Source: an uncultured Gemmatimonadales bacterium (lineage in GTDB: Bacteria > Gemmatimonadota > Gemmatimonadetes > Longimicrobiales > RSA9). From it: a DNA stretch of 64,000 nucleotides. The stretch spans positions 1,364,567 to 1,428,566 of the forward strand of contig CAWCUU010000002.1 of assembly GCA_963798855.1 (NCBI GenBank), given 5' to 3'. A model generated the notes under the pieces. It saw only the letters and a program-made list of their open reading frames with translations, was not told the origin of the DNA and did no database searches. How positions within the stretch are numbered: the first letter of the stretch is position 1; the number at the start of each line of letters is the position of its first letter. The translations under genes and the position numbers were made by a program. Of this stretch, positions 1 through 64,000 are shown piece after piece.

Positions 1-1274
1 AGCACCGCGCCCCGTGGCGGTGGACGGAGCCGCCGGGGCTCGTGGAGGAGCGCGGCACCGCCGTCCGATTCCTCCTCGAGAACGCGTTGTCCCCGCTGCT
101 CGACGGAAGCTGGCTCGAATCCCTGCTGCGGCACCATTTCCAGCCGCTGTTCGAGCGCGACCTGGCGCCGATCCTCGAGGCCGCATACCCGGCCGGCGTC
201 CGCTTCGTGCTGAATGGGCGACTGCTGTCGCAGTACGGGGAAGAGGATCGGGCCGAGCGAGCGCCGATCGCGGTTCGCGTCGGCCGGAAGCGGAAGCCGT
301 CCGCGCTCGGTTGGGTCGAGCGGCACGCCGAGCCGCTGCCGGAGGATCGCCGCGGCGTCGCGGTCGCAACGCTGGGCAAGGTCATCCGCCGCGGCTGGGA
401 CTGGCTCGGGCTCACCCCGCCGGGCGCCGAGCGGATCACAGGGCTCGTGGAAGCGCCCGCGCTCGCCGAGGCGCTCACGCTGAACAAGTCGGATTTCATC
501 CGCTCCGGCGCGCGAGGGGGTGTCTATCTCGGGTACAGGAAGGCGATCCAGGAGGCCGTCGGGGCGCAGCTCGAGCAGTGGGGCGATGCCGTGCCCCCGC
601 CGTCGCCCCGCCGCCCGCGCGTGCGACCGGTCGAGCGAGACCTCAGAGGCGTGCTCGCCGAGATGGCCGAAGACTATCCGCTACTGACGGCGCTCGTCGA
701 GCGCAGGGCCGGCGGACAGCGTCGCATCCCGTTCGCCGGGGAAGGTGCGGGCGGGGGCTGGTCCGCCGCCGCCGCGCTCGTCGCCGAAGCCGAGGCGGAG
801 ATCGCGTACGGGAGCGATGGTTCGCCCGAGCCCGCGCCCATGTCGCCGGACACCGGAGTCGCCGGGTCGTGGAGCGGAGAGCGCGGAACCGGCGAACGCG
901 ACGAAGCCGCCGGATCCGATCGTGGCAAGGGAGAGGCCGACGCGGATCGAGAGGCCAAGGGCGAGGGCGACGTTCCGGGCGTCGTGGCCGGACGCGCGCT
1001 CGTGCCGTCGCAGGGCGCGAGGCGTCGCCCCGGCCGGTATCGCCTCGCAATCCGCTTCGAGAGCCGGCCGGAGGATCCCTCCCTCGGCCGCCTCATCGAA
1101 TCGACCGTCTGGGTCAACGACGCGCACCCGGCTTACCGCCGCGCCTCGAAGGGGCGTGCCGAGCCGTACCACCTCGCCCTCACCGTCGCGATGGCACTGG
1201 CCCCGCTCGCGGTCGAGCCGTCGCAGGCAAACGCCTTCGTCACCGACTTTCTAGCGAGATGGGGGGAGGCCTAG
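1..1274 (+). CDS. hypothetical protein, 5'-partial (frame open to the window edge; GTG at 42 is an internal alternative start). Central Gly/Glu/Asp-rich low-complexity segment; conserved-looking C-terminus (RLIESTVWVNDAHPAYRRA)
   Basis: ORF track 42..1274 in frame 3 with no upstream stop before position 3. Composition is not the Arg/Pro junk typical of spurious frames. No confident family assignment. Confidence 0.5.
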   Translation, partial: HRAPWRWTEPPGLVEERGTAVRFLLENALSPLLDGSWLESLLRHHFQPLFERDLAPILEAAYPAGVRFVLNGRLLSQYGEEDRAERAPIAVRVGRKRKPSALGWVERHAEPLPEDRRGVAVATLGKVIRRGWDWLGLTPPGAERITGLVEAPALAEALTLNKSDFIRSGARGGVYLGYRKAIQEAVGAQLEQWGDAVPPPSPRRPRVRPVERDLRGVLAEMAEDYPLLTALVERRAGGQRRIPFAGEGAGGGWSAAAALVAEAEAEIAYGSDGSPEPAPMSPDTGVAGSWSGERGTGERDEAAGSDRGKGEADADREAKGEGDVPGVVAGRALVPSQGARRRPGRYRLAIRFESRPEDPSLGRLIESTVWVNDAHPAYRRASKGRAEPYHLALTVAMALAPLAVEPSQANAFVTDFLARWGEA

Positions 1275-1346
1275 GACCCCTCCGAAGAGCGTATCGAACT
1301 GCGCCGATCGGCGCATTCATTGGAAGCCGACACGCCGGAGCGGCTG

Positions 1347-1953
1347 CTACGACTCAATCGTCAGCCTTGGAACCAGGCGTCCGGTGCGCTTCATGTAGTC
1401 CCGGTATCCGTCACCGAATTTCGCGATCAGGGCGGATTCTTCCGCCGGGATCACCACCCACCGGATCCCTGCCGCAGCCGTGATCGTAAGGGCTCCGATG
1501 AACCAGCTGGCCGTGATCAACGACGCGGACACCAGCAGGAGCAGACCCGTCGCGTAAAGCGGGTGCCGGATCCATCGATACGGCCCGTGCACTACGAGCT
1601 CGTGCTCCTGTTTCGTAAGCACCGTCTCGCTGATGTTGTCGCCCAGGCTTGCTACGACCCAGTAGACGAGAGCCATGCATGACTCCGCCGAGCACCACGC
1701 CGGTCCAGCGCGCAAACGACGGGATCGCGAGTCGAGACCATGTCATCCAGGCAGGATGGACGAGGTAAGTCAGGAACGAGAGCACGAGGGGTAGTGCGAA
1801 GGCGAGGCGTGCCGTGATCAGCGCGCCACCCTCGCTCCGCCTCGGAATGGTCTCCCCCGATTTCCGCGCGTTGCGTCTGTGGTATCCCGAGACCGAGATC
1901 GCGGTAATGAGGATGGTGGCGAATGACACTCGAAGCAGCGCCTCCTCGTTCAC
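1347..1953 (-). pseudogene. isoprenylcysteine carboxyl methyltransferase (ICMT/PEMT) family membrane methyltransferase, disrupted by a +4 frameshift
   Basis: The N-terminal TM half (ORF 1411..1953) and the C-terminal half carrying the HELVVHGPYRWIRHPLY motif (ORF 1347..1715) lie in different frames. The junction on the coding strand reads gtcCATGCATGgct (tandem CATG). Removing one CATG restores ...VLGGVMALVYW... Confidence 0.65.
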
Positions 1954-2052
1954 CCTGACCGTCCCGACCGGAGCACGCGGTCGAAGAGGAATCGCAGGGC
2001 GCTCACGGCTTGCGAGTTGATATGAGCGGGAGACCGGACGGACATCGGTGGC

Positions 2053-3414
2053 TTACCTCGCCCGCCCTTTCCACGCCCGCCACCCGAAGAACACCGGGAT
2101 CCCGACCAGGATCACGCCGAAGTCGAAGGCGGTCGACAGCGGCTGCTTATAGAGTGCGTTGAGCAGCATGATGACGCTGGCGATCAAAAAGACGAGCGGC
2201 ACGATCGGGTAGCCGACGGTGCGGTAGGGCCGCTCGAGGTCTGGGCGCCGGGCGCGGACCATGAAGACGGCGCCGACGGCGAGGGCGTAGAACGGCCATA
2301 TCCCCAGGATGAACGCGTCGGCGAGCTGCTCGAAGGTGCGGATCGAGACGTAGGCGATGCCGAGCAGAGCGGCGAGCGTGATCGCGACGTGAGGCGTGCG
2401 GAAGCGCGGATGCACCCTGGCGACGGGGCGGAAGAGCAGGTCGTCGTCGGCCATCGCCCAGAGGATCCGCGGACCGGTCATCATCGAGCCGTTCAGCGTG
2501 CCGAAGGTGGAGAGCATCACGAGCGCGGCGATGATCGAGGCTCCGATTTGACCGAAGATGCGCACGGCGGCGTCGGCGGCGACGAGCTGGGATCCGGCCA
2601 TGTCGCCGATGGGCAGCACGTAGAAGTAGGCGGCGTTGACGACGAGGTAGATGACGAGGATGGCGAGGGTGCCGCCGAGCAGCGCGCGAGGCAAAGTGCG
2701 CGCCGGGTCCTTGACCTCCCCGGCCATGAACGTGAGGTCGGCCCAGCCGTCGTAGGCCCAGAGCACCGCGATGAGGGCGACGCCGAAGCCGGACCAGCTC
2801 GAGGGCTGGAAGGAGATCGCGCCGGCGAGCGCGCCGCGGGCCGGGTCGCCGAAGGCGAAGGCGAGCAGCGCGACGCCGATCAGCGCGAGCACCTTCGCGG
2901 CGGTGGTCGAGTTCTCGATCGCGGCGCCGAACATCACCGACCGGTAGTTCGCTGCGGCGACGAACGCGATCGCGGCCGCGGCGACGAGGTGCACCTGCAC
3001 GTCGCTCATGGGGACGAAGGTCTGCAGGTACTCCGCGAAGATCATCGCGATGGCGCCGTACGCCGACGGCCGGATCACGAGCAGCTCGGTCCAGCCGAAG
3101 AGGAAGGCGGGCAGGTCGCCGTACGCCTCCTTCAGGTAGATGTAGATCCCGCCCGAGCGCGGGAAGAGCGCGGCGAGCTCCGCCAGCGTCAGCGCGCCGA
3201 ACAGCGCGACGACGCCGCCGACCACCCACAGCAGCGCCGCGGCGCCGACCGTGCCGACGTCACCGGCCACCGTGCTGGGCACGCGGAAGATGCCGCTGCC
3301 GATCGTCGATCCGACGAGGACCGCGGCGGCGCTCCACACGCCGAGGCGGCGGGGGAGCTTGTCCTCGACCTCGGCAGCCAGACGCTGGGGAGCGGGCTGT
3401 TCGACTCGGCTCAC
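2053..3414 (-). CDS. APC-family amino acid permease
   Basis: The real protein begins at a GTG (VSRVEQPAPQ...) inside the 700-aa ORF 2053..4155. 12-TM profile with SGGIYIYL / AYDGWADL-type motifs. The N-terminal 247 aa of the ORF are Ser/Thr/Arg junk. Confidence 0.85.
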   Translation of the reverse strand: MSRVEQPAPQRLAAEVEDKLPRRLGVWSAAAVLVGSTIGSGIFRVPSTVAGDVGTVGAAALLWVVGGVVALFGALTLAELAALFPRSGGIYIYLKEAYGDLPAFLFGWTELLVIRPSAYGAIAMIFAEYLQTFVPMSDVQVHLVAAAAIAFVAAANYRSVMFGAAIENSTTAAKVLALIGVALLAFAFGDPARGALAGAISFQPSSWSGFGVALIAVLWAYDGWADLTFMAGEVKDPARTLPRALLGGTLAILVIYLVVNAAYFYVLPIGDMAGSQLVAADAAVRIFGQIGASIIAALVMLSTFGTLNGSMMTGPRILWAMADDDLLFRPVARVHPRFRTPHVAITLAALLGIAYVSIRTFEQLADAFILGIWPFYALAVGAVFMVRARRPDLERPYRTVGYPIVPLVFLIASVIMLLNALYKQPLSTAFDFGVILVGIPVFFGWRAWKGRAR

Positions 3415-3424
3415 GGGCGCTCTC

Positions 3425-3500
3425 GATTGAAGAGTGAAGTGAGAACTGTGAAGTGTGAGGCGTGAAGACTGAATTGGGAAGTGTGAAGTCCGAAGGGTGA
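3425..3500 (-). promoter_or_regulatory. low-GC leader/promoter region of the APC permease gene with four CTTCAC(A/T) repeats, including CTTCACAGTTC
   Basis: Minus-strand reading: GGACTTCACACTTCCCAATTCAGTCTTCACGCCTCACACTTCACAGTTCTCACTTCACTCTTCAATCGAGAG...GTG. The local GC drop is conspicuous in a 70% GC genome. Confidence 0.45.
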
Positions 3501-3502
3501 CG

Positions 3503-6205
3503 TCAATTCCCGATCCAGTAGGAGAGCTTGAGCAGGAATATGTTGGTGGGGACGCTGTCGAAAATGCCGCGCGTGTCGCGGCCGAGCTCGAAGGTGCCGT
3601 CGGGCAGCGAGTAGCTGCGCTGCTGCTGCCAGACCAGGTAGAGCGTGGAGCCGGGGCGGTATTCCCAGCGCAGCACGGCGTTGCCGCGCAGCGATCGGAA
3701 GGTGAAGTCCGGATCGAAGAACTGGAACGCGGGCGCGGGGCCGTCGGCGTCGGGGTCGACGGTGTAGAAGCCCTGCCTGCCCTGCACGCCGCGGACGATC
3801 GTGCCGCGGTCGACCCCGTAGATCGCGTAGTCGAGCGAGGCCGGCGCATCCAGCTCGCGGAAGGAGGAGTAGCGTCCGGCCGAGACGAATGGCTGCGCGT
3901 AGAGCTGCAGCGACAGCGTCGGCGTGAAGGTCCAGTCGAGGCGGGTGTCCAGCCCGAGCGTCGTCTGGCGCAGCCTGGCGAAGACGTAGCGGCGACCGGA
4001 CGTCGCGTCCGCACTGGGGTCCGCGACGGTGCGCACGTACTGCTGATAGGTCGTCTGCTTCTGCAGGTCGGGGCCGAAGCTGACGTGCACGTTCGTGGCC
4101 GGCCGCGCGTCGAGGGAGATGCTGATCTCGCGACTGTTGCCGCCGAGCTCATCACGGCTGAGGGAGCCGAAGACCTGGGCGACGATCGGCTTGCGGGCGT
4201 CGCTGGAGAAGTAGGCCGAGCCGTACCACTGCGAGGGCGAGCGTGCGAGCGGGCCGCCGCGCGTCAGCCGGTCGCTCATCGTGCGGGGGTTGTAGGTGAA
4301 GCTCGCGCCGATCGTGTGGAAGCTCGACAGCTGCACGTTTCCGGAGCCCGCGAAGCCGTCGTAGATCAGGTCGCCGCCATAGTTCCACGCCTGATTCGTG
4401 TAGACGTAGGCGGAGTAGTTGCGGTACCAGCCGCTCGCCCGGTCCTCGACGTAGCGCAGGAACGTCGAGAACGCGCGGGCGTCCGCTCGCGACAGGAAGC
4501 CGATGTCGTTCAGCTCGAAGCCGGGGCTCACGTCGCGGTAGGAGAGCGAGCCGGTCCAGTGGCGGCCGCCGGCCTTCGCGAGCGCGAGCTCGGCGATGTG
4601 GCCGTCGAGCGCGGTCCGGGTCGGGTCGATTTCCAGGTAGTCGGCGTCCGGCCGCTGGTAGTATCGCGCGCTCGACGCCTGTGCGGCGGCGATGACGTCG
4701 GGCTCGCCGCGGATCCGGCTCCCCGCGACGTACCCGGAGACGGACCACGCCCGGTTCGCCCACGTGTGCAGGAAGTCCGCGCCGCCAATGTAGGCGCCGG
4801 AGCGGAGCAGCCCGGCGAGCGCGGGCAGCGACAGATCGCGGTTCGTCGCCGTGAAGATCCCGCCCAGCACCGAACGCCCCTGCCGCAGGTCCTTGCGAAG
4901 GCGAGCCACCATGTAGTTCGTCAGCGGCTCGACCCGCGTGGTGCGCATGTCACCCGTCGGGTCCGCATAGCGGGCCTCCTCCGGCGTCGTGACCGCGTCC
5001 AGGAAGCCGATCGACCAGCCGCTCGCCGTCTTGCCGCTGACCTTCGCGGCGGTCGCGATCGTGGTCTGGTCCGGCGCGTCGACGTACGCGTACTGCGAGC
5101 CGGACAGGCCGCGCTGCGGTGGCCGCCCGATGCGCCGGGAGTAGAAGTAGATGTAGCGGTTGTAGTTGTTGAAGCTCTGCGTGTTGCCGAACGAGAAGAT
5201 GTCCGATCCCTCGACGAAGAATGGCCGCTTCTCGGGGAAGAACGTCTCGAACGCGCTCAGGTTCACGACGGCCGGATCGACCTCGACCTGACCGAAGTCG
5301 GGATTCACCGTCGCGGTCAGCGTCAGCCCCGCGGGCAGCCCGTACTTCACATCCGCCCCGACGGAGAACGAGGCGTCTGTCGGCTCGAAGAACGGGTTGG
5401 CGGAGCTGCCCGGCGCGCGGACGAGCCGTGCGCTGGTGTAAGGCTGCAGCTCGAAGCGATGTGGCGGGTGGATGCCGTCGAGGCCCGTGAGGTTCCCGAA
5501 CGCGGAGACGAAGCCGGGCGAGCGCCGGGTCCACGGCGACCACGAGTCGCGCTCGTCGTGACGCGCGATGTCGCGCATCACCTGGAACCCCCAGACCCGG
5601 CCGCTGTCGCTTGGCTGTGATCCGAAGCGCAGCTGCGAGAACGGGATCCTGTACTCCGCCGTCCAGCCGAGCGAGTCCACACGCGTCGCCACGTCCCACA
5701 CCGCGTCCCACGAGACGTCCTCGTCGCCGTCGTTCGAGGTGTAGACGTCTTTCTTCACACCGAGTGGGTTGGCCGAGAAGCGGAAGGCGGTACGTCGGTC
5801 GTGATAGCTGTCGATGATGACGTGGACCCAGTCCGAGTAGATGCCGCTGGCGTCGCGCCTGGCCAGCTGGGCCGCGACGGAGTCGGGCTGGTCGTCGCGC
5901 AGACGCACGCCCACGTAGAGCGCGTCGTCGTCGTACAACACTCGCACCTCGGTCCGCTCCGTCGGCTCCGCGTTCGGCTGCGGCCAGCTCTGCATGAAGT
6001 CCGAGCCGACCGGGGCGGCCGCCCACGCCGCCTCGTTCAACCGCCCGTCGATGTCGACAGGCCCGGTGCGCCGCTCGGCGTCGAGTGCGGGCGTCGGGCC
6101 GAGGTGCCCGTTCGACGGCGGCTGCGCGCCCTGCGCGATGAGCGGACGTGGCGCCGTGAACGCGGCGGCCGCGAGTACAATGATCGAGAGGATGTCGCGA
6201 TTCAT
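3503..6205 (-). CDS. DUF5916 / carbohydrate-binding-family-9-like outer-membrane/secreted protein (900 aa, signal peptide)
   Basis: Long non-junk ORF with signal peptide MNRDILSIIVLAAAAFTAPRPLIAQ. Conserved blocks (NPDFGQVEVDPAVVNLSAFETFFPEKRPFF; RSLRGNAVLRWEYRPGSTL) are shared with the paralog at 23406..26141. Confidence 0.85.
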   Translation of the reverse strand: MNRDILSIIVLAAAAFTAPRPLIAQGAQPPSNGHLGPTPALDAERRTGPVDIDGRLNEAAWAAAPVGSDFMQSWPQPNAEPTERTEVRVLYDDDALYVGVRLRDDQPDSVAAQLARRDASGIYSDWVHVIIDSYHDRRTAFRFSANPLGVKKDVYTSNDGDEDVSWDAVWDVATRVDSLGWTAEYRIPFSQLRFGSQPSDSGRVWGFQVMRDIARHDERDSWSPWTRRSPGFVSAFGNLTGLDGIHPPHRFELQPYTSARLVRAPGSSANPFFEPTDASFSVGADVKYGLPAGLTLTATVNPDFGQVEVDPAVVNLSAFETFFPEKRPFFVEGSDIFSFGNTQSFNNYNRYIYFYSRRIGRPPQRGLSGSQYAYVDAPDQTTIATAAKVSGKTASGWSIGFLDAVTTPEEARYADPTGDMRTTRVEPLTNYMVARLRKDLRQGRSVLGGIFTATNRDLSLPALAGLLRSGAYIGGADFLHTWANRAWSVSGYVAGSRIRGEPDVIAAAQASSARYYQRPDADYLEIDPTRTALDGHIAELALAKAGGRHWTGSLSYRDVSPGFELNDIGFLSRADARAFSTFLRYVEDRASGWYRNYSAYVYTNQAWNYGGDLIYDGFAGSGNVQLSSFHTIGASFTYNPRTMSDRLTRGGPLARSPSQWYGSAYFSSDARKPIVAQVFGSLSRDELGGNSREISISLDARPATNVHVSFGPDLQKQTTYQQYVRTVADPSADATSGRRYVFARLRQTTLGLDTRLDWTFTPTLSLQLYAQPFVSAGRYSSFRELDAPASLDYAIYGVDRGTIVRGVQGRQGFYTVDPDADGPAPAFQFFDPDFTFRSLRGNAVLRWEYRPGSTLYLVWQQQRSYSLPDGTFELGRDTRGIFDSVPTNIFLLKLSYWIGN

Positions 6206-6395
6206 CTGGCTGCCGGAGGAGGGTCAGAGATCGAGTCGCGTGTCCGTTTGGATTAGACGCGCAGAATCGCGTCAGGGTTTGCTTCGCCCGGTGGGAGCGC
6301 AGGAAAGACGCCGGCCCGCCGCGTCAGCGGTCCGGCGTCGAAGGCCGGCGTGCGGCCGGCGAAGCCGCCGGGGGGCCCGGCGGCGAAATCGGAGC

Positions 6396-6962
6396 TCAGC
6401 GCCCGATCGGCGAGCCCCCGCTTCCTCCCTTTCGCCAGGCGCCGCCATCGCGGGATCCGGCGCCACCCGAGCCGCCACGACGACGCATGCCGCGTCCGCG
6501 CATGCCGTCACGGCGGCTGCGCATCATCTCCCTAACGGCGTTCTGCTGATCCGTCGTCAGCAGCTTCAGTGCCGCGTCCATCGATTCGCGGTTGTTCGTG
6601 CGGATCTGCTCCATGACGGGACGTAGCTCCTCCATCGCCTGACGCCACTGCTGGCGCTGCTCGTCGGTCGGGGGAGCGGCCTGATCGCCCTCCGGCCGCG
6701 GCGGACGCTTCGCCTCGATCTGCTTCACCAGCGGCGAGTTCTTCTCCTCCAGCCGCGACTGCATGACCTGCAGCTTCGCGACCTGGTCACCGGTGAGCTT
6801 GAGGGTATCCTTCTGCGCCAGGATCGTCGCGATCGGGTTGCGGGGACCCCTTCCCCGCGGACCCATCGGTCCGGGCCCACCCGCCGGAGGACCCTGCGCG
6901 ACCAGCGTACCAGGAAGGGCCGCGAACGCCAGGATCGCGAGCCCGCGTAGCATCTTCGACAT
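6396..6962 (-). CDS. periplasmic LTXXQ-motif protein (Spy/CpxP-like family)
   Basis: Signal peptide MSKMLRGLAILAFAALPGTLVAQ. LTGDQ and LTTDQ motifs. C-terminal Arg/Gly-rich tail. Start taken as the internal ATG at 6962. Confidence 0.7.
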   Translation of the reverse strand: MSKMLRGLAILAFAALPGTLVAQGPPAGGPGPMGPRGRGPRNPIATILAQKDTLKLTGDQVAKLQVMQSRLEEKNSPLVKQIEAKRPPRPEGDQAAPPTDEQRQQWRQAMEELRPVMEQIRTNNRESMDAALKLLTTDQQNAVREMMRSRRDGMRGRGMRRRGGSGGAGSRDGGAWRKGGSGGSPIGR

Positions 6963-7060
6963 GTCCACTCTCCTCGTATGATGCGAACGTCCGCCGTCCG
7001 TCGTTGGATCGGCTCCGTCCACGAACTAGACGCCTGCCGGTGAGGAAACGTTAAGGGGGA

Positions 7061-7252
7061 CTGCAGGCGCTGAGGGCAGGCGTATACTGCAGGCGCTGAG
7101 GGCAGGCGCTGACTGCAGGCGCTGAGGGAAGGCGCTGACTGCAGGCGCTGAGGGCAGGCGTTTACTGCAGGCGCTGAGGGCAGGCGTTTACTGCAGGCGC
7201 TGAGGGCAGGCGTTTACTGCAGCCGCTGAGGGCAGGCGCTGAGGGCAGGCGC
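7061..7252. repeat. ~7.5 tandem copies of a 26-bp unit CTGCAGGCGCTGAGGGCAGGCG(TTT/CTG/TAT)A, in the divergent promoter region between the Spy-like gene and tauE
   Basis: Read directly. The unit is itself a 13-bp half-repeat (GCAGGCGCTGAGG / GCAGGCGTTTACT). Related to the GGCGCTGAC family below. Confidence 0.9.
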
Positions 7253-7496
7253 CGTTTCGCTAGGAGTCGGGGACGCGATGCGGCCAGATCGATCGACGAG
7301 GTGTTTTCGCCGTGGCGTAATATATTCGCCACCGTCAGTGGGCGTTGACCGCTCTGGAAGTGACGTTGACGGTTGGCGTCACGGTCTGCCGCCTATCGGG
7401 TGAGCGGTTGACGGGCATCGGTGGCCGTTTAGCCGGGCGTGCAGCGGCGTGGGCAGCCCGGACGCAAACGGCAGGATCGGAAGAGTCACAGGAGAG

Positions 7497-8330
7497 ATGA
7501 TGGGATTTGCGGAGGTGGCGGAGTTCGTGGTGCTCGGGTTCGGCGTCGGGGTGTACGGGACGATGGTTGGGGCGGGGGGCGGGTTCCTGATCGTGCCGGT
7601 GCTGCTGCTGATGTACCACGCAGATCCGGCGCGGGCGGCGGGGACGTCGATCACGGTGGTCTTCTTCAACGCGTTCTCTGGCTCGCTCTCCTATGCGAGG
7701 CAGAAGCGGATCGACTACAGGGCCGGACTCACATTCGCGGTCGCGACGGTGCCGGGCGCGGTGGCGGGCGCGTACATGGCGGAGCTGTTCAAGGGGCGAG
7801 ACTTCCACATCATTTTCGCGATCCTGCTGCTGGCGATCGCCGGCGTGCTGATCTGGCGACCGACCGGGGTGGCGGAGGAGGGACCGCCGGAGCCGCTCGA
7901 GGAGCATGAGGCACACCACTGGTGGAAGGTCGAGCACCGCATCGAGGATGCGAGCGGTCACGTTTTCCACTACCGCTACAACATCCTGGTCGGGACGGTG
8001 CTGAGCATCTTCGTCGGGTTCCTGTCGAGCATCCTCGGGATCGGCGGCGGCATCATCCACGTGCCGGCGCTGATCCACCTGCTGGCGTTTCCGGCACACG
8101 TCGCGACGGCGACATCTCACTTCATCCTGGCGATCTCGGCGCTGGTGGGCGCGGTCACGCACTTCGGCCTGGGCCACGTGATGGTTGGCCCCGCGCTGAC
8201 GATGGGGGTGGGCGTCGTGGTCGGCGCCCAGCTCGGTGCCCGGCTGGCGCGCCGGGTACACGGCGCGGTGGTGATCCGGATGCTGTCGCTGGCCCTGGTG
8301 GTCGTGGCGGTGCGGCTGCTCATGAAGTGA
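7497..8330 (+). CDS. TauE/SafE (DUF81) family sulfite/anion exporter
   Basis: MMGFAEVAEFVVLGFGVGVYGTMVGAGGGF... with two DUF81 halves. AGGAGAG RBS at 7490-7496 just upstream of ATG 7497. Confidence 0.85.
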   Translation: MMGFAEVAEFVVLGFGVGVYGTMVGAGGGFLIVPVLLLMYHADPARAAGTSITVVFFNAFSGSLSYARQKRIDYRAGLTFAVATVPGAVAGAYMAELFKGRDFHIIFAILLLAIAGVLIWRPTGVAEEGPPEPLEEHEAHHWWKVEHRIEDASGHVFHYRYNILVGTVLSIFVGFLSSILGIGGGIIHVPALIHLLAFPAHVATATSHFILAISALVGAVTHFGLGHVMVGPALTMGVGVVVGAQLGARLARRVHGAVVIRMLSLALVVVAVRLLMK

Positions 8331-8356
8331 AGGCGCTGACGGAAGGCGCTGACGAA
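8331..8356. repeat. two tandem AAGGCGCTGACG(G/A) units immediately after the tauE stop
   Basis: GTGA-AGGCGCTGACGG-AAGGCGCTGACGA. Forward-orientation member of the GGCGCTGAC family. Confidence 0.8.
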
Positions 8357-8425
8357 GGGGCGGGGGCTGATCGGAGTGGCCGCTCCGGCTATGGAGGTGC
8401 GCGTCGGCTCGGCCGAGATTATGGC

Positions 8426-8848
8426 ATGTCGAGCGAATCTCGGGAACTACTCTTCCGGCATGAGCGGATGCCGGTCTTCACGCTGGCGGTCGAAGCGGCC
8501 GTCGCGGCGGATGAGCTCGCACGACTGCTGCCGAGGGTCCACCTGTATCTTGCGGACCAGCTTCGGAGGGCCGCTTCCTCCATCGTGCTGAACATCGGCG
8601 AGGGAGCCGGAGAGCACCGGAGTCCGGAGAAGGCGCGCTTCTATCGAATCGCCCGCCGCTCGGCGACCGAAGCATCCGCCGTGCTGGAGCTTGCGATCGC
8701 GCTTCGACTACTCGAGCGTCCGACGATCGCGACCGCGAAGGAGCGCCTGATCACGGTGGCCGGCATGTTGACACGGTTGTGCCGGCGGTTCGAGGCCGCT
8801 CCTCACCCACGCTCCGACGGCTCGCGGCCTCCCGTGCGAACCGACTGA
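8426..8848 (+). CDS. four-helix-bundle protein (23S rRNA intervening-sequence protein family, TIGR02436-like)
   Basis: YLADQLRRAASSIVLNIGEGAGEHRSPEKARFYRIARRSATEASAVLELAIAL matches the family hallmark. ATG at 8426 in the frame of ORF 7922..8848. Confidence 0.75.
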   Translation: MSSESRELLFRHERMPVFTLAVEAAVAADELARLLPRVHLYLADQLRRAASSIVLNIGEGAGEHRSPEKARFYRIARRSATEASAVLELAIALRLLERPTIATAKERLITVAGMLTRLCRRFEAAPHPRSDGSRPPVRTD

Positions 8849-8861
8849 TGGACTACCTTCC

Positions 8862-8944
8862 AGTCAGCGCCTCTCAGTGAGCGCCTCTCAGTCAGCGCCT
8901 CTCAGTAGCGCCTCGCCGTCAGCGCCTCACCGTCAGCGCCTCAC
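8862..8944. repeat. six tandem GTCAGCGCCTC(TCA/ACC) units in reverse-complement orientation, between the four-helix-bundle gene stop and the BNR hydrolase stop
   Basis: CAGTCAGCGCCTCTCAGTGAGCGCCTCTCAGTCAGCGCCTCTCAGTAGCGCCTCGCCGTCAGCGCCTCACCGTCAGCGCCTCACC. Inverted relative to 8331..8356. Confidence 0.85.
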
Positions 8945-11900
8945 CGTGAAATGATGACCGGCAGCCTTCGCCCTTGCAGCTTCGCCTGAAAGGAGGGGAG
9001 CTCCGTCTCCATCAGCGTGCGGTAGTCCTGGCGCGCTTTCTCCAGTCGCTGGCGCAGGACGTCGTGGGTCTCGCGCTGTTGCTGGGTGGGAGGGAAATCC
9101 GCGCCGTTCGCGAAGACGTCGCTGGCGAGGGCGCTGAGGCGGCCGTAGAGCTTCATGGGCGCGCGGAACGCGTCCTCGCGGGCGCCGGTCAGGTTGACGT
9201 CGAAGAGCTGGCGCTCGACGTCCAGGGTCTTCTGCTCGAGCTGGCGCGACGCAGAGACGATGTCCGACGCGGTGGAGTCGTCGTGGAGCATCGTCTGTGC
9301 CTCATCGAGCTGCTTCCTCAGCCACTCCAGGCGGTCGACCATGCGTGTCAGGTCGCCGAGCTCGTCGCTCAGCTGCAGCCCCATCGCGACCTGTGCGGCA
9401 ATGTCGCCGACAGAGCCCGTGGAGTGCGGGTCCTTCAGCACCGTCAGCGGCTGGGTGAGCGTCCGGTCGCCGACGGCGAGGCGGACCGTGTACTGTCCCG
9501 GCGCGACACGCGGCCCCACCTGTCCGCCGGTGAGGTCGAGGTCCCAGGTGACGAGCGGACGAGTGCCATCTTCGCGCATCTCGACCCAGGGCGCCGCAGG
9601 CGGCGGCGTGCGCAGCGCCGGCTTCGGCGGCGCCTCGTAGCGGAGGTCCCACCAGACGCGGTTGAGCCCCTGCTTCTTCCCCCCGTCGAGAGTGCGGATG
9701 ACGCTGTCGGCCTCGAGGATCTCGACCTCGACGGGGCCCTCGTTGTCGGCGCCGAGCCAGTAGTCGATGTCGGCGCCGTAGCGCGGGTCGCTGCCGGTCA
9801 CGTTGCTGTTCGGCGCGGCGGCGACGTCGTGGATCGGAATGAAGCGATAGGCCGGCCTCGGCGCGAGGAGCTGCACGTCGGAGGCGAGCAGCTCGGCGTC
9901 GAGCGCGCGCAGCGGCGTGACATCGTCGAGAATCCAGTAACCGCGGCCGTAGGTGCCGATGACGAGGTCGTGGAAGTGTGGCTGCACGGTGAGCCAGTAT
10001 ACGGGCGCGGGTGGCATGTTGTTGCGCAGCGCGTTCCAGTGCGCGCCGTCATCGAGCGAGAACCAGGTCGAGTTCTCGGTTCCGGCGTAGAGCATGCCGC
10101 GACGGACGGGGTCTTCGCGGACGACGTGAACGAAGGAGAAGACGGAGGGGGGCAGGTCCCCGCTGACTCGCTTCCAGCTGCGCCCGAAGTCGCGGGTCTC
10201 GTAGATGTAGGGCTCGAAATCGGCCATCTGATGGCGGTCCACCGAGATGTAGGCGGTGCCGGCATCCCAGCGCGACGGCTCGACGTTGGAGATCGTGCCG
10301 TAGGGCGGCAGGTCGCGGATGTTCTTGGTGATGTTGACCCAGCTGCCGCCGCCGTCGCGGGTGAGGCTGAGCTGGCCGTCATTGGTCCCGGCCCAGATGA
10401 CCCCCGCCTGCACGGGCGACTCGGCGATTGCGAAGAGCACGGAGCCGTCGAAGGTCATCAGGTTGTCGGTGGTCATGCCGCCGGAGCTCTTCTGCTTCGA
10501 CTTGTCGTTCAGCGTCAGGTCGGGCGAGATGACGTTCCACGAGGCGCCGCCGTCGGTCGTCAGGTGGATACGCTGACTGCCGACGTAGACCCGATTGTGA
10601 TCGTGAGGCGAGATGGCGATCGGGAAGGTCCAGTGCCAGCGCTCCTTCAGCTCGGCCGGCGGCCAGCCGTAGCCCGCCTCCGGCCACACACGGACGTTGC
10701 GCTTCTGCTGCGTCGCCGGGTCGTAGACCTCGAGTCCGCCGTCGTAGCAGCCGGACCAGACGACATTGCCGCCGGCGGTATCCGGAATCGCGAAGCCGCT
10801 CTCACAGCCGCCGACGGAGTGCCACAGACCCTCCGTGATCGAGCCCTGCCGGCTGTTGCTCGGGCCCTTGTAGGAGTAGCCATCCTGCCGGTTACCGTAG
10901 ACGTTGTAGGGGATCTCGTTGTCCACGTGGACGTGGTACATCTGCGCGATCGGGAGCACCACGCGCTGGTAGCTGCGGCCGCGGTTCAGCGTGATGGAAG
11001 CGCCGCCGTCGTGAGCGACCATGTAGCGGTCCGGGTCCTTCGGGTCGATCCAATGTCGTGGTTGTCGCCGCCGGCGCGGAAGCCGCTCTCCAGCGTCGCG
11101 CCGGCGTCGCGGGAGACGCTGAACTTGACGGACGCGAAGTAGAGCCGGTCCTCGTCGCGCGGATCGATGGCGAAGCGAGTGTAGTAGGATGCGCGCTCGG
11201 CCATGTCGTGATCGCGGCTGACGAGGTGCCAGCTGCGGCCGCCATCATCGGAGCGGTAGAGCTCGGGATCGTGCCGCTCGAGCAGGGCGTATACACGACG
11301 CGAGTCGGAGGGCGCGACGCGCACGGCGATCTTGCCGATCGAATCGCCGGCGGCCGGTAGTCCGTGGCCGCTCACCTTGGCCCACGTGTCCCCTCCATCA
11401 CGCGAGACGTAGACGCCGCCGCCGGTGCCGCCGCTCGCCAGCATCCACGGATCGATGCGCAGGCTCCACATCCCGGCGAAGATGACGCTGGGGTCGTTCG
11501 CGTCGATGTCGAGGTCGGCGCATCCGGTGTTCTCGTCGACGAAGAGGACGCGCTTCCAGGTGCGGCCGCCGTCGGCCGTCCGATAGACGCCACGCTCCTG
11601 CTGGGGCCCGTAGGCATGTCCGAGCGCGCACGCGAAGACCACGTTCGGATCGCTCGGATCGACGGCGATACGGCCGATTCGCCCCGTCTCCTCGAGCCCC
11701 ATGCGGCGCCAGCTCGCTCCGGCGTCGGTCGACTTGTAGATGCCATCGCCCAGCGAGAGGGCGGGCCTGATGATGAAGGTCTCGCCCGTGCCGGCCCAGA
11801 CCACATCCGAATCATGCGGATCGATCGCGAGCGCGCTGACCAATGAGACATCCTGATCGTCGAAGACCGGCTCCCAGCTCGCGCCGCCGTCCCTGGTCTT

Positions 11901-12131
11901 GAACAGTCCCCCGGACGCCGCGCCCACGTATGCGACGAGGGGGTTGCCCGGCTCGCCGGCGACGGCGATCGCGCGATTGCCCTCCGGCCCGATGAAGCGG
12001 TAAGGCAGCCGCGCGTAAAGGCTCGTGTCCACGCTCTGCGCCGCCAGTGCGCCCGCCAGCAGCAGGGCCGCTAGCGCGAAGCCGACCCTTGCGCCGGGAC
12101 GGAGTATCGTTCGGGTGCCGGAGCTCATCAT
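8941..12131 (-). pseudogene. BNR/sortilin(Vps10)-like repeat glycosyl-hydrolase-family protein (~1060 aa), interrupted by a 1-nt frameshift near 11050
   Basis: N-terminal part (ORF 10986..12644) starts at the internal ATG 12131 with signal peptide MMSSGTRTILRPGARVGFALAALLLAGALAAQ. C-terminal part is ORF 8941..11022. The junction reads GGDNHD|IGST in one frame and HWIDPKDPDRYMVAHDGG in the other. The expected GGDNHDHWIDP needs one extra C (gacCattgg). Confidence 0.75.
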
Positions 12132-12324
12132 GGCTTCCTCCCGCCCCGCGCGCGCAGAGCGGCTTGACGCTGTGGATTCGGGATTGTGCGCCGGGGAAGA
12201 TGTACGGGCCCTTGCAGCGTTAGCAACCCGCCGTAGCTCGTCGTTCCGTCCTCCGCGTCCTCCGTCCCTCCGCGGCCTTCGCGTCACGCCTCCTTCTGTC
12301 GCCTCCGCTTTCTCCGCGCACCGT

Positions 12325-13230
12325 TCAGAAGGCCGGCTTCGGCGCGGGGATCGTCGAGCTCTCTGTGACCCCCGCCATGGGTTGCACGCCGCGGCGTAAG
12401 AGCAGCACCGGCTTGTGCGTCCCTCGCAGCACCTTGTCGGCGACGCTACCGAGGAGAAGCCGGGTGAGGCCGCTGCGGCCGTGCGTGGCCATCGCGATGA
12501 GGTCGACGTCGTCTTCGGCCGCAACCTGGAGTATGGCGCGGGCCACGCTGTCACTGACGATGATGCGACGGCCGGTGGGGACCGCCATGCGACCGAGCAC
12601 CCGTTCCAGGTACGCCTCGGCCCGGTCGCGCTCCGCCCGTACATCGTAAGGAGCGGGGCCGGCGAACTTGCTCGCCGCGTCCTCGGCGGAGACGGAGACC
12701 AGCAGGGTGGCGCGCGCGTCGGAGCCGAGGGCGAGGACGGCCTGCGCGAGCGGCAGCACCTGCTCCGCGAACGCCGAGCCGTCGAGCGGGATCAACAGGT
12801 GATCGACCGCCGATGCGCCAAGGCCGGCCTGCCCCTCTTCCGGAGGACGAATCAGCAGCAGCGGCACGCCGGCCCGGCTGACGAGCGCCTCCGCCAGGCT
12901 CCCGAGCCACGCCCGGCTCGGGCCGGTCCGGCCGTGCGTTGCCATCGCGATCAGGTCCGCGCTCTCCGTGGCGCGCCTCTCGAGCTCGGTCACCACGTCT
13001 CCGGTGAGCAGCACCGAGCAGGTTTCGACGCCCGTCTCCGCCTCGATTCTCCCGGCGAGCTGACGGAGCCGCGCCGCGCCATCCGCGTCCGGCGCACTGT
13101 CCCCGCTCGCGGGGCGCACGTGCACCAGCTCGATCGAGCCGGAGCCGCGGCGGGCCAGCTCTAGGGCGAACGGCAGGGAAGACTCGCCGAACGGGGAGCC
13201 GTCCAGCGGGACGAGGATGCGACGAAGCAT
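12325..13230 (-). CDS. universal stress protein, tandem UspA domains
   Basis: Two Usp modules (ILVPLDGS ... ATHGRTG; LLIPLDGS ... ATHGRSG). Confidence 0.85.
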
Positions 13231-13331
13231 GCGGCCTTCCGGCTGGGGTTGGCTGCAAGTTGCCGCCGGCCGGTGGCGCCGTCAGTCGGGGAAAGTCCCC
13301 GCTCGGGTGGGGAAACGGAGGAAACGGGCGT

Positions 13332-15209
13332 TTACAGCTCGACCTGCATTCCGATCTCGACCACCCGGTGCGGTGGGATGCGGAAGAACGCGGTGGCGGA
13401 CTCGGAGTTGCGGGACAGGAACGCGAAGACACGCTCGCGCCACAAGGCCATGCCCTTGTGTCGCTTCGATGCGAGGATCCGCTCGCGCCCGAGGAAGAAC
13501 GAGGTCTGCAGGACCCTGTACTCGATGCCGTAATTCTTCGCGTGCATCAGCTCGCGCGGGACGTGCGGGTCCTCCATGAAGCCGTAGTGTATCACCATCC
13601 GGAAGAAGCCGTCGCCCATATCCTCGACCTCGAGCCGCTCGTCGGAGCGGACGTGCGGCACCTCCTCGGTGACGACCGTGAGCACGATGATCCGTTCGTG
13701 CAGGACCTTGGTGTGCTGCAGGTGGTGCAGCAGCGCGGGCGGGGTGACGTCCGGGTTGCCGGTCATGAAGACGGCGGTGCCCGGGACGCGGATCGGCTCC
13801 TCGGCGAGGATGTTCTTCTTGAAGAAGTCGAGCGGCACGGCGGTGGTCGAAAGGCGGTTCCGCAGGATCGCGCGCCCCTTCTTCCACGTCGTCAGCACGG
13901 TGAACACGATACCGGCGACGAGCAGCGGGAACCAGCCGCCGTCGACGACCTTCAGGATGTTCGCGCCGAAGAAGGAGACATCGAAGCAGAGGAAGAAGGC
14001 GCAGAGTGCGCCGGCCTTCCAAACGCTCCATCCCCAGAGGCGGCGCGCCACGATGTAGAAGATGAGGGTCGTGATGACCATCGTGGTCGTGACGGCGACG
14101 CCGTAAGCGGCGGCGAGGTTGGTGGAGGAGCCGAAGCCGATGACGAGCCCGATCGTCGCGAGCATGAGCACCCAGTTGACGAACGGGATGTAGATCTGGC
14201 CGATTTCCTCCGCGGAGGTGTGCTCGATGTTCAGGCGCGGACAGTAGCCGAGCTGGACGGCCTGGCGCGTGAGCGAGAAGGATCCGGAGATCACGGCCTG
14301 CGATGCGATGATCGCGGCCAGTGTCGCGAGTCCGACGAGCGGATACAGCGCCCAGTCCGGGGCGAGCCGGTAGAACGGGTTGTGGGCTGCTTCCGGGTAC
14401 ATCAGCAGCAGCGCGCCCTGGCCGAAGTAGTTGAGCAGCAGGGCGGGCAACACGAGCGTGAACCAGCCGAGGCGGATCGGCCGGCGGCCGAAGTGCCCCA
14501 TGTCGGCGTACAGCGCCTCGCCGCCGGTCACGACGAGGAAGACGGAGCCGAGCACGAGGAAGCCGTGGCCGCCGTTGTCGATGAAGAAGCGGACGGCGTA
14601 CAGTGGCAGCAGCGCGCGGAGCACCGCGGGCTGTCGCAGGATCGCCGCGATGCCCAGAACCGAGATGACCGCGAACCAGACCAGCATGATCGGCCCGAAG
14701 ATCAGGCCGACGCCCGCGGTGCCGCGGCGCTGGAAGAGGAAGAGGGCGACCAGGATCGCGACGACGATCGGGATGATGAACGGGTCGAAGGCGGTCGTTG
14801 CGACGCTGAGCCCCTCGATGGCGCCGAGCACGGAGATGGCCGGCGTGATCATCCCGTCGCCGTAGAGCAGCGCGGCGCCGAACAGGCCCATCGCGACGAG
14901 GATCCAGGCCCGGCTCCACGTCTTCGCGCTCTTCTGCGGCGCGACGAGCGACATCAGAGCGAGAATGCCGCCCTCGCCCCTGTTGTCGGCGCGCATGATG
15001 AAGACGAGGTACTTGAACGAGATGACGAGGATCAGCGACCAGAAGATCAGCGACAGCACGCCGAGCACGTTGTCGTGGCTGATCTGCACCGCGAACGCGC
15101 CGTAGAAGCATTCGCGAATCGCGTACAGCGGGCTGGTCCCGATGTCGCCGTAGACGACGCCGAGGGCGGTCAGCGTCAGGAAATGAGAGATGTCGGCCGC
15201 TGGGCTCAC
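13332..15209 (-). CDS. kup: Kup/HAK/KT potassium uptake transporter
   Basis: 625 aa with an N-terminal GVVYGDIGTSPLY motif and KUP-type architecture throughout. Confidence 0.95.
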   Translation of the reverse strand: MSPAADISHFLTLTALGVVYGDIGTSPLYAIRECFYGAFAVQISHDNVLGVLSLIFWSLILVISFKYLVFIMRADNRGEGGILALMSLVAPQKSAKTWSRAWILVAMGLFGAALLYGDGMITPAISVLGAIEGLSVATTAFDPFIIPIVVAILVALFLFQRRGTAGVGLIFGPIMLVWFAVISVLGIAAILRQPAVLRALLPLYAVRFFIDNGGHGFLVLGSVFLVVTGGEALYADMGHFGRRPIRLGWFTLVLPALLLNYFGQGALLLMYPEAAHNPFYRLAPDWALYPLVGLATLAAIIASQAVISGSFSLTRQAVQLGYCPRLNIEHTSAEEIGQIYIPFVNWVLMLATIGLVIGFGSSTNLAAAYGVAVTTTMVITTLIFYIVARRLWGWSVWKAGALCAFFLCFDVSFFGANILKVVDGGWFPLLVAGIVFTVLTTWKKGRAILRNRLSTTAVPLDFFKKNILAEEPIRVPGTAVFMTGNPDVTPPALLHHLQHTKVLHERIIVLTVVTEEVPHVRSDERLEVEDMGDGFFRMVIHYGFMEDPHVPRELMHAKNYGIEYRVLQTSFFLGRERILASKRHKGMALWRERVFAFLSRNSESATAFFRIPPHRVVEIGMQVEL

Positions 15210-15312
15210 CGGCAGGATGCTGGGCTTCGTCGGTCGTCTCCATTCACGCTCGGCTCGGGTCGCGATGCGCGGCGTCTGGGCGCCTGAGATTGCGCGCGAG
15301 ACCCGTCGGGCG

Positions 15313-15837
15313 TCAAATCCCGGGCCGTTTTCGCCGAACCACCCAGGTCCCGTGGTCGGTATGGCCCGCCTGGATGTGCCTGGAGGTGAAGGTGCCGCGG
15401 ATGGAATCGCCCTCCATCCGGCCGATGAACTGTGTGTCGAGCGTGCAGCCGCAGCCCGGGTCCGTGTACGGCTCGAGGCTGCCGCTGACGGTGCCTCCCT
15501 CGGCCCGCACGAAGTGGATCGTGAGGACGCGGCTGGTCGTCGGCCGGGAGCCGATCGTCTGGATGCGGCCCGCCTCCGGGCTGCTCCAGCGAGGCTCCGG
15601 CTCGCCCGGCGCGAGCATCAGCACATCTCCCCTCGCCGTGTCCCGCTCCTCGGCCAGGCTGAAGGCGATATAGCCGGATCGGCCGGACTCCCCGCTTTCG
15701 TACTCGCCCTCCCAGTCGCCGACGAGCTTCGCGATGGCGGGGGCGGTGCCCGTGACCGGGACCGGCGGAGGCCGGTAGCCGCAGCCGGCGCCGGCCACGA
15801 GCGCGGTGAGGGCGAGCATCCTGGCGGTCATGACCAT
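15313..15837 (-). CDS. lipoprotein, function unknown (last gene of the efflux operon)
   Basis: Internal ATG at 15837 preceded by GGAGGTG. Signal peptide plus lipobox (MVMTARMLALTALVAGAGCG). Lies 11 nt after the permease stop. Confidence 0.6.
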   Translation of the reverse strand: MVMTARMLALTALVAGAGCGYRPPPVPVTGTAPAIAKLVGDWEGEYESGESGRSGYIAFSLAEERDTARGDVLMLAPGEPEPRWSSPEAGRIQTIGSRPTTSRVLTIHFVRAEGGTVSGSLEPYTDPGCGCTLDTQFIGRMEGDSIRGTFTSRHIQAGHTDHGTWVVRRKRPGI

Positions 15838-15847
15838 CACCTCCGGA

Positions 15848-17059
15848 TCACTCGTAGCGGAGTGCGCCGATCGGGTCGAGCCGGGCGGCCCGGCGCGCCG
15901 GCCACAGGCCGAAGAAGATGCCGACGGCGGCCGCGAAGCCGAAGGCCAGGCCGACAGCGGCGGGCGCGATCGCGACGTTCCATCCGGCCATGCGCTGCAG
16001 CATGAATGCACCGCCGATACCGAGGGTGCTGCCGAGGAAGCCGCCGGCGAGACACAGGGTCAACGCCTCGATCAGGAACTGCAGCAGGATGTCGCGACGA
16101 CGCGCGCCGAGCGCTTTGCGCACGCCGATCTCCCGGGTCCGCTCGGTCACGGAGACGAGCATGATGTTCATGATTCCGATGCCGCCGACGAGCAGCGAGA
16201 TCAGCGCGATGCCGGCGAGCAGGTACGTGAACGTCTGGGCGGTCTCCTGGAACGTGTTGAGCAGCGTCGTCTGGTTGCGGATCGTAAAATCGCTCGCCTC
16301 ACCGGGACGCAATCGGTGGGAGCGGCGCAGCGCGCGGTCGATCTCGGCGTAGGCGGGATCGATCGTTCGCTCGGATGTCGTCTGCACGTAGAGCTGGCTG
16401 ACGCGGTCGGTGCCGAAGACGCGGAACTGCGCCGTCGCGAGCGGGATGTCAATGCTCTCATCGGGGTTGCGGAAGCCCTCGTCGCCCTTGCTCTCGAGCA
16501 TGCCGATCACCTCGAACGGCACGCCCTTGATCTGGATGGACTGTCCGATCAACGATGCGGATCCGGCGGTCTCGAGCCGGTCACCGACCGCCGACCCGAC
16601 GACGGCGACACGCCGCCGACCCCGCTCTTCGCCAGGCGTGAAGAGGCGGCCGGTCGCGATCTTCGAGTTCTGAATCGGGAAGTAGTCCGGCCAGACGCCT
16701 TCGATCTCGAGATTCGCGTTGGCCCCGCCGTATGCGACCTGGAGTCGCCGCGACATCTCCGGGGAGACGCGGGCGAGGTTCTGCGGCTCGGCCATGAGCG
16801 CGTCAGCGTCCTGCGCCGTCATCTTGTTGTCTCCGCGATCGACTCCGCCGAAGAACTGCTGCCCGGGACGTACGGTCAGCACGTTCGTGCCGAGGCTGGC
16901 GAGCCGGTCCTGCACGGACTTCTGCGCGCCCTGTCCGAGCGCGATCATCGCGATCACCGCCGCGATGCCGATGATGATGCCGAGCATCGTCAGGAACGAG
17001 CGCATCTTGTTGGCGCGAATCGCGCCGAGCGCGACGCGCAGGATCTCGCCGAGCAGCAT
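15848..17059 (-). CDS. ABC transporter permease, FtsX/MacB-like (permease domain only, no fused ATPase)
   Basis: 403 aa. N-terminal TM, a large periplasmic domain and a C-terminal FtsX 3-TM bundle (VGGIGIMNIMLVSVTERTREIGVRKALGA). Confidence 0.9.
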   Translation of the reverse strand: MLLGEILRVALGAIRANKMRSFLTMLGIIIGIAAVIAMIALGQGAQKSVQDRLASLGTNVLTVRPGQQFFGGVDRGDNKMTAQDADALMAEPQNLARVSPEMSRRLQVAYGGANANLEIEGVWPDYFPIQNSKIATGRLFTPGEERGRRRVAVVGSAVGDRLETAGSASLIGQSIQIKGVPFEVIGMLESKGDEGFRNPDESIDIPLATAQFRVFGTDRVSQLYVQTTSERTIDPAYAEIDRALRRSHRLRPGEASDFTIRNQTTLLNTFQETAQTFTYLLAGIALISLLVGGIGIMNIMLVSVTERTREIGVRKALGARRRDILLQFLIEALTLCLAGGFLGSTLGIGGAFMLQRMAGWNVAIAPAAVGLAFGFAAAVGIFFGLWPARRAARLDPIGALRYE

Positions 17060-17062
17060 GGT

Positions 17063-18637
17063 CTATCTCCTCCCGCCGCCGCCGAGCGGCCCGCTGGCCC
17101 GCTGGCGAATCCGATTCGTCATCTCCTCCTGCTGCTGCTGCATGCGGGCAACCGACATCAGGATCACCTTGTCGCCCGGCTCGACTCCGCTGAGGACCTC
17201 CGTGTAGTCCCAGTCGTACAGGCCGAGCAGCACGCGGCGGGCTTCCGGTCCTTCCGGCGTCTGCACGAAGACGAAGCCCGGGCGAGGCTCGATCCCCTCC
17301 TGCGCGGCCGCCGTGACGGCTGCCGGGTTCGAGCTCGCGGCGCCGAAGCGGCCGCCGCCCCGCGCGGCGCGGAACTGCTCGCGACAGCGGGAGAACGTGG
17401 CGCGGTCGGCCTCACTGAGCCCCTGGGGGCCGCCGGCGGAGCGTAGCTTGTCACGGAGTGCCGCACATTCCTGGCTCAGCCCGGCCGTGGCTCCGTTCTC
17501 GGCGGCCGCGGGCGTGCGTCCCTGCGTGTCGTCCGCGGCGACGGCAGGAGCACCGGCGGACCCGCCGGGTCGGGCCGAGCCTGCCGCGGCCGGCCTGCCG
17601 GCGCCGCCACCCGCGCGTGCGGTGCCGGCGGCGCCGCCCGCGTTGTCGCCGGGACGACCGCCCATGCCCATGCTCGACATGTCCAGACCGAGGACCGAGG
17701 CGGCGGCCACGATGTCCTTCGGCGCGACGATCGCCGCATTCGGCACCGCGATGGCGCCCTGCCGCTGCGCGATCCGGATCGTGACCTCCGCGTTCATCCC
17801 CGGCTGCAGCAACCCCTCGGAGTTGGGCAGCCGGATCAGCACCGGAAACATCGTGACGTTCTGATCCTGGATCGCCTGCGGCTCGATCTTGTAGACCTTC
17901 CCGTCGAAGTGCCGACCCGGGTACGCCTCGACGGTGACGTCCGCCGGTTGCCCGGGCTTGACCTTGCCAATGTCGGTCTCGTCGACCAACGTGCGGACCT
18001 GGATCTCCGATAGGTCGGCCATCGTCATCAGCGTCGTGCCGCCCGACACGTTCGCGCTCGCGGACGCGATGATCACGCCGGGCTCGACGTTCTTCACGAT
18101 GATCGTGCCGGCGATCGGCGCCCGAATCGTGACATCGCTGAGCCGCTCCTGCGCGAGCTGCAGGTTCGTCTTCGCCTTGACCAGCTGCGCCTTCGAGTTG
18201 GCCTCATCGAGCCGGGCGGTCTCGAGCTCCTGCTCGGTGACGACGTTCGCCTGCCGCAGCTCCTGCGTCCGCTTCAGCTGGGCGGAGGAGGTCTCGAAGC
18301 GGGCCTGCGCCACGTCGAGGTCGGCCGCCGCCTGCTCGTACGCGTTGCGCACGTCGCGGGGATCGATCTCGGCGAGCAGCGTGCCCTGCGGCACCTTGTC
18401 GCCGGTCTCCGCGTGAACATCCAGTACTTCGCCGGATGCCTTCGACTTGACCTCCACGACGCGGATCGGCTCGACCGTGCCGGCCGCCTCCGCCTGGATG
18501 TTCAGATCGCGCCGCTCCACCACCACCACCTCCGAGGAGCTGGTCTCCGTCTCGGCCGCGTCGGAGCGATTGCAGCCCGCCAGCGCGACACCGCTCGACA
18601 GTGCGAGCACGGTTGCCAGCGCGTACTTGGAACGCAT
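17063..18637 (-). CDS. efflux RND/ABC periplasmic adaptor (HlyD/MacA family) with a Gly/Ala-rich low-complexity insertion
   Basis: Lipoprotein-type N-terminus (MRSKYALATVLALSSGVALAGC) preceded by GGAGGTGG. Coiled-coil and beta-barrel adaptor segments. A ~90-aa G/A/P-rich insertion near the C-terminus. Confidence 0.85.
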   Translation of the reverse strand: MRSKYALATVLALSSGVALAGCNRSDAAETETSSSEVVVVERRDLNIQAEAAGTVEPIRVVEVKSKASGEVLDVHAETGDKVPQGTLLAEIDPRDVRNAYEQAAADLDVAQARFETSSAQLKRTQELRQANVVTEQELETARLDEANSKAQLVKAKTNLQLAQERLSDVTIRAPIAGTIIVKNVEPGVIIASASANVSGGTTLMTMADLSEIQVRTLVDETDIGKVKPGQPADVTVEAYPGRHFDGKVYKIEPQAIQDQNVTMFPVLIRLPNSEGLLQPGMNAEVTIRIAQRQGAIAVPNAAIVAPKDIVAAASVLGLDMSSMGMGGRPGDNAGGAAGTARAGGGAGRPAAAGSARPGGSAGAPAVAADDTQGRTPAAAENGATAGLSQECAALRDKLRSAGGPQGLSEADRATFSRCREQFRAARGGGRFGAASSNPAAVTAAAQEGIEPRPGFVFVQTPEGPEARRVLLGLYDWDYTEVLSGVEPGDKVILMSVARMQQQQEEMTNRIRQRASGPLGGGGRR

Positions 18638-18705
18638 CGGATTCCACCTCCCCAAGTCGATCCGGCTGGCACCCGTGCGGCGCCCCGGCTTCGAGTTCGT
18701 AGTCA

Positions 18706-20100
18706 TCACAGCTCCCTCCCGACCAGCGCCTCGAGCTGAGCTCGGGCGATCTGGTACGCGTGCTTCGCCGTCACCAGGTCCGTCTGTGCCTGTACCAGGT
18801 TCACCTGCGACGTGATCCGGTCGAGGATGGTGGACGCACCCAGACGGTAGCGCTCCTCCTGCACCCGCAGGTCCTCCTCCGCAACGGTCAGCGACTGCTT
18901 GGACAGCGACACCTGCTCCTCGGCCAGGTGCAGCGCGGCGAGGAGGTCGTTCAGCTGCGTACGCGCGCCCCGCCGCGCGTCCTCGAGCTGGGCATCGGCG
19001 ACGTCGGCCTGGATCGATGCGCGCGCAGACGCCTGCTCGCGCTGCAGCCCGTTGAAGATCGGGTAGGAGAGGCCGAGCCGGACGCTCCAGCTGCCGCGGG
19101 CACCCGAAAACGCCGGGGTCTCGTTGAACCAGTCGTAGCCGCTGGAGAGCCGCAGGCTGGGCAGGTACTGCGAGCGGGCGGCGCCGACGCCGGACCTCGC
19201 GGCCTTGAGCGATGCCTCGGCGGTCACCACCGTCGGCGCCTGGTGCAGCACGATGTCCATCAGAGCCGAATCCGCGAGCACGAGCGGCTCCGGCTCGGCG
19301 AGCTCGGTGCTCTCCGCACCGACCGGACCGTTCTCACCTACCAGCTGTCCGAGCTTGTACGCGGCGCTATTGCGGGTCGTCTGCGCTTCCAGCAGAGCCT
19401 TTTGCGCCGTCGTCAGCTCGAGCTGCGAGCGGAGCACGTCAGAGCGTGTGGCGGTGCCGACGTCGGCCCGGCGTTGCGCCGCCTGCAGCCCCGCCCGGGC
19501 GTTCTGGAGTCGCGACCGCGCGACCTGGATCAGCTCCTCGCCCTGAAGTACGTCGAAGAACGTCTGCTTGGCGGACAGCGTCACGGCGAAGCGCTGCTCG
19601 AGCAGCGACGCCCGCGCGGCCTGCGTCTCGGCTTTCGCCTGGCTCAGCTCGGCGCCTCGCCGGAAGCCGGTGAAGATGTCCATGGAGGCGGAGAGACCCG
19701 CGGAGTAGCTGTCCTGCGAGCCGGAGACGGTCGTGTTCGTCTGCGAGTTGAATCGCTCGGTGCTGTTCAGCGCGGCACTCGTGGACATGCTGAGCGAGGG
19801 CAGGAAGCTGCCGATCGCGGTGCGCTCGCCCCAGCGGGCGGTGCGCACGTTGCCTTCACTCTGCACCATTGCAGGGCTGTGCTCGAGCGAAAGGCGAATC
19901 GCCTCGTCGAGCGTCACCGAGTCCGTCGGCGCCGGAAAGGCGCGCGGGGTCGTCGTATCGATGACGATCGCCTGCGCGGAAAAGACGCGCCGACCCGTCG
20001 TGTCACGGGCCGCTGTGGGCACCTGCGCGGCGAGGGCCGCGGTGACGCCCTGCGCGATCAGCGCCGCGATCACGATCACCGGTGTTCGCATCCTCTTCAA
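18706..20100 (-). CDS. TolC-family outer membrane efflux protein
   Basis: 464 aa with signal peptide and two OEP repeats. Confidence 0.9.
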   Translation of the reverse strand: MKRMRTPVIVIAALIAQGVTAALAAQVPTAARDTTGRRVFSAQAIVIDTTTPRAFPAPTDSVTLDEAIRLSLEHSPAMVQSEGNVRTARWGERTAIGSFLPSLSMSTSAALNSTERFNSQTNTTVSGSQDSYSAGLSASMDIFTGFRRGAELSQAKAETQAARASLLEQRFAVTLSAKQTFFDVLQGEELIQVARSRLQNARAGLQAAQRRADVGTATRSDVLRSQLELTTAQKALLEAQTTRNSAAYKLGQLVGENGPVGAESTELAEPEPLVLADSALMDIVLHQAPTVVTAEASLKAARSGVGAARSQYLPSLRLSSGYDWFNETPAFSGARGSWSVRLGLSYPIFNGLQREQASARASIQADVADAQLEDARRGARTQLNDLLAALHLAEEQVSLSKQSLTVAEEDLRVQEERYRLGASTILDRITSQVNLVQAQTDLVTAKHAYQIARAQLEALVGREL

Positions 20101-20513
20101 AATCGCCTGCCTCCATCTCCGCGGCGGTCGTGGTCGTGCCGCTCGTATTCTCTCCTGCGCTCGGCGCGCAGGCTGTCTTCCTTCATGCGCTGCTCGGGCG
20201 TGAGCAGCTCCCGGATCTCGGCGCGTGTTGAATCCACAATCGCCCGCAGCTCCGGTCCGCGCTGCTTCCAGAACGCGTCCATCTGGGCTCGGCGCCGCTC
20301 GAGGATCGCCTCGGCCTGCTGCCGCTGCTGCGGCGTCAGGTCGAGCCGGTCGAGCAGGTGGCCATGCGACGCGGAGTCGCCATCGGCCCCGACCCGAGCG
20401 GGCTCCCGAGCGCTGACCACGCGCACGGTCGCCGCGCCCGCGAGCGTGCCGACGATGAACGTGGCGATCAGCACCACCAGCCCGATCCAGCGGGAGCGGC
20501 CTGACATGTTCAT
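20097..20513 (-). CDS. periplasmic LTXXQ-motif protein (Spy/CpxP-like)
   Basis: Internal ATG 20513 with an AAGGAGG RBS. TM/signal segment MNMSGRSRWIGLVVLIATFIVGTLAGA. LDLTPQQ and LLTPEQ motifs. ATGA overlap with the upstream gene stop and a 4-nt overlap with the TolC start. Confidence 0.65.
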   Translation of the reverse strand: MNMSGRSRWIGLVVLIATFIVGTLAGAATVRVVSAREPARVGADGDSASHGHLLDRLDLTPQQRQQAEAILERRRAQMDAFWKQRGPELRAIVDSTRAEIRELLTPEQRMKEDSLRAERRREYERHDHDRRGDGGRRF

Positions 20514-20869
20514 TATCGAATTCCTCCTTCGACGGCGGCGATCATGTCGCCGACGGTCGGTTCCCTTTCCGTGACGATCCAGGTGCTGACGGGCGCGGGT
20601 ACGTTGAGTGCCTCCGCGAACCCGGTGGACGGCGCCGGCAATGCAGCCGCGCCGGGCCGCGCGAGCCCGAGGGCCAGCGCAGAGGCGAGCGCGATCAGCG
20701 CCGCCGCCGCCAGAGCCGGTCGGGCCCAATCGGCGAGGACCACCATCGCCCCGCGTTCCGTCGCCCGTCGTTGCAGCTCCGGCAGCGCGGCCTCCATCAC
20801 CCGCCGCACCAGGCGCTCCCGCGCCACGGGCGTCAGCAGTGGACCGAGATCAATCCCGTCGCGTTTCAT
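20513..20869 (-). CDS. putative anti-sigma factor (single-TM protein encoded directly downstream of the ECF sigma)
   Basis: Assigned by position only, overlapping the sigma stop. Has a cytoplasmic N-domain, one TM helix (ALAAAALIALASALALGLA) and a short periplasmic tail. No zinc-binding anti-sigma motif. Confidence 0.45.
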   Translation of the reverse strand: MKRDGIDLGPLLTPVARERLVRRVMEAALPELQRRATERGAMVVLADWARPALAAAALIALASALALGLARPGAAALPAPSTGFAEALNVPAPVSTWIVTEREPTVGDMIAAVEGGIR

Positions 20870-21422
20870 CGAGCTCCTCCGCATAGAACCCCTGCCCGAG
20901 CCGCTCGCGCAGCGCGCGGCGGGCGTAAAACAGGTGCGACCGAACCGTGCCCTCCGGCATCATCAGCCGCTCCCCGATCTCGCGGTGGGTCCAGCCCTCG
21001 AGATCGTGGAGCAGCACCACCTCGCGCTGCACCTCCGATAGCGTCTCGAGCGCCCGTGCGAGACGCTCCCGGAGCTCGTTGCGCTCCGCGACCGCGGCCG
21101 TGTCCGACTTCGCATCGCCACGTCGCACGTGCTCGAGCGGCTCGGCCTGCCGGACCCTCCGGCGGCGACGGAGCGAGTATGCACGGTTGCGAGCGATCGT
21201 GATCAGCCACGCACCGAAGCGCGCCGGCTCACGACAGTCATCGAGGCGCTCCAGGGCGCGGATCAGCGCGTCCTGCGTGGCATCCTCCGCCTCCGCCGGC
21301 TCGCCCAGCGTCGCGAGCGCGACGGCGTAGGCGGCTCCGACGTGCCGGCGGACGAGAACCTCGAACGCGTCCCTGTCACCCTCCCGGGCGAGCTCGACCA
21401 GTCGGGCGTCCGTTTCGGTCAT
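20850..21422 (-). CDS. RNA polymerase ECF (sigma-70 group 4) sigma factor
   Basis: 190 aa with region 2 (DAFEVLVRRH...AYAVA) and region 4 (VVLLHDLEGWTHREIGERLMMPEGTVRSHLFYARRALRE). The ATG at 21422 lies inside the spurious 839-aa ORF. Confidence 0.9.
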   Translation of the reverse strand: MTETDARLVELAREGDRDAFEVLVRRHVGAAYAVALATLGEPAEAEDATQDALIRALERLDDCREPARFGAWLITIARNRAYSLRRRRRVRQAEPLEHVRRGDAKSDTAAVAERNELRERLARALETLSEVQREVVLLHDLEGWTHREIGERLMMPEGTVRSHLFYARRALRERLGQGFYAEELDETRRD

Positions 21423-21480
21423 GTGAATAGAGACGCGCCAGGGGGCATCAACGTTGAATCCAGAGCGGGACGGGCCGGCG

Positions 21481-21870
21481 CGTGGCGCCGCCCTGGCGGG
21501 CGGGGCGCCGGCGCTTCGCGCGGGGCGCTCCTGCGGAGGGCGCCACTTCGCGGGGGCGGCTTCGCCGGGGGGCGCTCCGCCCTGACGGGCGATCGCGGGG
21601 GGCGCTCCGCCCTGGCGGGCGATCGCGGGGGGCGCTCCGCCCTGGCGGGCGATCGCGGGGGGCGCTCCGCCCTGGCGGGCGATCGCGGGGGGCGCTCCGC
21701 CCTGGCGGGCGATCGCGGGGGGCGCTCCGCCCTGACGGGCGATCGCGGGGGCGCTCCGCCCTGACGGGCGATCGCGGGGGGCGCTCCGCCCTGACGGGCG
21801 ATCGCGGGGGGCGCTCCGCCCTGGCGGGCGATCGCGGGGGGCGCTCCGCCCTGACGGGCGGTCGCGGGGG
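21481..21870. repeat. 30-bp tandem repeat GGCGCTCCGCCCTG(G/A)CGGGCGATCGCGGGG, ~10 near-perfect copies (21568-21868) plus degenerate copies at the 5' flank, upstream of the ECF sigma gene
   Basis: Read directly. Copies differ mainly by G/A at one position (order A,G,G,G,G,A,A,A,G,A) and by one copy of 29 bp. Lies between the nhaA stop and the sigma start on the minus strand. Confidence 0.95.
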
Positions 21871-21871
21871 G

Positions 21872-23191
21872 CTATCCAGCGGGTGGCGTCGTGCGGAGGA
21901 GCAGCCAGCCCACCGCGCCGCTGAGGATGGAGCCGGCGAAGACGCCGACCTTGGCGGCGGCGAGGGCATGGGGGTCGCCGAGGCCGAGCGTCGCAATGAA
22001 GATCGACATCGTGAAGCCGATGCCGCACAGCCATGCGGCGCCGTAGATCTGGCGCCAGGTGACGCCGGCGGGGAGACGGGCGAGGCCGAGTCCGATCGCG
22101 GCGCGGGCGAAGATCATGACGCCGGCCTGCTTGCCGAGGACGAGGCCGAGCGCGACGCCGGCGGTTACGTTCGCGGCGGCGCCGGTGCTGCCGCGCAGGT
22201 GCACGCCGGCGTTCGCGAGCGCGAAGAGGGGCATGACGAGGTACGCGACGTATCCGTGCAAAGCGTTTTCGAAGCGGCAGAGCGGGCTCTGCACGTGCCG
22301 GCAGGCCATCTCGAGGTGGTGCGCGGCGTGGCGCTGCTCGATCGTCGGTGGTCCGGCCCGGTGGCCGTGGGGGTCGAGGATCTCGGCGAGGCCGCGCACG
22401 TGCTGGACGAAGTCGCTGCGATGCATGCGTCGCGTCGCGGGGATCAGCAGCGCGACGAGCACACCCGCCACGGTGGCGTGCACGCCGGAGTCCAGGACCG
22501 TGATCCAGACGCCGCCACCGAGCACGGCGTAGACGACCGGTCGCCAGATGTGCAGCCGGTTCGCGAGCGCGATCAACGCGAGCAACAGCAGCGCGATGCC
22601 GAGGCTGGTCCATGCGATCTTCCCGGTGTAGAAGATCGCGATGACGATCACGGCCCCCAGGTCGTCGGCGATCGCGAGGGCGGCGAGGAAGATTTTCAGG
22701 CCGAGCGGAATCCGTCGGTTCAGCAGCGATAGCACCCCGAGCGAGAAGGCGATGTCGGTGGCCATGGGGATACCCCAGCCGGTGTGCGCCGGGGTTCCGG
22801 CGTTCAGGGCGAGGTAGATGGTAGCCGGCACGATCATTCCGCCGAGCGCCGCGATCAGCGGTAGAAGCGCCTTCTTCGGTGCCGAAAGCTCGCCGATCAG
22901 CAACTCCCTCTTGATCTCGAGGCCGACGAGGAAGAAGAACATGGCCATCAGACCATCGTTGATCCAGTCGCGTAGCGGCTTCTCGAGGGCGTAGAACGGG
23001 CTGGAGACGCCGATCGGCATCTCCCAGACGCGGTCGTAGGAGGCCGCGAAGGGACTGTTGGCCCAGAGGACGGCGGTCAGAGCGGCCGCCAGCAGGATGA
23101 TTCCGCCCGACGCCTCCATCCGGAGGAAAGTCTGGAACGGGCGGATCAGGGCGCTCCGCGGGAGGCGCCTTCGTACCTTCGTCGCGTTCAT
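21872..23191 (-). CDS. nhaA: Na+/H+ antiporter NhaA
   Basis: NhaA fold motifs (FFFLVGLEIKRE; AIADDLGAV). Internal ATG 23191 (MNATKVRRRLP...). Confidence 0.9.
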   Translation of the reverse strand: MNATKVRRRLPRSALIRPFQTFLRMEASGGIILLAAALTAVLWANSPFAASYDRVWEMPIGVSSPFYALEKPLRDWINDGLMAMFFFLVGLEIKRELLIGELSAPKKALLPLIAALGGMIVPATIYLALNAGTPAHTGWGIPMATDIAFSLGVLSLLNRRIPLGLKIFLAALAIADDLGAVIVIAIFYTGKIAWTSLGIALLLLALIALANRLHIWRPVVYAVLGGGVWITVLDSGVHATVAGVLVALLIPATRRMHRSDFVQHVRGLAEILDPHGHRAGPPTIEQRHAAHHLEMACRHVQSPLCRFENALHGYVAYLVMPLFALANAGVHLRGSTGAAANVTAGVALGLVLGKQAGVMIFARAAIGLGLARLPAGVTWRQIYGAAWLCGIGFTMSIFIATLGLGDPHALAAAKVGVFAGSILSGAVGWLLLRTTPPAG

Positions 23192-23405
23192 CCCCACCTC
23201 GCCACCACTGCCGCTCCAAGATGCGTTGAACCCGCGGCCGGCGACAGGGGTTTTCGGGGCAGGCAGCCTTGCCGTCACGGCCCTCCGGCGCCGGTGCGAG
23301 CGAGCGGGCCACCAGCGCTCGGGCGAGGAGCGGATTCAACCATCTCCGCGCTGGCGGTGTCCAATGCATTGATGGCCGGCTCTCACCCCCTGCGGAGATC
23401 CCCCG

Positions 23406-26141
23406 ATGGAATCGCTCAGGCGTGCATCCGAGGCGTCACTTCCGCGATGGCCGGCGGCGTGCGCCATCGCGGTGCTGGTCGCAGCGAGCCCTCTCGCGGC
23501 ACAGAGCTCCGCACACGCCGCGATCCCTGCCGCACCCTCCGTCCACGCCGTCGAGCGCGCCGGGACCATTGCTCTCGACGGCAGGCTCGACGAAGGCGCC
23601 TGGGCCGCGGCGCCCGCGGCGACGGACTTCCTGCAGAGCCAGCCGAACGAAGGCGAGCCCGCGACGCAGCGCACCGAGGTGCGCTTCCTGATCGACGCCG
23701 AGGCGCTGTACGTCGGTGCGCGGATGTTCGATTCGGAGGGAGCAAAGGGCGTCCGGGCCCGGCTAAGTCGCCGCGACGCGGACAACAGCGCGGACGAGCT
23801 CGAGGTGATCTTCGACACCTACCACGACCGGCTTGGGCGCACCGTCTTCTCGGTGGGTCCGTCGGGCTCGCGAGGGGACGCCTACGGTCCGGGCGGCAGC
23901 AACACGGACGAGTCCTGGGATCCGGTGTGGGAGGTGAAGACCACGGTGGACTCGCTCGGCTGGACCGCGGAGATGCGCATCCCGCTCTCCCAGCTGCACT
24001 TCCCTACTGACTCACTGCAGACGTGGGGGCTGCAGCTCTGGAGGACGGAGGCGCGGACGAACGAGATCTCGATGTGGTCGTTCTGGCGGCGCAACGAGCA
24101 GGGTGGACCGTCAAGGTTCGGCGAGCTGGAGGGCATTCGCATCGCGAATCAGCCGGGGCGGGCGGAAGCGCTGCCCTACGTTGTCGCGAGCTCCTCCTTC
24201 CTCAACTCCGTGGATGCCGGCAACCCGTTCCGCTCCAGCCGCGAGAACCACTACCGGGCGGGGCTCGACCTGAAGTACGTCCTGACGCCTACGCTGACGC
24301 TGGCGGCGACGGTCAACCCGGACTTCGGTCAGGTCGAGGTCGATCCGGCCGTCGTCAACCTGTCGGCGTTCGAGACCTTCTTTCCGGAGCGCCGGCCATT
24401 CTTCGTGGAGGGCTCGGGGCTGTTCGACTACGGCTCCTTCTGGTGCCACTTCTGCAGCAACGCGTCGTCACTCGACCTCTTCTACTCGCGGCGTATCGGG
24501 CGTTCCCCGCAGGGCGCCTCGATCGCCCGGGACGCCGGCGACTACGCGGACATACCGGAGAGCACGACGATTCTCGGGGCGGCCAAGATCACCGGGCGCA
24601 CGCCGTCCGGATACTCGATTGCGCTGCTCGACGCGGTCACCAGTCATGAGTCCGCGCACGTGCTGAACGGCACAGGGCAGTTCGACGTGCCGGTCGAGCC
24701 GGCGACGAATTACTTCGTCGCGCGCATCAAGCGCGATCTGCTGGGAGGCAATCTGGTCGTCGGCGGGATGGCCACGTCGACCGTCCGGTCGCTGAACAGC
24801 GCGCCGCTCGAGGGGTTGCTCAACCGGCACGCGGAGGCCGCCGGGCTGGACACGGAGCTGTGGTGGGGCAAGCACACCTACCACGTTCTGGGGCAGTTCG
24901 CCGTCTCCCAGATCGGCGGCAGCGCGGACGCGATCCTGCGTGCGCAACGCTCCAGCGCCCGCTACTTCCAGCGCCCGGATCGAGAGGGGACCGGCAACGG
25001 GCTGTTCTCCGATGCCTACGACCCGGAGGCGACGTCGTTGCGCGGCTTCGCGGGTTATTTCCGCGTTGCGAAGGACGCCGGCAACTGGGAGTGGGAGTCG
25101 TCGCTCAACGTGCGCAGCCCCGGCTTCGAGGTGAACGACCTCTCCTTCCTGACGCGCGCCGACTACATCTGGATGAATGCCAATCTCGTGCGGCACTACA
25201 CGAAGCCGACGAGCTGGTATCGCAGCCTCTGGTTCGACGTCGGCGGGCAGCAGCAGTTCAACTTCGACGGCGACCGGACGGACGGTCAGGTCCAGGCGTA
25301 CGCGCAGTACGAGGCCCCGAACTACTGGAACTTCTCCGGCTTCGTCATGCACCGCTTCGGACACCTCGACGATCGCATCGCCCGCGGCGGACCGCAGCTC
25401 CGCACCCCGGCATGGAACGGCTATTTCCTGAACGTCTCGACCAACTCGCGGCACGCGGTCTCGTTCGACGGAAGCGGGAGCTGGGGTCGCGACGAGGAAG
25501 GCCTGGAGAACTACTCGCTCTACCTCGGGGCGACGTATCACCCGGTCCCGAGCGTCAGCGTCTCGGTCGGGCCCAACCTGTCGCGGAACTGGAGCTCCTA
25601 CCAGTACGTGACCAGCGTGGGCGATCCGACCGCCACCGACTTCTACGGCCGGCGCTACGTCTTCGCGACGCTCGACCAGCGGACGCTGTCGATGGACACG
25701 CGCCTGTCCATGACGTTCACGCCTACCCTCTCGCTCGAGCTATTCGCGCAGCCGTTCATCGCCAGCGGCAGCTACTCGCACTACAAGGAGTTCGCTGCGC
25801 CGCGGGTGCTCGAGAAGACGCTGTACGGCCGCGACATCGGCACGATCGCAGCGGCCGGCGAGGGCTTCGACCGCGAGTTCACGGTGGACCCGGACGCCGC
25901 GGGGCCGGCCCAGCCGTTCACGTTCGGCGCGCCGGACTTCAACTTCCGCTCGTTGCGCGGCAACGCCGTGCTGCGCTGGGAATACCGCCCCGGCTCGACG
26001 CTCTTCCTCGTGTGGACCCAGCAGCGGAGCGACACGGAGCCGGTCGGGGACCTGTCGTTCGGACGTGACCGCGCCGCGCTCTTCGCCGCCCGACCCGACA
26101 ACATCTTCCTCGTGAAGGTGAACTACTGGGTCGGATTCTGA
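23406..26141 (+). CDS. DUF5916 / carbohydrate-binding-family-9-like outer-membrane/secreted protein, paralog of 3503..6205
   Basis: 911 aa with signal peptide. Long colinear similarity to 3503..6205, including NPDFGQVEVDPAVVNLSAFETFFPERRPFF. Confidence 0.85.
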   Translation: MESLRRASEASLPRWPAACAIAVLVAASPLAAQSSAHAAIPAAPSVHAVERAGTIALDGRLDEGAWAAAPAATDFLQSQPNEGEPATQRTEVRFLIDAEALYVGARMFDSEGAKGVRARLSRRDADNSADELEVIFDTYHDRLGRTVFSVGPSGSRGDAYGPGGSNTDESWDPVWEVKTTVDSLGWTAEMRIPLSQLHFPTDSLQTWGLQLWRTEARTNEISMWSFWRRNEQGGPSRFGELEGIRIANQPGRAEALPYVVASSSFLNSVDAGNPFRSSRENHYRAGLDLKYVLTPTLTLAATVNPDFGQVEVDPAVVNLSAFETFFPERRPFFVEGSGLFDYGSFWCHFCSNASSLDLFYSRRIGRSPQGASIARDAGDYADIPESTTILGAAKITGRTPSGYSIALLDAVTSHESAHVLNGTGQFDVPVEPATNYFVARIKRDLLGGNLVVGGMATSTVRSLNSAPLEGLLNRHAEAAGLDTELWWGKHTYHVLGQFAVSQIGGSADAILRAQRSSARYFQRPDREGTGNGLFSDAYDPEATSLRGFAGYFRVAKDAGNWEWESSLNVRSPGFEVNDLSFLTRADYIWMNANLVRHYTKPTSWYRSLWFDVGGQQQFNFDGDRTDGQVQAYAQYEAPNYWNFSGFVMHRFGHLDDRIARGGPQLRTPAWNGYFLNVSTNSRHAVSFDGSGSWGRDEEGLENYSLYLGATYHPVPSVSVSVGPNLSRNWSSYQYVTSVGDPTATDFYGRRYVFATLDQRTLSMDTRLSMTFTPTLSLELFAQPFIASGSYSHYKEFAAPRVLEKTLYGRDIGTIAAAGEGFDREFTVDPDAAGPAQPFTFGAPDFNFRSLRGNAVLRWEYRPGSTLFLVWTQQRSDTEPVGDLSFGRDRAALFAARPDNIFLVKVNYWVGF

Positions 26142-26151
26142 GCTCAGCGTC

Positions 26152-26283
26152 TCAGCCGCCGAGGCTGTCGGGCGGCTTCTCGATCTCACGCGGCGCGGTG
26201 AGCACCTTCACATAGCACCAGCCGGCGAGCCCCCAGACGAAGGCGAGGGAGAGGAGCAGGAAGATCCATCCGAGCGGGGTCAT
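26152..26283 (-). CDS. small membrane protein, MetS-like auxiliary subunit of NSS/SNF transporters (43 aa)
   Basis: MTPLGWIFLLLSLAFVWGLAGWCYVKVLTAPREIEKPPDSLGG. Its ATG overlaps the SNF transporter stop (ATGA). Sequence is the tail of ORF 26152..28014. Confidence 0.55.
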   Translation of the reverse strand: MTPLGWIFLLLSLAFVWGLAGWCYVKVLTAPREIEKPPDSLGG

Positions 26284-27890
26284 CAGCGTTCCTCCACACC
26301 AGGGTTGCGATCGTCGTTGTCGAGGCCTGTGCGCCGCCAGCGCCGCCGGCCGTACCGGACCATGACGGCCAGCATCACCGCGTTGAGGGCGATCCACCCG
26401 ATGGCGTAGGTCGCCTCGGGGTCGGCCACCACCGCGGCGATCGAGCCCTTGAGGTTCTGCACGCAGAATCCGACGAAGACCACCACCAGGTAGACCGGCG
26501 CCACGTACTTCATCAGAAAGCGGAAGAGCCGGGGGATCCTCATCTGAGCGCCGTGATGGGCCTCCTCGAGGCCGCGATCGATGCCGAACACCCACGAGAA
26601 GAGAATGATCTGGATCATCGCCAGCACGAAGATCAGGAACGTCCCGACCCAGAAGTCGATGGTCGACCAGAACAGGCTGTTGCGGCTGAAATAGACGACC
26701 AGGCTGCCGCCCACCAGGGCGAGGGAGGCGAGCACGGTGGTGGCGGCGCGGCGTGAGATACCCATCGACTCGCGGAAAAACGCGATGGAGGGCTGGTACA
26801 TCGACAACGACGAAGTGATGGCGGCAAGGAACAGCATCAGGAACCAGACCGCGCCGATGAAGTTGCCGAGACCTCCCATATGGGCGAACACCACCGGGAG
26901 GGTGTTGAAGCCGAGCCCGAACGTGCCGGTGGCCACCGCCGCGGTGGTGCCGGTGAGACCGAGGAAGATGAAGGAGGCGGTGAGGGTGATGAGCCCGCCG
27001 AAGCCGACCTCGAACAGCTCGTTGGTGGCGGAGGCGGTGAGGCCGGAAAGAACCACGTCGTCCTCCTTCGACAGGTACGAGGCGTAATTCAGGATGATCC
27101 CGAATCCGACCGAGAGGCTGAAGAAGATCTGGCCCGCCGCGGCCAGCCACGTCTGGAAGTTGCCGAGGGCCGAGAAATCGGGGTTCCAGATGTAGCCGAG
27201 GCCGTTGAGCACGTTCTGGTCCGGAACGGCGGGGTCCGGGGTGCCCAGCGTGAGCACCCGGATGAGGACGATCAGCGCGCACACGGCCATGGTGGGCATG
27301 GCCCAGGTGACGAACTTCTCGATCCCCTTCGACAGGCCTCGATAGACCAGGAAAAGGTTCACCAGGATGGTGGCGGCGAAGAAGAGGATGGTGGTGCCGT
27401 GGCCGGCATTCAGCATCCCGTTGGCGTGGGTACCGATGAAGTTGTTGTAGAAGTCGGCGGAGGCCTGGGTCTGCTGGGCGATCGGAGTGGTTGGATCGAC
27501 GCCGATCCCGCCGGTGAGGTACTGCCAGAAGTAGGCGAGGCACCAGGACTCGATGAAGACGTAGTAGTACGACACGGCGAGGGGGATGAGGATGCCGATC
27601 ACCCCCAGGTAGCGGGCCCAGTCTCCCTTGCCGAAGAGCCCGAGGATGGAGGGCGCCGAGTGCAGCCCCTTGGTGCCGCCGTACCGGCCCATCGTCCACT
27701 CGGCCCATCCGATCGGGATACCCAGGAACAAGAGCGCGCAGAAATAGGGGATCATGAACGCGCCGCCACCGTTGGCCGCGGCCTGGCCGGGGAAGCGGAG
27801 GAAGTTGCCCAGCCCGACTGCCGAGCCCGCCACGGCGAGGATCACGCCGAGGCGGCTTCCCCATTTCTCTTGCTGCGTCTCCTGAGCCAT
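26283..27890 (-). CDS. sodium-dependent transporter, SNF/NSS family
   Basis: 535 aa. N-terminal GSAVGLGNFLRFP hallmark and 11-12 TM segments. Confidence 0.9.
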   Translation of the reverse strand: MAQETQQEKWGSRLGVILAVAGSAVGLGNFLRFPGQAAANGGGAFMIPYFCALLFLGIPIGWAEWTMGRYGGTKGLHSAPSILGLFGKGDWARYLGVIGILIPLAVSYYYVFIESWCLAYFWQYLTGGIGVDPTTPIAQQTQASADFYNNFIGTHANGMLNAGHGTTILFFAATILVNLFLVYRGLSKGIEKFVTWAMPTMAVCALIVLIRVLTLGTPDPAVPDQNVLNGLGYIWNPDFSALGNFQTWLAAAGQIFFSLSVGFGIILNYASYLSKEDDVVLSGLTASATNELFEVGFGGLITLTASFIFLGLTGTTAAVATGTFGLGFNTLPVVFAHMGGLGNFIGAVWFLMLFLAAITSSLSMYQPSIAFFRESMGISRRAATTVLASLALVGGSLVVYFSRNSLFWSTIDFWVGTFLIFVLAMIQIILFSWVFGIDRGLEEAHHGAQMRIPRLFRFLMKYVAPVYLVVVFVGFCVQNLKGSIAAVVADPEATYAIGWIALNAVMLAVMVRYGRRRWRRTGLDNDDRNPGVEER

Positions 27891-28122
27891 CCTTCACCTC
27901 CTGGCTGAGAGGCGGCGCGCCGGCCTGCCCCACGTCATCGCAAGAAAGATCGTCGGTACTGTGAGCCTTGAGCGGCGGATGGTACCACACCCGCCCGATG
28001 AGCCGCCATGCCAACGTGCCGGGTCCACCGGCTCACGCCGGCATCCCAACGGTTCTGCCCGTGGGGCTGTCTATGGATATGTAAGGAGTCGTAACCCTCC
28101 CCGGCGACCCGGAAAGAGACCC

Positions 28123-30543
28123 ATGTCGGACTTTCGCATGGAGCTGCGCTCGACCCTCCGCGGCCTGTCCCGCGCGCGAACGCTCGCCGCCGCAGCGGTG
28201 ATCTGCCTCGCCCTCGGGATCGGGGCGACGACCTCGATCTTCACCGCGGTGGACGCCGCGCTGCTGCGCCCGCTGCCCTTCCCGCAGGCCGAGCGGCTGG
28301 TGAACGTCTTCCGGACGACCCCACAATTCGACAGCGGTCCGTTCTCGCCGGCGACCTTCCTCGACCTCCGGCGCTCCGTCGGTTCACTTTCATCGCTTTC
28401 CGCGGTGACGTCGGGCTCGGCGCTGCTGCAGGTCGGTGAGCACGGGCAGAGGATCTCGAAGGCGCGGGTGTCGGACGACTTCTTCTCGACGCTCGCCGCG
28501 AAGGCGCTGCACGGACGCGTGATCCGGCCGGGTGACGACGACCCGGCGGCCGATCCCGTCGCGGTGATCACGGAGGAGCTCTGGCGGGAGCGGTTCGGTG
28601 GAGACCCCGGCACGGTCGGGCGGCGAGTCCGCATTGACGGCGAGAGCCACGAGATCGTCGGTATCCTGCCGCCCGGATTCAAGGTGCCGAACGGCAGCCG
28701 GGTGTTCCAGCCCGACGTATGGGTGCCGCTGCGTTTCACGCCCCAGCAGGCGGCAGGGCGCGGCAACAACTTCCTGATGCTGATCGGACGGCTCGGGTCG
28801 CGAGCGGATGTCTCTGCTTCGAATGCCGAGCTCCACGGCATCATGGACGGGATCGCGAGCGAGAACCCGGACCTGCAGGGCGAGCAGGTGCGGGTAGTCC
28901 CGTTGCAGGCGGCGTCCGTGTACGCGATTCGAGGGCCGCTGCTGCTGCTGCTGGGCGCCGTCGGCTTCGTCCTGCTCATCGCCGCGGCCAACGTCGCGAG
29001 CCTGTTGCTGGCGCGGGGTCTGGCGCGCCGCGGGGAATGGGCCGTCCGCTCCGCGATGGGCGCCGGCTGGGCCGAGATGCTACGGGCCACGCTGCTGGAC
29101 AGCGCGGTCCTCGCCGTCGTCGGGGCCACAGCCGGCATCGGACTGGCCTGGGCGGGAGTCAGGCTGATCGGAGCGCTGGTGCCGAGTGGGCTGCCGCAAC
29201 TGGTCGAGCTCCACGTCGATGCGCGCATTCTCGCCTTCGCGCTCGGACTCGCGGCTCTGGTCGCGCTGGTGTGTGGGACCGTGCCCGCGCTGCAGGCGCA
29301 GCGCGTCGCGCCCGCCGATGCGCTCCGGGGTGAAGGCCGTTCCGGGAGCGCGGGGCGCCACCACCGGCTGCTCCGGGGCCTGATCATCGCCGAGGTCGCT
29401 CTGTCTCTTGTGCTGCTGCTGGGGGCGGGGCTCGTGCTGCGCGGCTTTGAGCGGCTCGTCAGTCAGGATCCCGGCTTCGATCCGGTGCCGCTGCTTACGC
29501 TGAACGTGGATCTCGCCCCGGATCGGTACCCGGACGGCGGTACGGCCGAGCGTTTCCTGCACCCCGCCCTGGAGCAGATCCGGGCGCTACCCGGAGTGCA
29601 GGAGGCGGCGGCGATCTCACTGATCCCGTACACCGATTGGGGCTGGAACTTCAACATCCGCTACGAGGGGCAACCCGTCGAGGAGCGCACCCGGCTGCCG
29701 CTGGTCGAGACGCGCATCGCGACGCCGAGCCTCTTCGCCACGCTGGGCATGCGCCTGGAGCGCGGGCGCCTGCTCTCACCCGCGGATGATGCGTCGCCGA
29801 ACGGGCCAACGGTCGTCGTCGCAAACGAGGCGCTGGCGGCGCGCGATTTCCCCGGGCAGGATCCGATCGGAAAGCGATTCCACACCAGCGACACGACGTT
29901 CGCGACGATCGTGGGCATCGTCAGCGACATCAAGAACCTGGGTCCCGACAACCCGCCCTCGCCGGAGGTCTATTACAGCTACGCGCGCGGCTGGTCGAGC
30001 AGCACCAGCTTTCCGCTGATCGTACGAGTCCAGGGCGATCCGTCGCGGAGCGCGCGCGCGATCGAGAGCGCGATCCACACGATCGATCCGACGGCGGCGG
30101 TGAGCGCGGTCCGGCCGATGCGGCAGGTGATCGAGGAGTCCGAGGGGAGACCGCGCTTCTACCTCGTGCTGATCGGCGTCTTTGCCGGCGTCGCCCTCCT
30201 GCTGGCGCTCGCGGGGCTGTACGGCATCACGAGCTACTTCGTCGAGCAGCGTCGCCACGAGCTCGGGATCCGCTCCGCCCTGGGCAGCACCGCCGGCCGC
30301 ACGGTCGCACTGGTGATGCGGCAGGGGCTCGGGCTGGTCGTGATCGGCGGCATCGTCGGACTGGCGGGGGGAGCCATGCTCACCCGTTTGTTGTCCGGAC
30401 TGCTGTACGGGCTGAGCCCACTCGATCCGGTGACGTGGCTGGTCGTCAGCGCGGCCCTGTGCGTCGTGGCCGCGCTCGCCATCCTGGTCCCCGCCCGCAG
30501 AGCATCGGCCGTGGATCCGCTGGTCGCGATGCGCGCCGATTAG
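28123..30543 (+). CDS. ABC transporter permease, ADOP/FtsX duplicated-permease family
   Basis: ~806 aa with two FtsX 4-TM modules separated by periplasmic MacB-like domains. Start taken at ATG 28123. Confidence 0.85.
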   Translation: MSDFRMELRSTLRGLSRARTLAAAAVICLALGIGATTSIFTAVDAALLRPLPFPQAERLVNVFRTTPQFDSGPFSPATFLDLRRSVGSLSSLSAVTSGSALLQVGEHGQRISKARVSDDFFSTLAAKALHGRVIRPGDDDPAADPVAVITEELWRERFGGDPGTVGRRVRIDGESHEIVGILPPGFKVPNGSRVFQPDVWVPLRFTPQQAAGRGNNFLMLIGRLGSRADVSASNAELHGIMDGIASENPDLQGEQVRVVPLQAASVYAIRGPLLLLLGAVGFVLLIAAANVASLLLARGLARRGEWAVRSAMGAGWAEMLRATLLDSAVLAVVGATAGIGLAWAGVRLIGALVPSGLPQLVELHVDARILAFALGLAALVALVCGTVPALQAQRVAPADALRGEGRSGSAGRHHRLLRGLIIAEVALSLVLLLGAGLVLRGFERLVSQDPGFDPVPLLTLNVDLAPDRYPDGGTAERFLHPALEQIRALPGVQEAAAISLIPYTDWGWNFNIRYEGQPVEERTRLPLVETRIATPSLFATLGMRLERGRLLSPADDASPNGPTVVVANEALAARDFPGQDPIGKRFHTSDTTFATIVGIVSDIKNLGPDNPPSPEVYYSYARGWSSSTSFPLIVRVQGDPSRSARAIESAIHTIDPTAAVSAVRPMRQVIEESEGRPRFYLVLIGVFAGVALLLALAGLYGITSYFVEQRRHELGIRSALGSTAGRTVALVMRQGLGLVVIGGIVGLAGGAMLTRLLSGLLYGLSPLDPVTWLVVSAALCVVAALAILVPARRASAVDPLVAMRAD

Positions 30544-30595
30544 GAGCGCGGATGCGGCTTGCGCGGCGGCTGCGGCGTGGTTTCCTTTTCCTGCG

Positions 30596-30829
30596 ATGCA
30601 CCTCTTCTGGATCCTGCTCGCAGTCCTCGCCGTCATCGGGGGCGTCATCGGCGTCGAGCGCGTCCGCTCGGCTCGATACAGACGCCCTCACATCACCGAC
30701 GACATGATCCGCCGCGTCGAGGATGACGGCGAGCTGTGGGTCGAGGACGAGGAGCCCCTCGACCTGGAATCGATCCGGGAGGAAGAGGAGAGGTTCTTCG
30801 ACGACTGGGACGAGATCGAGGAGTGGTGA
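30596..30829 (+). CDS. small membrane protein with an acidic C-terminal tail (77 aa)
   Basis: One TM (LFWILLAVLAVIGGVIGV) followed by a DE-rich tail. Hypothetical. Confidence 0.4.
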   Translation: MHLFWILLAVLAVIGGVIGVERVRSARYRRPHITDDMIRRVEDDGELWVEDEEPLDLESIREEEERFFDDWDEIEEW

Positions 30830-30830
30830 G

Positions 30831-31334
30831 CTAGTTCGCCGTCCAGAAGAGGATCGCGCCACACGGGCTTGTGGAGCCGGAGTAGCGTTGCGGGATCCCC
30901 TGCGCCGAAGCGTACACCTCCAGCCCCGACAGCTCGTCGGGCGACAGCAGATCGTCGACCGAGCCCGTCGCGGATCCGTAGCCACCCTGCTGCACGACCT
31001 GGCCATCCAGGACCAGCGTCGGATAGCAGGTGCCCTGCGAGGACATGGTTCTCGCGCTGCGCATGATCGCCGTGGCGCCAGCTCCGGCCGGCATGGTGAC
31101 GATCTCGACTCCGCGCATGGCCCGCAGCAGGTCCGAGATCCTGCGGGCGTGACGATCCGCGATCTGCTCTGGCGTCATGTAGCTGCCGGCGTGCTTCGCC
31201 ATGCGGGCGTAGAAGCCGACGCGCTCCAGCCCCGGATCGTGGGCCGGCTCTGCTGCTGCGGCCTGCGCAGCGGCGCGCCCCGGCAGGAGCAGCGCCACCG
31301 CGGCGATCAGGCACAGCGTTCCGCGGGCGCTCAC
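30831..31334 (-). CDS. secreted hypothetical protein (167 aa)
   Basis: Signal peptide MSARGTLCLIAAVALLLPGRAAAQ. Non-junk composition. ATGA-type overlap with the flotillin gene stop. Confidence 0.5.
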   Translation of the reverse strand: MSARGTLCLIAAVALLLPGRAAAQAAAAEPAHDPGLERVGFYARMAKHAGSYMTPEQIADRHARRISDLLRAMRGVEIVTMPAGAGATAIMRSARTMSSQGTCYPTLVLDGQVVQQGGYGSATGSVDDLLSPDELSGLEVYASAQGIPQRYSGSTSPCGAILFWTAN

Positions 31335-32671
31335 TTCGGCACGGACCTGAGCGGCCCTCGGTCGTCCTCGGGGGGGAGCGTGGTGGCAGTCACGGCGTTG
31401 CCGTCGCCGGCGCGGCGGGCCGCCGCCTGCAGCAGCGACTCGACGTCGATACCGAACGCCGATGAGAGCTGCTCGACGAGCGCGAGCGTACCCCGGAAGC
31501 GCTGGCTCGCGACGTTCGCGACCCCGTCTCCGTTGCCGCCGTCGACCACGACCATACGGTCGATGTCGATCCCCTCGATGGCGCCCGATGCGAGCTCCAT
31601 CAACCGGGGCAGCTTCTCGGCGATGAAGACCTGGAAGCCGCGATCGCCGCCTTCGCGGATCGCGGAGAAGAGCAGCTGCAGCACCTGGGATTGCGCTCGC
31701 CCCGTCTCGAGGATCGGCGCGGCCATCGCCTTCGCGCGCGCCTCGGCCGCGGTGCGCTCGGCCTCCGCCGGCGTGATGACGTCCGCGTTGAGGCGCTCGC
31801 GCTCGGTCTCCGTGCGCCGCTTCTGCAGATCGCGCTCGGCCTCCACCTCGGCGCGCTCGGCCAGCACGCGGGCGACCTTGTCGGCGGTCTCCGACTCCTG
31901 GCGGAGCTGCGCCTGCCGCACCTTCAGCTGCGTCTGGGCTTCCGAGATCTGGATCTGGGCCTGTGCCTCCGCGACCGCGGCGGTCTGGTCCGCGGCGGCC
32001 TTCTTCTGCCGCGTCTCCGACTGGTTCTCCGCCTCGGCCACTTCGGCGTCCTTGATCACCTGCGCCGTCTTCTTCCGGCCCATCGCCTCCAGATAGCCGA
32101 CCTCATCGCTGACGTTCTGGATCTTCAGCACATCGAGCGAGAAGCCGAGCTTCTTCAGGTCGTTCTCGGCTTCTTCCGCCAGGTTCTGCGCGAACATGAG
32201 CCGGTCCTCGTTCACCTGCTCGGGCGTGAGCGTCGCGAGCACGCCGCGCAGGTTGCCCGTCAGCGTCTCCTTCGCGAGTCCCTCGATCTCCTCCGGCAGC
32301 TTGTCGAGCAGCCGCTCGACCGCGTTGTTGAAGTCGGTCTCCGGCTCCGAAGCGATCTTCACGTTTGCGATCGCCTGGACGCTGAGCGGGATGTTCCCCT
32401 TCGAGAACGCGTTCGAGACCGTGATCTCGAGCGGGATCGTCTCCAGCGAGACGTACTGCACGCTCTCGAGGATCGGGATCCGGATCGTGCGTCCGCCGAT
32501 CACCGCGCGATAGCCGACGCGACGACCATCGCTCAGCGAGCGACGTCGCCCGGTGATCACCGCCGCGCGGTTCGGCGGCACGATGATGATCAGGTTCCTG
32601 ATCGTCCAGATGACGACCAGCAGCGCGAAGAGGACGACGAGACCCGCCGCCATTCCAAAGGTCTCGATCAT
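31331..32671 (-). CDS. flotillin / SPFH (band 7) domain protein
   Basis: N-terminal TM, SPFH domain and a long Ala/Glu/Gln coiled-coil flotillin region. Confidence 0.9.
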   Translation of the reverse strand: MIETFGMAAGLVVLFALLVVIWTIRNLIIIVPPNRAAVITGRRRSLSDGRRVGYRAVIGGRTIRIPILESVQYVSLETIPLEITVSNAFSKGNIPLSVQAIANVKIASEPETDFNNAVERLLDKLPEEIEGLAKETLTGNLRGVLATLTPEQVNEDRLMFAQNLAEEAENDLKKLGFSLDVLKIQNVSDEVGYLEAMGRKKTAQVIKDAEVAEAENQSETRQKKAAADQTAAVAEAQAQIQISEAQTQLKVRQAQLRQESETADKVARVLAERAEVEAERDLQKRRTETERERLNADVITPAEAERTAAEARAKAMAAPILETGRAQSQVLQLLFSAIREGGDRGFQVFIAEKLPRLMELASGAIEGIDIDRMVVVDGGNGDGVANVASQRFRGTLALVEQLSSAFGIDVESLLQAAARRAGDGNAVTATTLPPEDDRGPLRSVPK

Positions 32672-32682
32672 GGCCGGAGCTC

Positions 32683-33348
32683 CTACTCTATAGGTGAATC
32701 GAACGGCGATACGAGGGCGGTGCCCTCGCGCATCTCCACGATCACGACCTGCTTCCAGCCTTCGCTGGATACATCCTCGGAGCCGAACGGCTTCGCGCGC
32801 AGCTCGTACTCCCGTTCCCCGCGCCGGACCAGGATCCGACCGGAGCGCGCGGCGCCAACCGGCAGGACGACCCTCGCCGGTAGCCCGACGAAGCTGCTCT
32901 CGTCCTCGCGCTCCCCCGCCTCCGTCGACCGGACGTAGCCGAACGTGATGACGCTCACTGCAGCGGCCAGCACGCCGCCCAGAGCGCTCGCCGCGACGTC
33001 GACGAACGGATGCGCGTCGAGTCCCGAGTGCGCGAGAACCAGCCCGACCGCGCCGAAGCCGAACAGGAAATACGTGATCGTCCGCAGCGACAGGATACGC
33101 GCGGCCTGCATGTCGTGCGCGCTCGCGTGCCCCGCGGCCGCGCCATGGGCGCCGGCCGTCACGTCGCTCAGCTCGCCATCGACGCCGGCGTCGCCCACGA
33201 TGTCGACATCATGGCCGCCGAGCCCGAGATCGGCGTCGTGGCCGCCGATGCCGACATCCCCGCCGTGGTCGCCGAAGAAGTCGCCGATCAGCGAGACCAG
33301 CAGCATTCCACCGCCGACGATGAGCGCGAACCAGTAGACGGCCTGCAT
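32683..33348 (-). CDS. NfeD-family membrane protein (partner of SPFH proteins)
   Basis: ATG 33348 (MQAVYWFALIVGGGMLL...) at the C-terminal end of spurious ORF 32683..34476. TM segments plus a C-terminal OB-fold-like NfeD domain. Sits 12 nt upstream of the flotillin gene. Confidence 0.8.
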   Translation of the reverse strand: MQAVYWFALIVGGGMLLVSLIGDFFGDHGGDVGIGGHDADLGLGGHDVDIVGDAGVDGELSDVTAGAHGAAAGHASAHDMQAARILSLRTITYFLFGFGAVGLVLAHSGLDAHPFVDVAASALGGVLAAAVSVITFGYVRSTEAGEREDESSFVGLPARVVLPVGAARSGRILVRRGEREYELRAKPFGSEDVSSEGWKQVVIVEMREGTALVSPFDSPIE

Positions 33349-33447
33349 GCTCGCCCAGCCGCGTTGTGAAGAGATGACGAGAGGAAACGTCTGTACGGAA
33401 AATCGCGGAACGGCGGTGCCCGGGCAAGGTCGGGTGGCCGAGATCGT

Positions 33448-34978
33448 GTAGCATTGAAGTAGAAATGTCCTAGCTGAGTGAAGTAGAAATGTCCTCCTTC
33501 GGGATCTGTTCGAATACGTTCGGGCGGACCCTGCTCCCGGAGAGAGGACGTGCTGAGCTTGAGCCAGAGTGATCGTGATTACCTGTTCGTCCTTCGCCAA
33601 GTCCAGGATCAGAAGCTGTCGGTGAGCGAAGGAGCTCGCCGACTCAGGCTTGGAGTGCGGCACATGCGGCGTCTCGTCCGCCGATTCGAGAAGGAAGGGG
33701 ATGCTGCGGTGATCCACCGGCTTCGTGGGCGGCCCTCCAACCGGCGCGTGAAGGGTGAGGTTCGCGTTCGAGCGCTCCAGAAGGCCCGTGAAACGCTCTA
33801 CAAGGACTTCGGACCCACGCTTCTGAGCGAGCACCTCGCGCGCGATCCGGTGATCGGGTCGATCCACCCTTCTACGCTGCGGCTCTGGCTTATCGCGGAC
33901 GGGCGCTGGGAGATCACACCCCGCAAGCACAAGCACCGCAGACGAAGGGAGCGGCGCCCCTGCTACGGCGAGCTCGTGCTCATGGACACCTCGATCCACC
34001 CCTGGCTCGAGGAGCGCAGCACCGAGGAGATCGTGCTCATCGCAATGATCGATGATGCGACGAGTCGCCTCTACGCCCGCTTCTTCCCCCGCGACACGGG
34101 AGCCGCAAATCGCCAACTCCTCATCGACTACCTCCGTCTGCACGGGCGGATGGGTGCTCTCTACACCGACCGTGCCGGCCACTTCGAGGTCCACTTCCGC
34201 GCCTCCGAGAGGCGGGAGAAGGACTTGGAGGCAGGGCTTACCCTCATCGAGCGTGGCCTCGCTGCTCTGGAGATCGAGCTGATCCGCGCCCTCTCTCCTC
34301 AAGCCAAGGGACGAGTGGAGCGGCTCTTCGGCACACTGCAGGACCGGCTGATCAAGGAGATGCGCGTCGCCGGGATCTCCAGCCTGGAGGAGGCGAACCG
34401 CTTTCTTCAGGAGGTCTTCATTCCGTTCTGGAACGAGCGCTTCGTTGTCGAGCCAGCCCAGAGCGCAGATGCGCACCGCCCGCTCCCCGGAGACGCCGAC
34501 CTCCTACGCCTGTTCGCAGAGACTGAGGAGCGTGTCATTCGGGCTGACTTCGTCTTCCGCTACAACAGCCGCTACTTCCAGATCGAAGCGGACGAGGCGG
34601 ACGGCGCCATGCCCAGGAGGCGGCTGACGATCGAAGAGCGCCTCGACGGCACGACGCACTTCCGGTGGCGAGGGCGCTACCTGCAGCCGACCGCTCTCGC
34701 GGCGCCTCCACAACCGAAGCAGACCACGGCGCCTGCGTGTCCGAAGCCCCATTTGGCGACTGGCGCTGCAGACAGGCCCCCGGCCGCTGACCACCCATGG
34801 CGCCGATTCCCCGTCCTGGTCGGCCGAGGCCGCATGCGCACTTCAGTCGTGGCCGCCGCTTCGCTACGGCCCGACACCCACGTGGCAGCAAAGACGCCAT
34901 CAACATCCACGAAGCCGGGGGGCACCTAGGACATTTCTACTTCACTCAACCCTAGGACTTTTCTATTTCACTCGAACA
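33448..34978 (+). mobile_element. insertion sequence (~1.53 kb), ISNCY(IS1202-group)- or IS481-like, single transposase ORF, flanked by an 18-bp direct repeat
   Basis: Ends carry tandemly duplicated ~22-bp terminal repeats (left: GTAGCATTGAAGTAGAAATGTCCTAG + CTGAGTGAAGTAGAAATGTCCTCC; right: CTAGGACATTTCTACTTCACTC + CTAGGACTTTTCTATTTCACTC). TCGGGTGGCCGAGATCGT occurs immediately outside both ends (33430-33447 and 34979-34996). The ends have lower GC than the host. Confidence 0.8.
33550..34929 (+). CDS. IS transposase (HTH + DDE/integrase-core type)
   Basis: N-terminal HTH (LSVSEGARRLRLGVRHMRRLVRRFEKEGDAAVIHRLRGRPSNRRV) typical of ISNCY/IS481-type transposases. Followed by a DDE core. Confidence 0.85.
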   Translation: MLSLSQSDRDYLFVLRQVQDQKLSVSEGARRLRLGVRHMRRLVRRFEKEGDAAVIHRLRGRPSNRRVKGEVRVRALQKARETLYKDFGPTLLSEHLARDPVIGSIHPSTLRLWLIADGRWEITPRKHKHRRRRERRPCYGELVLMDTSIHPWLEERSTEEIVLIAMIDDATSRLYARFFPRDTGAANRQLLIDYLRLHGRMGALYTDRAGHFEVHFRASERREKDLEAGLTLIERGLAALEIELIRALSPQAKGRVERLFGTLQDRLIKEMRVAGISSLEEANRFLQEVFIPFWNERFVVEPAQSADAHRPLPGDADLLRLFAETEERVIRADFVFRYNSRYFQIEADEADGAMPRRRLTIEERLDGTTHFRWRGRYLQPTALAAPPQPKQTTAPACPKPHLATGAADRPPAADHPWRRFPVLVGRGRMRTSVVAAASLRPDTHVAAKTPSTSTKPGGT

Positions 34979-35106
34979 TCGGGTGGCCGAGATCGTCGGG
35001 GGCCGCGCCCGTCGTCACCCGCTCGATCGTGTGCGAGGCCGCGGCCGTCATCCGCCGCCGTGGCCTCGCGCGAGATTCGGAGTGGGTGGATCGCTGCAGC
35101 GACCTG

Positions 35107-35658
35107 CTAGAACTTCACCTCCGGCACTTCTCGCTCGGTCTCGGGCGCCTCGAAGAACTCGCGGGGCTCGAAGCCGAAGCTGTCCGCGATGAGGTTCGAA
35201 GGGAACTGCTCGATTCGGGTGTTCAGGTCGCGCACGACCGCGTTGTAGTAGCGTCGCGCATTCTGGACGGCTTCCTCGATCCCGGAGAGGGAAGCCTGCA
35301 GGCTGGAGAACGACTCCACCGCACGCAGCTGCGGGTAGCTCTCGGCAAGGGCGAACAGCGACTTCAGGGCTCCGGTCAGCACGTTCTCGGCCTGTGCGCT
35401 CTCCGCGGGACCGCTCGCCTGCATCGCGGCTGCGCGCGCCCGCACCACCGCGTCGAGCGTGCCCTTCTCGTGGGCCGCGTAGCCCTTCACGGTCTCGACG
35501 AGATTGGGAATCAGATCGTGGCGGCGCTTGAGCTGCACGTCAATGTCGGACCACGCATTGTCGGTCCGTACCCGCAGGGAGACGAGCCGGTTGTACGTGA
35601 CTATGGCCCAGCCGACGACGAGGATCACCAGAATGCCGACGAACAGGAAGCCGATCAT
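35107..35658 (-). CDS. LemA family protein
   Basis: N-terminal TM and the conserved LemA core (YNRLVSLRVRTDNAWSDIDVQLKRRHDLIPNLVETVKGYAAHE). Confidence 0.9.
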   Translation of the reverse strand: MIGFLFVGILVILVVGWAIVTYNRLVSLRVRTDNAWSDIDVQLKRRHDLIPNLVETVKGYAAHEKGTLDAVVRARAAAMQASGPAESAQAENVLTGALKSLFALAESYPQLRAVESFSSLQASLSGIEEAVQNARRYYNAVVRDLNTRIEQFPSNLIADSFGFEPREFFEAPETEREVPEVKF

Positions 35659-35749
35659 GGTCGTTCCGGGTTGGGGGCGCTCGGTGAGGGAACCTCCGCT
35701 GAAAGATAGGGGCCGCGGATGAGGACCGCACGGGTGACGTCGGCGCTGA

Positions 35750-35930
35750 TACTGCGAGGCGCTGACTGCGAGGCGCTGACTGCGAGGCGCTGACTGCGAG
35801 GCGCTGACTGCAGGCGCTGACTGCAGGCGTTCACCACAGGCGCCTCGGCGTCAGCGCCTTCCTTCGACGCCTCGCCGCCAACGCCTGCTTTCAGCGCCTT
35901 CCTTCGACGCCTCGCCGTCAGCGCCTTACA
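35750..35930. repeat. palindromic GGCGCTGAC array: five forward CTGCGAGGCGCTGA units, a central spacer, then reverse-orientation GTCAGCGCC/GACGCCTCGCC units
   Basis: ACTGCGAGGCGCTGACTGCGAGGCGCTGACTGCGAGGCGCTGACTGCGAGGCGCTGACTGCAGGCGCTGACTGCAGGCGTTCACCACAGGCGCCTCGGCGTCAGCGCCTTCCTTCGACGCCTCGCC...GTCAGCGCCTTA. Between the saccharopine dehydrogenase stop and the LemA start. Confidence 0.85.
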
Positions 35931-37056
35931 CCACGTCGTGCCGCCAGGCGACGCCGCGCTGACGCAGGTGGTCGACGACGAAGTCGAGGCAGCCGGGCTC
36001 ACGACCGATGTATTCGGGCGGCGAGATGCCTGGTCTCCGGTAGCGGCCTTCGGCCAGCAGTCGAACCGCCGCCGTGCAGGTGTAGCCCGTCGTGCGGGCC
36101 ATCGACGATATTCCGGTTGTGCGATCGTGGCGGTCGAGCAGACTCCAGACGTGTCGCACGGTCCGGCCGTCCGTTCGGCCGTCCACCTCCACGCGCATCA
36201 CGGTCAGGTCTTCTTCCCCCTCACGGAAGCTCCACGCCTCGAACAGCAGCGCGGCGGTGAGGTCCAGCGGTCGGACCTCGGCCGTGCCGACGCGCAGCGG
36301 GGCCTCGGCGAAGAATCCCGTTTCGCTCAGCATGCGCATCCGCTCCGCGTGGCCGGGATAGCGGAGCGTCTTCTCCACCATGTCGGGCACCTCCGCGGTA
36401 TAGAGCAGCGTGCGGAGGCCGTCGGTGTTGAACGCTTCCAGTGTGCCGACACCGTCGAAGTCGAGCAGCTCCACCTCCGATAGCGCCGGCAGCGTGATCT
36501 CCTGCCCGCCGCGGCGGATGCGGGCCGGCCTCGTGTATTCGGCGATGACGTCGATCGGCGAGAACGGCGCCCGGTACTCGTAGGGCCAGTGCCGCACGCT
36601 CGGAAGTCCGCCCACGACGCAATGGAAGCGCTCCACCGCGTCCAGCTCCCGCTCGAGGTCTCCGAGCACGAGATTGCTGAAGCCCGGCGCGACGCCGCAG
36701 TCCACGATCGCGGTCCGCTCGACCTCGCGCGCCAGCGCGTCCAGCTCGAAGGCGTCCTCCTCGAAGAATGAGATATCGACGATGTCGCGCTCGGCCTCGA
36801 GCACGCGTCGCACGGTCTCGAATCCCATCGGCCCCGGTACCGCGCCAACGACCAGCTCGTGCGCTGCGACCGCCCGACGCAGCTCTTCGCGGGCGGAGAG
36901 GTCCAGCCGCTGTCGCTCGAGTCGGGGCACGTCGCTCAACCTCGCGAGGGCGCGCTCGGAGATATCCGCGACGGTCACCTCGAAGGCGTCGCTGCCGGCG
37001 AGGTCCCGCGCGATCGCGGCGCCGACCCGTCCGGAGCCCAGCACGATCACTCTCAT
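35926..37056 (-). CDS. saccharopine dehydrogenase family oxidoreductase (NAD(P)-binding)
   Basis: Internal ATG 37056 (MRVIVLGSGRVGAAIARDLA, Rossmann GxGxxG) with GGGAGA upstream. C-terminal Sacchrp_dh domain. Confidence 0.85.
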   Translation of the reverse strand: MRVIVLGSGRVGAAIARDLAGSDAFEVTVADISERALARLSDVPRLERQRLDLSAREELRRAVAAHELVVGAVPGPMGFETVRRVLEAERDIVDISFFEEDAFELDALAREVERTAIVDCGVAPGFSNLVLGDLERELDAVERFHCVVGGLPSVRHWPYEYRAPFSPIDVIAEYTRPARIRRGGQEITLPALSEVELLDFDGVGTLEAFNTDGLRTLLYTAEVPDMVEKTLRYPGHAERMRMLSETGFFAEAPLRVGTAEVRPLDLTAALLFEAWSFREGEEDLTVMRVEVDGRTDGRTVRHVWSLLDRHDRTTGISSMARTTGYTCTAAVRLLAEGRYRRPGISPPEYIGREPGCLDFVVDHLRQRGVAWRHDVV

Positions 37057-37221
37057 GTCGTCTCCCGTGGCGAGGAATGCATCCGTGCCGGAGCATGTGG
37101 CCGCGCCGTCCTCGCGCGCAAGCGGGCCGTCTGGCATGTGCCCTAAGTGGCGTGACTATTGCACTTACAATGGGCACCGACCGTTAGAAGCCCGTTTTGG
37201 ACCGGAACCACGGGAGTCATC

Positions 37222-37410
37222 ATGCTGAACCGCATTGCGACCATGATCGGATACGCGAAGGCCCCCCGAGCGACCTTCATGGTGAAGCACCCCGTCAAGG
37301 GAACGAAGGCGTTCACCGCATACTACGGCCTGCGCAGCCGCCAGACCGCCGCCCTCGCCGCCGCGGCGCTCGCCGTGCCCGTCGGGGTGTGGCTCCTCGC
37401 GAGGCACTGA
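37222..37410 (+). CDS. small hypothetical protein (62 aa)
   Basis: ATG 37222 preceded by GGGAG (MLNRIATMIGYAKAPRATFMVKHPVKGTKAFTAYYGLRSRQTAALAAAALAVPVGVWLLARH). Leads the operon that contains the DEAD/CSD gene. Confidence 0.35.
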   Translation: MLNRIATMIGYAKAPRATFMVKHPVKGTKAFTAYYGLRSRQTAALAAAALAVPVGVWLLARH

Positions 37411-37431
37411 GTCGATCGGCGCCGACGCGAC

Positions 37432-38694
37432 GTGGCGCCGGCGCCGGCCGATTTTCTTGACACGAAGGAACCCCTCCGTCCAGAATGCCGTGCGGCGCGC
37501 ACAGCGTCGGGCTCGTTCAACGCCTCCGGAGCGACACGGACGAATTTGGAAAGCTTCCACTGGGGACCCCTGATCTGGACCCTCCTGATCGTGCTCGTGG
37601 TCGGGGGGCTGCTGTTGTTCCTGATGGTGGGGCGGCGGACGCAGGAGCCGACGAAGACCGCGCCGAAGCTGCGCACGGCTGCGCCGCCGCGACCCGGTGG
37701 TCCGCGGCGGGATCTCGCGGAGGCGGCGGCCGCGGCCGTGCCCCCGAAGCAGCGGACGTTCGCGGAGCTCGTGTCATCGCCACTGTTGTTGAGGGCCGTG
37801 GAGGCACAGGGGTGGCAGAGGCCGACACCGGTGCAGTCGGCGGTGATCGCGGCGGCGGGGAAGGGCCGTGGGGTGGTGGCGGTGTCGCCGACGGGTGCGG
37901 GAAAGACGGCGGCGTATCTGCTTCCGGCGCTGGAGCGGCAGCTCGACCGCGAGGGGCTGCACACGCTGGTGGTCTGTCCGGACCGATCGTGCGTGCAGAC
38001 CGTGGTCGGGCAGGCGCGAGCCCTAGCGCGCGAGGCCCATCTATGGATCGGCGCCGTTCACGAGGGCGAACCGCTCGAGCGGCAGATCCGGGATGTCCGG
38101 GCGGGGTTCGACCTCCTGGTCGCGACGGCCTCGAGGCTCGTGGAGCTGTTGCGCCGCGACGAGCTGGATCTTTCGGAGGTAGAGGTGCTCGTCTTCGATG
38201 AGACGCACCGGCTGGATCTAACGGCGACCGAGCTCGCAGCGATCCTCGACGCCGTGCCGAGCGGACGGACCGCGATACTGATGGCCGCGGATCTGACGCC
38301 GGCCGTGCGAGAGCTGGCCCGCGCGGCGGCGCGCGATGCCGAGTGGATCGAGGCGGGGCTGCCCACGACGGCTCCGGCGGAGCGCGTGTCGTCGGCCGCG
38401 GCTTCGACTCCGGCGGCGCAGTCGTCGGCGGGGGATCAGCCGGTACGAAACACGGCGCCGGATGCGAACGCGGCGGCACGATCGGGCCCGCGGACGCTCG
38501 GCACGGTCAAGTGGTTCAACGATGCGAAGGGGTTCGGGTTCATCACCCCCGACGACGCGCGCGACGACTGTTTCGTGCACTACAGCGCCATTGTTGGGGA
38601 GGGCTTCAAGTCGCTGGACGAGGGAGACCGCGTGGAGTTCACGCGCGTCGATGCTCCGAAGGGGCCGGAAGCCGAGAACGTGGTCAAGCTCTAG
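37432..38694 (+). CDS. membrane-anchored DEAD/DExH-box helicase domain-1-only protein fused to a C-terminal cold-shock domain
   Basis: Start is GTG 37432, or alternatively TTG 37546. N-terminal TM ([23 protein letters not shown]). Q motif (FAEL..PTPVQ), motif I SPTGAGKT, motif II DETH, motif III degraded to AAD, and no helicase C-domain. C-terminal CspA-like domain ([19 protein letters not shown]...DCFVHYSAI). Confidence 0.75.
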
Positions 38695-38703
38695 AGAAAT
38701 CCC

Positions 38704-39510
38704 TTGAAAGTACTGATCGCGCTGTTGGTAGGCGTTCTGGCCGGGCTGCACACGGCGACGTGGGGCATGTACAAGGACGCGGTGCACGAAGGCTTCACGT
38801 GGCCGAAGTACCTGCGCAGCGTCCTGGCGGGCGCCGTGCTCGGCGTCGCCCTCGGCCCTCGTCTCGGCCTCGATCTGACGGATCCGGGACACCTGCTCGT
38901 GTTGTTCGGCGTCGTCTACGTGCTGGAGCGGGTCACCACGGAGCTGTACAAGACGTTCGTGCGCGATGAGGACCAGTCGAAGTACTTCATCCCGATGCAG
39001 TTCGCGGTGCGGGGACGGCTGGTTCGGAGCCGGCTCGCGCGATTGGCGATCGCCTCGGTCGCCGTCTTCCTCGGGGCCTGCCTGCTCGGCCTCGTGGTGC
39101 GGCTGCAGGCGTCGAGCGCCGCGGTGCCGACGCCGCCGGCCGTAGCGCTGATCGGCAGCCTGGGCGGTTGGGTCTCGGCTTTCGGCGGGGCGTGGAAGGA
39201 CGCGCCGTTCGAGGGGTTCGAGATCCGGAAGTTCTTCCGCAGCCCCGTGATCGCCGGGGCATGGGCGCTGCTGCTGTTCTCTTTCGTGCCGTCGCTCGCG
39301 CTGGTCGGGCTTGCAGCGCTCGGCTTCACGATCGCGACGCTCGAGACGTACAAGACGTTCTACCACGCCGACAAGCCGCGCGGGAAGTTCGCCGGCAAGC
39401 CGGTCCACTACCCGGCGATGCTGCTCACCCGCCGCCGCTTCGTTCCCCTCTACACCGCGATCTGGGTCGCGATCGTCGGCATGGTCATGGCCGCGATGGT
39501 GCCTGGATGA
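38704..39510 (+). CDS. polytopic membrane protein with an internal two-fold repeat, function unknown
   Basis: Two repeats (GMYKDAVHEGFTWPKYLRS / GGAWKDAPFEGFEIRKFFRS), each followed by TM helices. Starts 10 nt after the DEAD/CSD gene. Confidence 0.65.
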   Translation: MKVLIALLVGVLAGLHTATWGMYKDAVHEGFTWPKYLRSVLAGAVLGVALGPRLGLDLTDPGHLLVLFGVVYVLERVTTELYKTFVRDEDQSKYFIPMQFAVRGRLVRSRLARLAIASVAVFLGACLLGLVVRLQASSAAVPTPPAVALIGSLGGWVSAFGGAWKDAPFEGFEIRKFFRSPVIAGAWALLLFSFVPSLALVGLAALGFTIATLETYKTFYHADKPRGKFAGKPVHYPAMLLTRRRFVPLYTAIWVAIVGMVMAAMVPG

Positions 39511-39575
39511 GATGACGGAACGGCGCCCCGGCGGAGGCCGGGACGCCGTTCGAGCGTCGTGCGCGGCGCGTGGAC

Positions 39576-40550
39576 TCAGCCGCCCGCGTGCAGCGTGGCC
39601 GACGTGATCTCGAAGTGAACGGTCACGTCGCCATCGGAGTCCACCGTGATGCTCTGCGGCATCGATGGATCCGTGGTGAAGTCGATCAGCGGGTTCCCGC
39701 CATCCATGGGCGAGAGCACGTTCGCGTCGTAGTCGCCCGGGACCACGCTCATGAACGTCGCCTCGTAGTTGCCGTCCGCATCGGGACCCGTGAATGAGAG
39801 CTGCTCACCGAGCGTTCCTGGATCGAGGTCCGCGGACCGGAGCTCGGCCGAGAACGCCTCCAGCGTCGTCGGATTGCCGTCCAGGTCGGGGAGCTCGACG
39901 GTATCCGCCACGCTGGCCAGCACGTGCACGGTGCCGGCGAAGCGCACGTCCGTCGCCTTCAGGCTCGGGTGCATCACCCATTTGCCCGACTTCCCCGCCT
40001 GGTGTCCGAACGTATCGGCGACGTCGAAGTCGACGAGGATGACCTTGTCCTCTGTCAGCGTCAGCGCGCCGTCGGGGAAGTTCACCTTGATCCCCGACTG
40101 GCTGCAGCTCGGGCATTTCAGCTCGCCGTCGACCGTCAGCTCCGGAGGCACGTCGTAGCCCGGGGTCGCATAGACCTTCGTCGAGCCGCCCTCGTCCACC
40201 ACAATGTAGCCGCCGTCCACCACGAAGCGCATCTGGCCGTACGTTCCGGCCTTGACCGGATGCCCGTCTACCAGGCTGATCACGTCGTTGGAGAGGCTGA
40301 GCAGGTTCGTGGTGACGGGGCTCGACATCAGGACCATGTCGGCCGACGGATCCGCGCCTTCCTCAGGGGTGCCCTGCAGGTAGACCCGAGAGATCGTGAC
40401 CACCGCCTCCGTGATGTTCGCCGCCGGCGCATCCGTGAGGCGTACAGAAAGGCGGGCGGTGCCGCTCGCCATGTTGCTCCCCTCGCACGCCGCCAGGCCG
40501 ACTGCGAGAGCTGCGGCTGTGAGACCGATCGCTGTGGTTCTGCGACGCAT
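39576..40550 (-). CDS. DUF4382-like lipoprotein
   Basis: Internal ATG 40550 with AGGAGA RBS and a lipobox (MRRRTTAIGLTAAALAVGLAAC). LSVRLTDAP...ITEAVVTISRVYL beta-sandwich pattern. Confidence 0.75.
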   Translation of the reverse strand: MRRRTTAIGLTAAALAVGLAACEGSNMASGTARLSVRLTDAPAANITEAVVTISRVYLQGTPEEGADPSADMVLMSSPVTTNLLSLSNDVISLVDGHPVKAGTYGQMRFVVDGGYIVVDEGGSTKVYATPGYDVPPELTVDGELKCPSCSQSGIKVNFPDGALTLTEDKVILVDFDVADTFGHQAGKSGKWVMHPSLKATDVRFAGTVHVLASVADTVELPDLDGNPTTLEAFSAELRSADLDPGTLGEQLSFTGPDADGNYEATFMSVVPGDYDANVLSPMDGGNPLIDFTTDPSMPQSITVDSDGDVTVHFEITSATLHAGG

Positions 40551-40683
40551 GCGTATTGCTCTCCTGCCTCGGTTCATGTCTCCCTGGGCGGTCGCCGGCG
40601 TGCTCTACGCCGGCCAGGGAGTAGGACGAGCGGGAGTGCAGGATCGTCACAGTGTCGACGGCAACCGATTGTGCCGGAGCAAC

Positions 40684-42225
40684 TTAGAGCTCATCTCCGA
40701 TTCCGGATACGGCCTCCACCAGCACGTCGATGTCCGCGCTGCGCGTGCGGTGGTTCGTGAAGGCGGCCCGCAGCGCGAAGCCGGTCGGCAGCACGGTGCT
40801 GGAGACGACTGCGGTACCGGACTCCTGCAGGCGCTGCAGCAGCTCGCGATTGAGCGCATCGATGGCGGGCTCGTCGAGGAAGCGGTCCGGACGGTAGCGG
40901 AAACAGACGACGTTGAGCGGAACGGGGGCGAGAAGCTCCAGGTGGGGGTGTGCGGCGACGAGCGATTCGAGGCGGCGCGCCTGACGGACTCCCTGCTCGA
41001 CGAGCCGTGCGAACGCGTCGGTACCGTGGGCGCGGACCGAGAGCCAGACCTTGAGGGCGCGAAATCCGCGGGTGAGCTGAGGCCCGAGGCTCGCGAAGTC
41101 GAGGGGCCCGGATGCGGGCCCTCGCTGGAAGGTCTCGAGGTAGGCGGCGTGCGGAGAGAAGGGCCGGCGGTGGGCGGCCGGGGAGCGGACGAGAATGCAC
41201 CCGACCTCAATGGGCATGAACATCCATTTGTGGAGGTCGAAGGCAATGGAATCGGCGCGCTCCATGCCGGAGAGAAGGGGGCGGAGGTTTGGCGAAAGAG
41301 CGGCAAGGGCTCCGAAGGCGCCGTCGACGTGCAGCCAGATCGCCTCGCGCGCGCACAGGTCGGCGATGTCGTCGAGCGGATCGATCGCGCCGGTGTTGAC
41401 CGTGCCTGCGGTGGCGACGACGCAGGCGGGGCGACGTCCCTCGGCGCGGTCCATCGCGATCGCGTCCTCGAGCTCATCGACTTTCATCCGATAGCCGGAG
41501 TCGACGGGAATGTGTCGAACGCTATCGCGGCCGACGCCGAGGATGCCGCCCGCCTTGTCGACGGAGTTGTGCGCCTCGGCGGACGTGTAGACGACGAGCT
41601 GGGAGTCCAGCGCGTGCAGCCCGCGCAGGGTGACGTCGCCACCGCCGGCGGCATCGCGCGCGGCCGCGATGCCGATCAGATTGGCGAGGCTGGCGCCGCT
41701 CGTGAGGAGTCCGCTCGCGCCGGGCGCGAAGCCGAGCAGCTCGATCAGCCAGTCTACGACCTGCGCCTCGACGTAGGTGGCGGACTGCTCGCCGCCCCAG
41801 ACGTTCGGATCCATGACCGCGGCGAGCATCTCGGCGAGCGCAGCGAGCGGCGTGCCCTGTCCATTGACCCACCCCCAGGCGCGGGGATGATTGTTCCCGA
41901 AGGGGTAGGGCAGGACGTGCTCGCGGAACGCTTCGTAGGCGGCATCCGCGCCCTGGCCGAGGCGGGGCGGGGGCACACGCAGAGCGGCGCGCGACGCGCT
42001 CGGCAGCGGCTGCCAGGCGGGCCGCTCGCGCAGGTCGCGCTGAAGCTCGATGACCTCATCGACCATGCGGTGGCCGAGTCGGCGGAGCGCGTCCCACTCG
42101 ACGGGACCGGAGGGGTCGAGGCCCTCTTCCGGCCGTTCCTCCAGCGGCGGCCGGCCGTCGCTAGGGGTGGAGCCGAAGCCGGGGCCCGACGCCTCGGAAG
42201 GGTGGCGGTCCGCGTTCCGTGCCAT
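40684..42225 (-). CDS. pyridoxal-dependent (group II, aromatic-L-amino-acid/tyrosine-type) decarboxylase
   Basis: 513 aa. The Lys in AFDLHKWMF is the PLP-lysine motif. Group II decarboxylase architecture. Internal ATG 42225. Confidence 0.9.
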   Translation of the reverse strand: MARNADRHPSEASGPGFGSTPSDGRPPLEERPEEGLDPSGPVEWDALRRLGHRMVDEVIELQRDLRERPAWQPLPSASRAALRVPPPRLGQGADAAYEAFREHVLPYPFGNNHPRAWGWVNGQGTPLAALAEMLAAVMDPNVWGGEQSATYVEAQVVDWLIELLGFAPGASGLLTSGASLANLIGIAAARDAAGGGDVTLRGLHALDSQLVVYTSAEAHNSVDKAGGILGVGRDSVRHIPVDSGYRMKVDELEDAIAMDRAEGRRPACVVATAGTVNTGAIDPLDDIADLCAREAIWLHVDGAFGALAALSPNLRPLLSGMERADSIAFDLHKWMFMPIEVGCILVRSPAAHRRPFSPHAAYLETFQRGPASGPLDFASLGPQLTRGFRALKVWLSVRAHGTDAFARLVEQGVRQARRLESLVAAHPHLELLAPVPLNVVCFRYRPDRFLDEPAIDALNRELLQRLQESGTAVVSSTVLPTGFALRAAFTNHRTRSADIDVLVEAVSGIGDEL

Positions 42226-42341
42226 GATCGACTCCGGCAGCTGGGTGAACGGCGGCGGCCGTCCGCTCGAGGGCGCCGCCCCGCACGGTCGCATGCGCCC
42301 TCGGCCCGCGCAAGCGGCTGTGTTCCGCTATATTCGGCGCC

Positions 42342-43223
42342 ATGAATTTCCACAGATTCGGATCCGTCGCGCGCGGGCGTGCCGGCTTGCGGGGGCGGCC
42401 GGACGCCGTGAACGTGCGCGAGATCGCGGCCGCGACGGTGGGGCTGCTGGTCACGGCGCTCACGTACCTGGCGTGGCTGTTCGCGATCACGCCGATCATC
42501 GGGATGAGCGCGGCGCAGGCGGCGGCCTGGCTGCTCGCGCTGCTGGCGCTGTTCCTCCTCGTGCACGTCGCGCTCAATCTGAGAGCGACGAGGGTGGCGC
42601 AGTGCGAGCTTCTGCGCCTCGACCCGCCGCGGCCGCACGCGCTCGGCCGGCTCGTGATCGCGGCGCCGTTCGTGGTCGTGTTCACTCTCGCCTTCGGCGC
42701 GCTGCTCGTCTACGTCGGACAGACACCCTCCGATGCCGGCGCCGGGATCCCCGACTACACGGGCCCGCTCGCGTGGCTTCCCGTGGCGCTGTTGCTGATC
42801 GTCTTCGCCCCACTGCTGGAGGAGTTCGTGTTCCGGGGCTGGCTGCAGCACCGGCTCGAGCGGCTCGTCGGGGTCGCGCCGGCGATCGCGGTGACCGCGC
42901 TGCTGTTCGCCGCCGCGCACGGCTGGAATGCAGGCAACGTGAACCGCTTCGTGCTCGGTCTTGCCTTCGGGACCGCCGTGTGGGCGAGCCGCTCCATCTG
43001 GAGCGGTGTGCTGCTGCACGCGGTGAACAACGCGTCCGCCGTGGCGGTTGGAGGCTTCATGCCGGAGAGCTGGAGCGCCCCCGCGGACATGATCCCCTGG
43101 ATATCACGGCACGGAGGAGCCGCTCCGCTCGCGGCGCTGAGCGCGCTGGGCGCGATCGGCCTCGGCCTCGCCGTGACGGCGATGCGCGAGGTGCGGCGCG
43201 TGCGGGAAGGCGCGACCGCTTGA
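42342..43223 (+). CDS. CPBP-family intramembrane metalloprotease (CAAX protease/Abi type)
   Basis: EEFVFRG, FAAAHG and LHAVNN motifs. Confidence 0.85.
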   Translation: MNFHRFGSVARGRAGLRGRPDAVNVREIAAATVGLLVTALTYLAWLFAITPIIGMSAAQAAAWLLALLALFLLVHVALNLRATRVAQCELLRLDPPRPHALGRLVIAAPFVVVFTLAFGALLVYVGQTPSDAGAGIPDYTGPLAWLPVALLLIVFAPLLEEFVFRGWLQHRLERLVGVAPAIAVTALLFAAAHGWNAGNVNRFVLGLAFGTAVWASRSIWSGVLLHAVNNASAVAVGGFMPESWSAPADMIPWISRHGGAAPLAALSALGAIGLGLAVTAMREVRRVREGATA

Positions 43224-44446
43224 GCGCGGCGCTGCCGGCGCTGCAGAGGCAACCCGCGCGCACGTGCGCACGCGCGTGGTTCGTCGTGATGCTGCTCGCG
43301 CTTGCCGGCTGCGGCGGGGGCGAGATGTCCCGCGGCGAGCCTCGGCCGGCGCTGCGGCCGGAGCTGCGCATCCAGGGAGACGCTCCCGGTGCTGAGTTCA
43401 CCTGGATCGCGGCGATCGCGGTCGCGGAGGACGGCACGATGTATACGCTGCATCCGGCGGAATCGACGGTTCGCATCTGGGGCGCCGACGGCCGACTGGA
43501 AGGCTCGTTCGGCGCGGCGGGCGAAGGTCCGGGACAGCTCCTCCACGCGGAGGACATCGGGTGGATGCGCGACTCGATCTGGGTCTCCGATCCTGCGGGC
43601 GGCCGCTTCAACGTGTACGACCGCGAGGGGCGATTCGCCCGCGCCCTGCGTCCGGGGGCGCCGCGACCAGGCCCGTCATCGTTCCCGCTCCGGCCGGTGG
43701 CGCCGCTGCCCGACGGCTCCGTCCTCGCCGCCACGTCCTGGCCGGCCGCGGTTGAGGCGGAGGGGCGCGGGGGTGCGCGCCAGGTCGTTCGGCTCACCGG
43801 CGATGGAGCCGTCGTGGATACGGTGGCGAGCTTTCCGGCTACGCCGACCGTCCTCGCCGTGCGCGATCCGGATGCGCAGGACTCGGTCGCGCTGTACACC
43901 TTCCAGCCGTACCCTGACGCGCCACTCTTCCAGATCTCGCAAGCCGACTCGACGCTCGTCGTGGTCCGCCGCGAAGTGCCGGCCGTGGCGCGGGAGTCGG
44001 TTTCCGTCGAGGTCCTCGGGCTCCGTCTCTTCCGCGACGATACCGTCTTCGCGCGCACGATCCGCTATCCGGCACCGGTCGCGGACTCCGCCGCCGTCGG
44101 GGCATTCGTGCACACGTGGGCGGAGCGCGCGATGCACTCGAACGGTCCGCGTCCGGCGACGATAGGGCAGGCGGAGCGCTGGGTGAGGGCGGGGCTGCGG
44201 CTGCCGGCGGTGCCGCCGGCGGTGACGGCCCTCGGGACCGGGATGGATGGCTCGATCTGGCTGTTGCGTGGAAGCGACAAGGAGCAGCGGAGCGCCCGCG
44301 TTATCTCCCGCGATGGGCGCGACCTCTGGACGCTGCAGCTGCCCACCGACGTTCGACTGCTCGCCGCCGATACCTCTTGTGTCTGGGGCACTTACGCGGA
44401 CTCCGCCGATGTGCCGTGGCTCATCCGTTACCGCATTCGACGCTAG
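43220..44446 (+). CDS. lipoprotein, probable beta-propeller (NHL/6-blade-like) periplasmic protein
   Basis: Start inferred as the TTG overlapping the upstream stop (TTGA). Lipobox LLALAGC follows a basic n-region. The rest of ORF 42050..44446 upstream of this point is antisense junk. Confidence 0.6.
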   Translation: MSAALPALQRQPARTCARAWFVVMLLALAGCGGGEMSRGEPRPALRPELRIQGDAPGAEFTWIAAIAVAEDGTMYTLHPAESTVRIWGADGRLEGSFGAAGEGPGQLLHAEDIGWMRDSIWVSDPAGGRFNVYDREGRFARALRPGAPRPGPSSFPLRPVAPLPDGSVLAATSWPAAVEAEGRGGARQVVRLTGDGAVVDTVASFPATPTVLAVRDPDAQDSVALYTFQPYPDAPLFQISQADSTLVVVRREVPAVARESVSVEVLGLRLFRDDTVFARTIRYPAPVADSAAVGAFVHTWAERAMHSNGPRPATIGQAERWVRAGLRLPAVPPAVTALGTGMDGSIWLLRGSDKEQRSARVISRDGRDLWTLQLPTDVRLLAADTSCVWGTYADSADVPWLIRYRIRR

Positions 44447-44519
44447 CCCCCCGCCGCGCAACCGGGTGGGTCCGCTCCGTGCATGATGGCGACGCGGAGC
44501 GAAACCCCTGAAGCAGCAG

Positions 44520-45380
44520 GTGGCAATGTCCAGAAGAGGCATCCTTCACGGCGCGCGGCAGACCCTCGGGGCTGCGGGCGACATCCTAAAGGCGGCGATC
44601 ATCTTCGTCCTGTGGAACGTGATGATCGTGCCAATGCTTCTGCTGCCGCCGCTCTGGGCGACGCTCTGGATGATGCTGGCCGTCGCGCTGCTCTATTACG
44701 TGCACATCGGCCGCGCGCTGCGACCGGGGCGAGAGCAGAAGCGCGCGACGCTGCGCTTGCGCCCGCCGGGCGCAGCGGTTCCGTGGGCGCTCGCCGCCGC
44801 GCTGCCGATGTTCTGCGTGAGCCTTTCGGGGACCTTCCTGCTGATCTGGCTGGGATTCCCGCCCGCCCTGCGCGGCTCCGACCTGCTGCAGGGCTACGCG
44901 CTGCAGCCGTTCGGCTGGCTTCCGCTCGCGGTCATGGTCGTGCTGTTCGCGCCGATCCTGGAAGAGCTGGTGTTCCGGGGCTGGATCCAGCGGTCGCTCG
45001 AGCGGCGCTTCGGCGCCCTGCCCGGCATCCTGCTCGCCGCCGCGCTGTTCGCGGTCGCGCACGGGGCATCGCTGGGCAACACGAGCCGCTTCCTCATGGG
45101 GCTCGTTCTCGGCTGCGCGGTCTACCTGAGCCGCTCGATCTGGACGAGCATCATCCTGCACGCCGCACACAACGCGATCATCATGGCGCTCGGGCCCCTC
45201 ACCGAGCAGGCGTTGCCCGCGGGCGGCGCGCTGCAGCCCTGGATGAACGCGCTCGGAGGGCCGCAGCCGTTCCTCGCGATGCTGCTCGTCAGCCTGAGCG
45301 CGCTCGTCTGGATGGGATGGCGCGCGCACCTCGAGATCGGCGCGTTGGCGTTCGAGTTGGAGCCGGCAACGGTCCGGTAG
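44520..45380 (+). CDS. CPBP-family intramembrane metalloprotease (second copy)
   Basis: EELVFRG, FAVAHG and LHAAHN motifs. Same architecture as 42342..43223. Confidence 0.85.
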   Translation: MAMSRRGILHGARQTLGAAGDILKAAIIFVLWNVMIVPMLLLPPLWATLWMMLAVALLYYVHIGRALRPGREQKRATLRLRPPGAAVPWALAAALPMFCVSLSGTFLLIWLGFPPALRGSDLLQGYALQPFGWLPLAVMVVLFAPILEELVFRGWIQRSLERRFGALPGILLAAALFAVAHGASLGNTSRFLMGLVLGCAVYLSRSIWTSIILHAAHNAIIMALGPLTEQALPAGGALQPWMNALGGPQPFLAMLLVSLSALVWMGWRAHLEIGALAFELEPATVR

Positions 45381-45610
45381 GGGTGCCCGCGCCGCGACGC
45401 GCCCCGGCGCGCGGCGTTCCCCGGGTCCCCTCCGGCCGTCCCGGCCGACTCCGAGCCGGAGCCGCGAGCCTCCTGTCGAGGGGGCGGCCCCGGCTCCGGT
45501 CGGATCCGCTCGGTGATCGGCAGCAGCCCGCACTACTCCAGCGCCCGCGCGCGGACCATCCTCGATCGCCGTCCCTCGTCGTATATTGCCGCGATCTCGC
45601 AGCACTCCTA

Positions 45611-45650
45611 CTTCGCCGATCCACTTCACCCTTCACAGTTCCCCTTCATG
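45611..45650 (+). promoter_or_regulatory. leader of the Tat-aminotransferase gene carrying CCACTTCACCCTTCACAGTTCCCCTTCATG, the same CTTCACAGTTC 11-mer as the permease leader
   Basis: An exact 11-mer is shared with 3425..3500. Both lie in lower-GC stretches 10-35 nt upstream of the start codon. Confidence 0.4.
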
Positions 45651-45659
45651 GAGACACCC

Positions 45660-46811
45660 ATGCGCAGACGCGACTTCCTCCGTGGCTCGATCGCCCTGGC
45701 GGGGACGGGGGCGCTGGGTCTCGCTCCCGCCGGTGGCGGTGCGGCCGTGCTCGATGCGCTCCGCGAGCGGCGGCCGGGATCGGACTCCGGGGGTCGGGGC
45801 GACGGGCCGATCCGGCTCGCGTCGAACGAGAACCCACTCGGGCTGTCGCCGGCGGCGCGAAGGGCGGTGATCGACGGGCTTTCGGAGGGAAACCGCTACC
45901 CGCACCTGCACGCGGCCGCGTTCCGCCCGAAGCTGGCGGAATTCCATGGAGTGCCGGCCGAGAGCGTGGTTCTGGGGAACGGTTCGACGGAAGTGATCCA
46001 GATGGCCGTGCAGGCGCTGGCGCGGCCGGGAATGCGCTACGTAATTCCCGATCCCACGTTCGAGAACGTAGCGGATTACGAGGCGCCGTCCGGTCTGGAG
46101 CTGGTGAAGGTGCCGCTGCTCGCGGACTGGTCACACGACCTGCAGCGCATGCGCGAACTGGCGGGACGCGGGCCGGCGCTCGTCTACATTTGCAATCCGA
46201 ACAACCCGACGGCGTCGCTCACGTCGACCGCGGACGTGGCGGCATGGATCGCGGATGCTCCGGAGCAGCTGTTCTTCCTGGTGGACGAGGCGTACATCCA
46301 TTTCGTGGATGTGGCGGGGCACGAGACGGCGATCCCGCTGGCCCTGGAGCGGCCGAACGTGGTGGTGACGCGGACGTTCTCCAAGATTTACGGCATGGCG
46401 GGGCTGCGGCTCGGATACGGCATTGCGCAGGCGGAGACGGCGAAGCGCCTGTCCCCGTACGCGGCGGATGTGAACACGAACCAGCTCGCGCTTTTCGCGG
46501 CGGAGGCGAGCCTGCAGGACGAGGCGTACGTGGAGGAGGCGAAGCGGACGAACGAGGCGGGGCGCCGCGTGTTGTACGGCGTGCTGGACGAGCTGGGGCT
46601 CGAGCGGATTCCCAGCCATGCGAACTTCGTGATGCACCGCGTTGCTGGTGAGTTGGGCGCGTATATCGATCGGATGGCGCAGGAGGGAGTGCGCGTCGGC
46701 CGCCCCTTCCCTCCGCTGCTCGGCTGGAACCGCGTGTCCATTGGCCTGCCCCGGGAAATGCAGCGCCACGCCGAGGTGCTGCGCGCATTCCGCAGCCGCG
46801 GATGGGTGTAG
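45660..46811 (+). CDS. class I/II PLP aminotransferase (histidinol-phosphate-aminotransferase-like) with a twin-arginine (Tat) signal peptide
   Basis: MRRRDFLRGSIALAGTGALG Tat signal. PLP-lysine motif TFSKIYGMAGLRLGY. Start chosen at ATG 45660 (GGAGA RBS); ATG 45648 is possible. Confidence 0.85.
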   Translation: MRRRDFLRGSIALAGTGALGLAPAGGGAAVLDALRERRPGSDSGGRGDGPIRLASNENPLGLSPAARRAVIDGLSEGNRYPHLHAAAFRPKLAEFHGVPAESVVLGNGSTEVIQMAVQALARPGMRYVIPDPTFENVADYEAPSGLELVKVPLLADWSHDLQRMRELAGRGPALVYICNPNNPTASLTSTADVAAWIADAPEQLFFLVDEAYIHFVDVAGHETAIPLALERPNVVVTRTFSKIYGMAGLRLGYGIAQAETAKRLSPYAADVNTNQLALFAAEASLQDEAYVEEAKRTNEAGRRVLYGVLDELGLERIPSHANFVMHRVAGELGAYIDRMAQEGVRVGRPFPPLLGWNRVSIGLPREMQRHAEVLRAFRSRGWV

Positions 46812-47098
46812 GGGCAGGCGCTGACGGCAGGCGCTGACGGCAGGCGCTAACGGCAGGCGCTGACAGCAGGCGCTTACGGCAGGCGCTGACGGCAGGCGCT
46901 TACGGCAGGCGCTGACAGCAGGCGCTGACGGCAGGCGCTGACAGCAGGCGTATCCTGCTTCGACGCATCGTCCTGAGCGCCTCGCAGTGCGCGCCTCGCC
47001 GTGCGCGCCTCGCCGTGCGCGCCTCGCCGTGCGCGCCTCGCCTTGAGCGCCTCACTTTGAGCGCCTCGGTTCGAGCGCCTCGCAGTCAGCGCCTGCCT
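46812..47098. repeat. largest GGCGCTGAC array: ~10 forward GGCAGGCGCT(G/T/A)AC units (46812-46945) followed by a reverse arm of (GTGCGCGCCTCGCC)4 and GAGCGCCTC units, in the convergent gap between the aminotransferase and ABC-2 permease genes
   Basis: Read directly. The arms are imperfectly complementary, giving a long imperfect hairpin. Confidence 0.9.
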
Positions 47099-47923
47099 CT
47101 AAAGGTCGCGCCTGCGGTAGACGAGGTAAGCGAGCATCAGAAAGAAGACGATCTCGGCGGTGGCGACGGCGGCGAGGAGGCCGGTGTCGTCGAGCGCCGG
47201 GATCGGGCGGTTCGCCTTGGTCAGCGTGGCGACCATCTTCTCGTAGGCGGCGGCATCGTAGCGGGCGGGCTCGATGAGCTCGGAGAAGAGCCTCATCGGC
47301 AGGAAGCCGGCTGCCTTCGCCCACGCGCCGCCGAGATGCCGGAGCCCGGCGCCGAGCAGCTGCTCGAGCACGGCCAGGTAGAAGAACAGGATCGCCATGG
47401 CCGGCCCGGAGCTGCGGGCGAGGAAGGCGACAAAGAAGCCGAGCGACGTGACGCCGCCTATCGCGAGCAGCTCGGCGCCCATCAGCTGGGCATCGCCGAC
47501 GCGAACGATCGGCCCGGTGACGCCGCCCGTGGCGATCGTCGCGCCGCCGACGACCGAGATGTGGAGGGCGAAGAACCCGACCACGACCATTGCCCACAGC
47601 ATGAGCTTTCCGCCGAACCACTGGTCCTTGGAGAGCCCGTCGATGACGTTCTGTCGGGCGGTCCGCCAGGAGAACTCGCTGGAGACGAGCAGGATGAGCA
47701 GGATCGCCGCGAAGAAGGCGGCGGGCACGGCCGGGTCGTTGATGAGATCGGACCAGGCGGTCGGAAGCGCAAGCGGCAGCCGTTCGGGGTGCTTCGCGTG
47801 CTCGCGGATGGTCTCGAACATCATGATGCCGAGCATCGCGGTGAACAGCCCCGCGGTGACCATCGCGGCGGGTCGCTTCCTCGTCTTGAGCGTCTCGTTC
47901 CGGGCCAGCACGCCGAGCGTCAT
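47099..47923 (-). CDS. ABC-2 family transporter permease
   Basis: 274 aa, six TM segments. Overlaps the ATPase gene by 4 nt. Confidence 0.8.
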   Translation of the reverse strand: MTLGVLARNETLKTRKRPAAMVTAGLFTAMLGIMMFETIREHAKHPERLPLALPTAWSDLINDPAVPAAFFAAILLILLVSSEFSWRTARQNVIDGLSKDQWFGGKLMLWAMVVVGFFALHISVVGGATIATGGVTGPIVRVGDAQLMGAELLAIGGVTSLGFFVAFLARSSGPAMAILFFYLAVLEQLLGAGLRHLGGAWAKAAGFLPMRLFSELIEPARYDAAAYEKMVATLTKANRPIPALDDTGLLAAVATAEIVFFLMLAYLVYRRRDL

Positions 47924-48852
47924 GCCACACCTTCCATCTCAATGGCGTCAGCCGGCTCTTCGGCCTGCGTCAGCTCCATGAAGGCATCCTCGAGCGACTG
48001 GCGGCGCAGCCCGAGGCGGGAGAGGTACACACCGCGGTCGGCGATGAAGCGGTTGAGCGCGGCGAGGTCGTCATCCTCGAGGGTCACGCGCACGACGTCG
48101 CCCTCGGCCTCGACGATTGTCGCGGCCGGGTATCCGGAGGCGATCGCGGCGAGGGCCGTCGCATCGCCACCGCCGATTTCGGCGACGACGGCCCCGCTGA
48201 CAATGTCTGCGACGCTGCCCTGCCGGATGATGCGACCGCGTCGGATGATCGCGACGTGGGTGCAGGTACGCTCGACCTCGTAGAGCAGGTGGCTGGAGAG
48301 GAAGATCGTCTTGCCGCGGGCGGCGAGCTCGCCGATGATCTCGCGGATCTCGCGCATCCCTTCGGGGTCCAGCCCATTGGCGGGCTCGTCGAGCACGATC
48401 AGCTCCGGGTCTCCGAGCATCGTCGCGGCCACGGCGAGGCGCTGCTTCATGCCGAGGGAGTAGGTCGAGTAGCGGTCTTTGCGACGCGCCGTAAGGCCGA
48501 CGAGCTCGAGCGCCTTATCGATGTCGCGACGCCCGACGCGCTTGACGTTGGCCACTACGCGCAGGTTGTCGAGCCCGCTAAGGTACGGGTAGAAGTTCGG
48601 ATTCTCGAGGGTCGCTCCGACGCGCTGACGGGCGCGGTGCAGTCCGCTGCGGCCGCTCAGCCCGAAGAGCCGGATCTCGCCGGCCGTCGGAGTGATGATG
48701 CCGAGCAGCATCCCGATCGTGGTCGTCTTGCCGCTGCCGTTCGGGCCGAGGAAGCCGAAGACCTGGCCGGCCTCGACCGTGAAACCGATGCGATCGACCG
48801 CGACCTGCCTCGGGTACCGCTTCGTCAAACCGCGGGTTTCGATGATGTTCAC
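47920..48852 (-). CDS. ABC transporter ATP-binding protein
   Basis: Walker A GPNGSGKTT, signature LSGGMKQRL-like (YSLGMKQRL), Walker B LIVLDEP. Confidence 0.95.
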   Translation of the reverse strand: MNIIETRGLTKRYPRQVAVDRIGFTVEAGQVFGFLGPNGSGKTTTIGMLLGIITPTAGEIRLFGLSGRSGLHRARQRVGATLENPNFYPYLSGLDNLRVVANVKRVGRRDIDKALELVGLTARRKDRYSTYSLGMKQRLAVAATMLGDPELIVLDEPANGLDPEGMREIREIIGELAARGKTIFLSSHLLYEVERTCTHVAIIRRGRIIRQGSVADIVSGAVVAEIGGGDATALAAIASGYPAATIVEAEGDVVRVTLEDDDLAALNRFIADRGVYLSRLGLRRQSLEDAFMELTQAEEPADAIEMEGVA

Positions 48853-48963
48853 GCAGCCTCCGTTCGAGCGCGTAACGAATCGTCGACTCCTCCTGACGGC
48901 GGCGGCGGGCCGCAGGTTTCAGCGGGGGTGTACGCGCTCGCTGGTCGCGGGTAGCTTGTCGCG

Positions 48964-49500
48964 ATGAGCTACTGCACGATCGCCCGTGGTCACCCTTTCC
49001 ACGGGCCATACCACGATGAGGAGTACGGCTTCCCGGCTCGCGACGACGCCACGCTGCTCGAGCGCCTCGCGCTCGAGATTAACCAGGCGGGGCTGTCGTG
49101 GCTCACGATCCTGAAGAAGCGTGAGAACTTTCGGCGAGCGTTCGACGACTTCGACCCGCGCATTGTGGCGGAGTACGGCCAAGCGGAGCGGGCGCGCCTG
49201 CTCGCCGACGCCGGCATCGTCCGCAACCGCCTCAAGGTGGACGCGGTGATCCATAACGCGCGCCGGGTGCTGGAGCTCGGCGTCGAGCACGGCTCGTTCG
49301 CCGGCTGGCTGGACGCGCACCATCCGCTTCAGCCGGAAGCGTGGGCGAAGTTGTTCCGTCGCACGTTCCGCTTCACGGGAGGCGAGATCGTCCGCGAGTT
49401 CCTGCTCAGCACGGGGTATCTGCCGGGCGCGCACGATCCGGACTGCCCCGTGGCCGTAAGAGTGGCGGCGGAGCGGCCGCCGTGGCTTCGAGCGAAGTGA
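48964..49500 (+). CDS. tag: DNA-3-methyladenine glycosylase I
   Basis: HDEEYGFP...LALEINQAGLSWLTILKKRENFRRAF...C-x-C zinc motif (DPDCPV). Confidence 0.9.
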   Translation: MSYCTIARGHPFHGPYHDEEYGFPARDDATLLERLALEINQAGLSWLTILKKRENFRRAFDDFDPRIVAEYGQAERARLLADAGIVRNRLKVDAVIHNARRVLELGVEHGSFAGWLDAHHPLQPEAWAKLFRRTFRFTGGEIVREFLLSTGYLPGAHDPDCPVAVRVAAERPPWLRAK

Positions 49501-49588
49501 GCGCCGCGAGCCGCGTCGTCCGCCGTGCGCGAGGGCGCCGCCCGGCCGATGACTTGTGGGGCGGCGTGTTTTCCATCAGGGTAAAGGC

Positions 49589-51235
49589 ATGAAAACGAAG
49601 AAGGCTCCGCAGTCGACGGCTTCGGCGGCGCCCGCCGTCGCCACGTCCGGGACCCTGGCGGCGGGGCGACAGCTCTCGCCGGCGCGGGCGCTCGCGCTGC
49701 CGGCCACGTTCACCCTCACGCTGCTGCTGCTCGGGCTGGTGTTCCGGCGCCTGCCGCCCGTGTACTGGAGCTTTCTCGCCGCGGTGGGGGTGCTGACGGC
49801 GTGGACGGGCGTCCTGTACGTCCGGTCGCAGGCGGCGGGTCGGCAGCTGACGCTCGCGACGGCAGTGCGCAAGCAGCACTGGGTGCAGGCGTGCGCGCAG
49901 CTGACCCTGATCCTCTACTGGGGATGGCACGTCCCGATCGTATACGCGTGGCTGCCGTTCATCTTCGCGCAGTTGATCTTCGCGTATGCGGTCGACAGCC
50001 TGCTGAGCTGGTCGAGGAGGGAGACGTACACGCTGGGCTTCGGGCCCTTCCCGGTCATCTTCAGCATCAACCTCTTCCTGTGGTTCCGGCCGCAGTGGTT
50101 CTACCTACAATTCCTGATGATCCTGATCGGCTTCCTCGCGAAGGAGCTGATCCGCTGGAAGCGGGACGGCCGCTCCGCGCACATCTTCAATCCGTCGTCG
50201 TTCCCGCTGGCGTTCTTCTCTCTCGCGCTGATCCTCACGAAGAGCTCGGACATGACCTTCGGCAGCGTGATCGCGAACACGCTGTTCGATCCACCGCACA
50301 TCTATCTGGTGATCTTCCTGGTCAGCCTGCCAGGGATGTTCCTGTTCGGCGTGGCGCGCACGACGCTGCCGGCGGTGCTGACCGCGTACCTGATCGGGCT
50401 CGCGTATCTGCACGCCACCGGCACCTACCTGTTCCTCGACGCGTTCATCCCGGTGCCCGTGTTCCTCGGGATGCACCTGATCGTGACGGACCCGTCCACC
50501 TCGCCGCGCAACGACTTGGGGCGCGTCGTGTTCGGCGTGCTGTACGGGCTGGCGGCGGTGGTGTTGTACGTGGTGCTGACGAGGTTCGGCGTGCCGACGT
50601 TCTACGACAAGCTGCTGCCGGTGCCGATCCTGAACCTGTCGGTGCGGGCGATCGAGCGGCTTACGACGTGGAAGCCGTCCTTCGGGCCGGCGGCGCCCCG
50701 GCTGCTTTCCGCGCTCAGCCCGTCGCGCCTTGCGGCGGCGCTGTCGCCTCAGGCGCGGGGCGTCGCCTTCGCCGCCGTCTGGACGGTGGTGTTCCTGGGG
50801 TTGAGCGCGGGTCGCGCGCTCGGCGATCGGCACCCGGGCCAGTACCTGCCGTTCTGGAAGAACGCGTGCGCCGCTGGTAGCGATCGCGCGTGCCGCTACG
50901 CGTCCTATCTGACGGACACCTACTGCCACAACGGCTCCGGCTGGGCGTGCAACGAGGTCGGCATCGAGCAGGTGGCACGCGGCGGGCCGGCGCGCGAGCA
51001 GTTCGAGAAGGCGTGCCGCCTCGGTTACTCGCCCGGCTGTGAGAACGCGGCCCGTCCGCTCACGGCGCCCGGGTCCCTCGCCCGATCGGAGCCGCAGCTC
51101 GCGGACCTACCGGTCGTGCTGCGGGGGACGAAGCCGAGGCTGCGCGAGACGGACCCCTCGAAGCTGTACGCTCTCGCCTGCGAGGAGGGCTGGCGAGGCG
51201 CGTGCGAGCGGAGCGTGGCCGAGCGAGGGTCGTAA
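49589..51235 (+). CDS. polytopic membrane protein with a C-terminal cysteine-rich extracytoplasmic domain, function unknown
   Basis: About 10 predicted TM helices. The last ~120 aa contain 10 Cys (CAAGSDRACRY...CHNGSGWACNEVG...CRLGYSPGCEN...CEEGWRGACE). Start at ATG 49589. Confidence 0.65.
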   Translation: MKTKKAPQSTASAAPAVATSGTLAAGRQLSPARALALPATFTLTLLLLGLVFRRLPPVYWSFLAAVGVLTAWTGVLYVRSQAAGRQLTLATAVRKQHWVQACAQLTLILYWGWHVPIVYAWLPFIFAQLIFAYAVDSLLSWSRRETYTLGFGPFPVIFSINLFLWFRPQWFYLQFLMILIGFLAKELIRWKRDGRSAHIFNPSSFPLAFFSLALILTKSSDMTFGSVIANTLFDPPHIYLVIFLVSLPGMFLFGVARTTLPAVLTAYLIGLAYLHATGTYLFLDAFIPVPVFLGMHLIVTDPSTSPRNDLGRVVFGVLYGLAAVVLYVVLTRFGVPTFYDKLLPVPILNLSVRAIERLTTWKPSFGPAAPRLLSALSPSRLAAALSPQARGVAFAAVWTVVFLGLSAGRALGDRHPGQYLPFWKNACAAGSDRACRYASYLTDTYCHNGSGWACNEVGIEQVARGGPAREQFEKACRLGYSPGCENAARPLTAPGSLARSEPQLADLPVVLRGTKPRLRETDPSKLYALACEEGWRGACERSVAERGS

Positions 51236-51323
51236 CGAAGCGGGACAGGAGTGGCGGGGAGGCAGCGGTTTCTGCGCTCGACGAGTGAGAGGCCGTATGC
51301 CGCCACCCCTGAAGGAGGCCGCG

Positions 51324-52025
51324 ATGCCCCGCTCCCTCGTACCGATACTCGCCCTGTTCCTCTGCTCGTCGACCGCCCCCCTCAAGGGCCAGGGCTTCCG
51401 CCTCGGCGGCGGCCTGAACCTGAGCGACTTCATGGGAGGCGATGCGGGCACGGTCGACCGAAAGTCGGGCCTGGACCTCGGCGCCTCGATCCCGATCGTG
51501 CGCGTCGGAGCGCTGCAGCTGCGGGCGGAGGGGTACTACCGCCAGAAGGGCGCCCGCGGCGTCGAGGACTTCCAGCAGGCCGCGATCTCCGGCGAGCCGG
51601 TGGAGATCGGCATCGATTACGTCGAGGCGCCGCTGCTGCTCCGGGCGACGCTGCCGTCGCTCGGCCGCCGCATCTTCCCCTACCTAGAGGGCGGACCTGC
51701 CTTCGCGTGGCGTGTCGACTGCGGGATCTCCTACGACGCGACCGGCGGCTCGAGCAATCCGAGCTGCGATGACCTGAACGGGGAGAACCTCGAGCAGACG
51801 CTGAAGGACTACGAGCAGGGGCTGGTCTTCGGCGGCGGCATCGATGTTCCCGTGATGAGCTTTGGCTCCGTCAACGTCGACGCCCGCTACACCCACGGAC
51901 TCAGCCGGCTGGCGGAGAATGGCGACGTCCACAACCGGGCGTTCTCCGTGATGCTCGGCTATTCGTTCGGAGTGCCGCACGGCTTCGGCGGCACCGGCGG
52001 GCTGCAGCCGGGCGTGCTGCGCTAG
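51324..52025 (+). CDS. outer-membrane beta-barrel protein (small OMP/porin-like)
   Basis: GAAGGAGG RBS upstream of ATG 51324. Signal peptide MPRSLVPILALFLCSS. Alternating amphipathic beta-strands and a C-terminal aromatic-ending barrel pattern (AFSVMLGYSF). Confidence 0.65.
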   Translation: MPRSLVPILALFLCSSTAPLKGQGFRLGGGLNLSDFMGGDAGTVDRKSGLDLGASIPIVRVGALQLRAEGYYRQKGARGVEDFQQAAISGEPVEIGIDYVEAPLLLRATLPSLGRRIFPYLEGGPAFAWRVDCGISYDATGGSSNPSCDDLNGENLEQTLKDYEQGLVFGGGIDVPVMSFGSVNVDARYTHGLSRLAENGDVHNRAFSVMLGYSFGVPHGFGGTGGLQPGVLR

Positions 52026-52137
52026 CAGGAAAAAGCAGCGCCGCCCTCTCCTTTCCCCTCCGACGCTTCGAGCCCGTACTGCCGGCCCGCACGACCGGGG
52101 ATGCGTCGGCTCAGGAGCTGGCGGCGCTCTAGAATCG

Positions 52138-52644
52138 CTAGCGGGTCGTCCTGTACATCTTGAAGCAGACGCGCTTGCGGTGGTTCGGGATGTCGGCGTC
52201 GCTCCACGCGTCCGTCGAGCCCTGCCGAACGAGGAAGATGCCCAGACAGGTGTCCTGCCAGCCGTTCGCCTGACTGTAGCCGAGCTGGTTGCTGAGCGCC
52301 TGCCATGGGATGCTGAAGCTGCCGAGGGTGCGTTCGCCGCCGTCCAGGGTGGTTCCCGAGGCGCGGAACCATACCGCATCCATGCGGGTCGAGCCGAGCG
52401 CGAAGTCGAAGGAGCCCTGCATGACGCCGTTGTTCCGCACCGCGGCGACGAGCTTCAGCGCGTCCTTGATTCCCACGCTGTCGTCATAGATGCGGTAGGT
52501 GTAGACCTCCAGCTCCGGCGGGCTCGGCAGGTTCACCTTCGGCTTGGTGCTGATGATCTGCGCCTGCGCCCCAACGGGCAGCAGCAGCCCGATCGCGACA
52601 GCAGAAAAACAGAGAGCGCGGGCACTTCGGTGGACGGTCTTCAC
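52138..52644 (-). CDS. secreted hypothetical protein (168 aa)
   Basis: GTG 52644 with GGAGG RBS. Signal peptide VKTVHRSARALCFSAVAIGLLLPVGAQAQ. Confidence 0.5.
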   Translation of the reverse strand: MKTVHRSARALCFSAVAIGLLLPVGAQAQIISTKPKVNLPSPPELEVYTYRIYDDSVGIKDALKLVAAVRNNGVMQGSFDFALGSTRMDAVWFRASGTTLDGGERTLGSFSIPWQALSNQLGYSQANGWQDTCLGIFLVRQGSTDAWSDADIPNHRKRVCFKMYRTTR

Positions 52645-52813
52645 GGGAGCCTCCGGCTGAGGGAAAGGTGATCTCACCCCCTGAGAGCGTAAAAGCGAGG
52701 CGGATGCCGCCATCCGCCTCCACGGTCCGCGCACGGCGGGTTTGGCGGGTGTCGGCGCGATCCTGCGCTCTACAAGGAGAGGGAGGTGCGACGACCGCCG
52801 GAGAGGATCGGGA

Positions 52814-54850
52814 ATGCGTTCGTCCGTCGATGCGATCTGGGCGCGTTGGGACGAGGTGGACTCGCTGCTGCAGCAGCTGCTGGACCTCGCGCCACCGGAG
52901 CGGGAGGCCCGGCTGCAGGTGTCCTGCGCCGACGACCCCGAGCTGGAGCGGACGCTCCGGGAGCTGCTCACTGCGAGCGAGAGCGAGGACCCGCTAGCGG
53001 AGGGGCTCGGCGGCTCGCTGATGCTGACGGCGCTCCGGGAGGTCGCCTCGACCGGGGACGGCGAAGGTCCGGACCCGACCCGACCCGACCGGATCGGTCC
53101 GTATCGGATTCTGGAGCCGATTGGACGTGGCGGGATGGGGTCCGTCTATCTCGCGGTCCGGGACGACCCGGAGTTCCCGCAGCGGGTCGCATTGAAGGTG
53201 CTGCGCCGGGGACTCGACACGGAGGACCTGGTGGCGCGCTTCAGGGCCGAGCGCCAGATCCTGGCTTCGTTGCACCATCCGAGCATTGCGAACGTGTTCG
53301 ACGCCGGCACGACGGCGGATGGACGGCCGTATCTCGTGATGGAGCACGTCGGCGGCAGCAGCATCACGAGGCACTGCGATCGGAACCGACTGGACGTGCG
53401 GGCGCGGCTGCGGCTCTTCATGGCGGTGACCCGGGCGGTGGCCCACGCCCACGACAACGGAGTGGTCCACCGTGACCTGAAGCCGTCGAACATCCTGGTC
53501 ACCGACGAAGAGCAGCACGTGAAGCTGCTCGACTTCGGCATCGCGAAGATCCTCGACCAGGCGGAGCTCGCCGGTGGCTACCCGGCGACCTGCCCCGAAG
53601 TGCGCCCGATGACTCCGGCGATCGCGAGTCCCGAGCAGATCCTCGGACGGGAGGTGACGGAGCGCTCCGACGTCTATCAGCTCGGGCTGCTGCTCTACGA
53701 GCTGCTGACCGGGCGGCGTCCGTTCGAAGGGCTGTCGCGCCAGCAGTACGCGGCGGTGATCGACACTCACGATCCGGAGCCGCCGAGCCGGGTGGTCCGA
53801 CCCAATGCGGCGGCGGCACGGGCCACGGACATTGGCACGCTCAGGGGCTCGATCCGGGGCGACCTCAATGCGATCGTGCTCCGCGCGCTGAGGCGCGACC
53901 CGCAGGAGCGCTATCCGGACGTCCGAAGCCTCCACGAGGATCTCGTCCGCCACCTGGATGGAGCGCCGGTGGCCGCGTTACGCGACGTCGCGGTGTGGCG
54001 ACGCAGGAAGGTCCTGCGTGGCGGCCGGCGGATCGCGATTGCGGCGGCGCTCGTCGTGGCGGGCACGCTCGCTCTGCGCGCGTGGTCGCGACCGGTTCCT
54101 CCCCGACCGGAACCGGTTCACTGGCTGGCGATCGCCCCGATCGCGGATCGGACCGGGCCACACGCGAGTGGTCTCGCGACGCAGCTTTCGCAGCTGCTGG
54201 CGACGAACCTGGCGCGCTCCCCGGCGATCCAGGTCGTCTCGCTGCATTCGCAGCGGGTCGACGGTCGCCCGGGCGATGGGCAGCGGCTCGCCGACGAGGC
54301 GCGGCTGGCAGGAGCTCAGGAGGTGCTCACCGGCAGCGTGCGCTATCTCGAAGGGAATCGGCTGCGCCTCGAGCTCCGGCGCGTCGACCTGGGCTCCGGT
54401 CGGCTGACCTCTCGCTACGATGTCGACGGCGCCAATGCGTTCGCGCTGGTGGACAGCGCGACCACGCTGCTGCTCGGCGCGTTCGGCCTCCCCGCGCCGC
54501 CGGGCGGTGTCGCGAGCATCACGACCTCGTCCCTGATCGGCTACCGCTTCTACGAGGAGGGGCTGCGGAGCTTCTACGGCGGCGACTATCGCGCCGCGTA
54601 TCGGCTGTTCACCGTCGCTCTCGACGAGGACTCGACCTTCGCGATGGCGGCCTACCACAGGGCGCTGACGAACCGCGGCATCGACGAGGCGGCCTTCCGG
54701 GGGGACCTCGGCCGGGCCAGGCGCTTCGCGGGGCGCGCCTCGGAGCGCGAGCGCCTGCTGATCCTGAACGCCTGGGCGCTCGAGAATGGACGAGCCGCGC
54801 AAGCTCGCGCTCGCCGACTCGCTCGTCCTGCGCTACCCCGCCGAGCCTGA
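52814..54850 (+). CDS. Ser/Thr protein kinase with TM segment and extracytoplasmic/TPR-like C-terminal region
   Basis: Hanks kinase motifs (GRGGMGSVY, VALK, HRDLKPSNIL, DFGIAK, SPEQ). TM RRIAIAAALVVAGTLAL. Probably continuous with 54786..55991. Confidence 0.9.
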   Translation: MRSSVDAIWARWDEVDSLLQQLLDLAPPEREARLQVSCADDPELERTLRELLTASESEDPLAEGLGGSLMLTALREVASTGDGEGPDPTRPDRIGPYRILEPIGRGGMGSVYLAVRDDPEFPQRVALKVLRRGLDTEDLVARFRAERQILASLHHPSIANVFDAGTTADGRPYLVMEHVGGSSITRHCDRNRLDVRARLRLFMAVTRAVAHAHDNGVVHRDLKPSNILVTDEEQHVKLLDFGIAKILDQAELAGGYPATCPEVRPMTPAIASPEQILGREVTERSDVYQLGLLLYELLTGRRPFEGLSRQQYAAVIDTHDPEPPSRVVRPNAAAARATDIGTLRGSIRGDLNAIVLRALRRDPQERYPDVRSLHEDLVRHLDGAPVAALRDVAVWRRRKVLRGGRRIAIAAALVVAGTLALRAWSRPVPPRPEPVHWLAIAPIADRTGPHASGLATQLSQLLATNLARSPAIQVVSLHSQRVDGRPGDGQRLADEARLAGAQEVLTGSVRYLEGNRLRLELRRVDLGSGRLTSRYDVDGANAFALVDSATTLLLGAFGLPAPPGGVASITTSSLIGYRFYEEGLRSFYGGDYRAAYRLFTVALDEDSTFAMAAYHRALTNRGIDEAAFRGDLGRARRFAGRASERERLLILNAWALENGRAAQARARRLARPALPRRA

Positions 54851-55991
54851 TGGACATCTGTTCGTCGGCAAGGCCCGGTTGTCGAGCGGCGACTTTCTCG
54901 GCGCGCTGCCGCCGCTCCGCCGCGTGTTCCGGATGGACTCCGCCAAGATCGGAGACGATCCGATCTGCCGTGCCTGCGACGCACTGGGCAGCATGATCGC
55001 CGCGTACCTGCTCGCGGACTCGATGTGGGCGGCCGAGCGCGAGGCACGGCGCTGGGTCGCGCTGCAGCGCGGATCGGCTCGGGCGTGGCGCTCGCTCGCC
55101 ACGACGCTCGAGTATCAGGATCGCACGGAGGAGGCCCTCGCCGCGCGCAGCCTGGCGGCTTCGCTGGGATCGGAGAACCCGCGCGACGCGGTATACGGCG
55201 CCGTGCTGGCGCTGCGCATCGGTGACTTCCGGCGCGCGGATCAGCTGCTCGCCGAGCTCGAGGGAGTGACCGATCCGCTGGTGCGGCAGAACGTGCTCTG
55301 GTACAGGACCCTCAGCAGCCGTTACCAGGGTCGCTTCGATGCCGCACTCGAGAGCGCAGTGCGCTACCGCGATATCGTCGCGAGCGCGGCGGTGGCCGGG
55401 CACCCGCCGCTGTGGGCACCGGTGCTGCAGGCGCAGGTGCTGGAGGAGATGGGCAAGGCACGGGAAGCGGCTGCGCTCTGGCGGCAGATCGCGTCGCCGC
55501 CGTACGAGCCGGACTCTCCCTCCAGGAGCGCGCGTCATCGGGCGTGGACGCTGACCCAGGCCGCGGCCGCGTACGCCGCCGCGGGCGACACGGCCGTGCT
55601 GGCGGGGCTCGCGGATACGATCCAGGCGCTAGGAAGTCAGAGCTCGTACGGCCGCGACCCGCGGCTCCACCACTTCGTTCGGGGCCTGTTGCTCGCCGCT
55701 CGCGGCGATACCGCGTCGGCGGCCGCGGCGTACCGTCGCGCCGTCTTCTCGCTCACCCAGGGGTACGGCCGGATCAACCTGGAGCTGGGCCGCGCCCTGC
55801 TCGCCCTCGGTCGTCCGGCCGAGGCGATTCCGGTGCTGCGGGGCGTGCTGAGCGGGCCGCTCGACGCTGGCAACCTCTACGTGAACCGGCGCGACGTCCA
55901 TGCGCTGCTCACGCGCGCATACCTCTCCGCGGGCTCGCCGGACAGCGCGCAGATAAACGCCGATTGGGTGCGGCGGGCGCTCGGTCGCTGA
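54786..55991 (+). CDS. TPR-like repeat protein; probably the C-terminal continuation of the kinase after a +1 frameshift near 54786
   Basis: Overlaps the kinase ORF by 65 nt in the +1 frame. Reads smoothly as ...ERLLILNAWALEN(G)/DEPRKLALADSLVLRYPAEPDGHLFVG... An in-frame ATG at 54786 also allows a separate gene. Confidence 0.6.
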   Translation: MDEPRKLALADSLVLRYPAEPDGHLFVGKARLSSGDFLGALPPLRRVFRMDSAKIGDDPICRACDALGSMIAAYLLADSMWAAEREARRWVALQRGSARAWRSLATTLEYQDRTEEALAARSLAASLGSENPRDAVYGAVLALRIGDFRRADQLLAELEGVTDPLVRQNVLWYRTLSSRYQGRFDAALESAVRYRDIVASAAVAGHPPLWAPVLQAQVLEEMGKAREAAALWRQIASPPYEPDSPSRSARHRAWTLTQAAAAYAAAGDTAVLAGLADTIQALGSQSSYGRDPRLHHFVRGLLLAARGDTASAAAAYRRAVFSLTQGYGRINLELGRALLALGRPAEAIPVLRGVLSGPLDAGNLYVNRRDVHALLTRAYLSAGSPDSAQINADWVRRALGR

Positions 55992-56000
55992 ACCGATGTC

Positions 56001-57626
56001 TCAGGCCGGACCGGATGCGGCGCCCCGCTCATGGGCGGCGTGTTCCTCCGCCAGCGCCCGCCGCTCCTCCTCCAGCAGCACGCGCCGGAGGATCTTGCCG
56101 GAGGCGGACTTCGGGATCGAGTCGCGGAACTCGAGCGCGCGCACCTTCTTGTACGGCGCGACCCGCTCGGCGACCCAGTCGAGCAGGACGCCGCGCTCGA
56201 TCGGGCGCCGAAGCACGACGAAAGCCTTGGGGATCTCACCCGCCATCGGGTCGGGTCGTCCGATCACGGCGGCGTCCACGACGTCGGGGTGGGAGAGAAG
56301 CACGGCCTCGAGCTCGGCCGGAGCGACCTGCATCCCCTTGTACTTGATCAGCTCCTTGGCGCGATCGACGATGTAGAGGTAGCCGTCGTCATCGGCGTGG
56401 CCGATGTCGCCGGTGCGCAGCCAGCCATCGGGGGTCAGCATGCGCGCCGTCGCCTCCGGCTGGTTCAGGTAGCCCAGCATGACCTGTGGCCCCCGTATCC
56501 ACACCTCTCCGTCCTCGCCTGGCGGCTTCGGCTCTCCCGATCCGAGGTCCACGATCATGAACTCGGTATTCGGCACGGCGAGCCCCGCCGAAGCGACCCG
56601 CAGCCGTGAGGGGTCGGGCGCATTGCAGTGCGTGCCGGGGCTCGTCTCCGTGAGCCCGTATCCCTGGCCGACGATGCAGCCGAGGCGGGACGCGCACGTC
56701 CGGGCCAGCTCCTCGCCGAGCGGGGCCGCGCCGGAGTTGATCCAGCGCAGGGCGGACAGATCGAAGCGGTCCACGGCCGGGTGCTTGGCGAGCGCGAGGA
56801 TGATGGGTGGAACCAGGAACGCGACGGTGACGCGGTAGCGCTCGAGCGTCGCGAGGAACGCCTCCAGATCGAAGCGTGGCATGGTCACGACGGTGCCGCC
56901 GGACCTCAGGACGCTGCCCATGACGACGGTCATGCCGTAGATGTGGAAGAAGGGCAGGATGCCGATGCAGACGTCGTCGTCCCGCAGCACCGAGACCGCG
57001 AGCATCTGCGCCATGTTGGCGACCAGGTTCCGGTGCGTCAGCATGACGCCCTTGGGGAGGCCGGTCGTGCCGCTCGAGTAGGGCAGCGCCACGAGGGCGC
57101 TGGCGAGGTCGAGCGCCGGCTCCGCGCGCGCGGAAGATCGATCGGTCGCCGGATCGCGGCCGGCTCCCGCCGCCGGCTCCCGCAGCAATGTCTCGAACGG
57201 CGTCGCGCCCAATGCCTCGCCGAGCGTGAAGATCTCCTCGACCGCCGTTCCCTCCGTGGCTCTCATCGCCTTCTCGAGCAGAGGCGGGATGGTGACGAGA
57301 AAGCGCGCGCCGGAGTCACGAAGCTGGCGCGAGAGCTCCTCCGCGGTGCTGATCGGATTCGACGTGGTGTTCACGCCGCCGGCGGCGGCCACGGCGCAGA
57401 AGACGACGGCGTACTCCGGCATGTTCGGCGCATCGATCGCGACGACGTCGCCGGGGCGCAGCCCGCGCTCCACGAGACCGGCGGCGGCCGCGGGGACCGC
57501 GCTGGCGAGCCCACCATAGGTCAGAGTGCGGCCGCTCGGGCCGTCGATCAGCGCCGGCTTCTCGTCGCGCTCCGTCGCGTGCTCGAGCACGTATCGGTCG
57601 AAGCGGGCTATCCGGGATCTCGACAT
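56001..57626 (-). CDS. AMP-dependent synthetase/ligase (acyl-CoA / 4-coumarate-CoA ligase family)
   Basis: LPYSSGTTGLPKGV adenylation motif and GYGLTE, plus a C-terminal lid domain. Confidence 0.9.
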   Translation of the reverse strand: MSRSRIARFDRYVLEHATERDEKPALIDGPSGRTLTYGGLASAVPAAAAGLVERGLRPGDVVAIDAPNMPEYAVVFCAVAAAGGVNTTSNPISTAEELSRQLRDSGARFLVTIPPLLEKAMRATEGTAVEEIFTLGEALGATPFETLLREPAAGAGRDPATDRSSARAEPALDLASALVALPYSSGTTGLPKGVMLTHRNLVANMAQMLAVSVLRDDDVCIGILPFFHIYGMTVVMGSVLRSGGTVVTMPRFDLEAFLATLERYRVTVAFLVPPIILALAKHPAVDRFDLSALRWINSGAAPLGEELARTCASRLGCIVGQGYGLTETSPGTHCNAPDPSRLRVASAGLAVPNTEFMIVDLGSGEPKPPGEDGEVWIRGPQVMLGYLNQPEATARMLTPDGWLRTGDIGHADDDGYLYIVDRAKELIKYKGMQVAPAELEAVLLSHPDVVDAAVIGRPDPMAGEIPKAFVVLRRPIERGVLLDWVAERVAPYKKVRALEFRDSIPKSASGKILRRVLLEEERRALAEEHAAHERGAASGPA

Positions 57627-57663
57627 CCGGATAGGGGCTGCGGAAGATCATCGCCGTCCTCGC

Positions 57664-58644
57664 TCAGTCGAGGTCCACGAGCACACCGAGGTCGCGTGCC
57701 TCGGCCGCTTCGAGCACGCGGGCGGCGACGGCCGCATCCTGCGCCGCGTTGCCGACCGCCTTGAAGAACGTGATCTGATCGGCCGAGCGGCGGCCCGGGC
57801 GCGCTCCGGCCACGATCTCGCCGATCTCGTCCACGGCCGACGCGTCGAGGGCGCCGGCCTCGATCGCGTCCACCAGCTCGCCCGCCTCTCGCAGCGCCGC
57901 CTCGCGGCTGTCCACGACGATGCGGGCGCGGCGGATCAGCTCGCGGTCGACCTCGCGCATCGCCGGATCGTAGGAGCCAATACCGTTGACGTGCGTGCCG
58001 GCGTCCACTGTCGCGCCGCGGAATACCGGCGTGGCACTGTCGGTGGCCGCGACGATCAGATCGGCGCCGCGCACGGCGTCGGCCGCATCGGCCGGCGTCG
58101 CGACGCTCGGCGCGTCGGCCTCTCGCCGCAGCTCCTCCGCCAGGCGCCGCGCCAATGCCGCGCTGCGGGATACGATCCGCACCTGTCGGATGGGCCGGAC
58201 CGCGCGAAGCCCGGTGAGCTGCGCGCGAGCCTGCACCCCGGCGCCGAACAGGGCGACCGTGCTCGCGTCGGGTCGGGCGAGCAGGTCGGCGGCGAGGGCG
58301 CCGGCGGCGCCGGTGCGCAGCGCCGTGAGCCAGCCGGCCTCGAGCAACGCCCGCGGCTCTCCGGAGCGAGGGTCGAACAGCAGCGTCGCGGCATTGACGG
58401 AGCGGACGCCGCGCTCCCGGTTGCCCGGGAATACGGAGACCAGCTTTACGCCGAGGGTGCCCGGGTCTGGCAACCAGGCCGGCATGAGCAGGGTCGTCCC
58501 GTCGGGCGTGGCGAGCGACATTCGTACGGGCACGGTCGCACGACCATCGGAGAGCTGCGCGAAGGCGGAGCGCATCGCGTCGATCGCAGCGTGGATGTCG
58601 ATCGCCGCCGCGATCTGGTGTCGCGACAGGACCCTGAGCCGCAC
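57664..58644 (-). CDS. ornithine cyclodeaminase / mu-crystallin family protein
   Basis: 326 aa with Rossmann (ALFGAGVQARAQL) and OCD-family architecture. Confidence 0.9.
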   Translation of the reverse strand: MRLRVLSRHQIAAAIDIHAAIDAMRSAFAQLSDGRATVPVRMSLATPDGTTLLMPAWLPDPGTLGVKLVSVFPGNRERGVRSVNAATLLFDPRSGEPRALLEAGWLTALRTGAAGALAADLLARPDASTVALFGAGVQARAQLTGLRAVRPIRQVRIVSRSAALARRLAEELRREADAPSVATPADAADAVRGADLIVAATDSATPVFRGATVDAGTHVNGIGSYDPAMREVDRELIRRARIVVDSREAALREAGELVDAIEAGALDASAVDEIGEIVAGARPGRRSADQITFFKAVGNAAQDAAVAARVLEAAEARDLGVLVDLD

Positions 58645-58647
58645 CGG

Positions 58648-58923
58648 CTAGCCGCCCGCGATGCTGGGCAGGATCGTGACCGTGTCCCGCTCGGCGAGCG
58701 GCGCCGCGGTCCCGCCGAGACGACGCGCCTCCTCTTCGTTCACGTAGACGTTGACGAAGGAGCGGAGCGTGCCGTCGTCGCGGAAGAGGTGCCGTCGCAG
58801 GCGCGGGTGCCGTCGCGTCAGCTCGCCGAGCGCCTCGCCCACGGTTCCTGCCTGGACGGCGATCTCCGCAGCGCCGTCCGTGTGCTCGCGGAGCACCGCC
58901 GGGATCGCAATGCGTTGAGTCAT
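58648..58923 (-). CDS. MoaD/ThiS-family small sulfur-carrier-like protein (91 aa, C-terminal GG)
   Basis: MTQRIAIPAVLREH...TVTILPSIAGG*. Beta-grasp pattern ending in Gly-Gly. Four nucleotides upstream of the OCD gene. Confidence 0.7.
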   Translation of the reverse strand: MTQRIAIPAVLREHTDGAAEIAVQAGTVGEALGELTRRHPRLRRHLFRDDGTLRSFVNVYVNEEEARRLGGTAAPLAERDTVTILPSIAGG

Positions 58924-59029
58924 GCGCTTAAGTTGACGGGCGTCCCGCGGCTCCGCCAGCGGGCCGGGGCGCGCCGCGGCGCGGTGCGAGGATGCGCGGC
59001 TCGCGGAAAGTCTGGTCTCTGTCGGGAGG

Positions 59030-59959
59030 GTGGTGGCCGTGGAAGCGTTGCGGGAAGTAGCGGTACGCGTGCCGTGCAGCACGTCCAATCTCGGCGCGGG
59101 CTTCGACTGCGTCGGGCTGGCGCTGCGCCGCTACCTCACGGCCGCGTTCCAGCCGGGCGACGGGCCGGGCCTGGAGCTGGAGCGGGCCGGAACGCTCGAC
59201 GGTCTCGACGTGTGTCCGGCCGACGACCTGATCGTGCGCGTCTTCCGCAGCGAGATGCAGCGTCGCGGGTGGCCCGAGGTTGCGGGGCGACTCCGCGTCT
59301 CCTCGGAGATCCCGGTCGGGCGCGGGCTCGGCTCCTCCGCCGCGGCGATCGTCGCGGCCATCGCTCTGGCGGCCGCTGCGATCGGCGCCCTGGTGCAGAC
59401 GGGCGAGGCGCTTGCCGAGGCCGAGCGGTGGGAGGGGCACCCCGACAACGTGGCGCCGGCGCTCCTCGGCGGCCTGCTGGCGGTCGTTCGCCGGGAGGAC
59501 GGGGTCGCACGGCCGATGCGGCTCGGCCTGTCGGAGCACCTGGGCTTCGCCTTCGCCGCCCCCGGTAGCGGCGTCTCGACCGCCGCGGCGCGTGCGGCGC
59601 TGCCGGCCGTGGTGCCGCACGCCGTCGCGGTGCGGGCGGCGGCGCGGATGGCGGCGCTGATCCGCGGGCTCGGCACCGGGGACGAGGACGCGCTGCGCAT
59701 CGCCTTCGCCGACGAGCTGCACGTGCCCTACCGGCTTCCACTCATCCCCCGCGCCGACGCGGTGCTGCACGCCGCGCGCGACGCCGGCGCCTACGCGGTC
59801 ACGATCTCCGGCAGCGGCTCGGGGCTGATCGCGGCGTGCGCGCCCGATGCTGCGCCGGCCATCGCGGATGCGATGCGCGACGCGTTCGGCGACGATCGTG
59901 ATGAGGGTATCATCGCCTTCGCGATGCAGCCGGACTTCCAGGGCGCGAGGCGCGCATGA
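59030..59959 (+). CDS. thrB: homoserine kinase
   Basis: GHMP kinase motifs PVGRGLGSSAA and NLGAGFD. GTG start region preceded by GGGAGG. Confidence 0.9.
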   Translation: MVAVEALREVAVRVPCSTSNLGAGFDCVGLALRRYLTAAFQPGDGPGLELERAGTLDGLDVCPADDLIVRVFRSEMQRRGWPEVAGRLRVSSEIPVGRGLGSSAAAIVAAIALAAAAIGALVQTGEALAEAERWEGHPDNVAPALLGGLLAVVRREDGVARPMRLGLSEHLGFAFAAPGSGVSTAAARAALPAVVPHAVAVRAAARMAALIRGLGTGDEDALRIAFADELHVPYRLPLIPRADAVLHAARDAGAYAVTISGSGSGLIAACAPDAAPAIADAMRDAFGDDRDEGIIAFAMQPDFQGARRA

Positions 59960-61044
59960 GCCGGCACGGAGTCATCGCCCGCTGGGGCACCTGGCTGCCC
60001 ATCACCGCCGAGACGCCCCGCCTGACGCTGCAGGAGGGAGACACGCCGCTGCTGCCGGCGCCCCGCCTCGCGCGTTGGGTCGGGGTCGAGGAGCTGCTGC
60101 TGAAGGTCGAGGGTCTGAACCCGACCGGCTCCTTCAAGGATCGGGGCATGGTGGTGGCCGTCGCGAAGGCGCTCGAGGATGGCGCCGAGACCGTGCTGTG
60201 CGCGTCCACCGGGAACACTTCCGCAAGCGCCTCCGCCTATGCGGCGCGGGCGGGGATCCGCGCCGTGGTGCTGCTCCCCGGCGGAAAGGTCGCGGCCGGA
60301 AAGGTGGCGCAGGCCGTCGTCCACGGCGCCCGCATCGTCTCGCTGCGCGCGAACTTCGACGTCGCGCTGGATCTCGCGCGGGCCATCGTCGCCCGTCACC
60401 CCGCGGTGCTCGTGAATTCCGTGAACCCGTACCGGCTCGAGGGTCAGGCCACCGCCGCCTACGAGATCTGCGAGGCGCTCGGCGGCGCGCCCGACGTACT
60501 GGCGCTCCCGCTCGGCAACGGCGGCAACATCACGGCGTACGCCATGGGGTTTTCGCGCTGGAAAGAGGCGGGGCGCATCGCAGCCCGGCCGGCGCTGATC
60601 GGGGTGCAGGCGGAGGGCGCCGCGCCGTTCGTCGCCGGACACCCGATCGACGCGCCGGAGACCGTCGCGACCGCGATCCGTATCGGCCGCCCGGCGACGT
60701 GGGAGCCGGCGATCGCCGCGGCGACGGAGTCCGGAGGTCACATCCTCGCCGTTCCCGACGACGCCATCCTCGAGGCCTATCATGAGATTCCGCGACAGGA
60801 GGGCGTGTTCTGCGAGCCGGCATCTGCCGCATCGGTCGCCGGGCTGCGGGCCGCGGTGCGGGAAGGCCGCATCGATGCGCGCTCACGCTGCGTGTGCGTG
60901 CTGACCGGAAACGGGCTCAAGGATCCGGCGACCGCGGTGCCGGCCGATTTCCGGGTCGAGGAGCTGGAGGCGGATGAGGCAGGGGTGGTGGCTGCGCTTC
61001 GCTTGCAGGGCAAGGGCAAGGGCAAGGGCAAGGGCCAGGGCTAG
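59956..61044 (+). CDS. thrC: threonine synthase, with an unusual (GK)n C-terminal tail
   Basis: PLP-lysine motif NPTGSFKDRGM. ATGA overlap with thrB. C-terminus GKGKGKGKGQG is encoded by a (GGCAAG)5 microsatellite. Confidence 0.9.
   Translation: MSRHGVIARWGTWLPITAETPRLTLQEGDTPLLPAPRLARWVGVEELLLKVEGLNPTGSFKDRGMVVAVAKALEDGAETVLCASTGNTSASASAYAARAGIRAVVLLPGGKVAAGKVAQAVVHGARIVSLRANFDVALDLARAIVARHPAVLVNSVNPYRLEGQATAAYEICEALGGAPDVLALPLGNGGNITAYAMGFSRWKEAGRIAARPALIGVQAEGAAPFVAGHPIDAPETVATAIRIGRPATWEPAIAAATESGGHILAVPDDAILEAYHEIPRQEGVFCEPASAASVAGLRAAVREGRIDARSRCVCVLTGNGLKDPATAVPADFRVEELEADEAGVVAALRLQGKGKGKGKGQG
61008..61040. repeat. (GGCAAG)5 GGCCAGGGC hexanucleotide microsatellite forming the 3' end of thrC
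   Basis: Read directly. An imperfect inverse copy (CTCGCC)3(CTAGCC)2 sits at ~61401-61430. Confidence 0.8.
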
Positions 61045-61080
61045 GAGGGGAAGAGCGAGGAAGGGAGGAGGTCGGTGGGC

Positions 61081-61338
61081 TCAAAGGTCAGGTGGGGGAG
61101 TGTCGGAGGGGTGAGGGAAGAGGAGGTCGGTGGCGGCGTGGAGCTCGAGGAGGGCGTCGGGGACGCCGAGATCGAGCAGGGCCCGGCGGACGGGAGGCTT
61201 TCGGGCGGGATCGTCGACCACCACCCAGACGCGGTCCGCCGTCACGAGCAGCCGGACCACTCCCTCGATGGCCTGAATCTCGGAACCGAGCCGTCGCACG
61301 ATCGCGTCTGGCTCTTCCGGCGGTGTCACGTCGGTCAT
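61081..61338 (-). CDS. small hypothetical protein (85 aa)
   Basis: Non-junk composition (MTDVTPPEEPDAIVRRLGSEIQAIEGVVRLLVTADRVWVVVDDPARKPP...). No known family. Sits between the hexamer repeat and a hairpin. Confidence 0.3.
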   Translation of the reverse strand: MTDVTPPEEPDAIVRRLGSEIQAIEGVVRLLVTADRVWVVVDDPARKPPVRRALLDLGVPDALLELHAATDLLFPHPSDTPPPDL

Positions 61339-61362
61339 GCATGCAGGGTAGCCCCCGGATGC

Positions 61363-61416
61363 GACGAGGGCGAGGGACCCGGAAGCAGCCCGGCGACTCC
61401 TCGCCCTCGCCCTCGC
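61363..61416 (-). terminator. GC-rich hairpin (GAGGGCGAGGG ... CCCTCGCCCTC, ~11-bp stem, ~25-nt loop) between the lipoprotein gene stop and the small ORF start
   Basis: Self-complementarity read directly. No U-tract, so classification as an intrinsic terminator is weak. Confidence 0.3.
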
Positions 61417-61431
61417 CCTAGCCCTAGCCTC

Positions 61432-62532
61432 TTAGTGATCGTGCGCGTGGTGGAAGGGCTGGAAGACGTTCTCCGCGAAGGCGAAGAGGTCGTCGATGGC
61501 CTGCCAGAGCTTCTGCAGTGCCTGCACGTCCGCGTCGCTCAGAGCGGATCCGTCGGGATGCGTGAATGTCGGGCTCTCGGCGGTCCCGCCAATGATCACC
61601 ATCGCATCGCCGTTGTAGGTGAGCTGACCGTCGATGGAACCGTCCTGCGCCAGCGTGGTGGCGAGCACCGCGGTCGAGCCATCATGCGTGACGGTCATCG
61701 TCACGTCGAAGGTGAAGGGCTCCTCCTGACCTATCGCGATCTGGCCGGTGCCAATCAGGTGGATGGTGTCATCGGTGCCGGACCTCGAGACCGAGTAGTC
61801 GATCGCGAGCTGGAGGAAGTCGGAGCTCTGGGAGATCGTGACGGTCTGCGAGAGGTCGAAGTCGACCTGGCTCGACCCGTCGGAGAGGAGGCCGACCGCG
61901 CCCAGCGTGGCCGTGACCGCCGTCGTGGTCTCCGTGTAGGACGCATCCACGTAATAGTCCGCCAGCACCGCCGAGGTCGGGCTGGTCCGCACGACCTTGA
62001 TGCCGAGGCGCGTAGACGCAGCCGTGCTGAGGTCCGTCAGGTCGACATAGCCCAGAGCGTTCAGCGGCGCCGCCGGCCGTTGGGTAGTCGGGTCGATCGC
62101 GTAGTAGATGATTCGGACGCCGTTCGCCGGCGCGTCCATCGCGTCCGGATCGATCACGTAATACCCGTCGGTCGTGCTCCACACCAGCGTCTTGCCAAGC
62201 AGGTTGGACGGGAACATCGGCAGCCCGGCGGGCTGCTCCGCGTAGCGCCTCGCGCGATCGTACGACGGCAGCAGCCCGGCCGGCGACGTCGGGCCGGGAA
62301 CGAGTTGCGCCGAGATCGTGCCGGCGAGCACATCCGCGGCGAGCCCGATACTGCTCAGCGCGTTCGCGTCGGCCGGCACACCGGTAACGTTCTGCGCGGC
62401 GGTCGCGGCTCCCTGCGGATCGTAGGGGCCGTTCGGCCCGGCCACTTTAGCGGAATCACAGCCCGCGGCGACGAGCCCGATCGCCAGCGCGATCGCGGCC
62501 GTGCGCGCCGGCACGCCGTGTCTGGACCTCAT
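61432..62532 (-). CDS. lipoprotein, function unknown (366 aa)
   Basis: Internal ATG 62532 with GGAGGG RBS. Lipobox MRSRHGVPARTAAIALAIGLVAAGC. Ser/Thr/Asp-rich beta-rich body. Confidence 0.6.
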   Translation of the reverse strand: MRSRHGVPARTAAIALAIGLVAAGCDSAKVAGPNGPYDPQGAATAAQNVTGVPADANALSSIGLAADVLAGTISAQLVPGPTSPAGLLPSYDRARRYAEQPAGLPMFPSNLLGKTLVWSTTDGYYVIDPDAMDAPANGVRIIYYAIDPTTQRPAAPLNALGYVDLTDLSTAASTRLGIKVVRTSPTSAVLADYYVDASYTETTTAVTATLGAVGLLSDGSSQVDFDLSQTVTISQSSDFLQLAIDYSVSRSGTDDTIHLIGTGQIAIGQEEPFTFDVTMTVTHDGSTAVLATTLAQDGSIDGQLTYNGDAMVIIGGTAESPTFTHPDGSALSDADVQALQKLWQAIDDLFAFAENVFQPFHHAHDH

Positions 62533-62830
62533 GTGGGACCCTCCGTCTTGGTTGGCGAGAGGGGTTGCGGCCGGGGACCGACCCCGAAAACGGCGAGGAT
62601 GTGGTGTGGGCAAGCCGCGTTCCGGGGCCGCGGAAACAGCTGAAGTCACTGCGGCCGCTACAGTTGGTAGACGGCTGGCGAGGCCACGGCCGTGATGGGG
62701 TGTGCATTGAGGTGGACAGCAGGCGTACTTTTTTCAGGGCGAGGGGCCGTGCTGGCCCGAAACCGGCAGGAGGATCTGCTGGAGGTCATCGAGGCGCACC
62801 CGCAGAGACTCGTAGAGCCAAATAGATCCA

Positions 62831-64000
62831 GTGATTTCCGGAATCGCCGATCGAATCGGCGCCAACAGGGTGGTGCTCGCGCTGTCCGCGGCTCGCCTGG
62901 CCGATGCGATGGGCAACAGCATCCTGTTCGTCATCATCCCGCTGTACGTCGCACGCCTGCCGTCGCCGGCGTTCGATCTGCCGGAGCCGCTGCTGGTCGG
63001 CGTGCTGATCTCGCTGTACGGCTTCGTGAACTCGCTGGCGCAGCCCGTGGTCGGGGCGCTGACCGACCGGGTCAGCCGTCGCAAGCCGATCATCCTCGTC
63101 GGCCTCGGGATCATGGCGGCCGGCACGCTCGCGTTCGTCTTCGCGACCCGGTTCCTGCACCTGCTGCTGATCCGCGGCGTGCAGGGGCTCGGCGTGGCCA
63201 TGACGATTCCGGCCTCGCTCGCTTTGATGGCGGCGGCCACGGAGACGCGAACGCGCGGCGGCTCGATGGGCATCTACACGAGCATGCGCATGGCCGGCTT
63301 CACGCTGGGGCCGCTGCTCGGCGGTTGGCTCCACGACGCCTTCGGCTTCAAGCCGGCGTTCTACGTCGGGGCGGGCTTCGTGGCGCTGGGGATGCTGCTG
63401 GTGCAGCTGTGGGTGCACGAGGAGCCGATCAATGTCTCACAAACGCGTGGCACCCGCTTCCGACTCTTCGAGCGGCGATTGATCACCCCCGGCATCGTCG
63501 GGCTCGGGATCGCGACGTTCGTCATGGCAGCGGCGTTCACGGAGATGGTGTCGCTGGAGAAGCAGTTCAACACGCGGCTGTCGCAGGGCGCGCTCGGCTT
63601 CGGCGTCGCGTTCAGCGCGCTGATGATCAGCCGGCTGATCTTCCAGATCCCGCTCGGCTCGCTCTCGGACCGGATCGGCCGCAAACCGCTCGTGCTCGCG
63701 GGGCTCGTGCTGATGGCCCCGGCGACGGCGCTGCTCGGGGTCGCCGGCTCCACGCTGCAGCTGACCGCAGTACGCGTGCTGCAGGGGATCGCATCCGCCG
63801 CGATCGCGGCGCCCGCGTTCGCGATGGCGGCGGAGCTCTCGACGGAGGGTGGGCAGGGGCGCCAGATGGCGCTGGTGACAATGGGGTTCGGGCTCGGTAT
63901 CGCGGTCGGGCCGCTGATGGCCGGCGCGCTCGCGGTCGTCTTCTTCGAGCTGCCGTTCCTGGTCGGAGGCGTGCTTTCGCTGCTCGGCGCTTTGATCGTG
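62831..64000 (+). CDS. MFS transporter, 3'-partial (runs off the window)
   Basis: Manual translation from GTG 62831: ...LADAMGNSILFVIIPLYVA...GALTDRVSRRKPIILVGLGIMAAGT... (MFS motif A, 12-TM pattern). Not in the ORF track because there is no stop inside the window. Confidence 0.7.
   Translation, partial: MISGIADRIGANRVVLALSAARLADAMGNSILFVIIPLYVARLPSPAFDLPEPLLVGVLISLYGFVNSLAQPVVGALTDRVSRRKPIILVGLGIMAAGTLAFVFATRFLHLLLIRGVQGLGVAMTIPASLALMAAATETRTRGGSMGIYTSMRMAGFTLGPLLGGWLHDAFGFKPAFYVGAGFVALGMLLVQLWVHEEPINVSQTRGTRFRLFERRLITPGIVGLGIATFVMAAAFTEMVSLEKQFNTRLSQGALGFGVAFSALMISRLIFQIPLGSLSDRIGRKPLVLAGLVLMAPATALLGVAGSTLQLTAVRVLQGIASAAIAAPAFAMAAELSTEGGQGRQMALVTMGFGLGIAVGPLMAGALAVVFFELPFLVGGVLSLLGALIV

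What the first reader, a model, noticed from the sequence alone, without database searches (positions are those of the whole stretch)
21481..21870. Near-perfect 30-bp x ~10 tandem repeat immediately upstream of an ECF sigma operon
About 300 bp of head-to-tail 30-mers (GGCGCTCCGCCCTG[G/A]CGGGCGATCGCGGGG), with only a G/A alternation and one 29-bp copy, sit between the nhaA stop and the ECF sigma start (21422). Flanking degenerate copies suggest the array grew by slippage. The period is a multiple of 3 but the array is not inside a genuine gene; the 839-aa ORF spanning it is a GC artefact. It sits exactly where the sigma factor promoter must be (ECF promoters are usually autoregulated), so copy number could tune or phase-vary the envelope-stress/efflux operon. 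Such G-rich tracts could also form G-quadruplex-like structures on the template.
Basis: seen in the sequence. Interest (0 to 1): 0.65.

Follow-up and report, generated by a model that had tools for sequence, protein, structure and literature searches.

The report
Non-coding 30-bp minisatellite between two genes
A real run of ten near-identical 30-base copies fills the gap between a sodium/proton antiporter gene and a stress sigma-factor gene in an uncultured soil-type bacterium, but it lies outside the conserved promoter, most relatives lack it, and it is most likely one of many unstable "stutter" repeats in this genome, not a dedicated switch.

Summary
Ten head-to-tail copies of GGCGCTCCGCCCTG(G/A)CGGGCGATCGCGGGG lie at 21571-21869, with three decayed copies at 21481-21570. 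They sit between the nhaA stop (21872-21874) and the ECF sigma start (21422). All genes are on the minus strand.

The array is non-coding. Its unit is absent from the rest of the window and from every collection searched.

A conserved ECF-type promoter, TCAACGTT-N14-CGTC (21457-21432), lies in the unique 58 bp between the array and the ATG, not inside the array. It is shared by seven further orthologous Longimicrobiales-like loci. Six of those seven have no array, including the closest (84% sigma identity). One (L082) has a large array with a different unit in the same place.

G-quadruplex potential is weak. The array folds no better than shuffled sequence, although a single unit forms a modest hairpin.

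Tandem arrays are about 10-90 times denser in this window than in comparison loci. Five of about 26 spacers carry one.

Best reading: a lineage-specific, slippage-generated minisatellite that fills dispensable spacer DNA, bounded by the nhaA stop and the sigma promoter. An insulator or terminator role, or copy-number tuning of the promoter, remains possible but unsupported.

The parts
21571..21869 (.). Core array: 10 head-to-tail units of 30 bp (one of 29 bp), GGCGCTCCGCCCTG(G/A)CGGGCGATCGCGGGG on the + strand. It lies antisense to the flanking genes and is 86% G+C.
21481..21570 (.). Three decayed copies of the unit on the sigma-proximal side. The best preserved part is 21485-21502, GCGCCGCCCTGGCGGGCG.
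21872..23191 (-). nhaA (Na+/H+ antiporter, 439 aa). Its TAG stop at 21874-21872 lies two bases from the last full unit.
21432..21457 (-). Predicted ECF-type promoter TCAACGTT-N14-CGTC (-35 at 21457-21453, -10 at 21435-21432). It ends 9 nt before the ATG, which implies a leaderless or near-leaderless mRNA.
   Evidence: Exact in the window. TCAACG.T and GCGTC are invariant in 6 orthologs whose remaining upstream DNA is 54% identical. It is also present in L171 and L174.
20850..21422 (-). ECF sigma factor, 190 aa. It is the first gene of the operon: sigma, 123-aa ORF, LTXXQ-like protein, OEP, membrane-fusion protein, MacB-type permease (down to 15848).

Best explanation
The array is a non-coding minisatellite (a VNTR-type tandem repeat). 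It arose and is kept homogeneous by replication slippage or unequal recombination in the dispensable spacer between nhaA and the sigma operon. The genome, from a Longimicrobiales-like Gemmatimonadota bacterium, is unusually prone to such arrays. The array's extent is set by selection at its two borders: the nhaA stop codon on one side and the conserved, probably autoregulated ECF promoter on the other. It is not part of that promoter and is not required for it. Any effect on expression is probably small and incidental. Copy number is expected to be unstable.

Shown: the anatomy, the non-coding status, the promoter position, the absence of an array in most orthologous loci, and the enrichment of arrays in this genome. 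Inferred: the slippage origin, near-neutrality, and copy-number instability.
For: 1. The copies are near-identical and head to tail, decay towards one end only, and stop sharply at the nhaA stop codon.

2. The unit occurs nowhere else in the 64-kb window. It is absent from 185,579 species-representative genomes and 241 million metagenome records. No similarity beyond chance 12-14-mers exists elsewhere in the window.

3. It is non-coding. The sigma start and nhaA stop agree with homologs and with the source's gene calls. The perfect units contain no ATG, GTG or TTG on either strand (seen in the sequence). The 29-bp unit shifts any reading frame. The six-frame translation has no hit among 5.8 billion protein clusters.

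4. The promoter TCAACGYT-N14-CGTC is conserved next to the start codon at eight loci and lies outside the array.

5. Six of the seven other motif-bearing orthologous loci have no array upstream. These include the closest (84% sigma identity) and L168, which keeps nhaA near the sigma gene.

6. Arrays are a property of the genome. The window has 6 arrays in 64 kb (9.4 per 100 kb), against 0.1 per 100 kb in 0.9 Mb of diverse genomes and 0.7 per 100 kb in GC-matched contigs. Five of about 26 spacers of at least 100 bp carry one.

7. There is a precedent in another high-G+C bacterium. Burkholderia pseudomallei has 70-102 arrays per Mb, mostly intergenic, mutating at more than 1e-5 per locus per generation (PMC1853098).

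8. The array is not specially structured: RNA folding gives z = -1.09 (minus sense) and +1.33 (plus sense) against shuffles. There is no Rfam match.
Against: 1. Arrays lie directly upstream of the -35 of this promoter type in three places. These are this locus, the ortholog L082 (1-bp gap, different unit), and a one-mismatch copy of the motif at 7029-7054 upstream of an LTXXQ gene (5-bp gap to the 26-bp array at 7060-7252). With about 20% of spacers carrying arrays, the chance of this is roughly 0.05, which hints at an association.

2. The decayed copies (21481-21575) align with L082's promoter-proximal array in the same orientation better than shuffles do (z = 3.2, 2 of 500). Ten control comparisons gave z from -1.2 to +0.8. 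If this reflects real homology, an array has persisted at this spot for a long time, which would argue for function.

3. A single unit, read as RNA in the nhaA sense, forms a hairpin of -15.9 kcal/mol (z = -2.4). The first such hairpin starts 7 nt after the stop codon (z = -3.2). No other terminator-like site lies between nhaA and the sigma gene.

4. Some 'array-free' relatives come from short-read contigs, which tend to break at arrays: L083 breaks 123 bp upstream of the sigma gene, about 90 bp from the array's end.
Confidence: 0.6

Rival explanations
1. Insulator, terminator or 3'-UTR stabiliser. The array is transcribed as the 3' end of the nhaA mRNA. Its ten GC-rich hairpins stop or slow read-through into the autoregulated sigma operon, or protect nhaA mRNA from 3' exonucleases, as REP/BIME elements do in enterobacteria.
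For: The array starts 2 nt after the nhaA stop codon. The unit hairpin is -15.9 to -17.7 kcal/mol, z = -2.4 to -3.2. No other terminator-like site exists in the 449-bp spacer. An autoregulated ECF promoter plausibly needs shielding from upstream transcription (inference). Other arrays in the window also begin at stop codons, and some form very long hairpins.
Against: There is no U-tract. The whole array folds no better than shuffled sequence. Relatives do without it, including L168, which has nhaA nearby. One hairpin would do the job, so ten identical copies need no functional explanation.
Confidence: 0.2
2. One reading: copy number of the array tunes or phase-varies the ECF sigma/efflux operon, for example by changing the DNA upstream of the -35 or through non-B DNA.
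For: Decayed copies reach to 23 bp from the -35. Independent arrays abut the same promoter type in L082 and at 7060-7252. Near-identical units are expected to change in number often (inference; rates for other VNTRs in PMC1853098).
Against: The promoter core and start site lie outside the array. Adding or removing 30-bp units changes only the distance to the end of nhaA, where no regulatory site is expected. Six of seven other motif-bearing orthologous promoters have no array. There is no canonical G4 motif, and G4Hunter is at most 1.28 in the perfect copies. No copy-number data exist.
Confidence: 0.1
3. Assembly artefact: the array, or its copy number, was produced or distorted by the assembler.
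For: The 29-bp unit differs only by one G in a G6 run, a typical long-read homopolymer error. The source contig is 1.93 Mb, so it probably comes from a long-read MAG (inference). Copy number in a consensus can hide heterogeneity.
Against: A 300-bp array is easily spanned by long reads. The array has internal variants in a non-periodic order and decayed flanking copies, which assemblers do not invent. Similar arrays occur at several other sites in the window and in an independent assembly (L082).
Confidence: 0.05
4. Coding repeat: the array encodes a low-complexity peptide, such as an N-terminal extension of the sigma factor, a C-terminal extension of NhaA, or a separate small protein.
For: The period is a multiple of 3. 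All three minus-strand frames stay open through the array. The G/A variant is synonymous in one frame, PAIARQGGAP (read).
Against: The sigma homologs listed are mostly 181-205 aa (a few up to 249) and align from the query's N-terminus. The NhaA Pfam domain ends 7 residues before the stop. The 29-bp unit shifts the frame. The units contain no start codon. Second-codon-position G+C is 80-90% by hand count of the unit, against about 50% in real genes. No protein anywhere resembles any frame.
Confidence: 0.02

Closest known systems
Intergenic VNTR arrays of high-G+C bacteria, e.g. Burkholderia pseudomallei (PMC1853098)
   Same: Both are head-to-tail arrays concentrated in intergenic DNA of a genome that carries many of them. 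The window has about 94 arrays per Mb; B. pseudomallei has 70-102 per Mb by that paper's own criteria. Some units there are shared between loci, as with the GGCGCTGAC arrays of this window.
   Different: Units in B. pseudomallei are 3-16 bp, against 30 bp here. Polymorphism is demonstrated there and untested here. The 30-bp unit is single-locus as far as can be seen.
MIRU (mycobacterial interspersed repetitive units; properties stated from my own knowledge of Supply et al. 1997/2000; only the typing use is cited, from PMC11220129)
   Same: Both are minisatellites with units of tens of bp, lying between co-directional genes of a high-G+C genome and reaching up to the flanking gene's stop codon.
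   Different: MIRUs are one dispersed family at about 40 loci. They carry short ORFs that overlap the stop and start codons of their neighbours. Here the unit is unique to one locus, has no start codon, and the downstream gene has its own promoter.
REP/BIME elements of enterobacteria (from my own knowledge)
   Same: Both have GC-rich, hairpin-forming units of about 30-40 bp clustered just after stop codons, where they could stabilise or end transcripts.
   Different: REPs occur in hundreds of dispersed copies, usually in alternating orientation, and are linked to RAYT transposases. This array is strictly direct and single-locus. The inverted GGCGCTGAC arrays elsewhere in the window resemble REP/BIME more closely.
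Promoter-associated phase-variable simple sequence repeats of Neisseria and Haemophilus (from my own knowledge; see also PMC12721329, listed)
   Same: Both are unstable repeat tracts close to a promoter.
   Different: Those tracts have 1-9-bp units and lie within or directly against the promoter elements or the 5' UTR, so unit changes alter spacing. Here the 30-bp units lie entirely upstream of an intact promoter.

Membership tests
Bacterial non-coding minisatellite / VNTR | Head-to-tail direct copies of a unit of about 10-100 bp | tested here: met
   Period 30, 10.3 copies, 97% matches; 10 units found against 0 expected
Bacterial non-coding minisatellite / VNTR | Lies outside protein-coding sequence | tested here: met
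   Gene borders are confirmed. The 29-bp unit shifts the frame, the units have no start codon, and no protein hit exists in any frame.
Bacterial non-coding minisatellite / VNTR | Copy number varies between strains or within a population | not testable with these tools
   No reads are available. The exact sigma and NhaA proteins occur on one contig only, and the unit is absent from the searched collections.
MIRU-like interspersed minisatellite | The same unit family is dispersed at many intergenic loci | tested here: not met
   No other copy within 3 mismatches in 64 kb; no similarity beyond chance 12-14-mers. The rest of the genome could not be read.
MIRU-like interspersed minisatellite | Units carry short ORFs that overlap the stop and start codons of the neighbouring genes | tested here: not met
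   The units contain no ATG, GTG or TTG. The sigma gene has its own promoter 9 nt upstream of its ATG.
REP/BIME-type palindromic elements | The unit is an imperfect palindrome that forms a hairpin | tested here: met
   Unit RNA folds at -15.9 kcal/mol, z = -2.4. As DNA it is weaker: -8 to -9 kcal/mol, z = -0.2 to -1.6.
REP/BIME-type palindromic elements | Many dispersed copies, often in alternating orientation | tested here: not met
   All ten units are direct and confined to one locus.
Phase-variable promoter repeat | The repeat lies within or between promoter elements, or in the 5' UTR or coding start, so that unit changes alter promoter geometry or reading frame | tested here: not met
   The conserved -35/-10 at 21457-21432 lies outside the array; the perfect copies begin 113 bp upstream of the -35.
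G-quadruplex-forming tract | Four G3+ runs with loops of 1-7 nt, or a G4Hunter score of at least 1.5 | tested here: not met
   No canonical motif on either strand of the array. In the perfect copies G4Hunter peaks at 1.28 and never reaches 1.5; it averages 0.68 over 21401-21900. A motif appears only if loops up to 15 nt are allowed. The decayed part reaches 1.68 once.
CRISPR array | Repeats separated by unique spacers of similar length | tested here: not met
   Units are contiguous, with start-to-start spacing of 30 bp, the unit length.
Known structured RNA family (Rfam) | Match to a covariance model at its gathering score | tested here: not met
   0 matches at gathering score in the window. 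Only noise (E = 0.4-0.6) in the permissive scan of 21300-22000.

The most novel reading that the evidence does not exclude
Tandem arrays placed directly upstream of the -35 of this conserved ECF promoter type may be a functional, fast-evolving cis-module of the regulon. Candidate roles are a transcriptional or topological insulator, or a copy-number-tunable upstream element. The unit sequence would turn over while the position is kept. The arrays in question are this one, the unrelated-unit array at the orthologous promoter in L082, and the 26-bp array 5 bp from a second motif copy upstream of an LTXXQ gene at 7029-7054. The weak similarity between this array's decayed copies and L082's promoter-proximal array (z = 3.2) would then be a trace of common descent.
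Probability: 0.1. Interest if true: 0.6.

Novelty: new member of a known kind. Interest (0 to 1): 0.3.

Why it matters
As it stands, this is an ordinary if unusually tidy bacterial minisatellite. Its practical value is as a likely hypervariable strain marker, and as a warning that short-read assemblies of such genomes break at these sites.

It would matter more if arrays next to this ECF promoter type turn out to be maintained by selection. That would describe a new way of insulating or tuning a stress regulon, in a phylum (Gemmatimonadota) where almost nothing is known about gene regulation.

The wider pattern seen here may deserve a genome-wide census more than this single array does. This genome packs its spacers with tandem arrays, some of which form hairpins of about 130 bp that run from stop codon to stop codon.

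Tried and rejected
1. Finding the unit elsewhere. Exact 26-mer core scans of genome contigs and metagenome contigs found nothing. A six-frame peptide search of 5.8 billion protein clusters found nothing.

2. Retrieving the source contig. Exact-protein look-ups failed for the sigma, NhaA and DUF5916 proteins, although both proteins exist in the protein collection on a 1.93-Mb contig. The rest of the genome therefore could not be censused.

3. NhaA-based relatives in GTDB representatives were only 39-56% identical and phylogenetically scattered, so they were useless for synteny.

4. Eighty JGI loci with sigma homologs (at most 57% identity) were too distant. They share neither the promoter motif nor, with rare exceptions, arrays.

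5. The array as a remnant of the FKBP gene that separates nhaA and sigma in L168: no similarity.

6. HIP1-like enrichment of the GCGATCGC palindrome in the unit: 20 observed against 19.4 expected outside the array.

7. Structured RNA: whole-array folds are no better than shuffles, and there is no Rfam match.

8. G-quadruplex: rejected as a strong feature.

9. Sigma-70-type promoter or intrinsic terminator in the spacer: none found.

10. Kinship with the GGCGCTGAC arrays elsewhere in the window: the only shared sequence is the hexamer GGCGCT, so this is not claimed.

11. Literature on tandem repeats in Longimicrobia or Gemmatimonadota: nothing relevant.

Full report
**Observation.** Tandem Repeats Finder gives 21566-21872, period 30, 10.3 copies, 97% matches. 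A search with the degenerate 30-mer finds ten units at 21571-21869. Nine are exact and one has a single mismatch. None occur elsewhere in the 64-kb window, and none appeared in 100 shuffles.
- One unit is 29 bp. The missing base is one G of a G6 run.
- The source contig is 1.93 Mb and so probably long-read. The 29-bp unit may therefore be a homopolymer error.
- The G/A site is not an alternation. It runs A,G,G,G,G,A,A,A,G,A.
- Three decayed copies lie at 21481-21570, on one side only. The 30 bp beyond the other end, inside nhaA, resemble the unit no more than background does.

**Surroundings.** Everything relevant is on the minus strand.
- NhaA (Pfam Na_H_antiport_1, 3e-144) ends with TAG at 21874-21872, two bases from the last unit.
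- The ECF sigma factor (Sigma70_r2, Sigma70_r4_2) starts at ATG 21422.
- After sigma come a 123-aa ORF, an LTXXQ-like periplasmic protein, an outer-membrane efflux protein, a membrane-fusion protein and a MacB-type permease.
- The public protein collection holds exactly these gene calls, a 190-aa sigma and a 439-aa NhaA, on one contig.
- Named relatives of the sigma factor are Longimicrobiales/Gemmatimonadota MAGs.

The 839-aa ORF across the array is an artefact of 69% G+C. It overlaps nhaA out of frame, and the nhaA frame has the codon signature.

**Coding or not.** The array is non-coding.
- The sigma homologs listed are mostly 181-205 aa (a few up to 249) and align from the query's N-terminus.
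- The NhaA domain is complete.
- The perfect units contain no ATG, GTG or TTG on either strand, and the 29-bp unit changes frame.
- A query made of all six reading frames of the unit hit nothing among 5.8 billion protein clusters.

**Where the promoter is.** I fetched orthologous loci through the closest sigma homologs: L081 (84%), L164-167 (70%), L082, L170 (68%), L168 (67%), L171 and L174 (64%).
- All have TCAAC (or TTAAC), 17 nt, then CGTC just upstream of the start codon. Seven, counting the window, fit TCAACG(T/C)T-N14-CGTC with at most one mismatch, and L174 shares only the TCAAC-N17-CGTC core.
- In a six-sequence alignment, TCAACG.T and GCGTC are invariant, while mean column identity over the whole upstream stretch is 54%.
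- In the window the motif is at 21457-21432 and ends 9 nt before the ATG, with no Shine-Dalgarno sequence in between. The mRNA is therefore probably leaderless or nearly so (inference).
- One-mismatch copies of the motif lie upstream of LTXXQ genes in the window (7029-7054) and in L170 (3092-3117). This fits a small envelope-stress regulon.

The promoter therefore lies in the unique 58 bp between the array and the ATG. It is 23 bp from the last decayed copy and 113 bp from the first perfect copy.

**Is the array conserved?** No.
- The 26-mer core is absent from 185,579 species-representative genomes and from 241 million metagenome records.
- Six of the seven other motif-bearing orthologous loci have no tandem array upstream of the sigma gene. 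These include the closest relative and L168, which keeps nhaA next to the operon with an FKBP gene in between. L172, a more divergent homolog locus with neither motif nor array, is not counted.
- The window's spacer holds no remnant of that FKBP gene.
- The exception is L082. Its 680-bp spacer upstream of the orthologous sigma holds two large arrays with different units (about 20 bp x 8.9 copies and 51 bp x 7.7 copies). The second ends 1 bp from the -35.

One caveat applies. Short-read contigs break at such arrays: L083, the short-read version of the L082 locus, starts 123 bp upstream of the sigma gene, about 90 bp from the array's end. However, several array-free loci do read through more than 400 bp of upstream DNA.

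**A property of the genome.** With one set of criteria (period at least 10, at least 3 copies, score at least 100), array density is:

| Sequence set | Arrays per 100 kb |
|---|---|
| This window (6 arrays in 64 kb) | 9.4 |
| L082 | 14.6 |
| 0.9 Mb of diverse genomes | 0.1 |
| 286 kb of GC-matched metagenome contigs | 0.7 |

(All.) A crude gene model gives 26 spacers of at least 100 bp, and five of them hold arrays. This density is of the order reported for Burkholderia pseudomallei, the classic repeat-rich high-G+C bacterium (PMC1853098).

The other arrays in the window belong to a different, dispersed 13/14-bp GGCGCTGAC family. They often occur as inverted pairs that fold into very long hairpins (z = -9.5 and -8.8).

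**Structure and non-B DNA.**
- The 30-bp array as a whole folds no better than shuffled sequence (z = -1.09 in the nhaA sense, +1.33 in the other).
- A single unit, read as RNA in the nhaA sense, forms a 9-bp interrupted hairpin of -15.9 kcal/mol (z = -2.4). The first such hairpin begins 7 nt after the stop codon (z = -3.2).
- There is no U-tract, no terminator-like site and no sigma-70-type promoter in the spacer. There is no Rfam match.
- No canonical G-quadruplex motif occurs. G4Hunter averages 0.68 over 21401-21900 and peaks at 1.28 in the perfect copies. A motif appears only if loops of up to 15 nt are allowed.
- The GCGATCGC palindrome in the unit is not enriched elsewhere.

**Interpretation.** The simplest account is a lineage-specific minisatellite born and homogenised by slippage or unequal exchange in dispensable spacer DNA. 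It would have expanded until it met the two things selection protects, the nhaA stop codon and the sigma promoter. I put this at 0.6.

Three observations keep a functional reading alive.
- Arrays directly abut the -35 of this promoter type in three places: here, in L082, and at 7060-7252 next to the LTXXQ promoter. With about 20% of spacers carrying arrays, this has roughly a 0.05 chance.
- The decayed copies align with L082's promoter-proximal array better than shuffles do (z = 3.2, 2 of 500). Ten controls gave z between -1.2 and +0.8.
- The unit hairpins sit where a terminator or mRNA stabiliser for nhaA would be.

The tuning idea is weakened because adding units changes only the distance to the end of nhaA. 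I give 0.05 to an assembly artefact and 0.02 to a coding repeat.

**Comparison with known systems.** It works like, and is best filed as, a bacterial intergenic VNTR/minisatellite.
- It is not MIRU-like: it is not dispersed and has no overlapping small ORFs.
- It is not REP/BIME-like: it is strictly direct and confined to one locus.
- It is not a classical phase-variable promoter repeat: it lies outside the promoter and has 30-bp units.
- It is not a CRISPR array, not a known RNA family and not a convincing G4 tract.

**Verdict.** This is a new member of a known kind, of modest interest on its own. The genome-wide abundance and placement of arrays is the more interesting lead.

Noticed in passing
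window 7060-7252; 8329-8358; 8861-8942; 35742-35829 + 35851-35926; 46813-46950 + 46974-47094: A dispersed family of 13/14-bp tandem arrays with the core (A)GGCGCTGA(C) occurs in both orientations. Inverted pairs fold into hairpins of about 100-140 bp (z = -9.5 and -8.8). They fill whole spacers from stop codon to stop codon (46811/46813 and 47094/47099; also 35926). The doubled motif is absent from all 179 other loci fetched. They could be bidirectional terminators or MITE-like elements.
   Followed up: partly
window 8426-8848 (+), flanked by 8329-8358 and 8861-8942: A 140-aa ORF matching Pfam 23S_rRNA_IVP (67 bits) is bracketed by a direct and an inverted GGCGCTGAC array. This looks like a cassette held in a long stem. 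The inverted arrays elsewhere might be cargo-free versions of the same element.
   Followed up: no
window 7029-7054 (-), upstream of the LTXXQ gene 6396-6962 (-): A second, one-mismatch copy of the ECF promoter motif (TTAACGTT-N14-CGTC) lies about 65 nt upstream of an LTXXQ/CpxP-like gene (Pfam 25.4 bits). The 26-bp array at 7060-7252 starts 5 bp upstream of its -35. L170 has the same motif upstream of its LTXXQ gene.
   Followed up: partly
L082 9360-9538 and 9549-9970: The orthologous sigma operon of another Longimicrobiales-like genome has about 600 bp of tandem arrays with different units directly upstream of the same promoter. The two arrays are partly inverse to each other. The promoter-proximal one shows weak, orientation-specific similarity to the window's decayed copies (z = 3.2).
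   Followed up: partly
window 21423-21435 and orthologs (alignment A1): The -10 element CGTC ends only 8-10 nt before the start codon in the window, L081, L168 and L174, and in L082 if its second ATG is the true start. It ends 13-17 nt before it in L170 and L171, and the distance in L164 is unclear. No Shine-Dalgarno sequence is present, so the sigma mRNA is probably leaderless in this clade.
   Followed up: partly
L083 (Logan short-read contig), compared with L082: The short-read assembly of the L082 locus ends 123 bp upstream of the sigma gene, about 90 bp from the array's end. Short-read assemblies appear to lose these arrays systematically, so their apparent rarity in metagenome contigs is partly technical.
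   Followed up: no
window 3428-3500; 61007-61045; 61399-61429: Further short-unit tandem tracts: a 7-bp unit x 10.4 copies, AGGGCA x 6.5 and CCTCGC x 5.2. These were not examined.
   Followed up: no
window 3503-6205 (-) and 23406-26141 (+): Two paralogous 900-aa CBM9 + DUF5916 proteins lie in one 64-kb window, together with several MacB/FtsX-type permeases. One of these is an 860-aa duplicated form.
   Followed up: no

Follow-up and report, generated by a model that had tools for sequence, protein, structure and literature searches.

Five intergenic loci in a stretch of 64 kb from an uncultured Gemmatimonadales bacterium (the window, G+C 69%) carry tandem arrays of one short unit. These arrays, named S1–S5 or AGGCGCTGA arrays, are a dispersed extragenic repeat family that lacks the defining features of REP elements, CRISPR, MITEs, and intrinsic terminators. 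The reading favoured here, to which a probability of roughly 0.4 was given, is that they represent one lineage-specific, slippage-prone, non-coding minisatellite family whose inverted form would act as a hairpin at transcript ends, with a function and a manner of spread that we infer.

The repeat family and its unit

All five sites were inspected and were found where the original prediction had placed them. The motif GGCGCTGAC occurs 25 times in the window compared with 2.38 ± 1.5 expected occurrences, a count that none of 100 shuffles reached, and 23 of these 25 matches lie inside the five sites. The shorter AGGCGCT was found 70 times, where 18.4 occurrences were expected. Outside the arrays, about 25 matches to GCAGGCGCTGAC with at most two mismatches were counted against 21.4 expected by chance; within the 64-kb window, there are therefore no solitary copies, and the motif exists only in the form of arrays. 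A DNA-uptake-sequence or Chi-like motif was rejected because solitary copies are absent.

Splitting the arms at their anchor gave a unit of 13–14 nt, which consists of AGGCG-CTGA-C and a variable spacer of 3–4 (up to 5) nt. The AGGCG anchor is invariant across the approximately 55–60 units, which are spread over seven arms, and the arrays range in size from 2 to 15 units. Periods and copy numbers (Table 1) were obtained with Tandem Repeats Finder, which also reported higher-order periods of 26, 27, and 40 nt on top of the 13/14-nt periods. The limits given by this program deviate slightly from those in Table 1 at S3 (8861-8942), S4 (35742-35829 and 35840-35926), and S5 (46813-46950 and 46974-47094). 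The units had been described as 10–26 bp long, and this did not hold, as 26 nt corresponds to a higher-order repeat of two units and a period of 10 is absent. The sequence stems from a long-read metagenome assembly in which a frameshift splits at least one gene (BNR), and where a 13-nt unit differs from a 14-nt unit by a single base, that difference is thus not entirely certain. Coding repeats were rejected as well, as periods of 13 and 14 place TGA in all three frames.

Table 1. Arrays of the S family and their neighbouring genes (positions in the window)
Feature	Position	Strand	Composition	Setting
LTXXQ gene	6396-6962	-		
S1	7060-7252	+	Solo forward array, ~15 units of 13 nt (period 13/26, 14.6 copies); higher-order 26-nt repeat, AGGCGCTGAGGGC alternating with AGGCGCTGACTGC / AGGCGT(A/T)TACTGC	486-bp divergent gap, LTXXQ (-) / TauE (+)
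TauE gene	7449-8330	+		
S2	8329-8358	+	Two forward units, GAAGGCGCTGACG (period 13, 2.4 copies)	Tail-to-head gap behind TauE, directly after the TauE TGA stop; left arm of the pair around the IVP gene
IVP gene	8426-8848	+	Four-helix bundle, PF05635 23S_rRNA_IVP, TIGR02436	Between S2 and S3
S3	8861-8943	-	Six 14-nt units (5.9 copies), reverse	Convergent gap; sense of the BNR/Sortilin-like gene; right arm of the IVP pair
BNR/Sortilin-like gene	8941-11022	-		
LemA gene	start 35658	-		
S4 forward arm	35742-35834	+	7 units (period 14), the first four of 14 nt (CTGCGAGGCGCTGA) and the rest of 13 nt	Tail-to-head gap, saccharopine dehydrogenase (-) stop / LemA (-) start
S4 reverse arm	35840-35928	-	~6 units; period 13/27/40, 40-nt higher-order repeat	Start at the saccharopine dehydrogenase TAA stop
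Saccharopine dehydrogenase gene	35926-37137	-		
HisC-like aminotransferase gene	45513-46811	+		
S5 forward arm	46812-46950	+	11 units of 13 nt, GGCAGGCGCTGAC (10.6 copies)	Right after the TAG stop of the aminotransferase gene; convergent gap, aminotransferase (+) / ABC-2 (-), whole 287-bp gap filled by S5
S5 centre	46951-46973	.	23-nt non-repeat segment	Apical hairpin of the fold
S5 reverse arm	46974-47098	-	~9 units of 14 nt, CGGCGAGGCGCGCA / CTGCGAGGCGCTGA (8.6 copies)	End at the ABC-2 TAG stop
ABC-2 membrane protein gene	47099-47923	-		

As had been proposed, the arrays occur in both orientations, with S1 and S2 forward, S3 reverse, and S4 and S5 each composed of a forward and a reverse arm. 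The idea that the two largest arrays are palindromes was right for S5 and S4, which have this forward-plus-reverse organisation, but S1 (193 bp) exceeds S4 (about 185 bp) in size and is not palindromic.

The loci share more than the anchor. Identical stretches connect S1 with the forward arm of S4 (22 nt), the forward arm of S4 with the reverse arm of S5 (21 nt), and S3 with the reverse arm of S4 (19 nt). A rare variant, AGGCGT(A/T)T(A/C)C, alternates with other units in S1 and is also the innermost unit of the forward arm in S4 (AGGCGTTCACCAC, the last unit of that arm) and in S5 (AGGCGTATCCTGC); the latter equals the S1 unit AGGCGTATACTGC at 12 of 13 positions. Shared stretches of 19–22 nt together with rare variants speak for common descent and against five independent births by slippage. 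Together with the enrichment of the motif, the shared stretches bear out the original prediction of a dispersed family of related arrays. These sequence comparisons favour a scenario in which units were copied from locus to locus and then expanded and homogenised locally; the two arms of S5, for example, now differ in period (13 vs 14 nt). At the symmetry centre of S4, forward and reverse cores overlap in a perfect palindrome (AGGCGCCT, 35840-35847), as expected after a strand switch at the core.

Placement against stop codons

Every arm at a gene 3' end has the sense orientation of that gene, and its core starts between -1 and +4 nt from the stop codon (TauE 0, BNR -1, saccharopine dehydrogenase -1, HisC-like aminotransferase +4, and ABC-2 +4 nt). 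In the case of S3, the last BNR codon and the TGA stop are part of the first unit. The other end of S4 lies 84 bp from the LemA gene start. A preference for 3' gaps had been put forward, and four of the five sites indeed lie at gene 3' ends, but S1 occupies a divergent (5'/5') gap.

Alignments with homologues covered four of the five flanking proteins, with saccharopine dehydrogenase left out. The HisC-like aminotransferase, ABC-2, and TauE proteins terminate at the same conserved residues as their homologues, and the BNR protein ends within a few residues of them, in a variable tail, where the last codon may be array-derived. As the aligned C-termini are native or near-native, the arrays are wedged against native stops wherever this was checked. 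The gene pair around S5 is without an identical counterpart in the relatives, and a patatin gene intervenes in one of them (L041). The nearest convergent spacers beside the S5 genes measure -4 bp (patatin/ABC-2, L041) and 12 bp (aminotransferase/small ORF, L044).

Two further ideas about the flanking genes were dropped. A stop-codon bias of array-flanked genes was dismissed, since TAG makes up 30% of the stops in the window and two TAGs at S5 are thus unremarkable. Birth of the first S5 unit from the local gene end was abandoned as well, as 5 of 13 matching positions correspond to chance; the gene end there does not represent a degenerate unit.

Folding of the arrays

Both inverted arrays were folded, and each gave a single long, imperfect, and very stable hairpin (-210.9 kcal/mol, z -9.5, for the whole S5 element and -130.2 kcal/mol, z -8.5, for S4). 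Of the intergenic gaps of 25–600 nt folded in the window, no others were strong outliers. Other convergent gaps in the window showed no strong structure, so that the genome has no general need for such barriers. Arms of a single orientation behaved approximately like their shuffles (S1 z 0.17, S5 forward 0.09, S5 reverse 0.65, and S4 forward -0.75), and a modest excess of structure in S3 and in the reverse arm of S4 (z about -3.8 to -3.9) came from the near-palindromic GGCGCU. In the region 8322-8950, the minimum-energy and the centroid fold paired S2 with the distal S3 units around the IVP ORF; the two arms are 32 nt long, 75% complementary, and 519 nt apart.

As S4 and S5 fold so stably, the bidirectional terminator or stabiliser role that had been suggested for the arrays may be considered plausible. 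No U-tract follows the S4 and S5 hairpins, as both arrays run directly into the neighbouring stop codons and no T-run is present. An intrinsic (Rho-independent) terminator was therefore rejected for a hairpin lacking this tract, and a terminator would need only a fraction of the length of these arrays.

According to the favoured reading, the S copies descend from a common source. Replication slippage or unequal exchange, to which the 26-, 27-, and 40-nt higher-order repeats point, would lengthen and shorten the arrays, and these might be copied between loci and onto the opposite strand when the template is switched, or gene conversion occurs, at the near-palindromic core. They would persist only where an insertion is harmless, namely in tiny gaps right after native stops. 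Wherever arms face each other (S5, S4, and S2/S3), transcripts from either side are predicted by the computed folds to form an imperfect stem of up to ~120 bp. The main effect could be a two-way barrier at transcript ends, acting by polymerase stalling or termination, as an exonuclease block, or as an RNase III target, and this barrier would insulate genes that abut or overlap in related genomes. S1 has one orientation, shows no excess structure, and lies between divergent genes, and a role as a hairpin barrier thus cannot explain it. The lack of a palindrome in the orthologous BNR/TauE gap of a relative (L045) also speaks against such a role.

Related genomes and the turnover of units

According to the proteins that flank the arrays, the window belongs to Gemmatimonadota, the named best hits being MAGs of Longimicrobiales or Gemmatimonadota. 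The proteins of the window are 62–76% identical to those of the closest relatives. One relative (L045, BNR 76% identical) is syntenic with the window over 2–21 kb and has no IVP gene. Its BNR/TauE gap contains an unrelated, non-palindromic array of GGGGTCTGGGGTACG (7.7 copies) that ends 5 nt from the TauE stop, and the same unit recurs inverted 4 kb away, which makes it a two-locus unit family of its own. The TauE/LTXXQ gap of this relative holds a 22-mer (2.2 copies). Upstream of a sigma-factor gene, 21-mer and 18/51-mer arrays were found in the relative and a 30-mer with 10 copies in the window. Arrays of still other units were present in three more related loci (L041, L044, and L046), and further array families of the window genome are built from unrelated units as well. 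Relatives in which the same genes are retained lack the S unit itself.

Array density amounted to 12.5 per 100 kb in the window, 19 in the relatives, and 2.5 in other taxa (285 kb). Since syntenic relatives carry unrelated units in the same gaps, these Gemmatimonadota are seen as array-rich with a fast turnover of units. Judged from these sequences, the wealth of arrays in gaps and the quick replacement of their units seem to characterise this clade; statistically, the extent to which relatives share occupied gaps is no more than suggestive.

When one genome each from 185,579 species was scanned with a three-unit pattern, 39 loci were obtained from unrelated taxa, with a maximum of two per genome and mostly 3–7 copies. 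At 31 of these, the first unit contains or closely follows the end of a sense ORF with 100 codons or more, compared with 17.7% at random positions. On the basis of their sequences, these 39 scattered loci are taken to be independent duplications of gene tails including the stop codon and not members of the S family. They resemble the S arrays in having 13–14-nt units with ...GCGCTGA in sense at an ORF end, but they are confined to a single locus per genome with 3–7 copies, and their first unit consists of the last codons of the gene itself. By contrast, the flanking C-termini in the window are native where the alignment was clear (aminotransferase, ABC-2, and TauE) and the unit is found at five loci. 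Gene-tail duplication is a general way to such arrays, and an apparently neutral one, and a duplication of this type is a possible seed of the S family. A stricter, family-specific pattern retrieved one contig from the JGI metagenomes (L043, 6 units), which is about the chance expectation. As a dispersed family, i.e., with more than two loci per genome, the S unit was not found in any other species genome or JGI metagenome scanned.

These comparisons bear on whether the arrays have a function at all. They might be selfish or neutral junk that arises by slippage and copying between loci and is tolerated at the few positions where it causes no damage, with the hairpins as a by-product of template switching. 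Taken by itself, this explanation is somewhat unlikely, and the purely selfish reading is nearly as likely as the functional one. It fits the complete turnover of units between syntenic relatives while some gaps stay occupied, the many unrelated array types within the same genomes, and the emergence of similar gene-tail arrays in unrelated taxa. It also agrees with the wide range of array sizes, with an S1 that has no structure, and with convergent gaps elsewhere in the window that need no hairpin. However, the perfectly flush placement and a G-rich arm coming first in five of five inverted pairs (window and L041) weakly suggest constraint. Long palindromes are normally unstable in bacteria, and their persistence hints at tolerance or benefit.

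The IVP gene and proposed hairpin cassettes

The gene enclosed by S2 and S3 matched PF05635 with an E value of 1.8e-18. Five homologues were examined on long contigs (L047–L051) from genomes of 46–71% G+C, including Kofleriaceae and a Planctomycetota MAG, and all five were bracketed by inverted tandem-hexamer arms. The arms are 22–44 nt long, 82–100% complementary, and 349–450 nt apart (gap between the best-matching arms), with a C-rich (CCCNNG)n upstream and a G-rich (CNNGGG)n at or over the 3' end of the ORF. With the window included, six of six IVP genes are armed by inverted short tandem repeats 349–519 nt apart. A C-terminal tail of dipeptide repeats (e.g., SGSGSG) occurs in 45 of 120 IVP homologues and in none of 240 proteins of two control families; according to the sequences, this tail is most readily the translated 3' arm. 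No paper describing arms around non-rRNA PF05635 genes was found, and no IVP relatives were found in IMG/VR.

A comparable set of parts is known from the intervening sequence (IVS) in the 23S rRNA of Coxiella burnetii, which has terminal inverted repeats, a 28-bp stem, and an S23p ORF in its loop (PMC4990558). Its heptamer repeats vary in copy number and its stem is cut by RNase III (PMC4990558). The S2-IVP-S3 arrangement likewise consists of inverted repeats around a loop of ~400 nt that holds a four-helix-bundle ORF. The window element, however, lies between protein genes and not within 23S rRNA, and its arms are tandem arrays themselves; S4, S5, and S1 are without an ORF, and the centre of S4 and S5 spans only 10–23 nt. 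A scan of the whole 64-kb window against Rfam revealed neither rRNA nor any other Rfam family.

The S arrays could be the arms of IVS-like hairpin cassettes, a mobile or selfish element. The full form would carry the PF05635 gene, as in S2-IVP-S3, whereas S4 and S5 would be cargo-less, MITE-like versions and S1 a solo arm, with the IVP protein, or an enzyme acting together with it, recognising or generating the arms. This possibility has the constant arming of IVP genes, the dipeptide-repeat tails, and the Coxiella parallel on its side, as well as an IVP gene that is enclosed by pairing arms and is absent from the syntenic relative. It is nevertheless rather unlikely. The polarity is opposite, with the G-rich arm first in all five inverted pairs of the window and L041 and the C-rich arm first in the five homologous cassettes, and the window arms are made of 13–14-mers and not of (CCCNNG)n/(CNNGGG)n hexamers. 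No IVP gene or paralogue was found in 83 kb of related loci that hold 16 arrays, neither a target-site duplication nor an empty site was seen, and the IVP gene could have landed in a pre-existing palindrome. In view of the opposite polarity, the 13–14-mers, and array-rich relatives without IVP, the link between the S family and the IVP cassettes is only architectural.

Hexamer arms were also noticed elsewhere. In the window, (CAAGGG)n at 61007-61045 and (CCCTCG/CCCTAG)n at 61399-61429 surround an 85-aa ORF without a family match, and L041 contains an inverted hexamer arm pair without an ORF.

A broader proposal is that PF05635 genes, known from 23S rRNA intervening sequences, might as a rule be carried by small hairpin cassettes that insert at gene ends in many phyla, with inverted arrays of short tandem repeats as arms that the element's own machinery makes or recognises. 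The GGCGCTGAC arrays and the hexamer pairs (61007/61399 and L041) would then be cargo-less or variant members of this mobile or selfish class. This proposal is rather unlikely.

Comparison with other repeat systems

Among the known repeats, MIRUs (mycobacterial interspersed repetitive units) have units of 46–101 bp with small ORFs and are found in a single orientation within operons without inverted arms. Like MIRUs, the S arrays represent one minisatellite family with tandem arrays of variable copy number at several intergenic loci, set against stop or start codons. They differ in their shorter units (13–14 nt), which are without an internal ORF, and in having inverted arms. The same tandem unit was found at several intergenic loci abutting coding sequences, as in a dispersed minisatellite of the MIRU type.

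A protein that recognises AGGCG(CTGA) in DNA or RNA could make the arrays binding sites, whether iteron- or centromere-like, decoy, or nucleoid-organising. A strictly conserved anchor of 5–9 nt, a variable spacer, the fixed phasing of 13–14 nt, and the position of S1 in a promoter region would suit such sites. Yet solitary sites are lacking elsewhere in the 64 kb, the unit is absent from relatives with the same genes, and the other array families of the genome have unrelated units, which together render this explanation improbable.

The original prediction had called the family REP/BIME-like in logic. REP units of Proteobacteria, such as the GTAG- and CGTC-tagged REPs, are imperfect palindromes of 20–40 nt with a stem of 5–13 bp and a loop, and they form clusters of alternating orientation in which head-to-tail pairs are rare (PMC3733652). 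The likeness holds as far as the S arrays consist of short extragenic repeats that are specific to a species and mostly lie at gene 3' ends, with inverted copies that give large hairpins and proposed roles in termination and mRNA stability. It fails at the unit, which has 13–14 nt and no stem-loop, and at the arms, which are head-to-tail runs of 2–15 units where BIMEs alternate in orientation. Since single arms fold little or no better than their shuffles, the S unit is not a REP. It is accordingly very improbable that the arrays are REP/BIME elements mobilised by a RAYT (an IS200/IS605-type tyrosine transposase), even though the reverse strand of many units reads CGTCAGCGCC, recalling CGTC-tagged REPs (PMC3733652). 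The head-to-tail arrangement is the one that REPs avoid, and no RAYT/Y1 transposase gene was present among 45 ORFs of the window scanned against Pfam.

CRISPR, already discounted in the original prediction, was rejected, as the units abut with 3–5 variable nt between cores and the 23–50-nt repeats with unique spacers of similar length are lacking. The exclusion of IS elements and classical MITEs also stood, with no direct repeats or target-site duplication flanking S4 or S5 and element lengths that vary from 30 to 287 bp. An IS481-like ORF nearby (33550-34929) is not flanked by S units.

An artefact of long-read metagenome assembly, at which the frameshifted BNR gene and a contig name typical of a long-read assembler might hint, is the least probable explanation of all, as structured variants recur across the seven arms, a JGI contig from the Illumina era contains similar arrays, and an independent Logan assembly contig (L001, run ERR11718636) equals window positions 47073-48465 at 99.93% and thereby reproduces the outer S5 units, which are hence no artefact. 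This contig ends 26 nt inside S5, so the short-read assembly breaks there, and a second short-read contig (L016) ends inside an array as well.

Significance

Apart from the papers on REPs and on the Coxiella IVS, literature searches on the motif and on Gemmatimonadota repeats returned nothing relevant; none of the results described such repeats in Gemmatimonadota, and no described element with this unit was found in the literature searched, in agreement with the original prediction. The S arrays would add a new type of extragenic repeat, a dispersed minisatellite whose inverted arms give hairpins on the 100-bp scale exactly between stop codons. In addition, intergenic arrays with very fast unit turnover are suggested as a clade-wide feature, and as short-read assemblies break at the arrays, this feature is probably under-sampled.

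The S2-IVP-S3 pair hints, by analogy, at a wider and undescribed class of hairpin cassettes. Armed PF05635 genes offer a testable handle on the nature and movement of IVS elements and on the very large 'four helix bundle protein' family, and this side finding on the PF05635 arms could matter more than the S family.

IVP genes and the hexamer pairs

Genes of the IVP type (PF05635, 23S_rRNA_IVP) lie between repeat arms in the window and at five homologous loci elsewhere, and a search of the literature found no description of IVP genes bracketed in this way. A dipeptide repeat at the C-terminus was found in 45 of 120 IVP homologues, as compared with none of 240 controls. The arm unit of the Planctomycetota cassette (L050) recurs in the window as the unit of the inverted hexamer pair at 61 kb. 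Between the two arrays of this pair lies an 85-aa ORF (61081-61338, minus strand) with no match in Pfam or NCBIfam. The related Gemmatimonadota locus L041 also carries an inverted hexamer pair, which occupies the divergent gap of ABC ATPase and adenine glycosylase genes; its arms are separated by 160 bp, with no ORF between them.

Cassettes, arrays and neighbouring features
Feature	Locus and position	Remarks
S2-IVP-S3	window 8329-8943	gene with bracketing arms
IVP cassette	L047 3005-3527	gene with bracketing arms
IVP cassette	L048 2928-3370	gene with bracketing arms
IVP cassette	L049 2949-3387	gene with bracketing arms
IVP cassette	L050 2949-3401	gene with bracketing arms
IVP cassette	L051 2930-3388	gene with bracketing arms
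(CAAGGG)n	window 61007-61045	encodes C-terminal GKGKGKGKGQG tail of threonine-synthase-like gene
(CCCTCG/CCCTAG)n, inverted	window 61399-61429	first unit 3-4 nt past stop of gene 61432-62649 (-)
TGAGGC x8.3, perfect	L041 14026-14075	left arm
CCTCAG x5.5, perfect	L041 14236-14268	right arm; end 3 nt ahead of ATG
TGAAGTG x10, degenerate	window 3428-3500	abuts stop (3503) of 900-aa gene 3503-6205 (-)
CGGGGGGCGCTCCGCCCTGACGGGCGATCG x10, 30-bp unit	window 21566-21872	abuts Na+/H+ antiporter gene stop; upstream of ECF sigma-factor gene
IS481/IS3-like transposase ORF	window 33550-34929	HTH_28/29/32 and rve_3; ~0.8 kb from S4
21-mer and 18/51-mer arrays, ~600 bp	L045 1200-1810	upstream of sigma-factor gene
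GGGGTCTGGGGTACG, two sites	L045 13268-13371 and 17595-17729	one in BNR/TauE convergent gap; one, inverted, in divergent gap between RF-1-domain and DinB-like genes

Other arrays and neighbouring genes

The arrays ahead of the sigma-factor gene in the syntenic relative L045 are unrelated to the 30-bp unit of the window, and L045 has a dispersed unit of its own, GGGGTCTGGGGTACG, with G4-type runs. The heptamer array of the window is also upstream of a gene for an amino-acid permease. No repeat units of the S family flank the transposase ORF. The BNR/Sortilin-like gene of the window is split at ~10986-11022 into a 693-aa ORF and an overlapping upstream ORF, while all homologues have ~1060 aa; either an indel in the long-read assembly has shifted the frame, or the gene is a pseudogene.

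Array density and gene tails

Tandem arrays between genes, counted from a period of 6 and from 4 copies upwards, amount to 12.5-19 per 100 kb in the window and four related loci (L041, L044, L045 and L046). In other taxa, most of them high-GC, 285 kb of sequence gave 2.5 per 100 kb. Short-read contigs break off inside arrays (the end of L001, L016 1-64 and the end of L004), and contigs carrying IVP homologues mostly measure 0.5-2.5 kb. Short-read MAGs probably under-represent such arrays.

In unrelated taxa (L002-L040), arrays of 13-14-bp units with AGGCGCTGA coincide with the extreme end of an ORF in sense orientation at 31 of 39 loci, as compared with 17.7% at random positions, and the first, slightly different unit is often the gene's own ...GCGCTGA. 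Such arrays resemble gene tails that have been duplicated in tandem, stop codon included.
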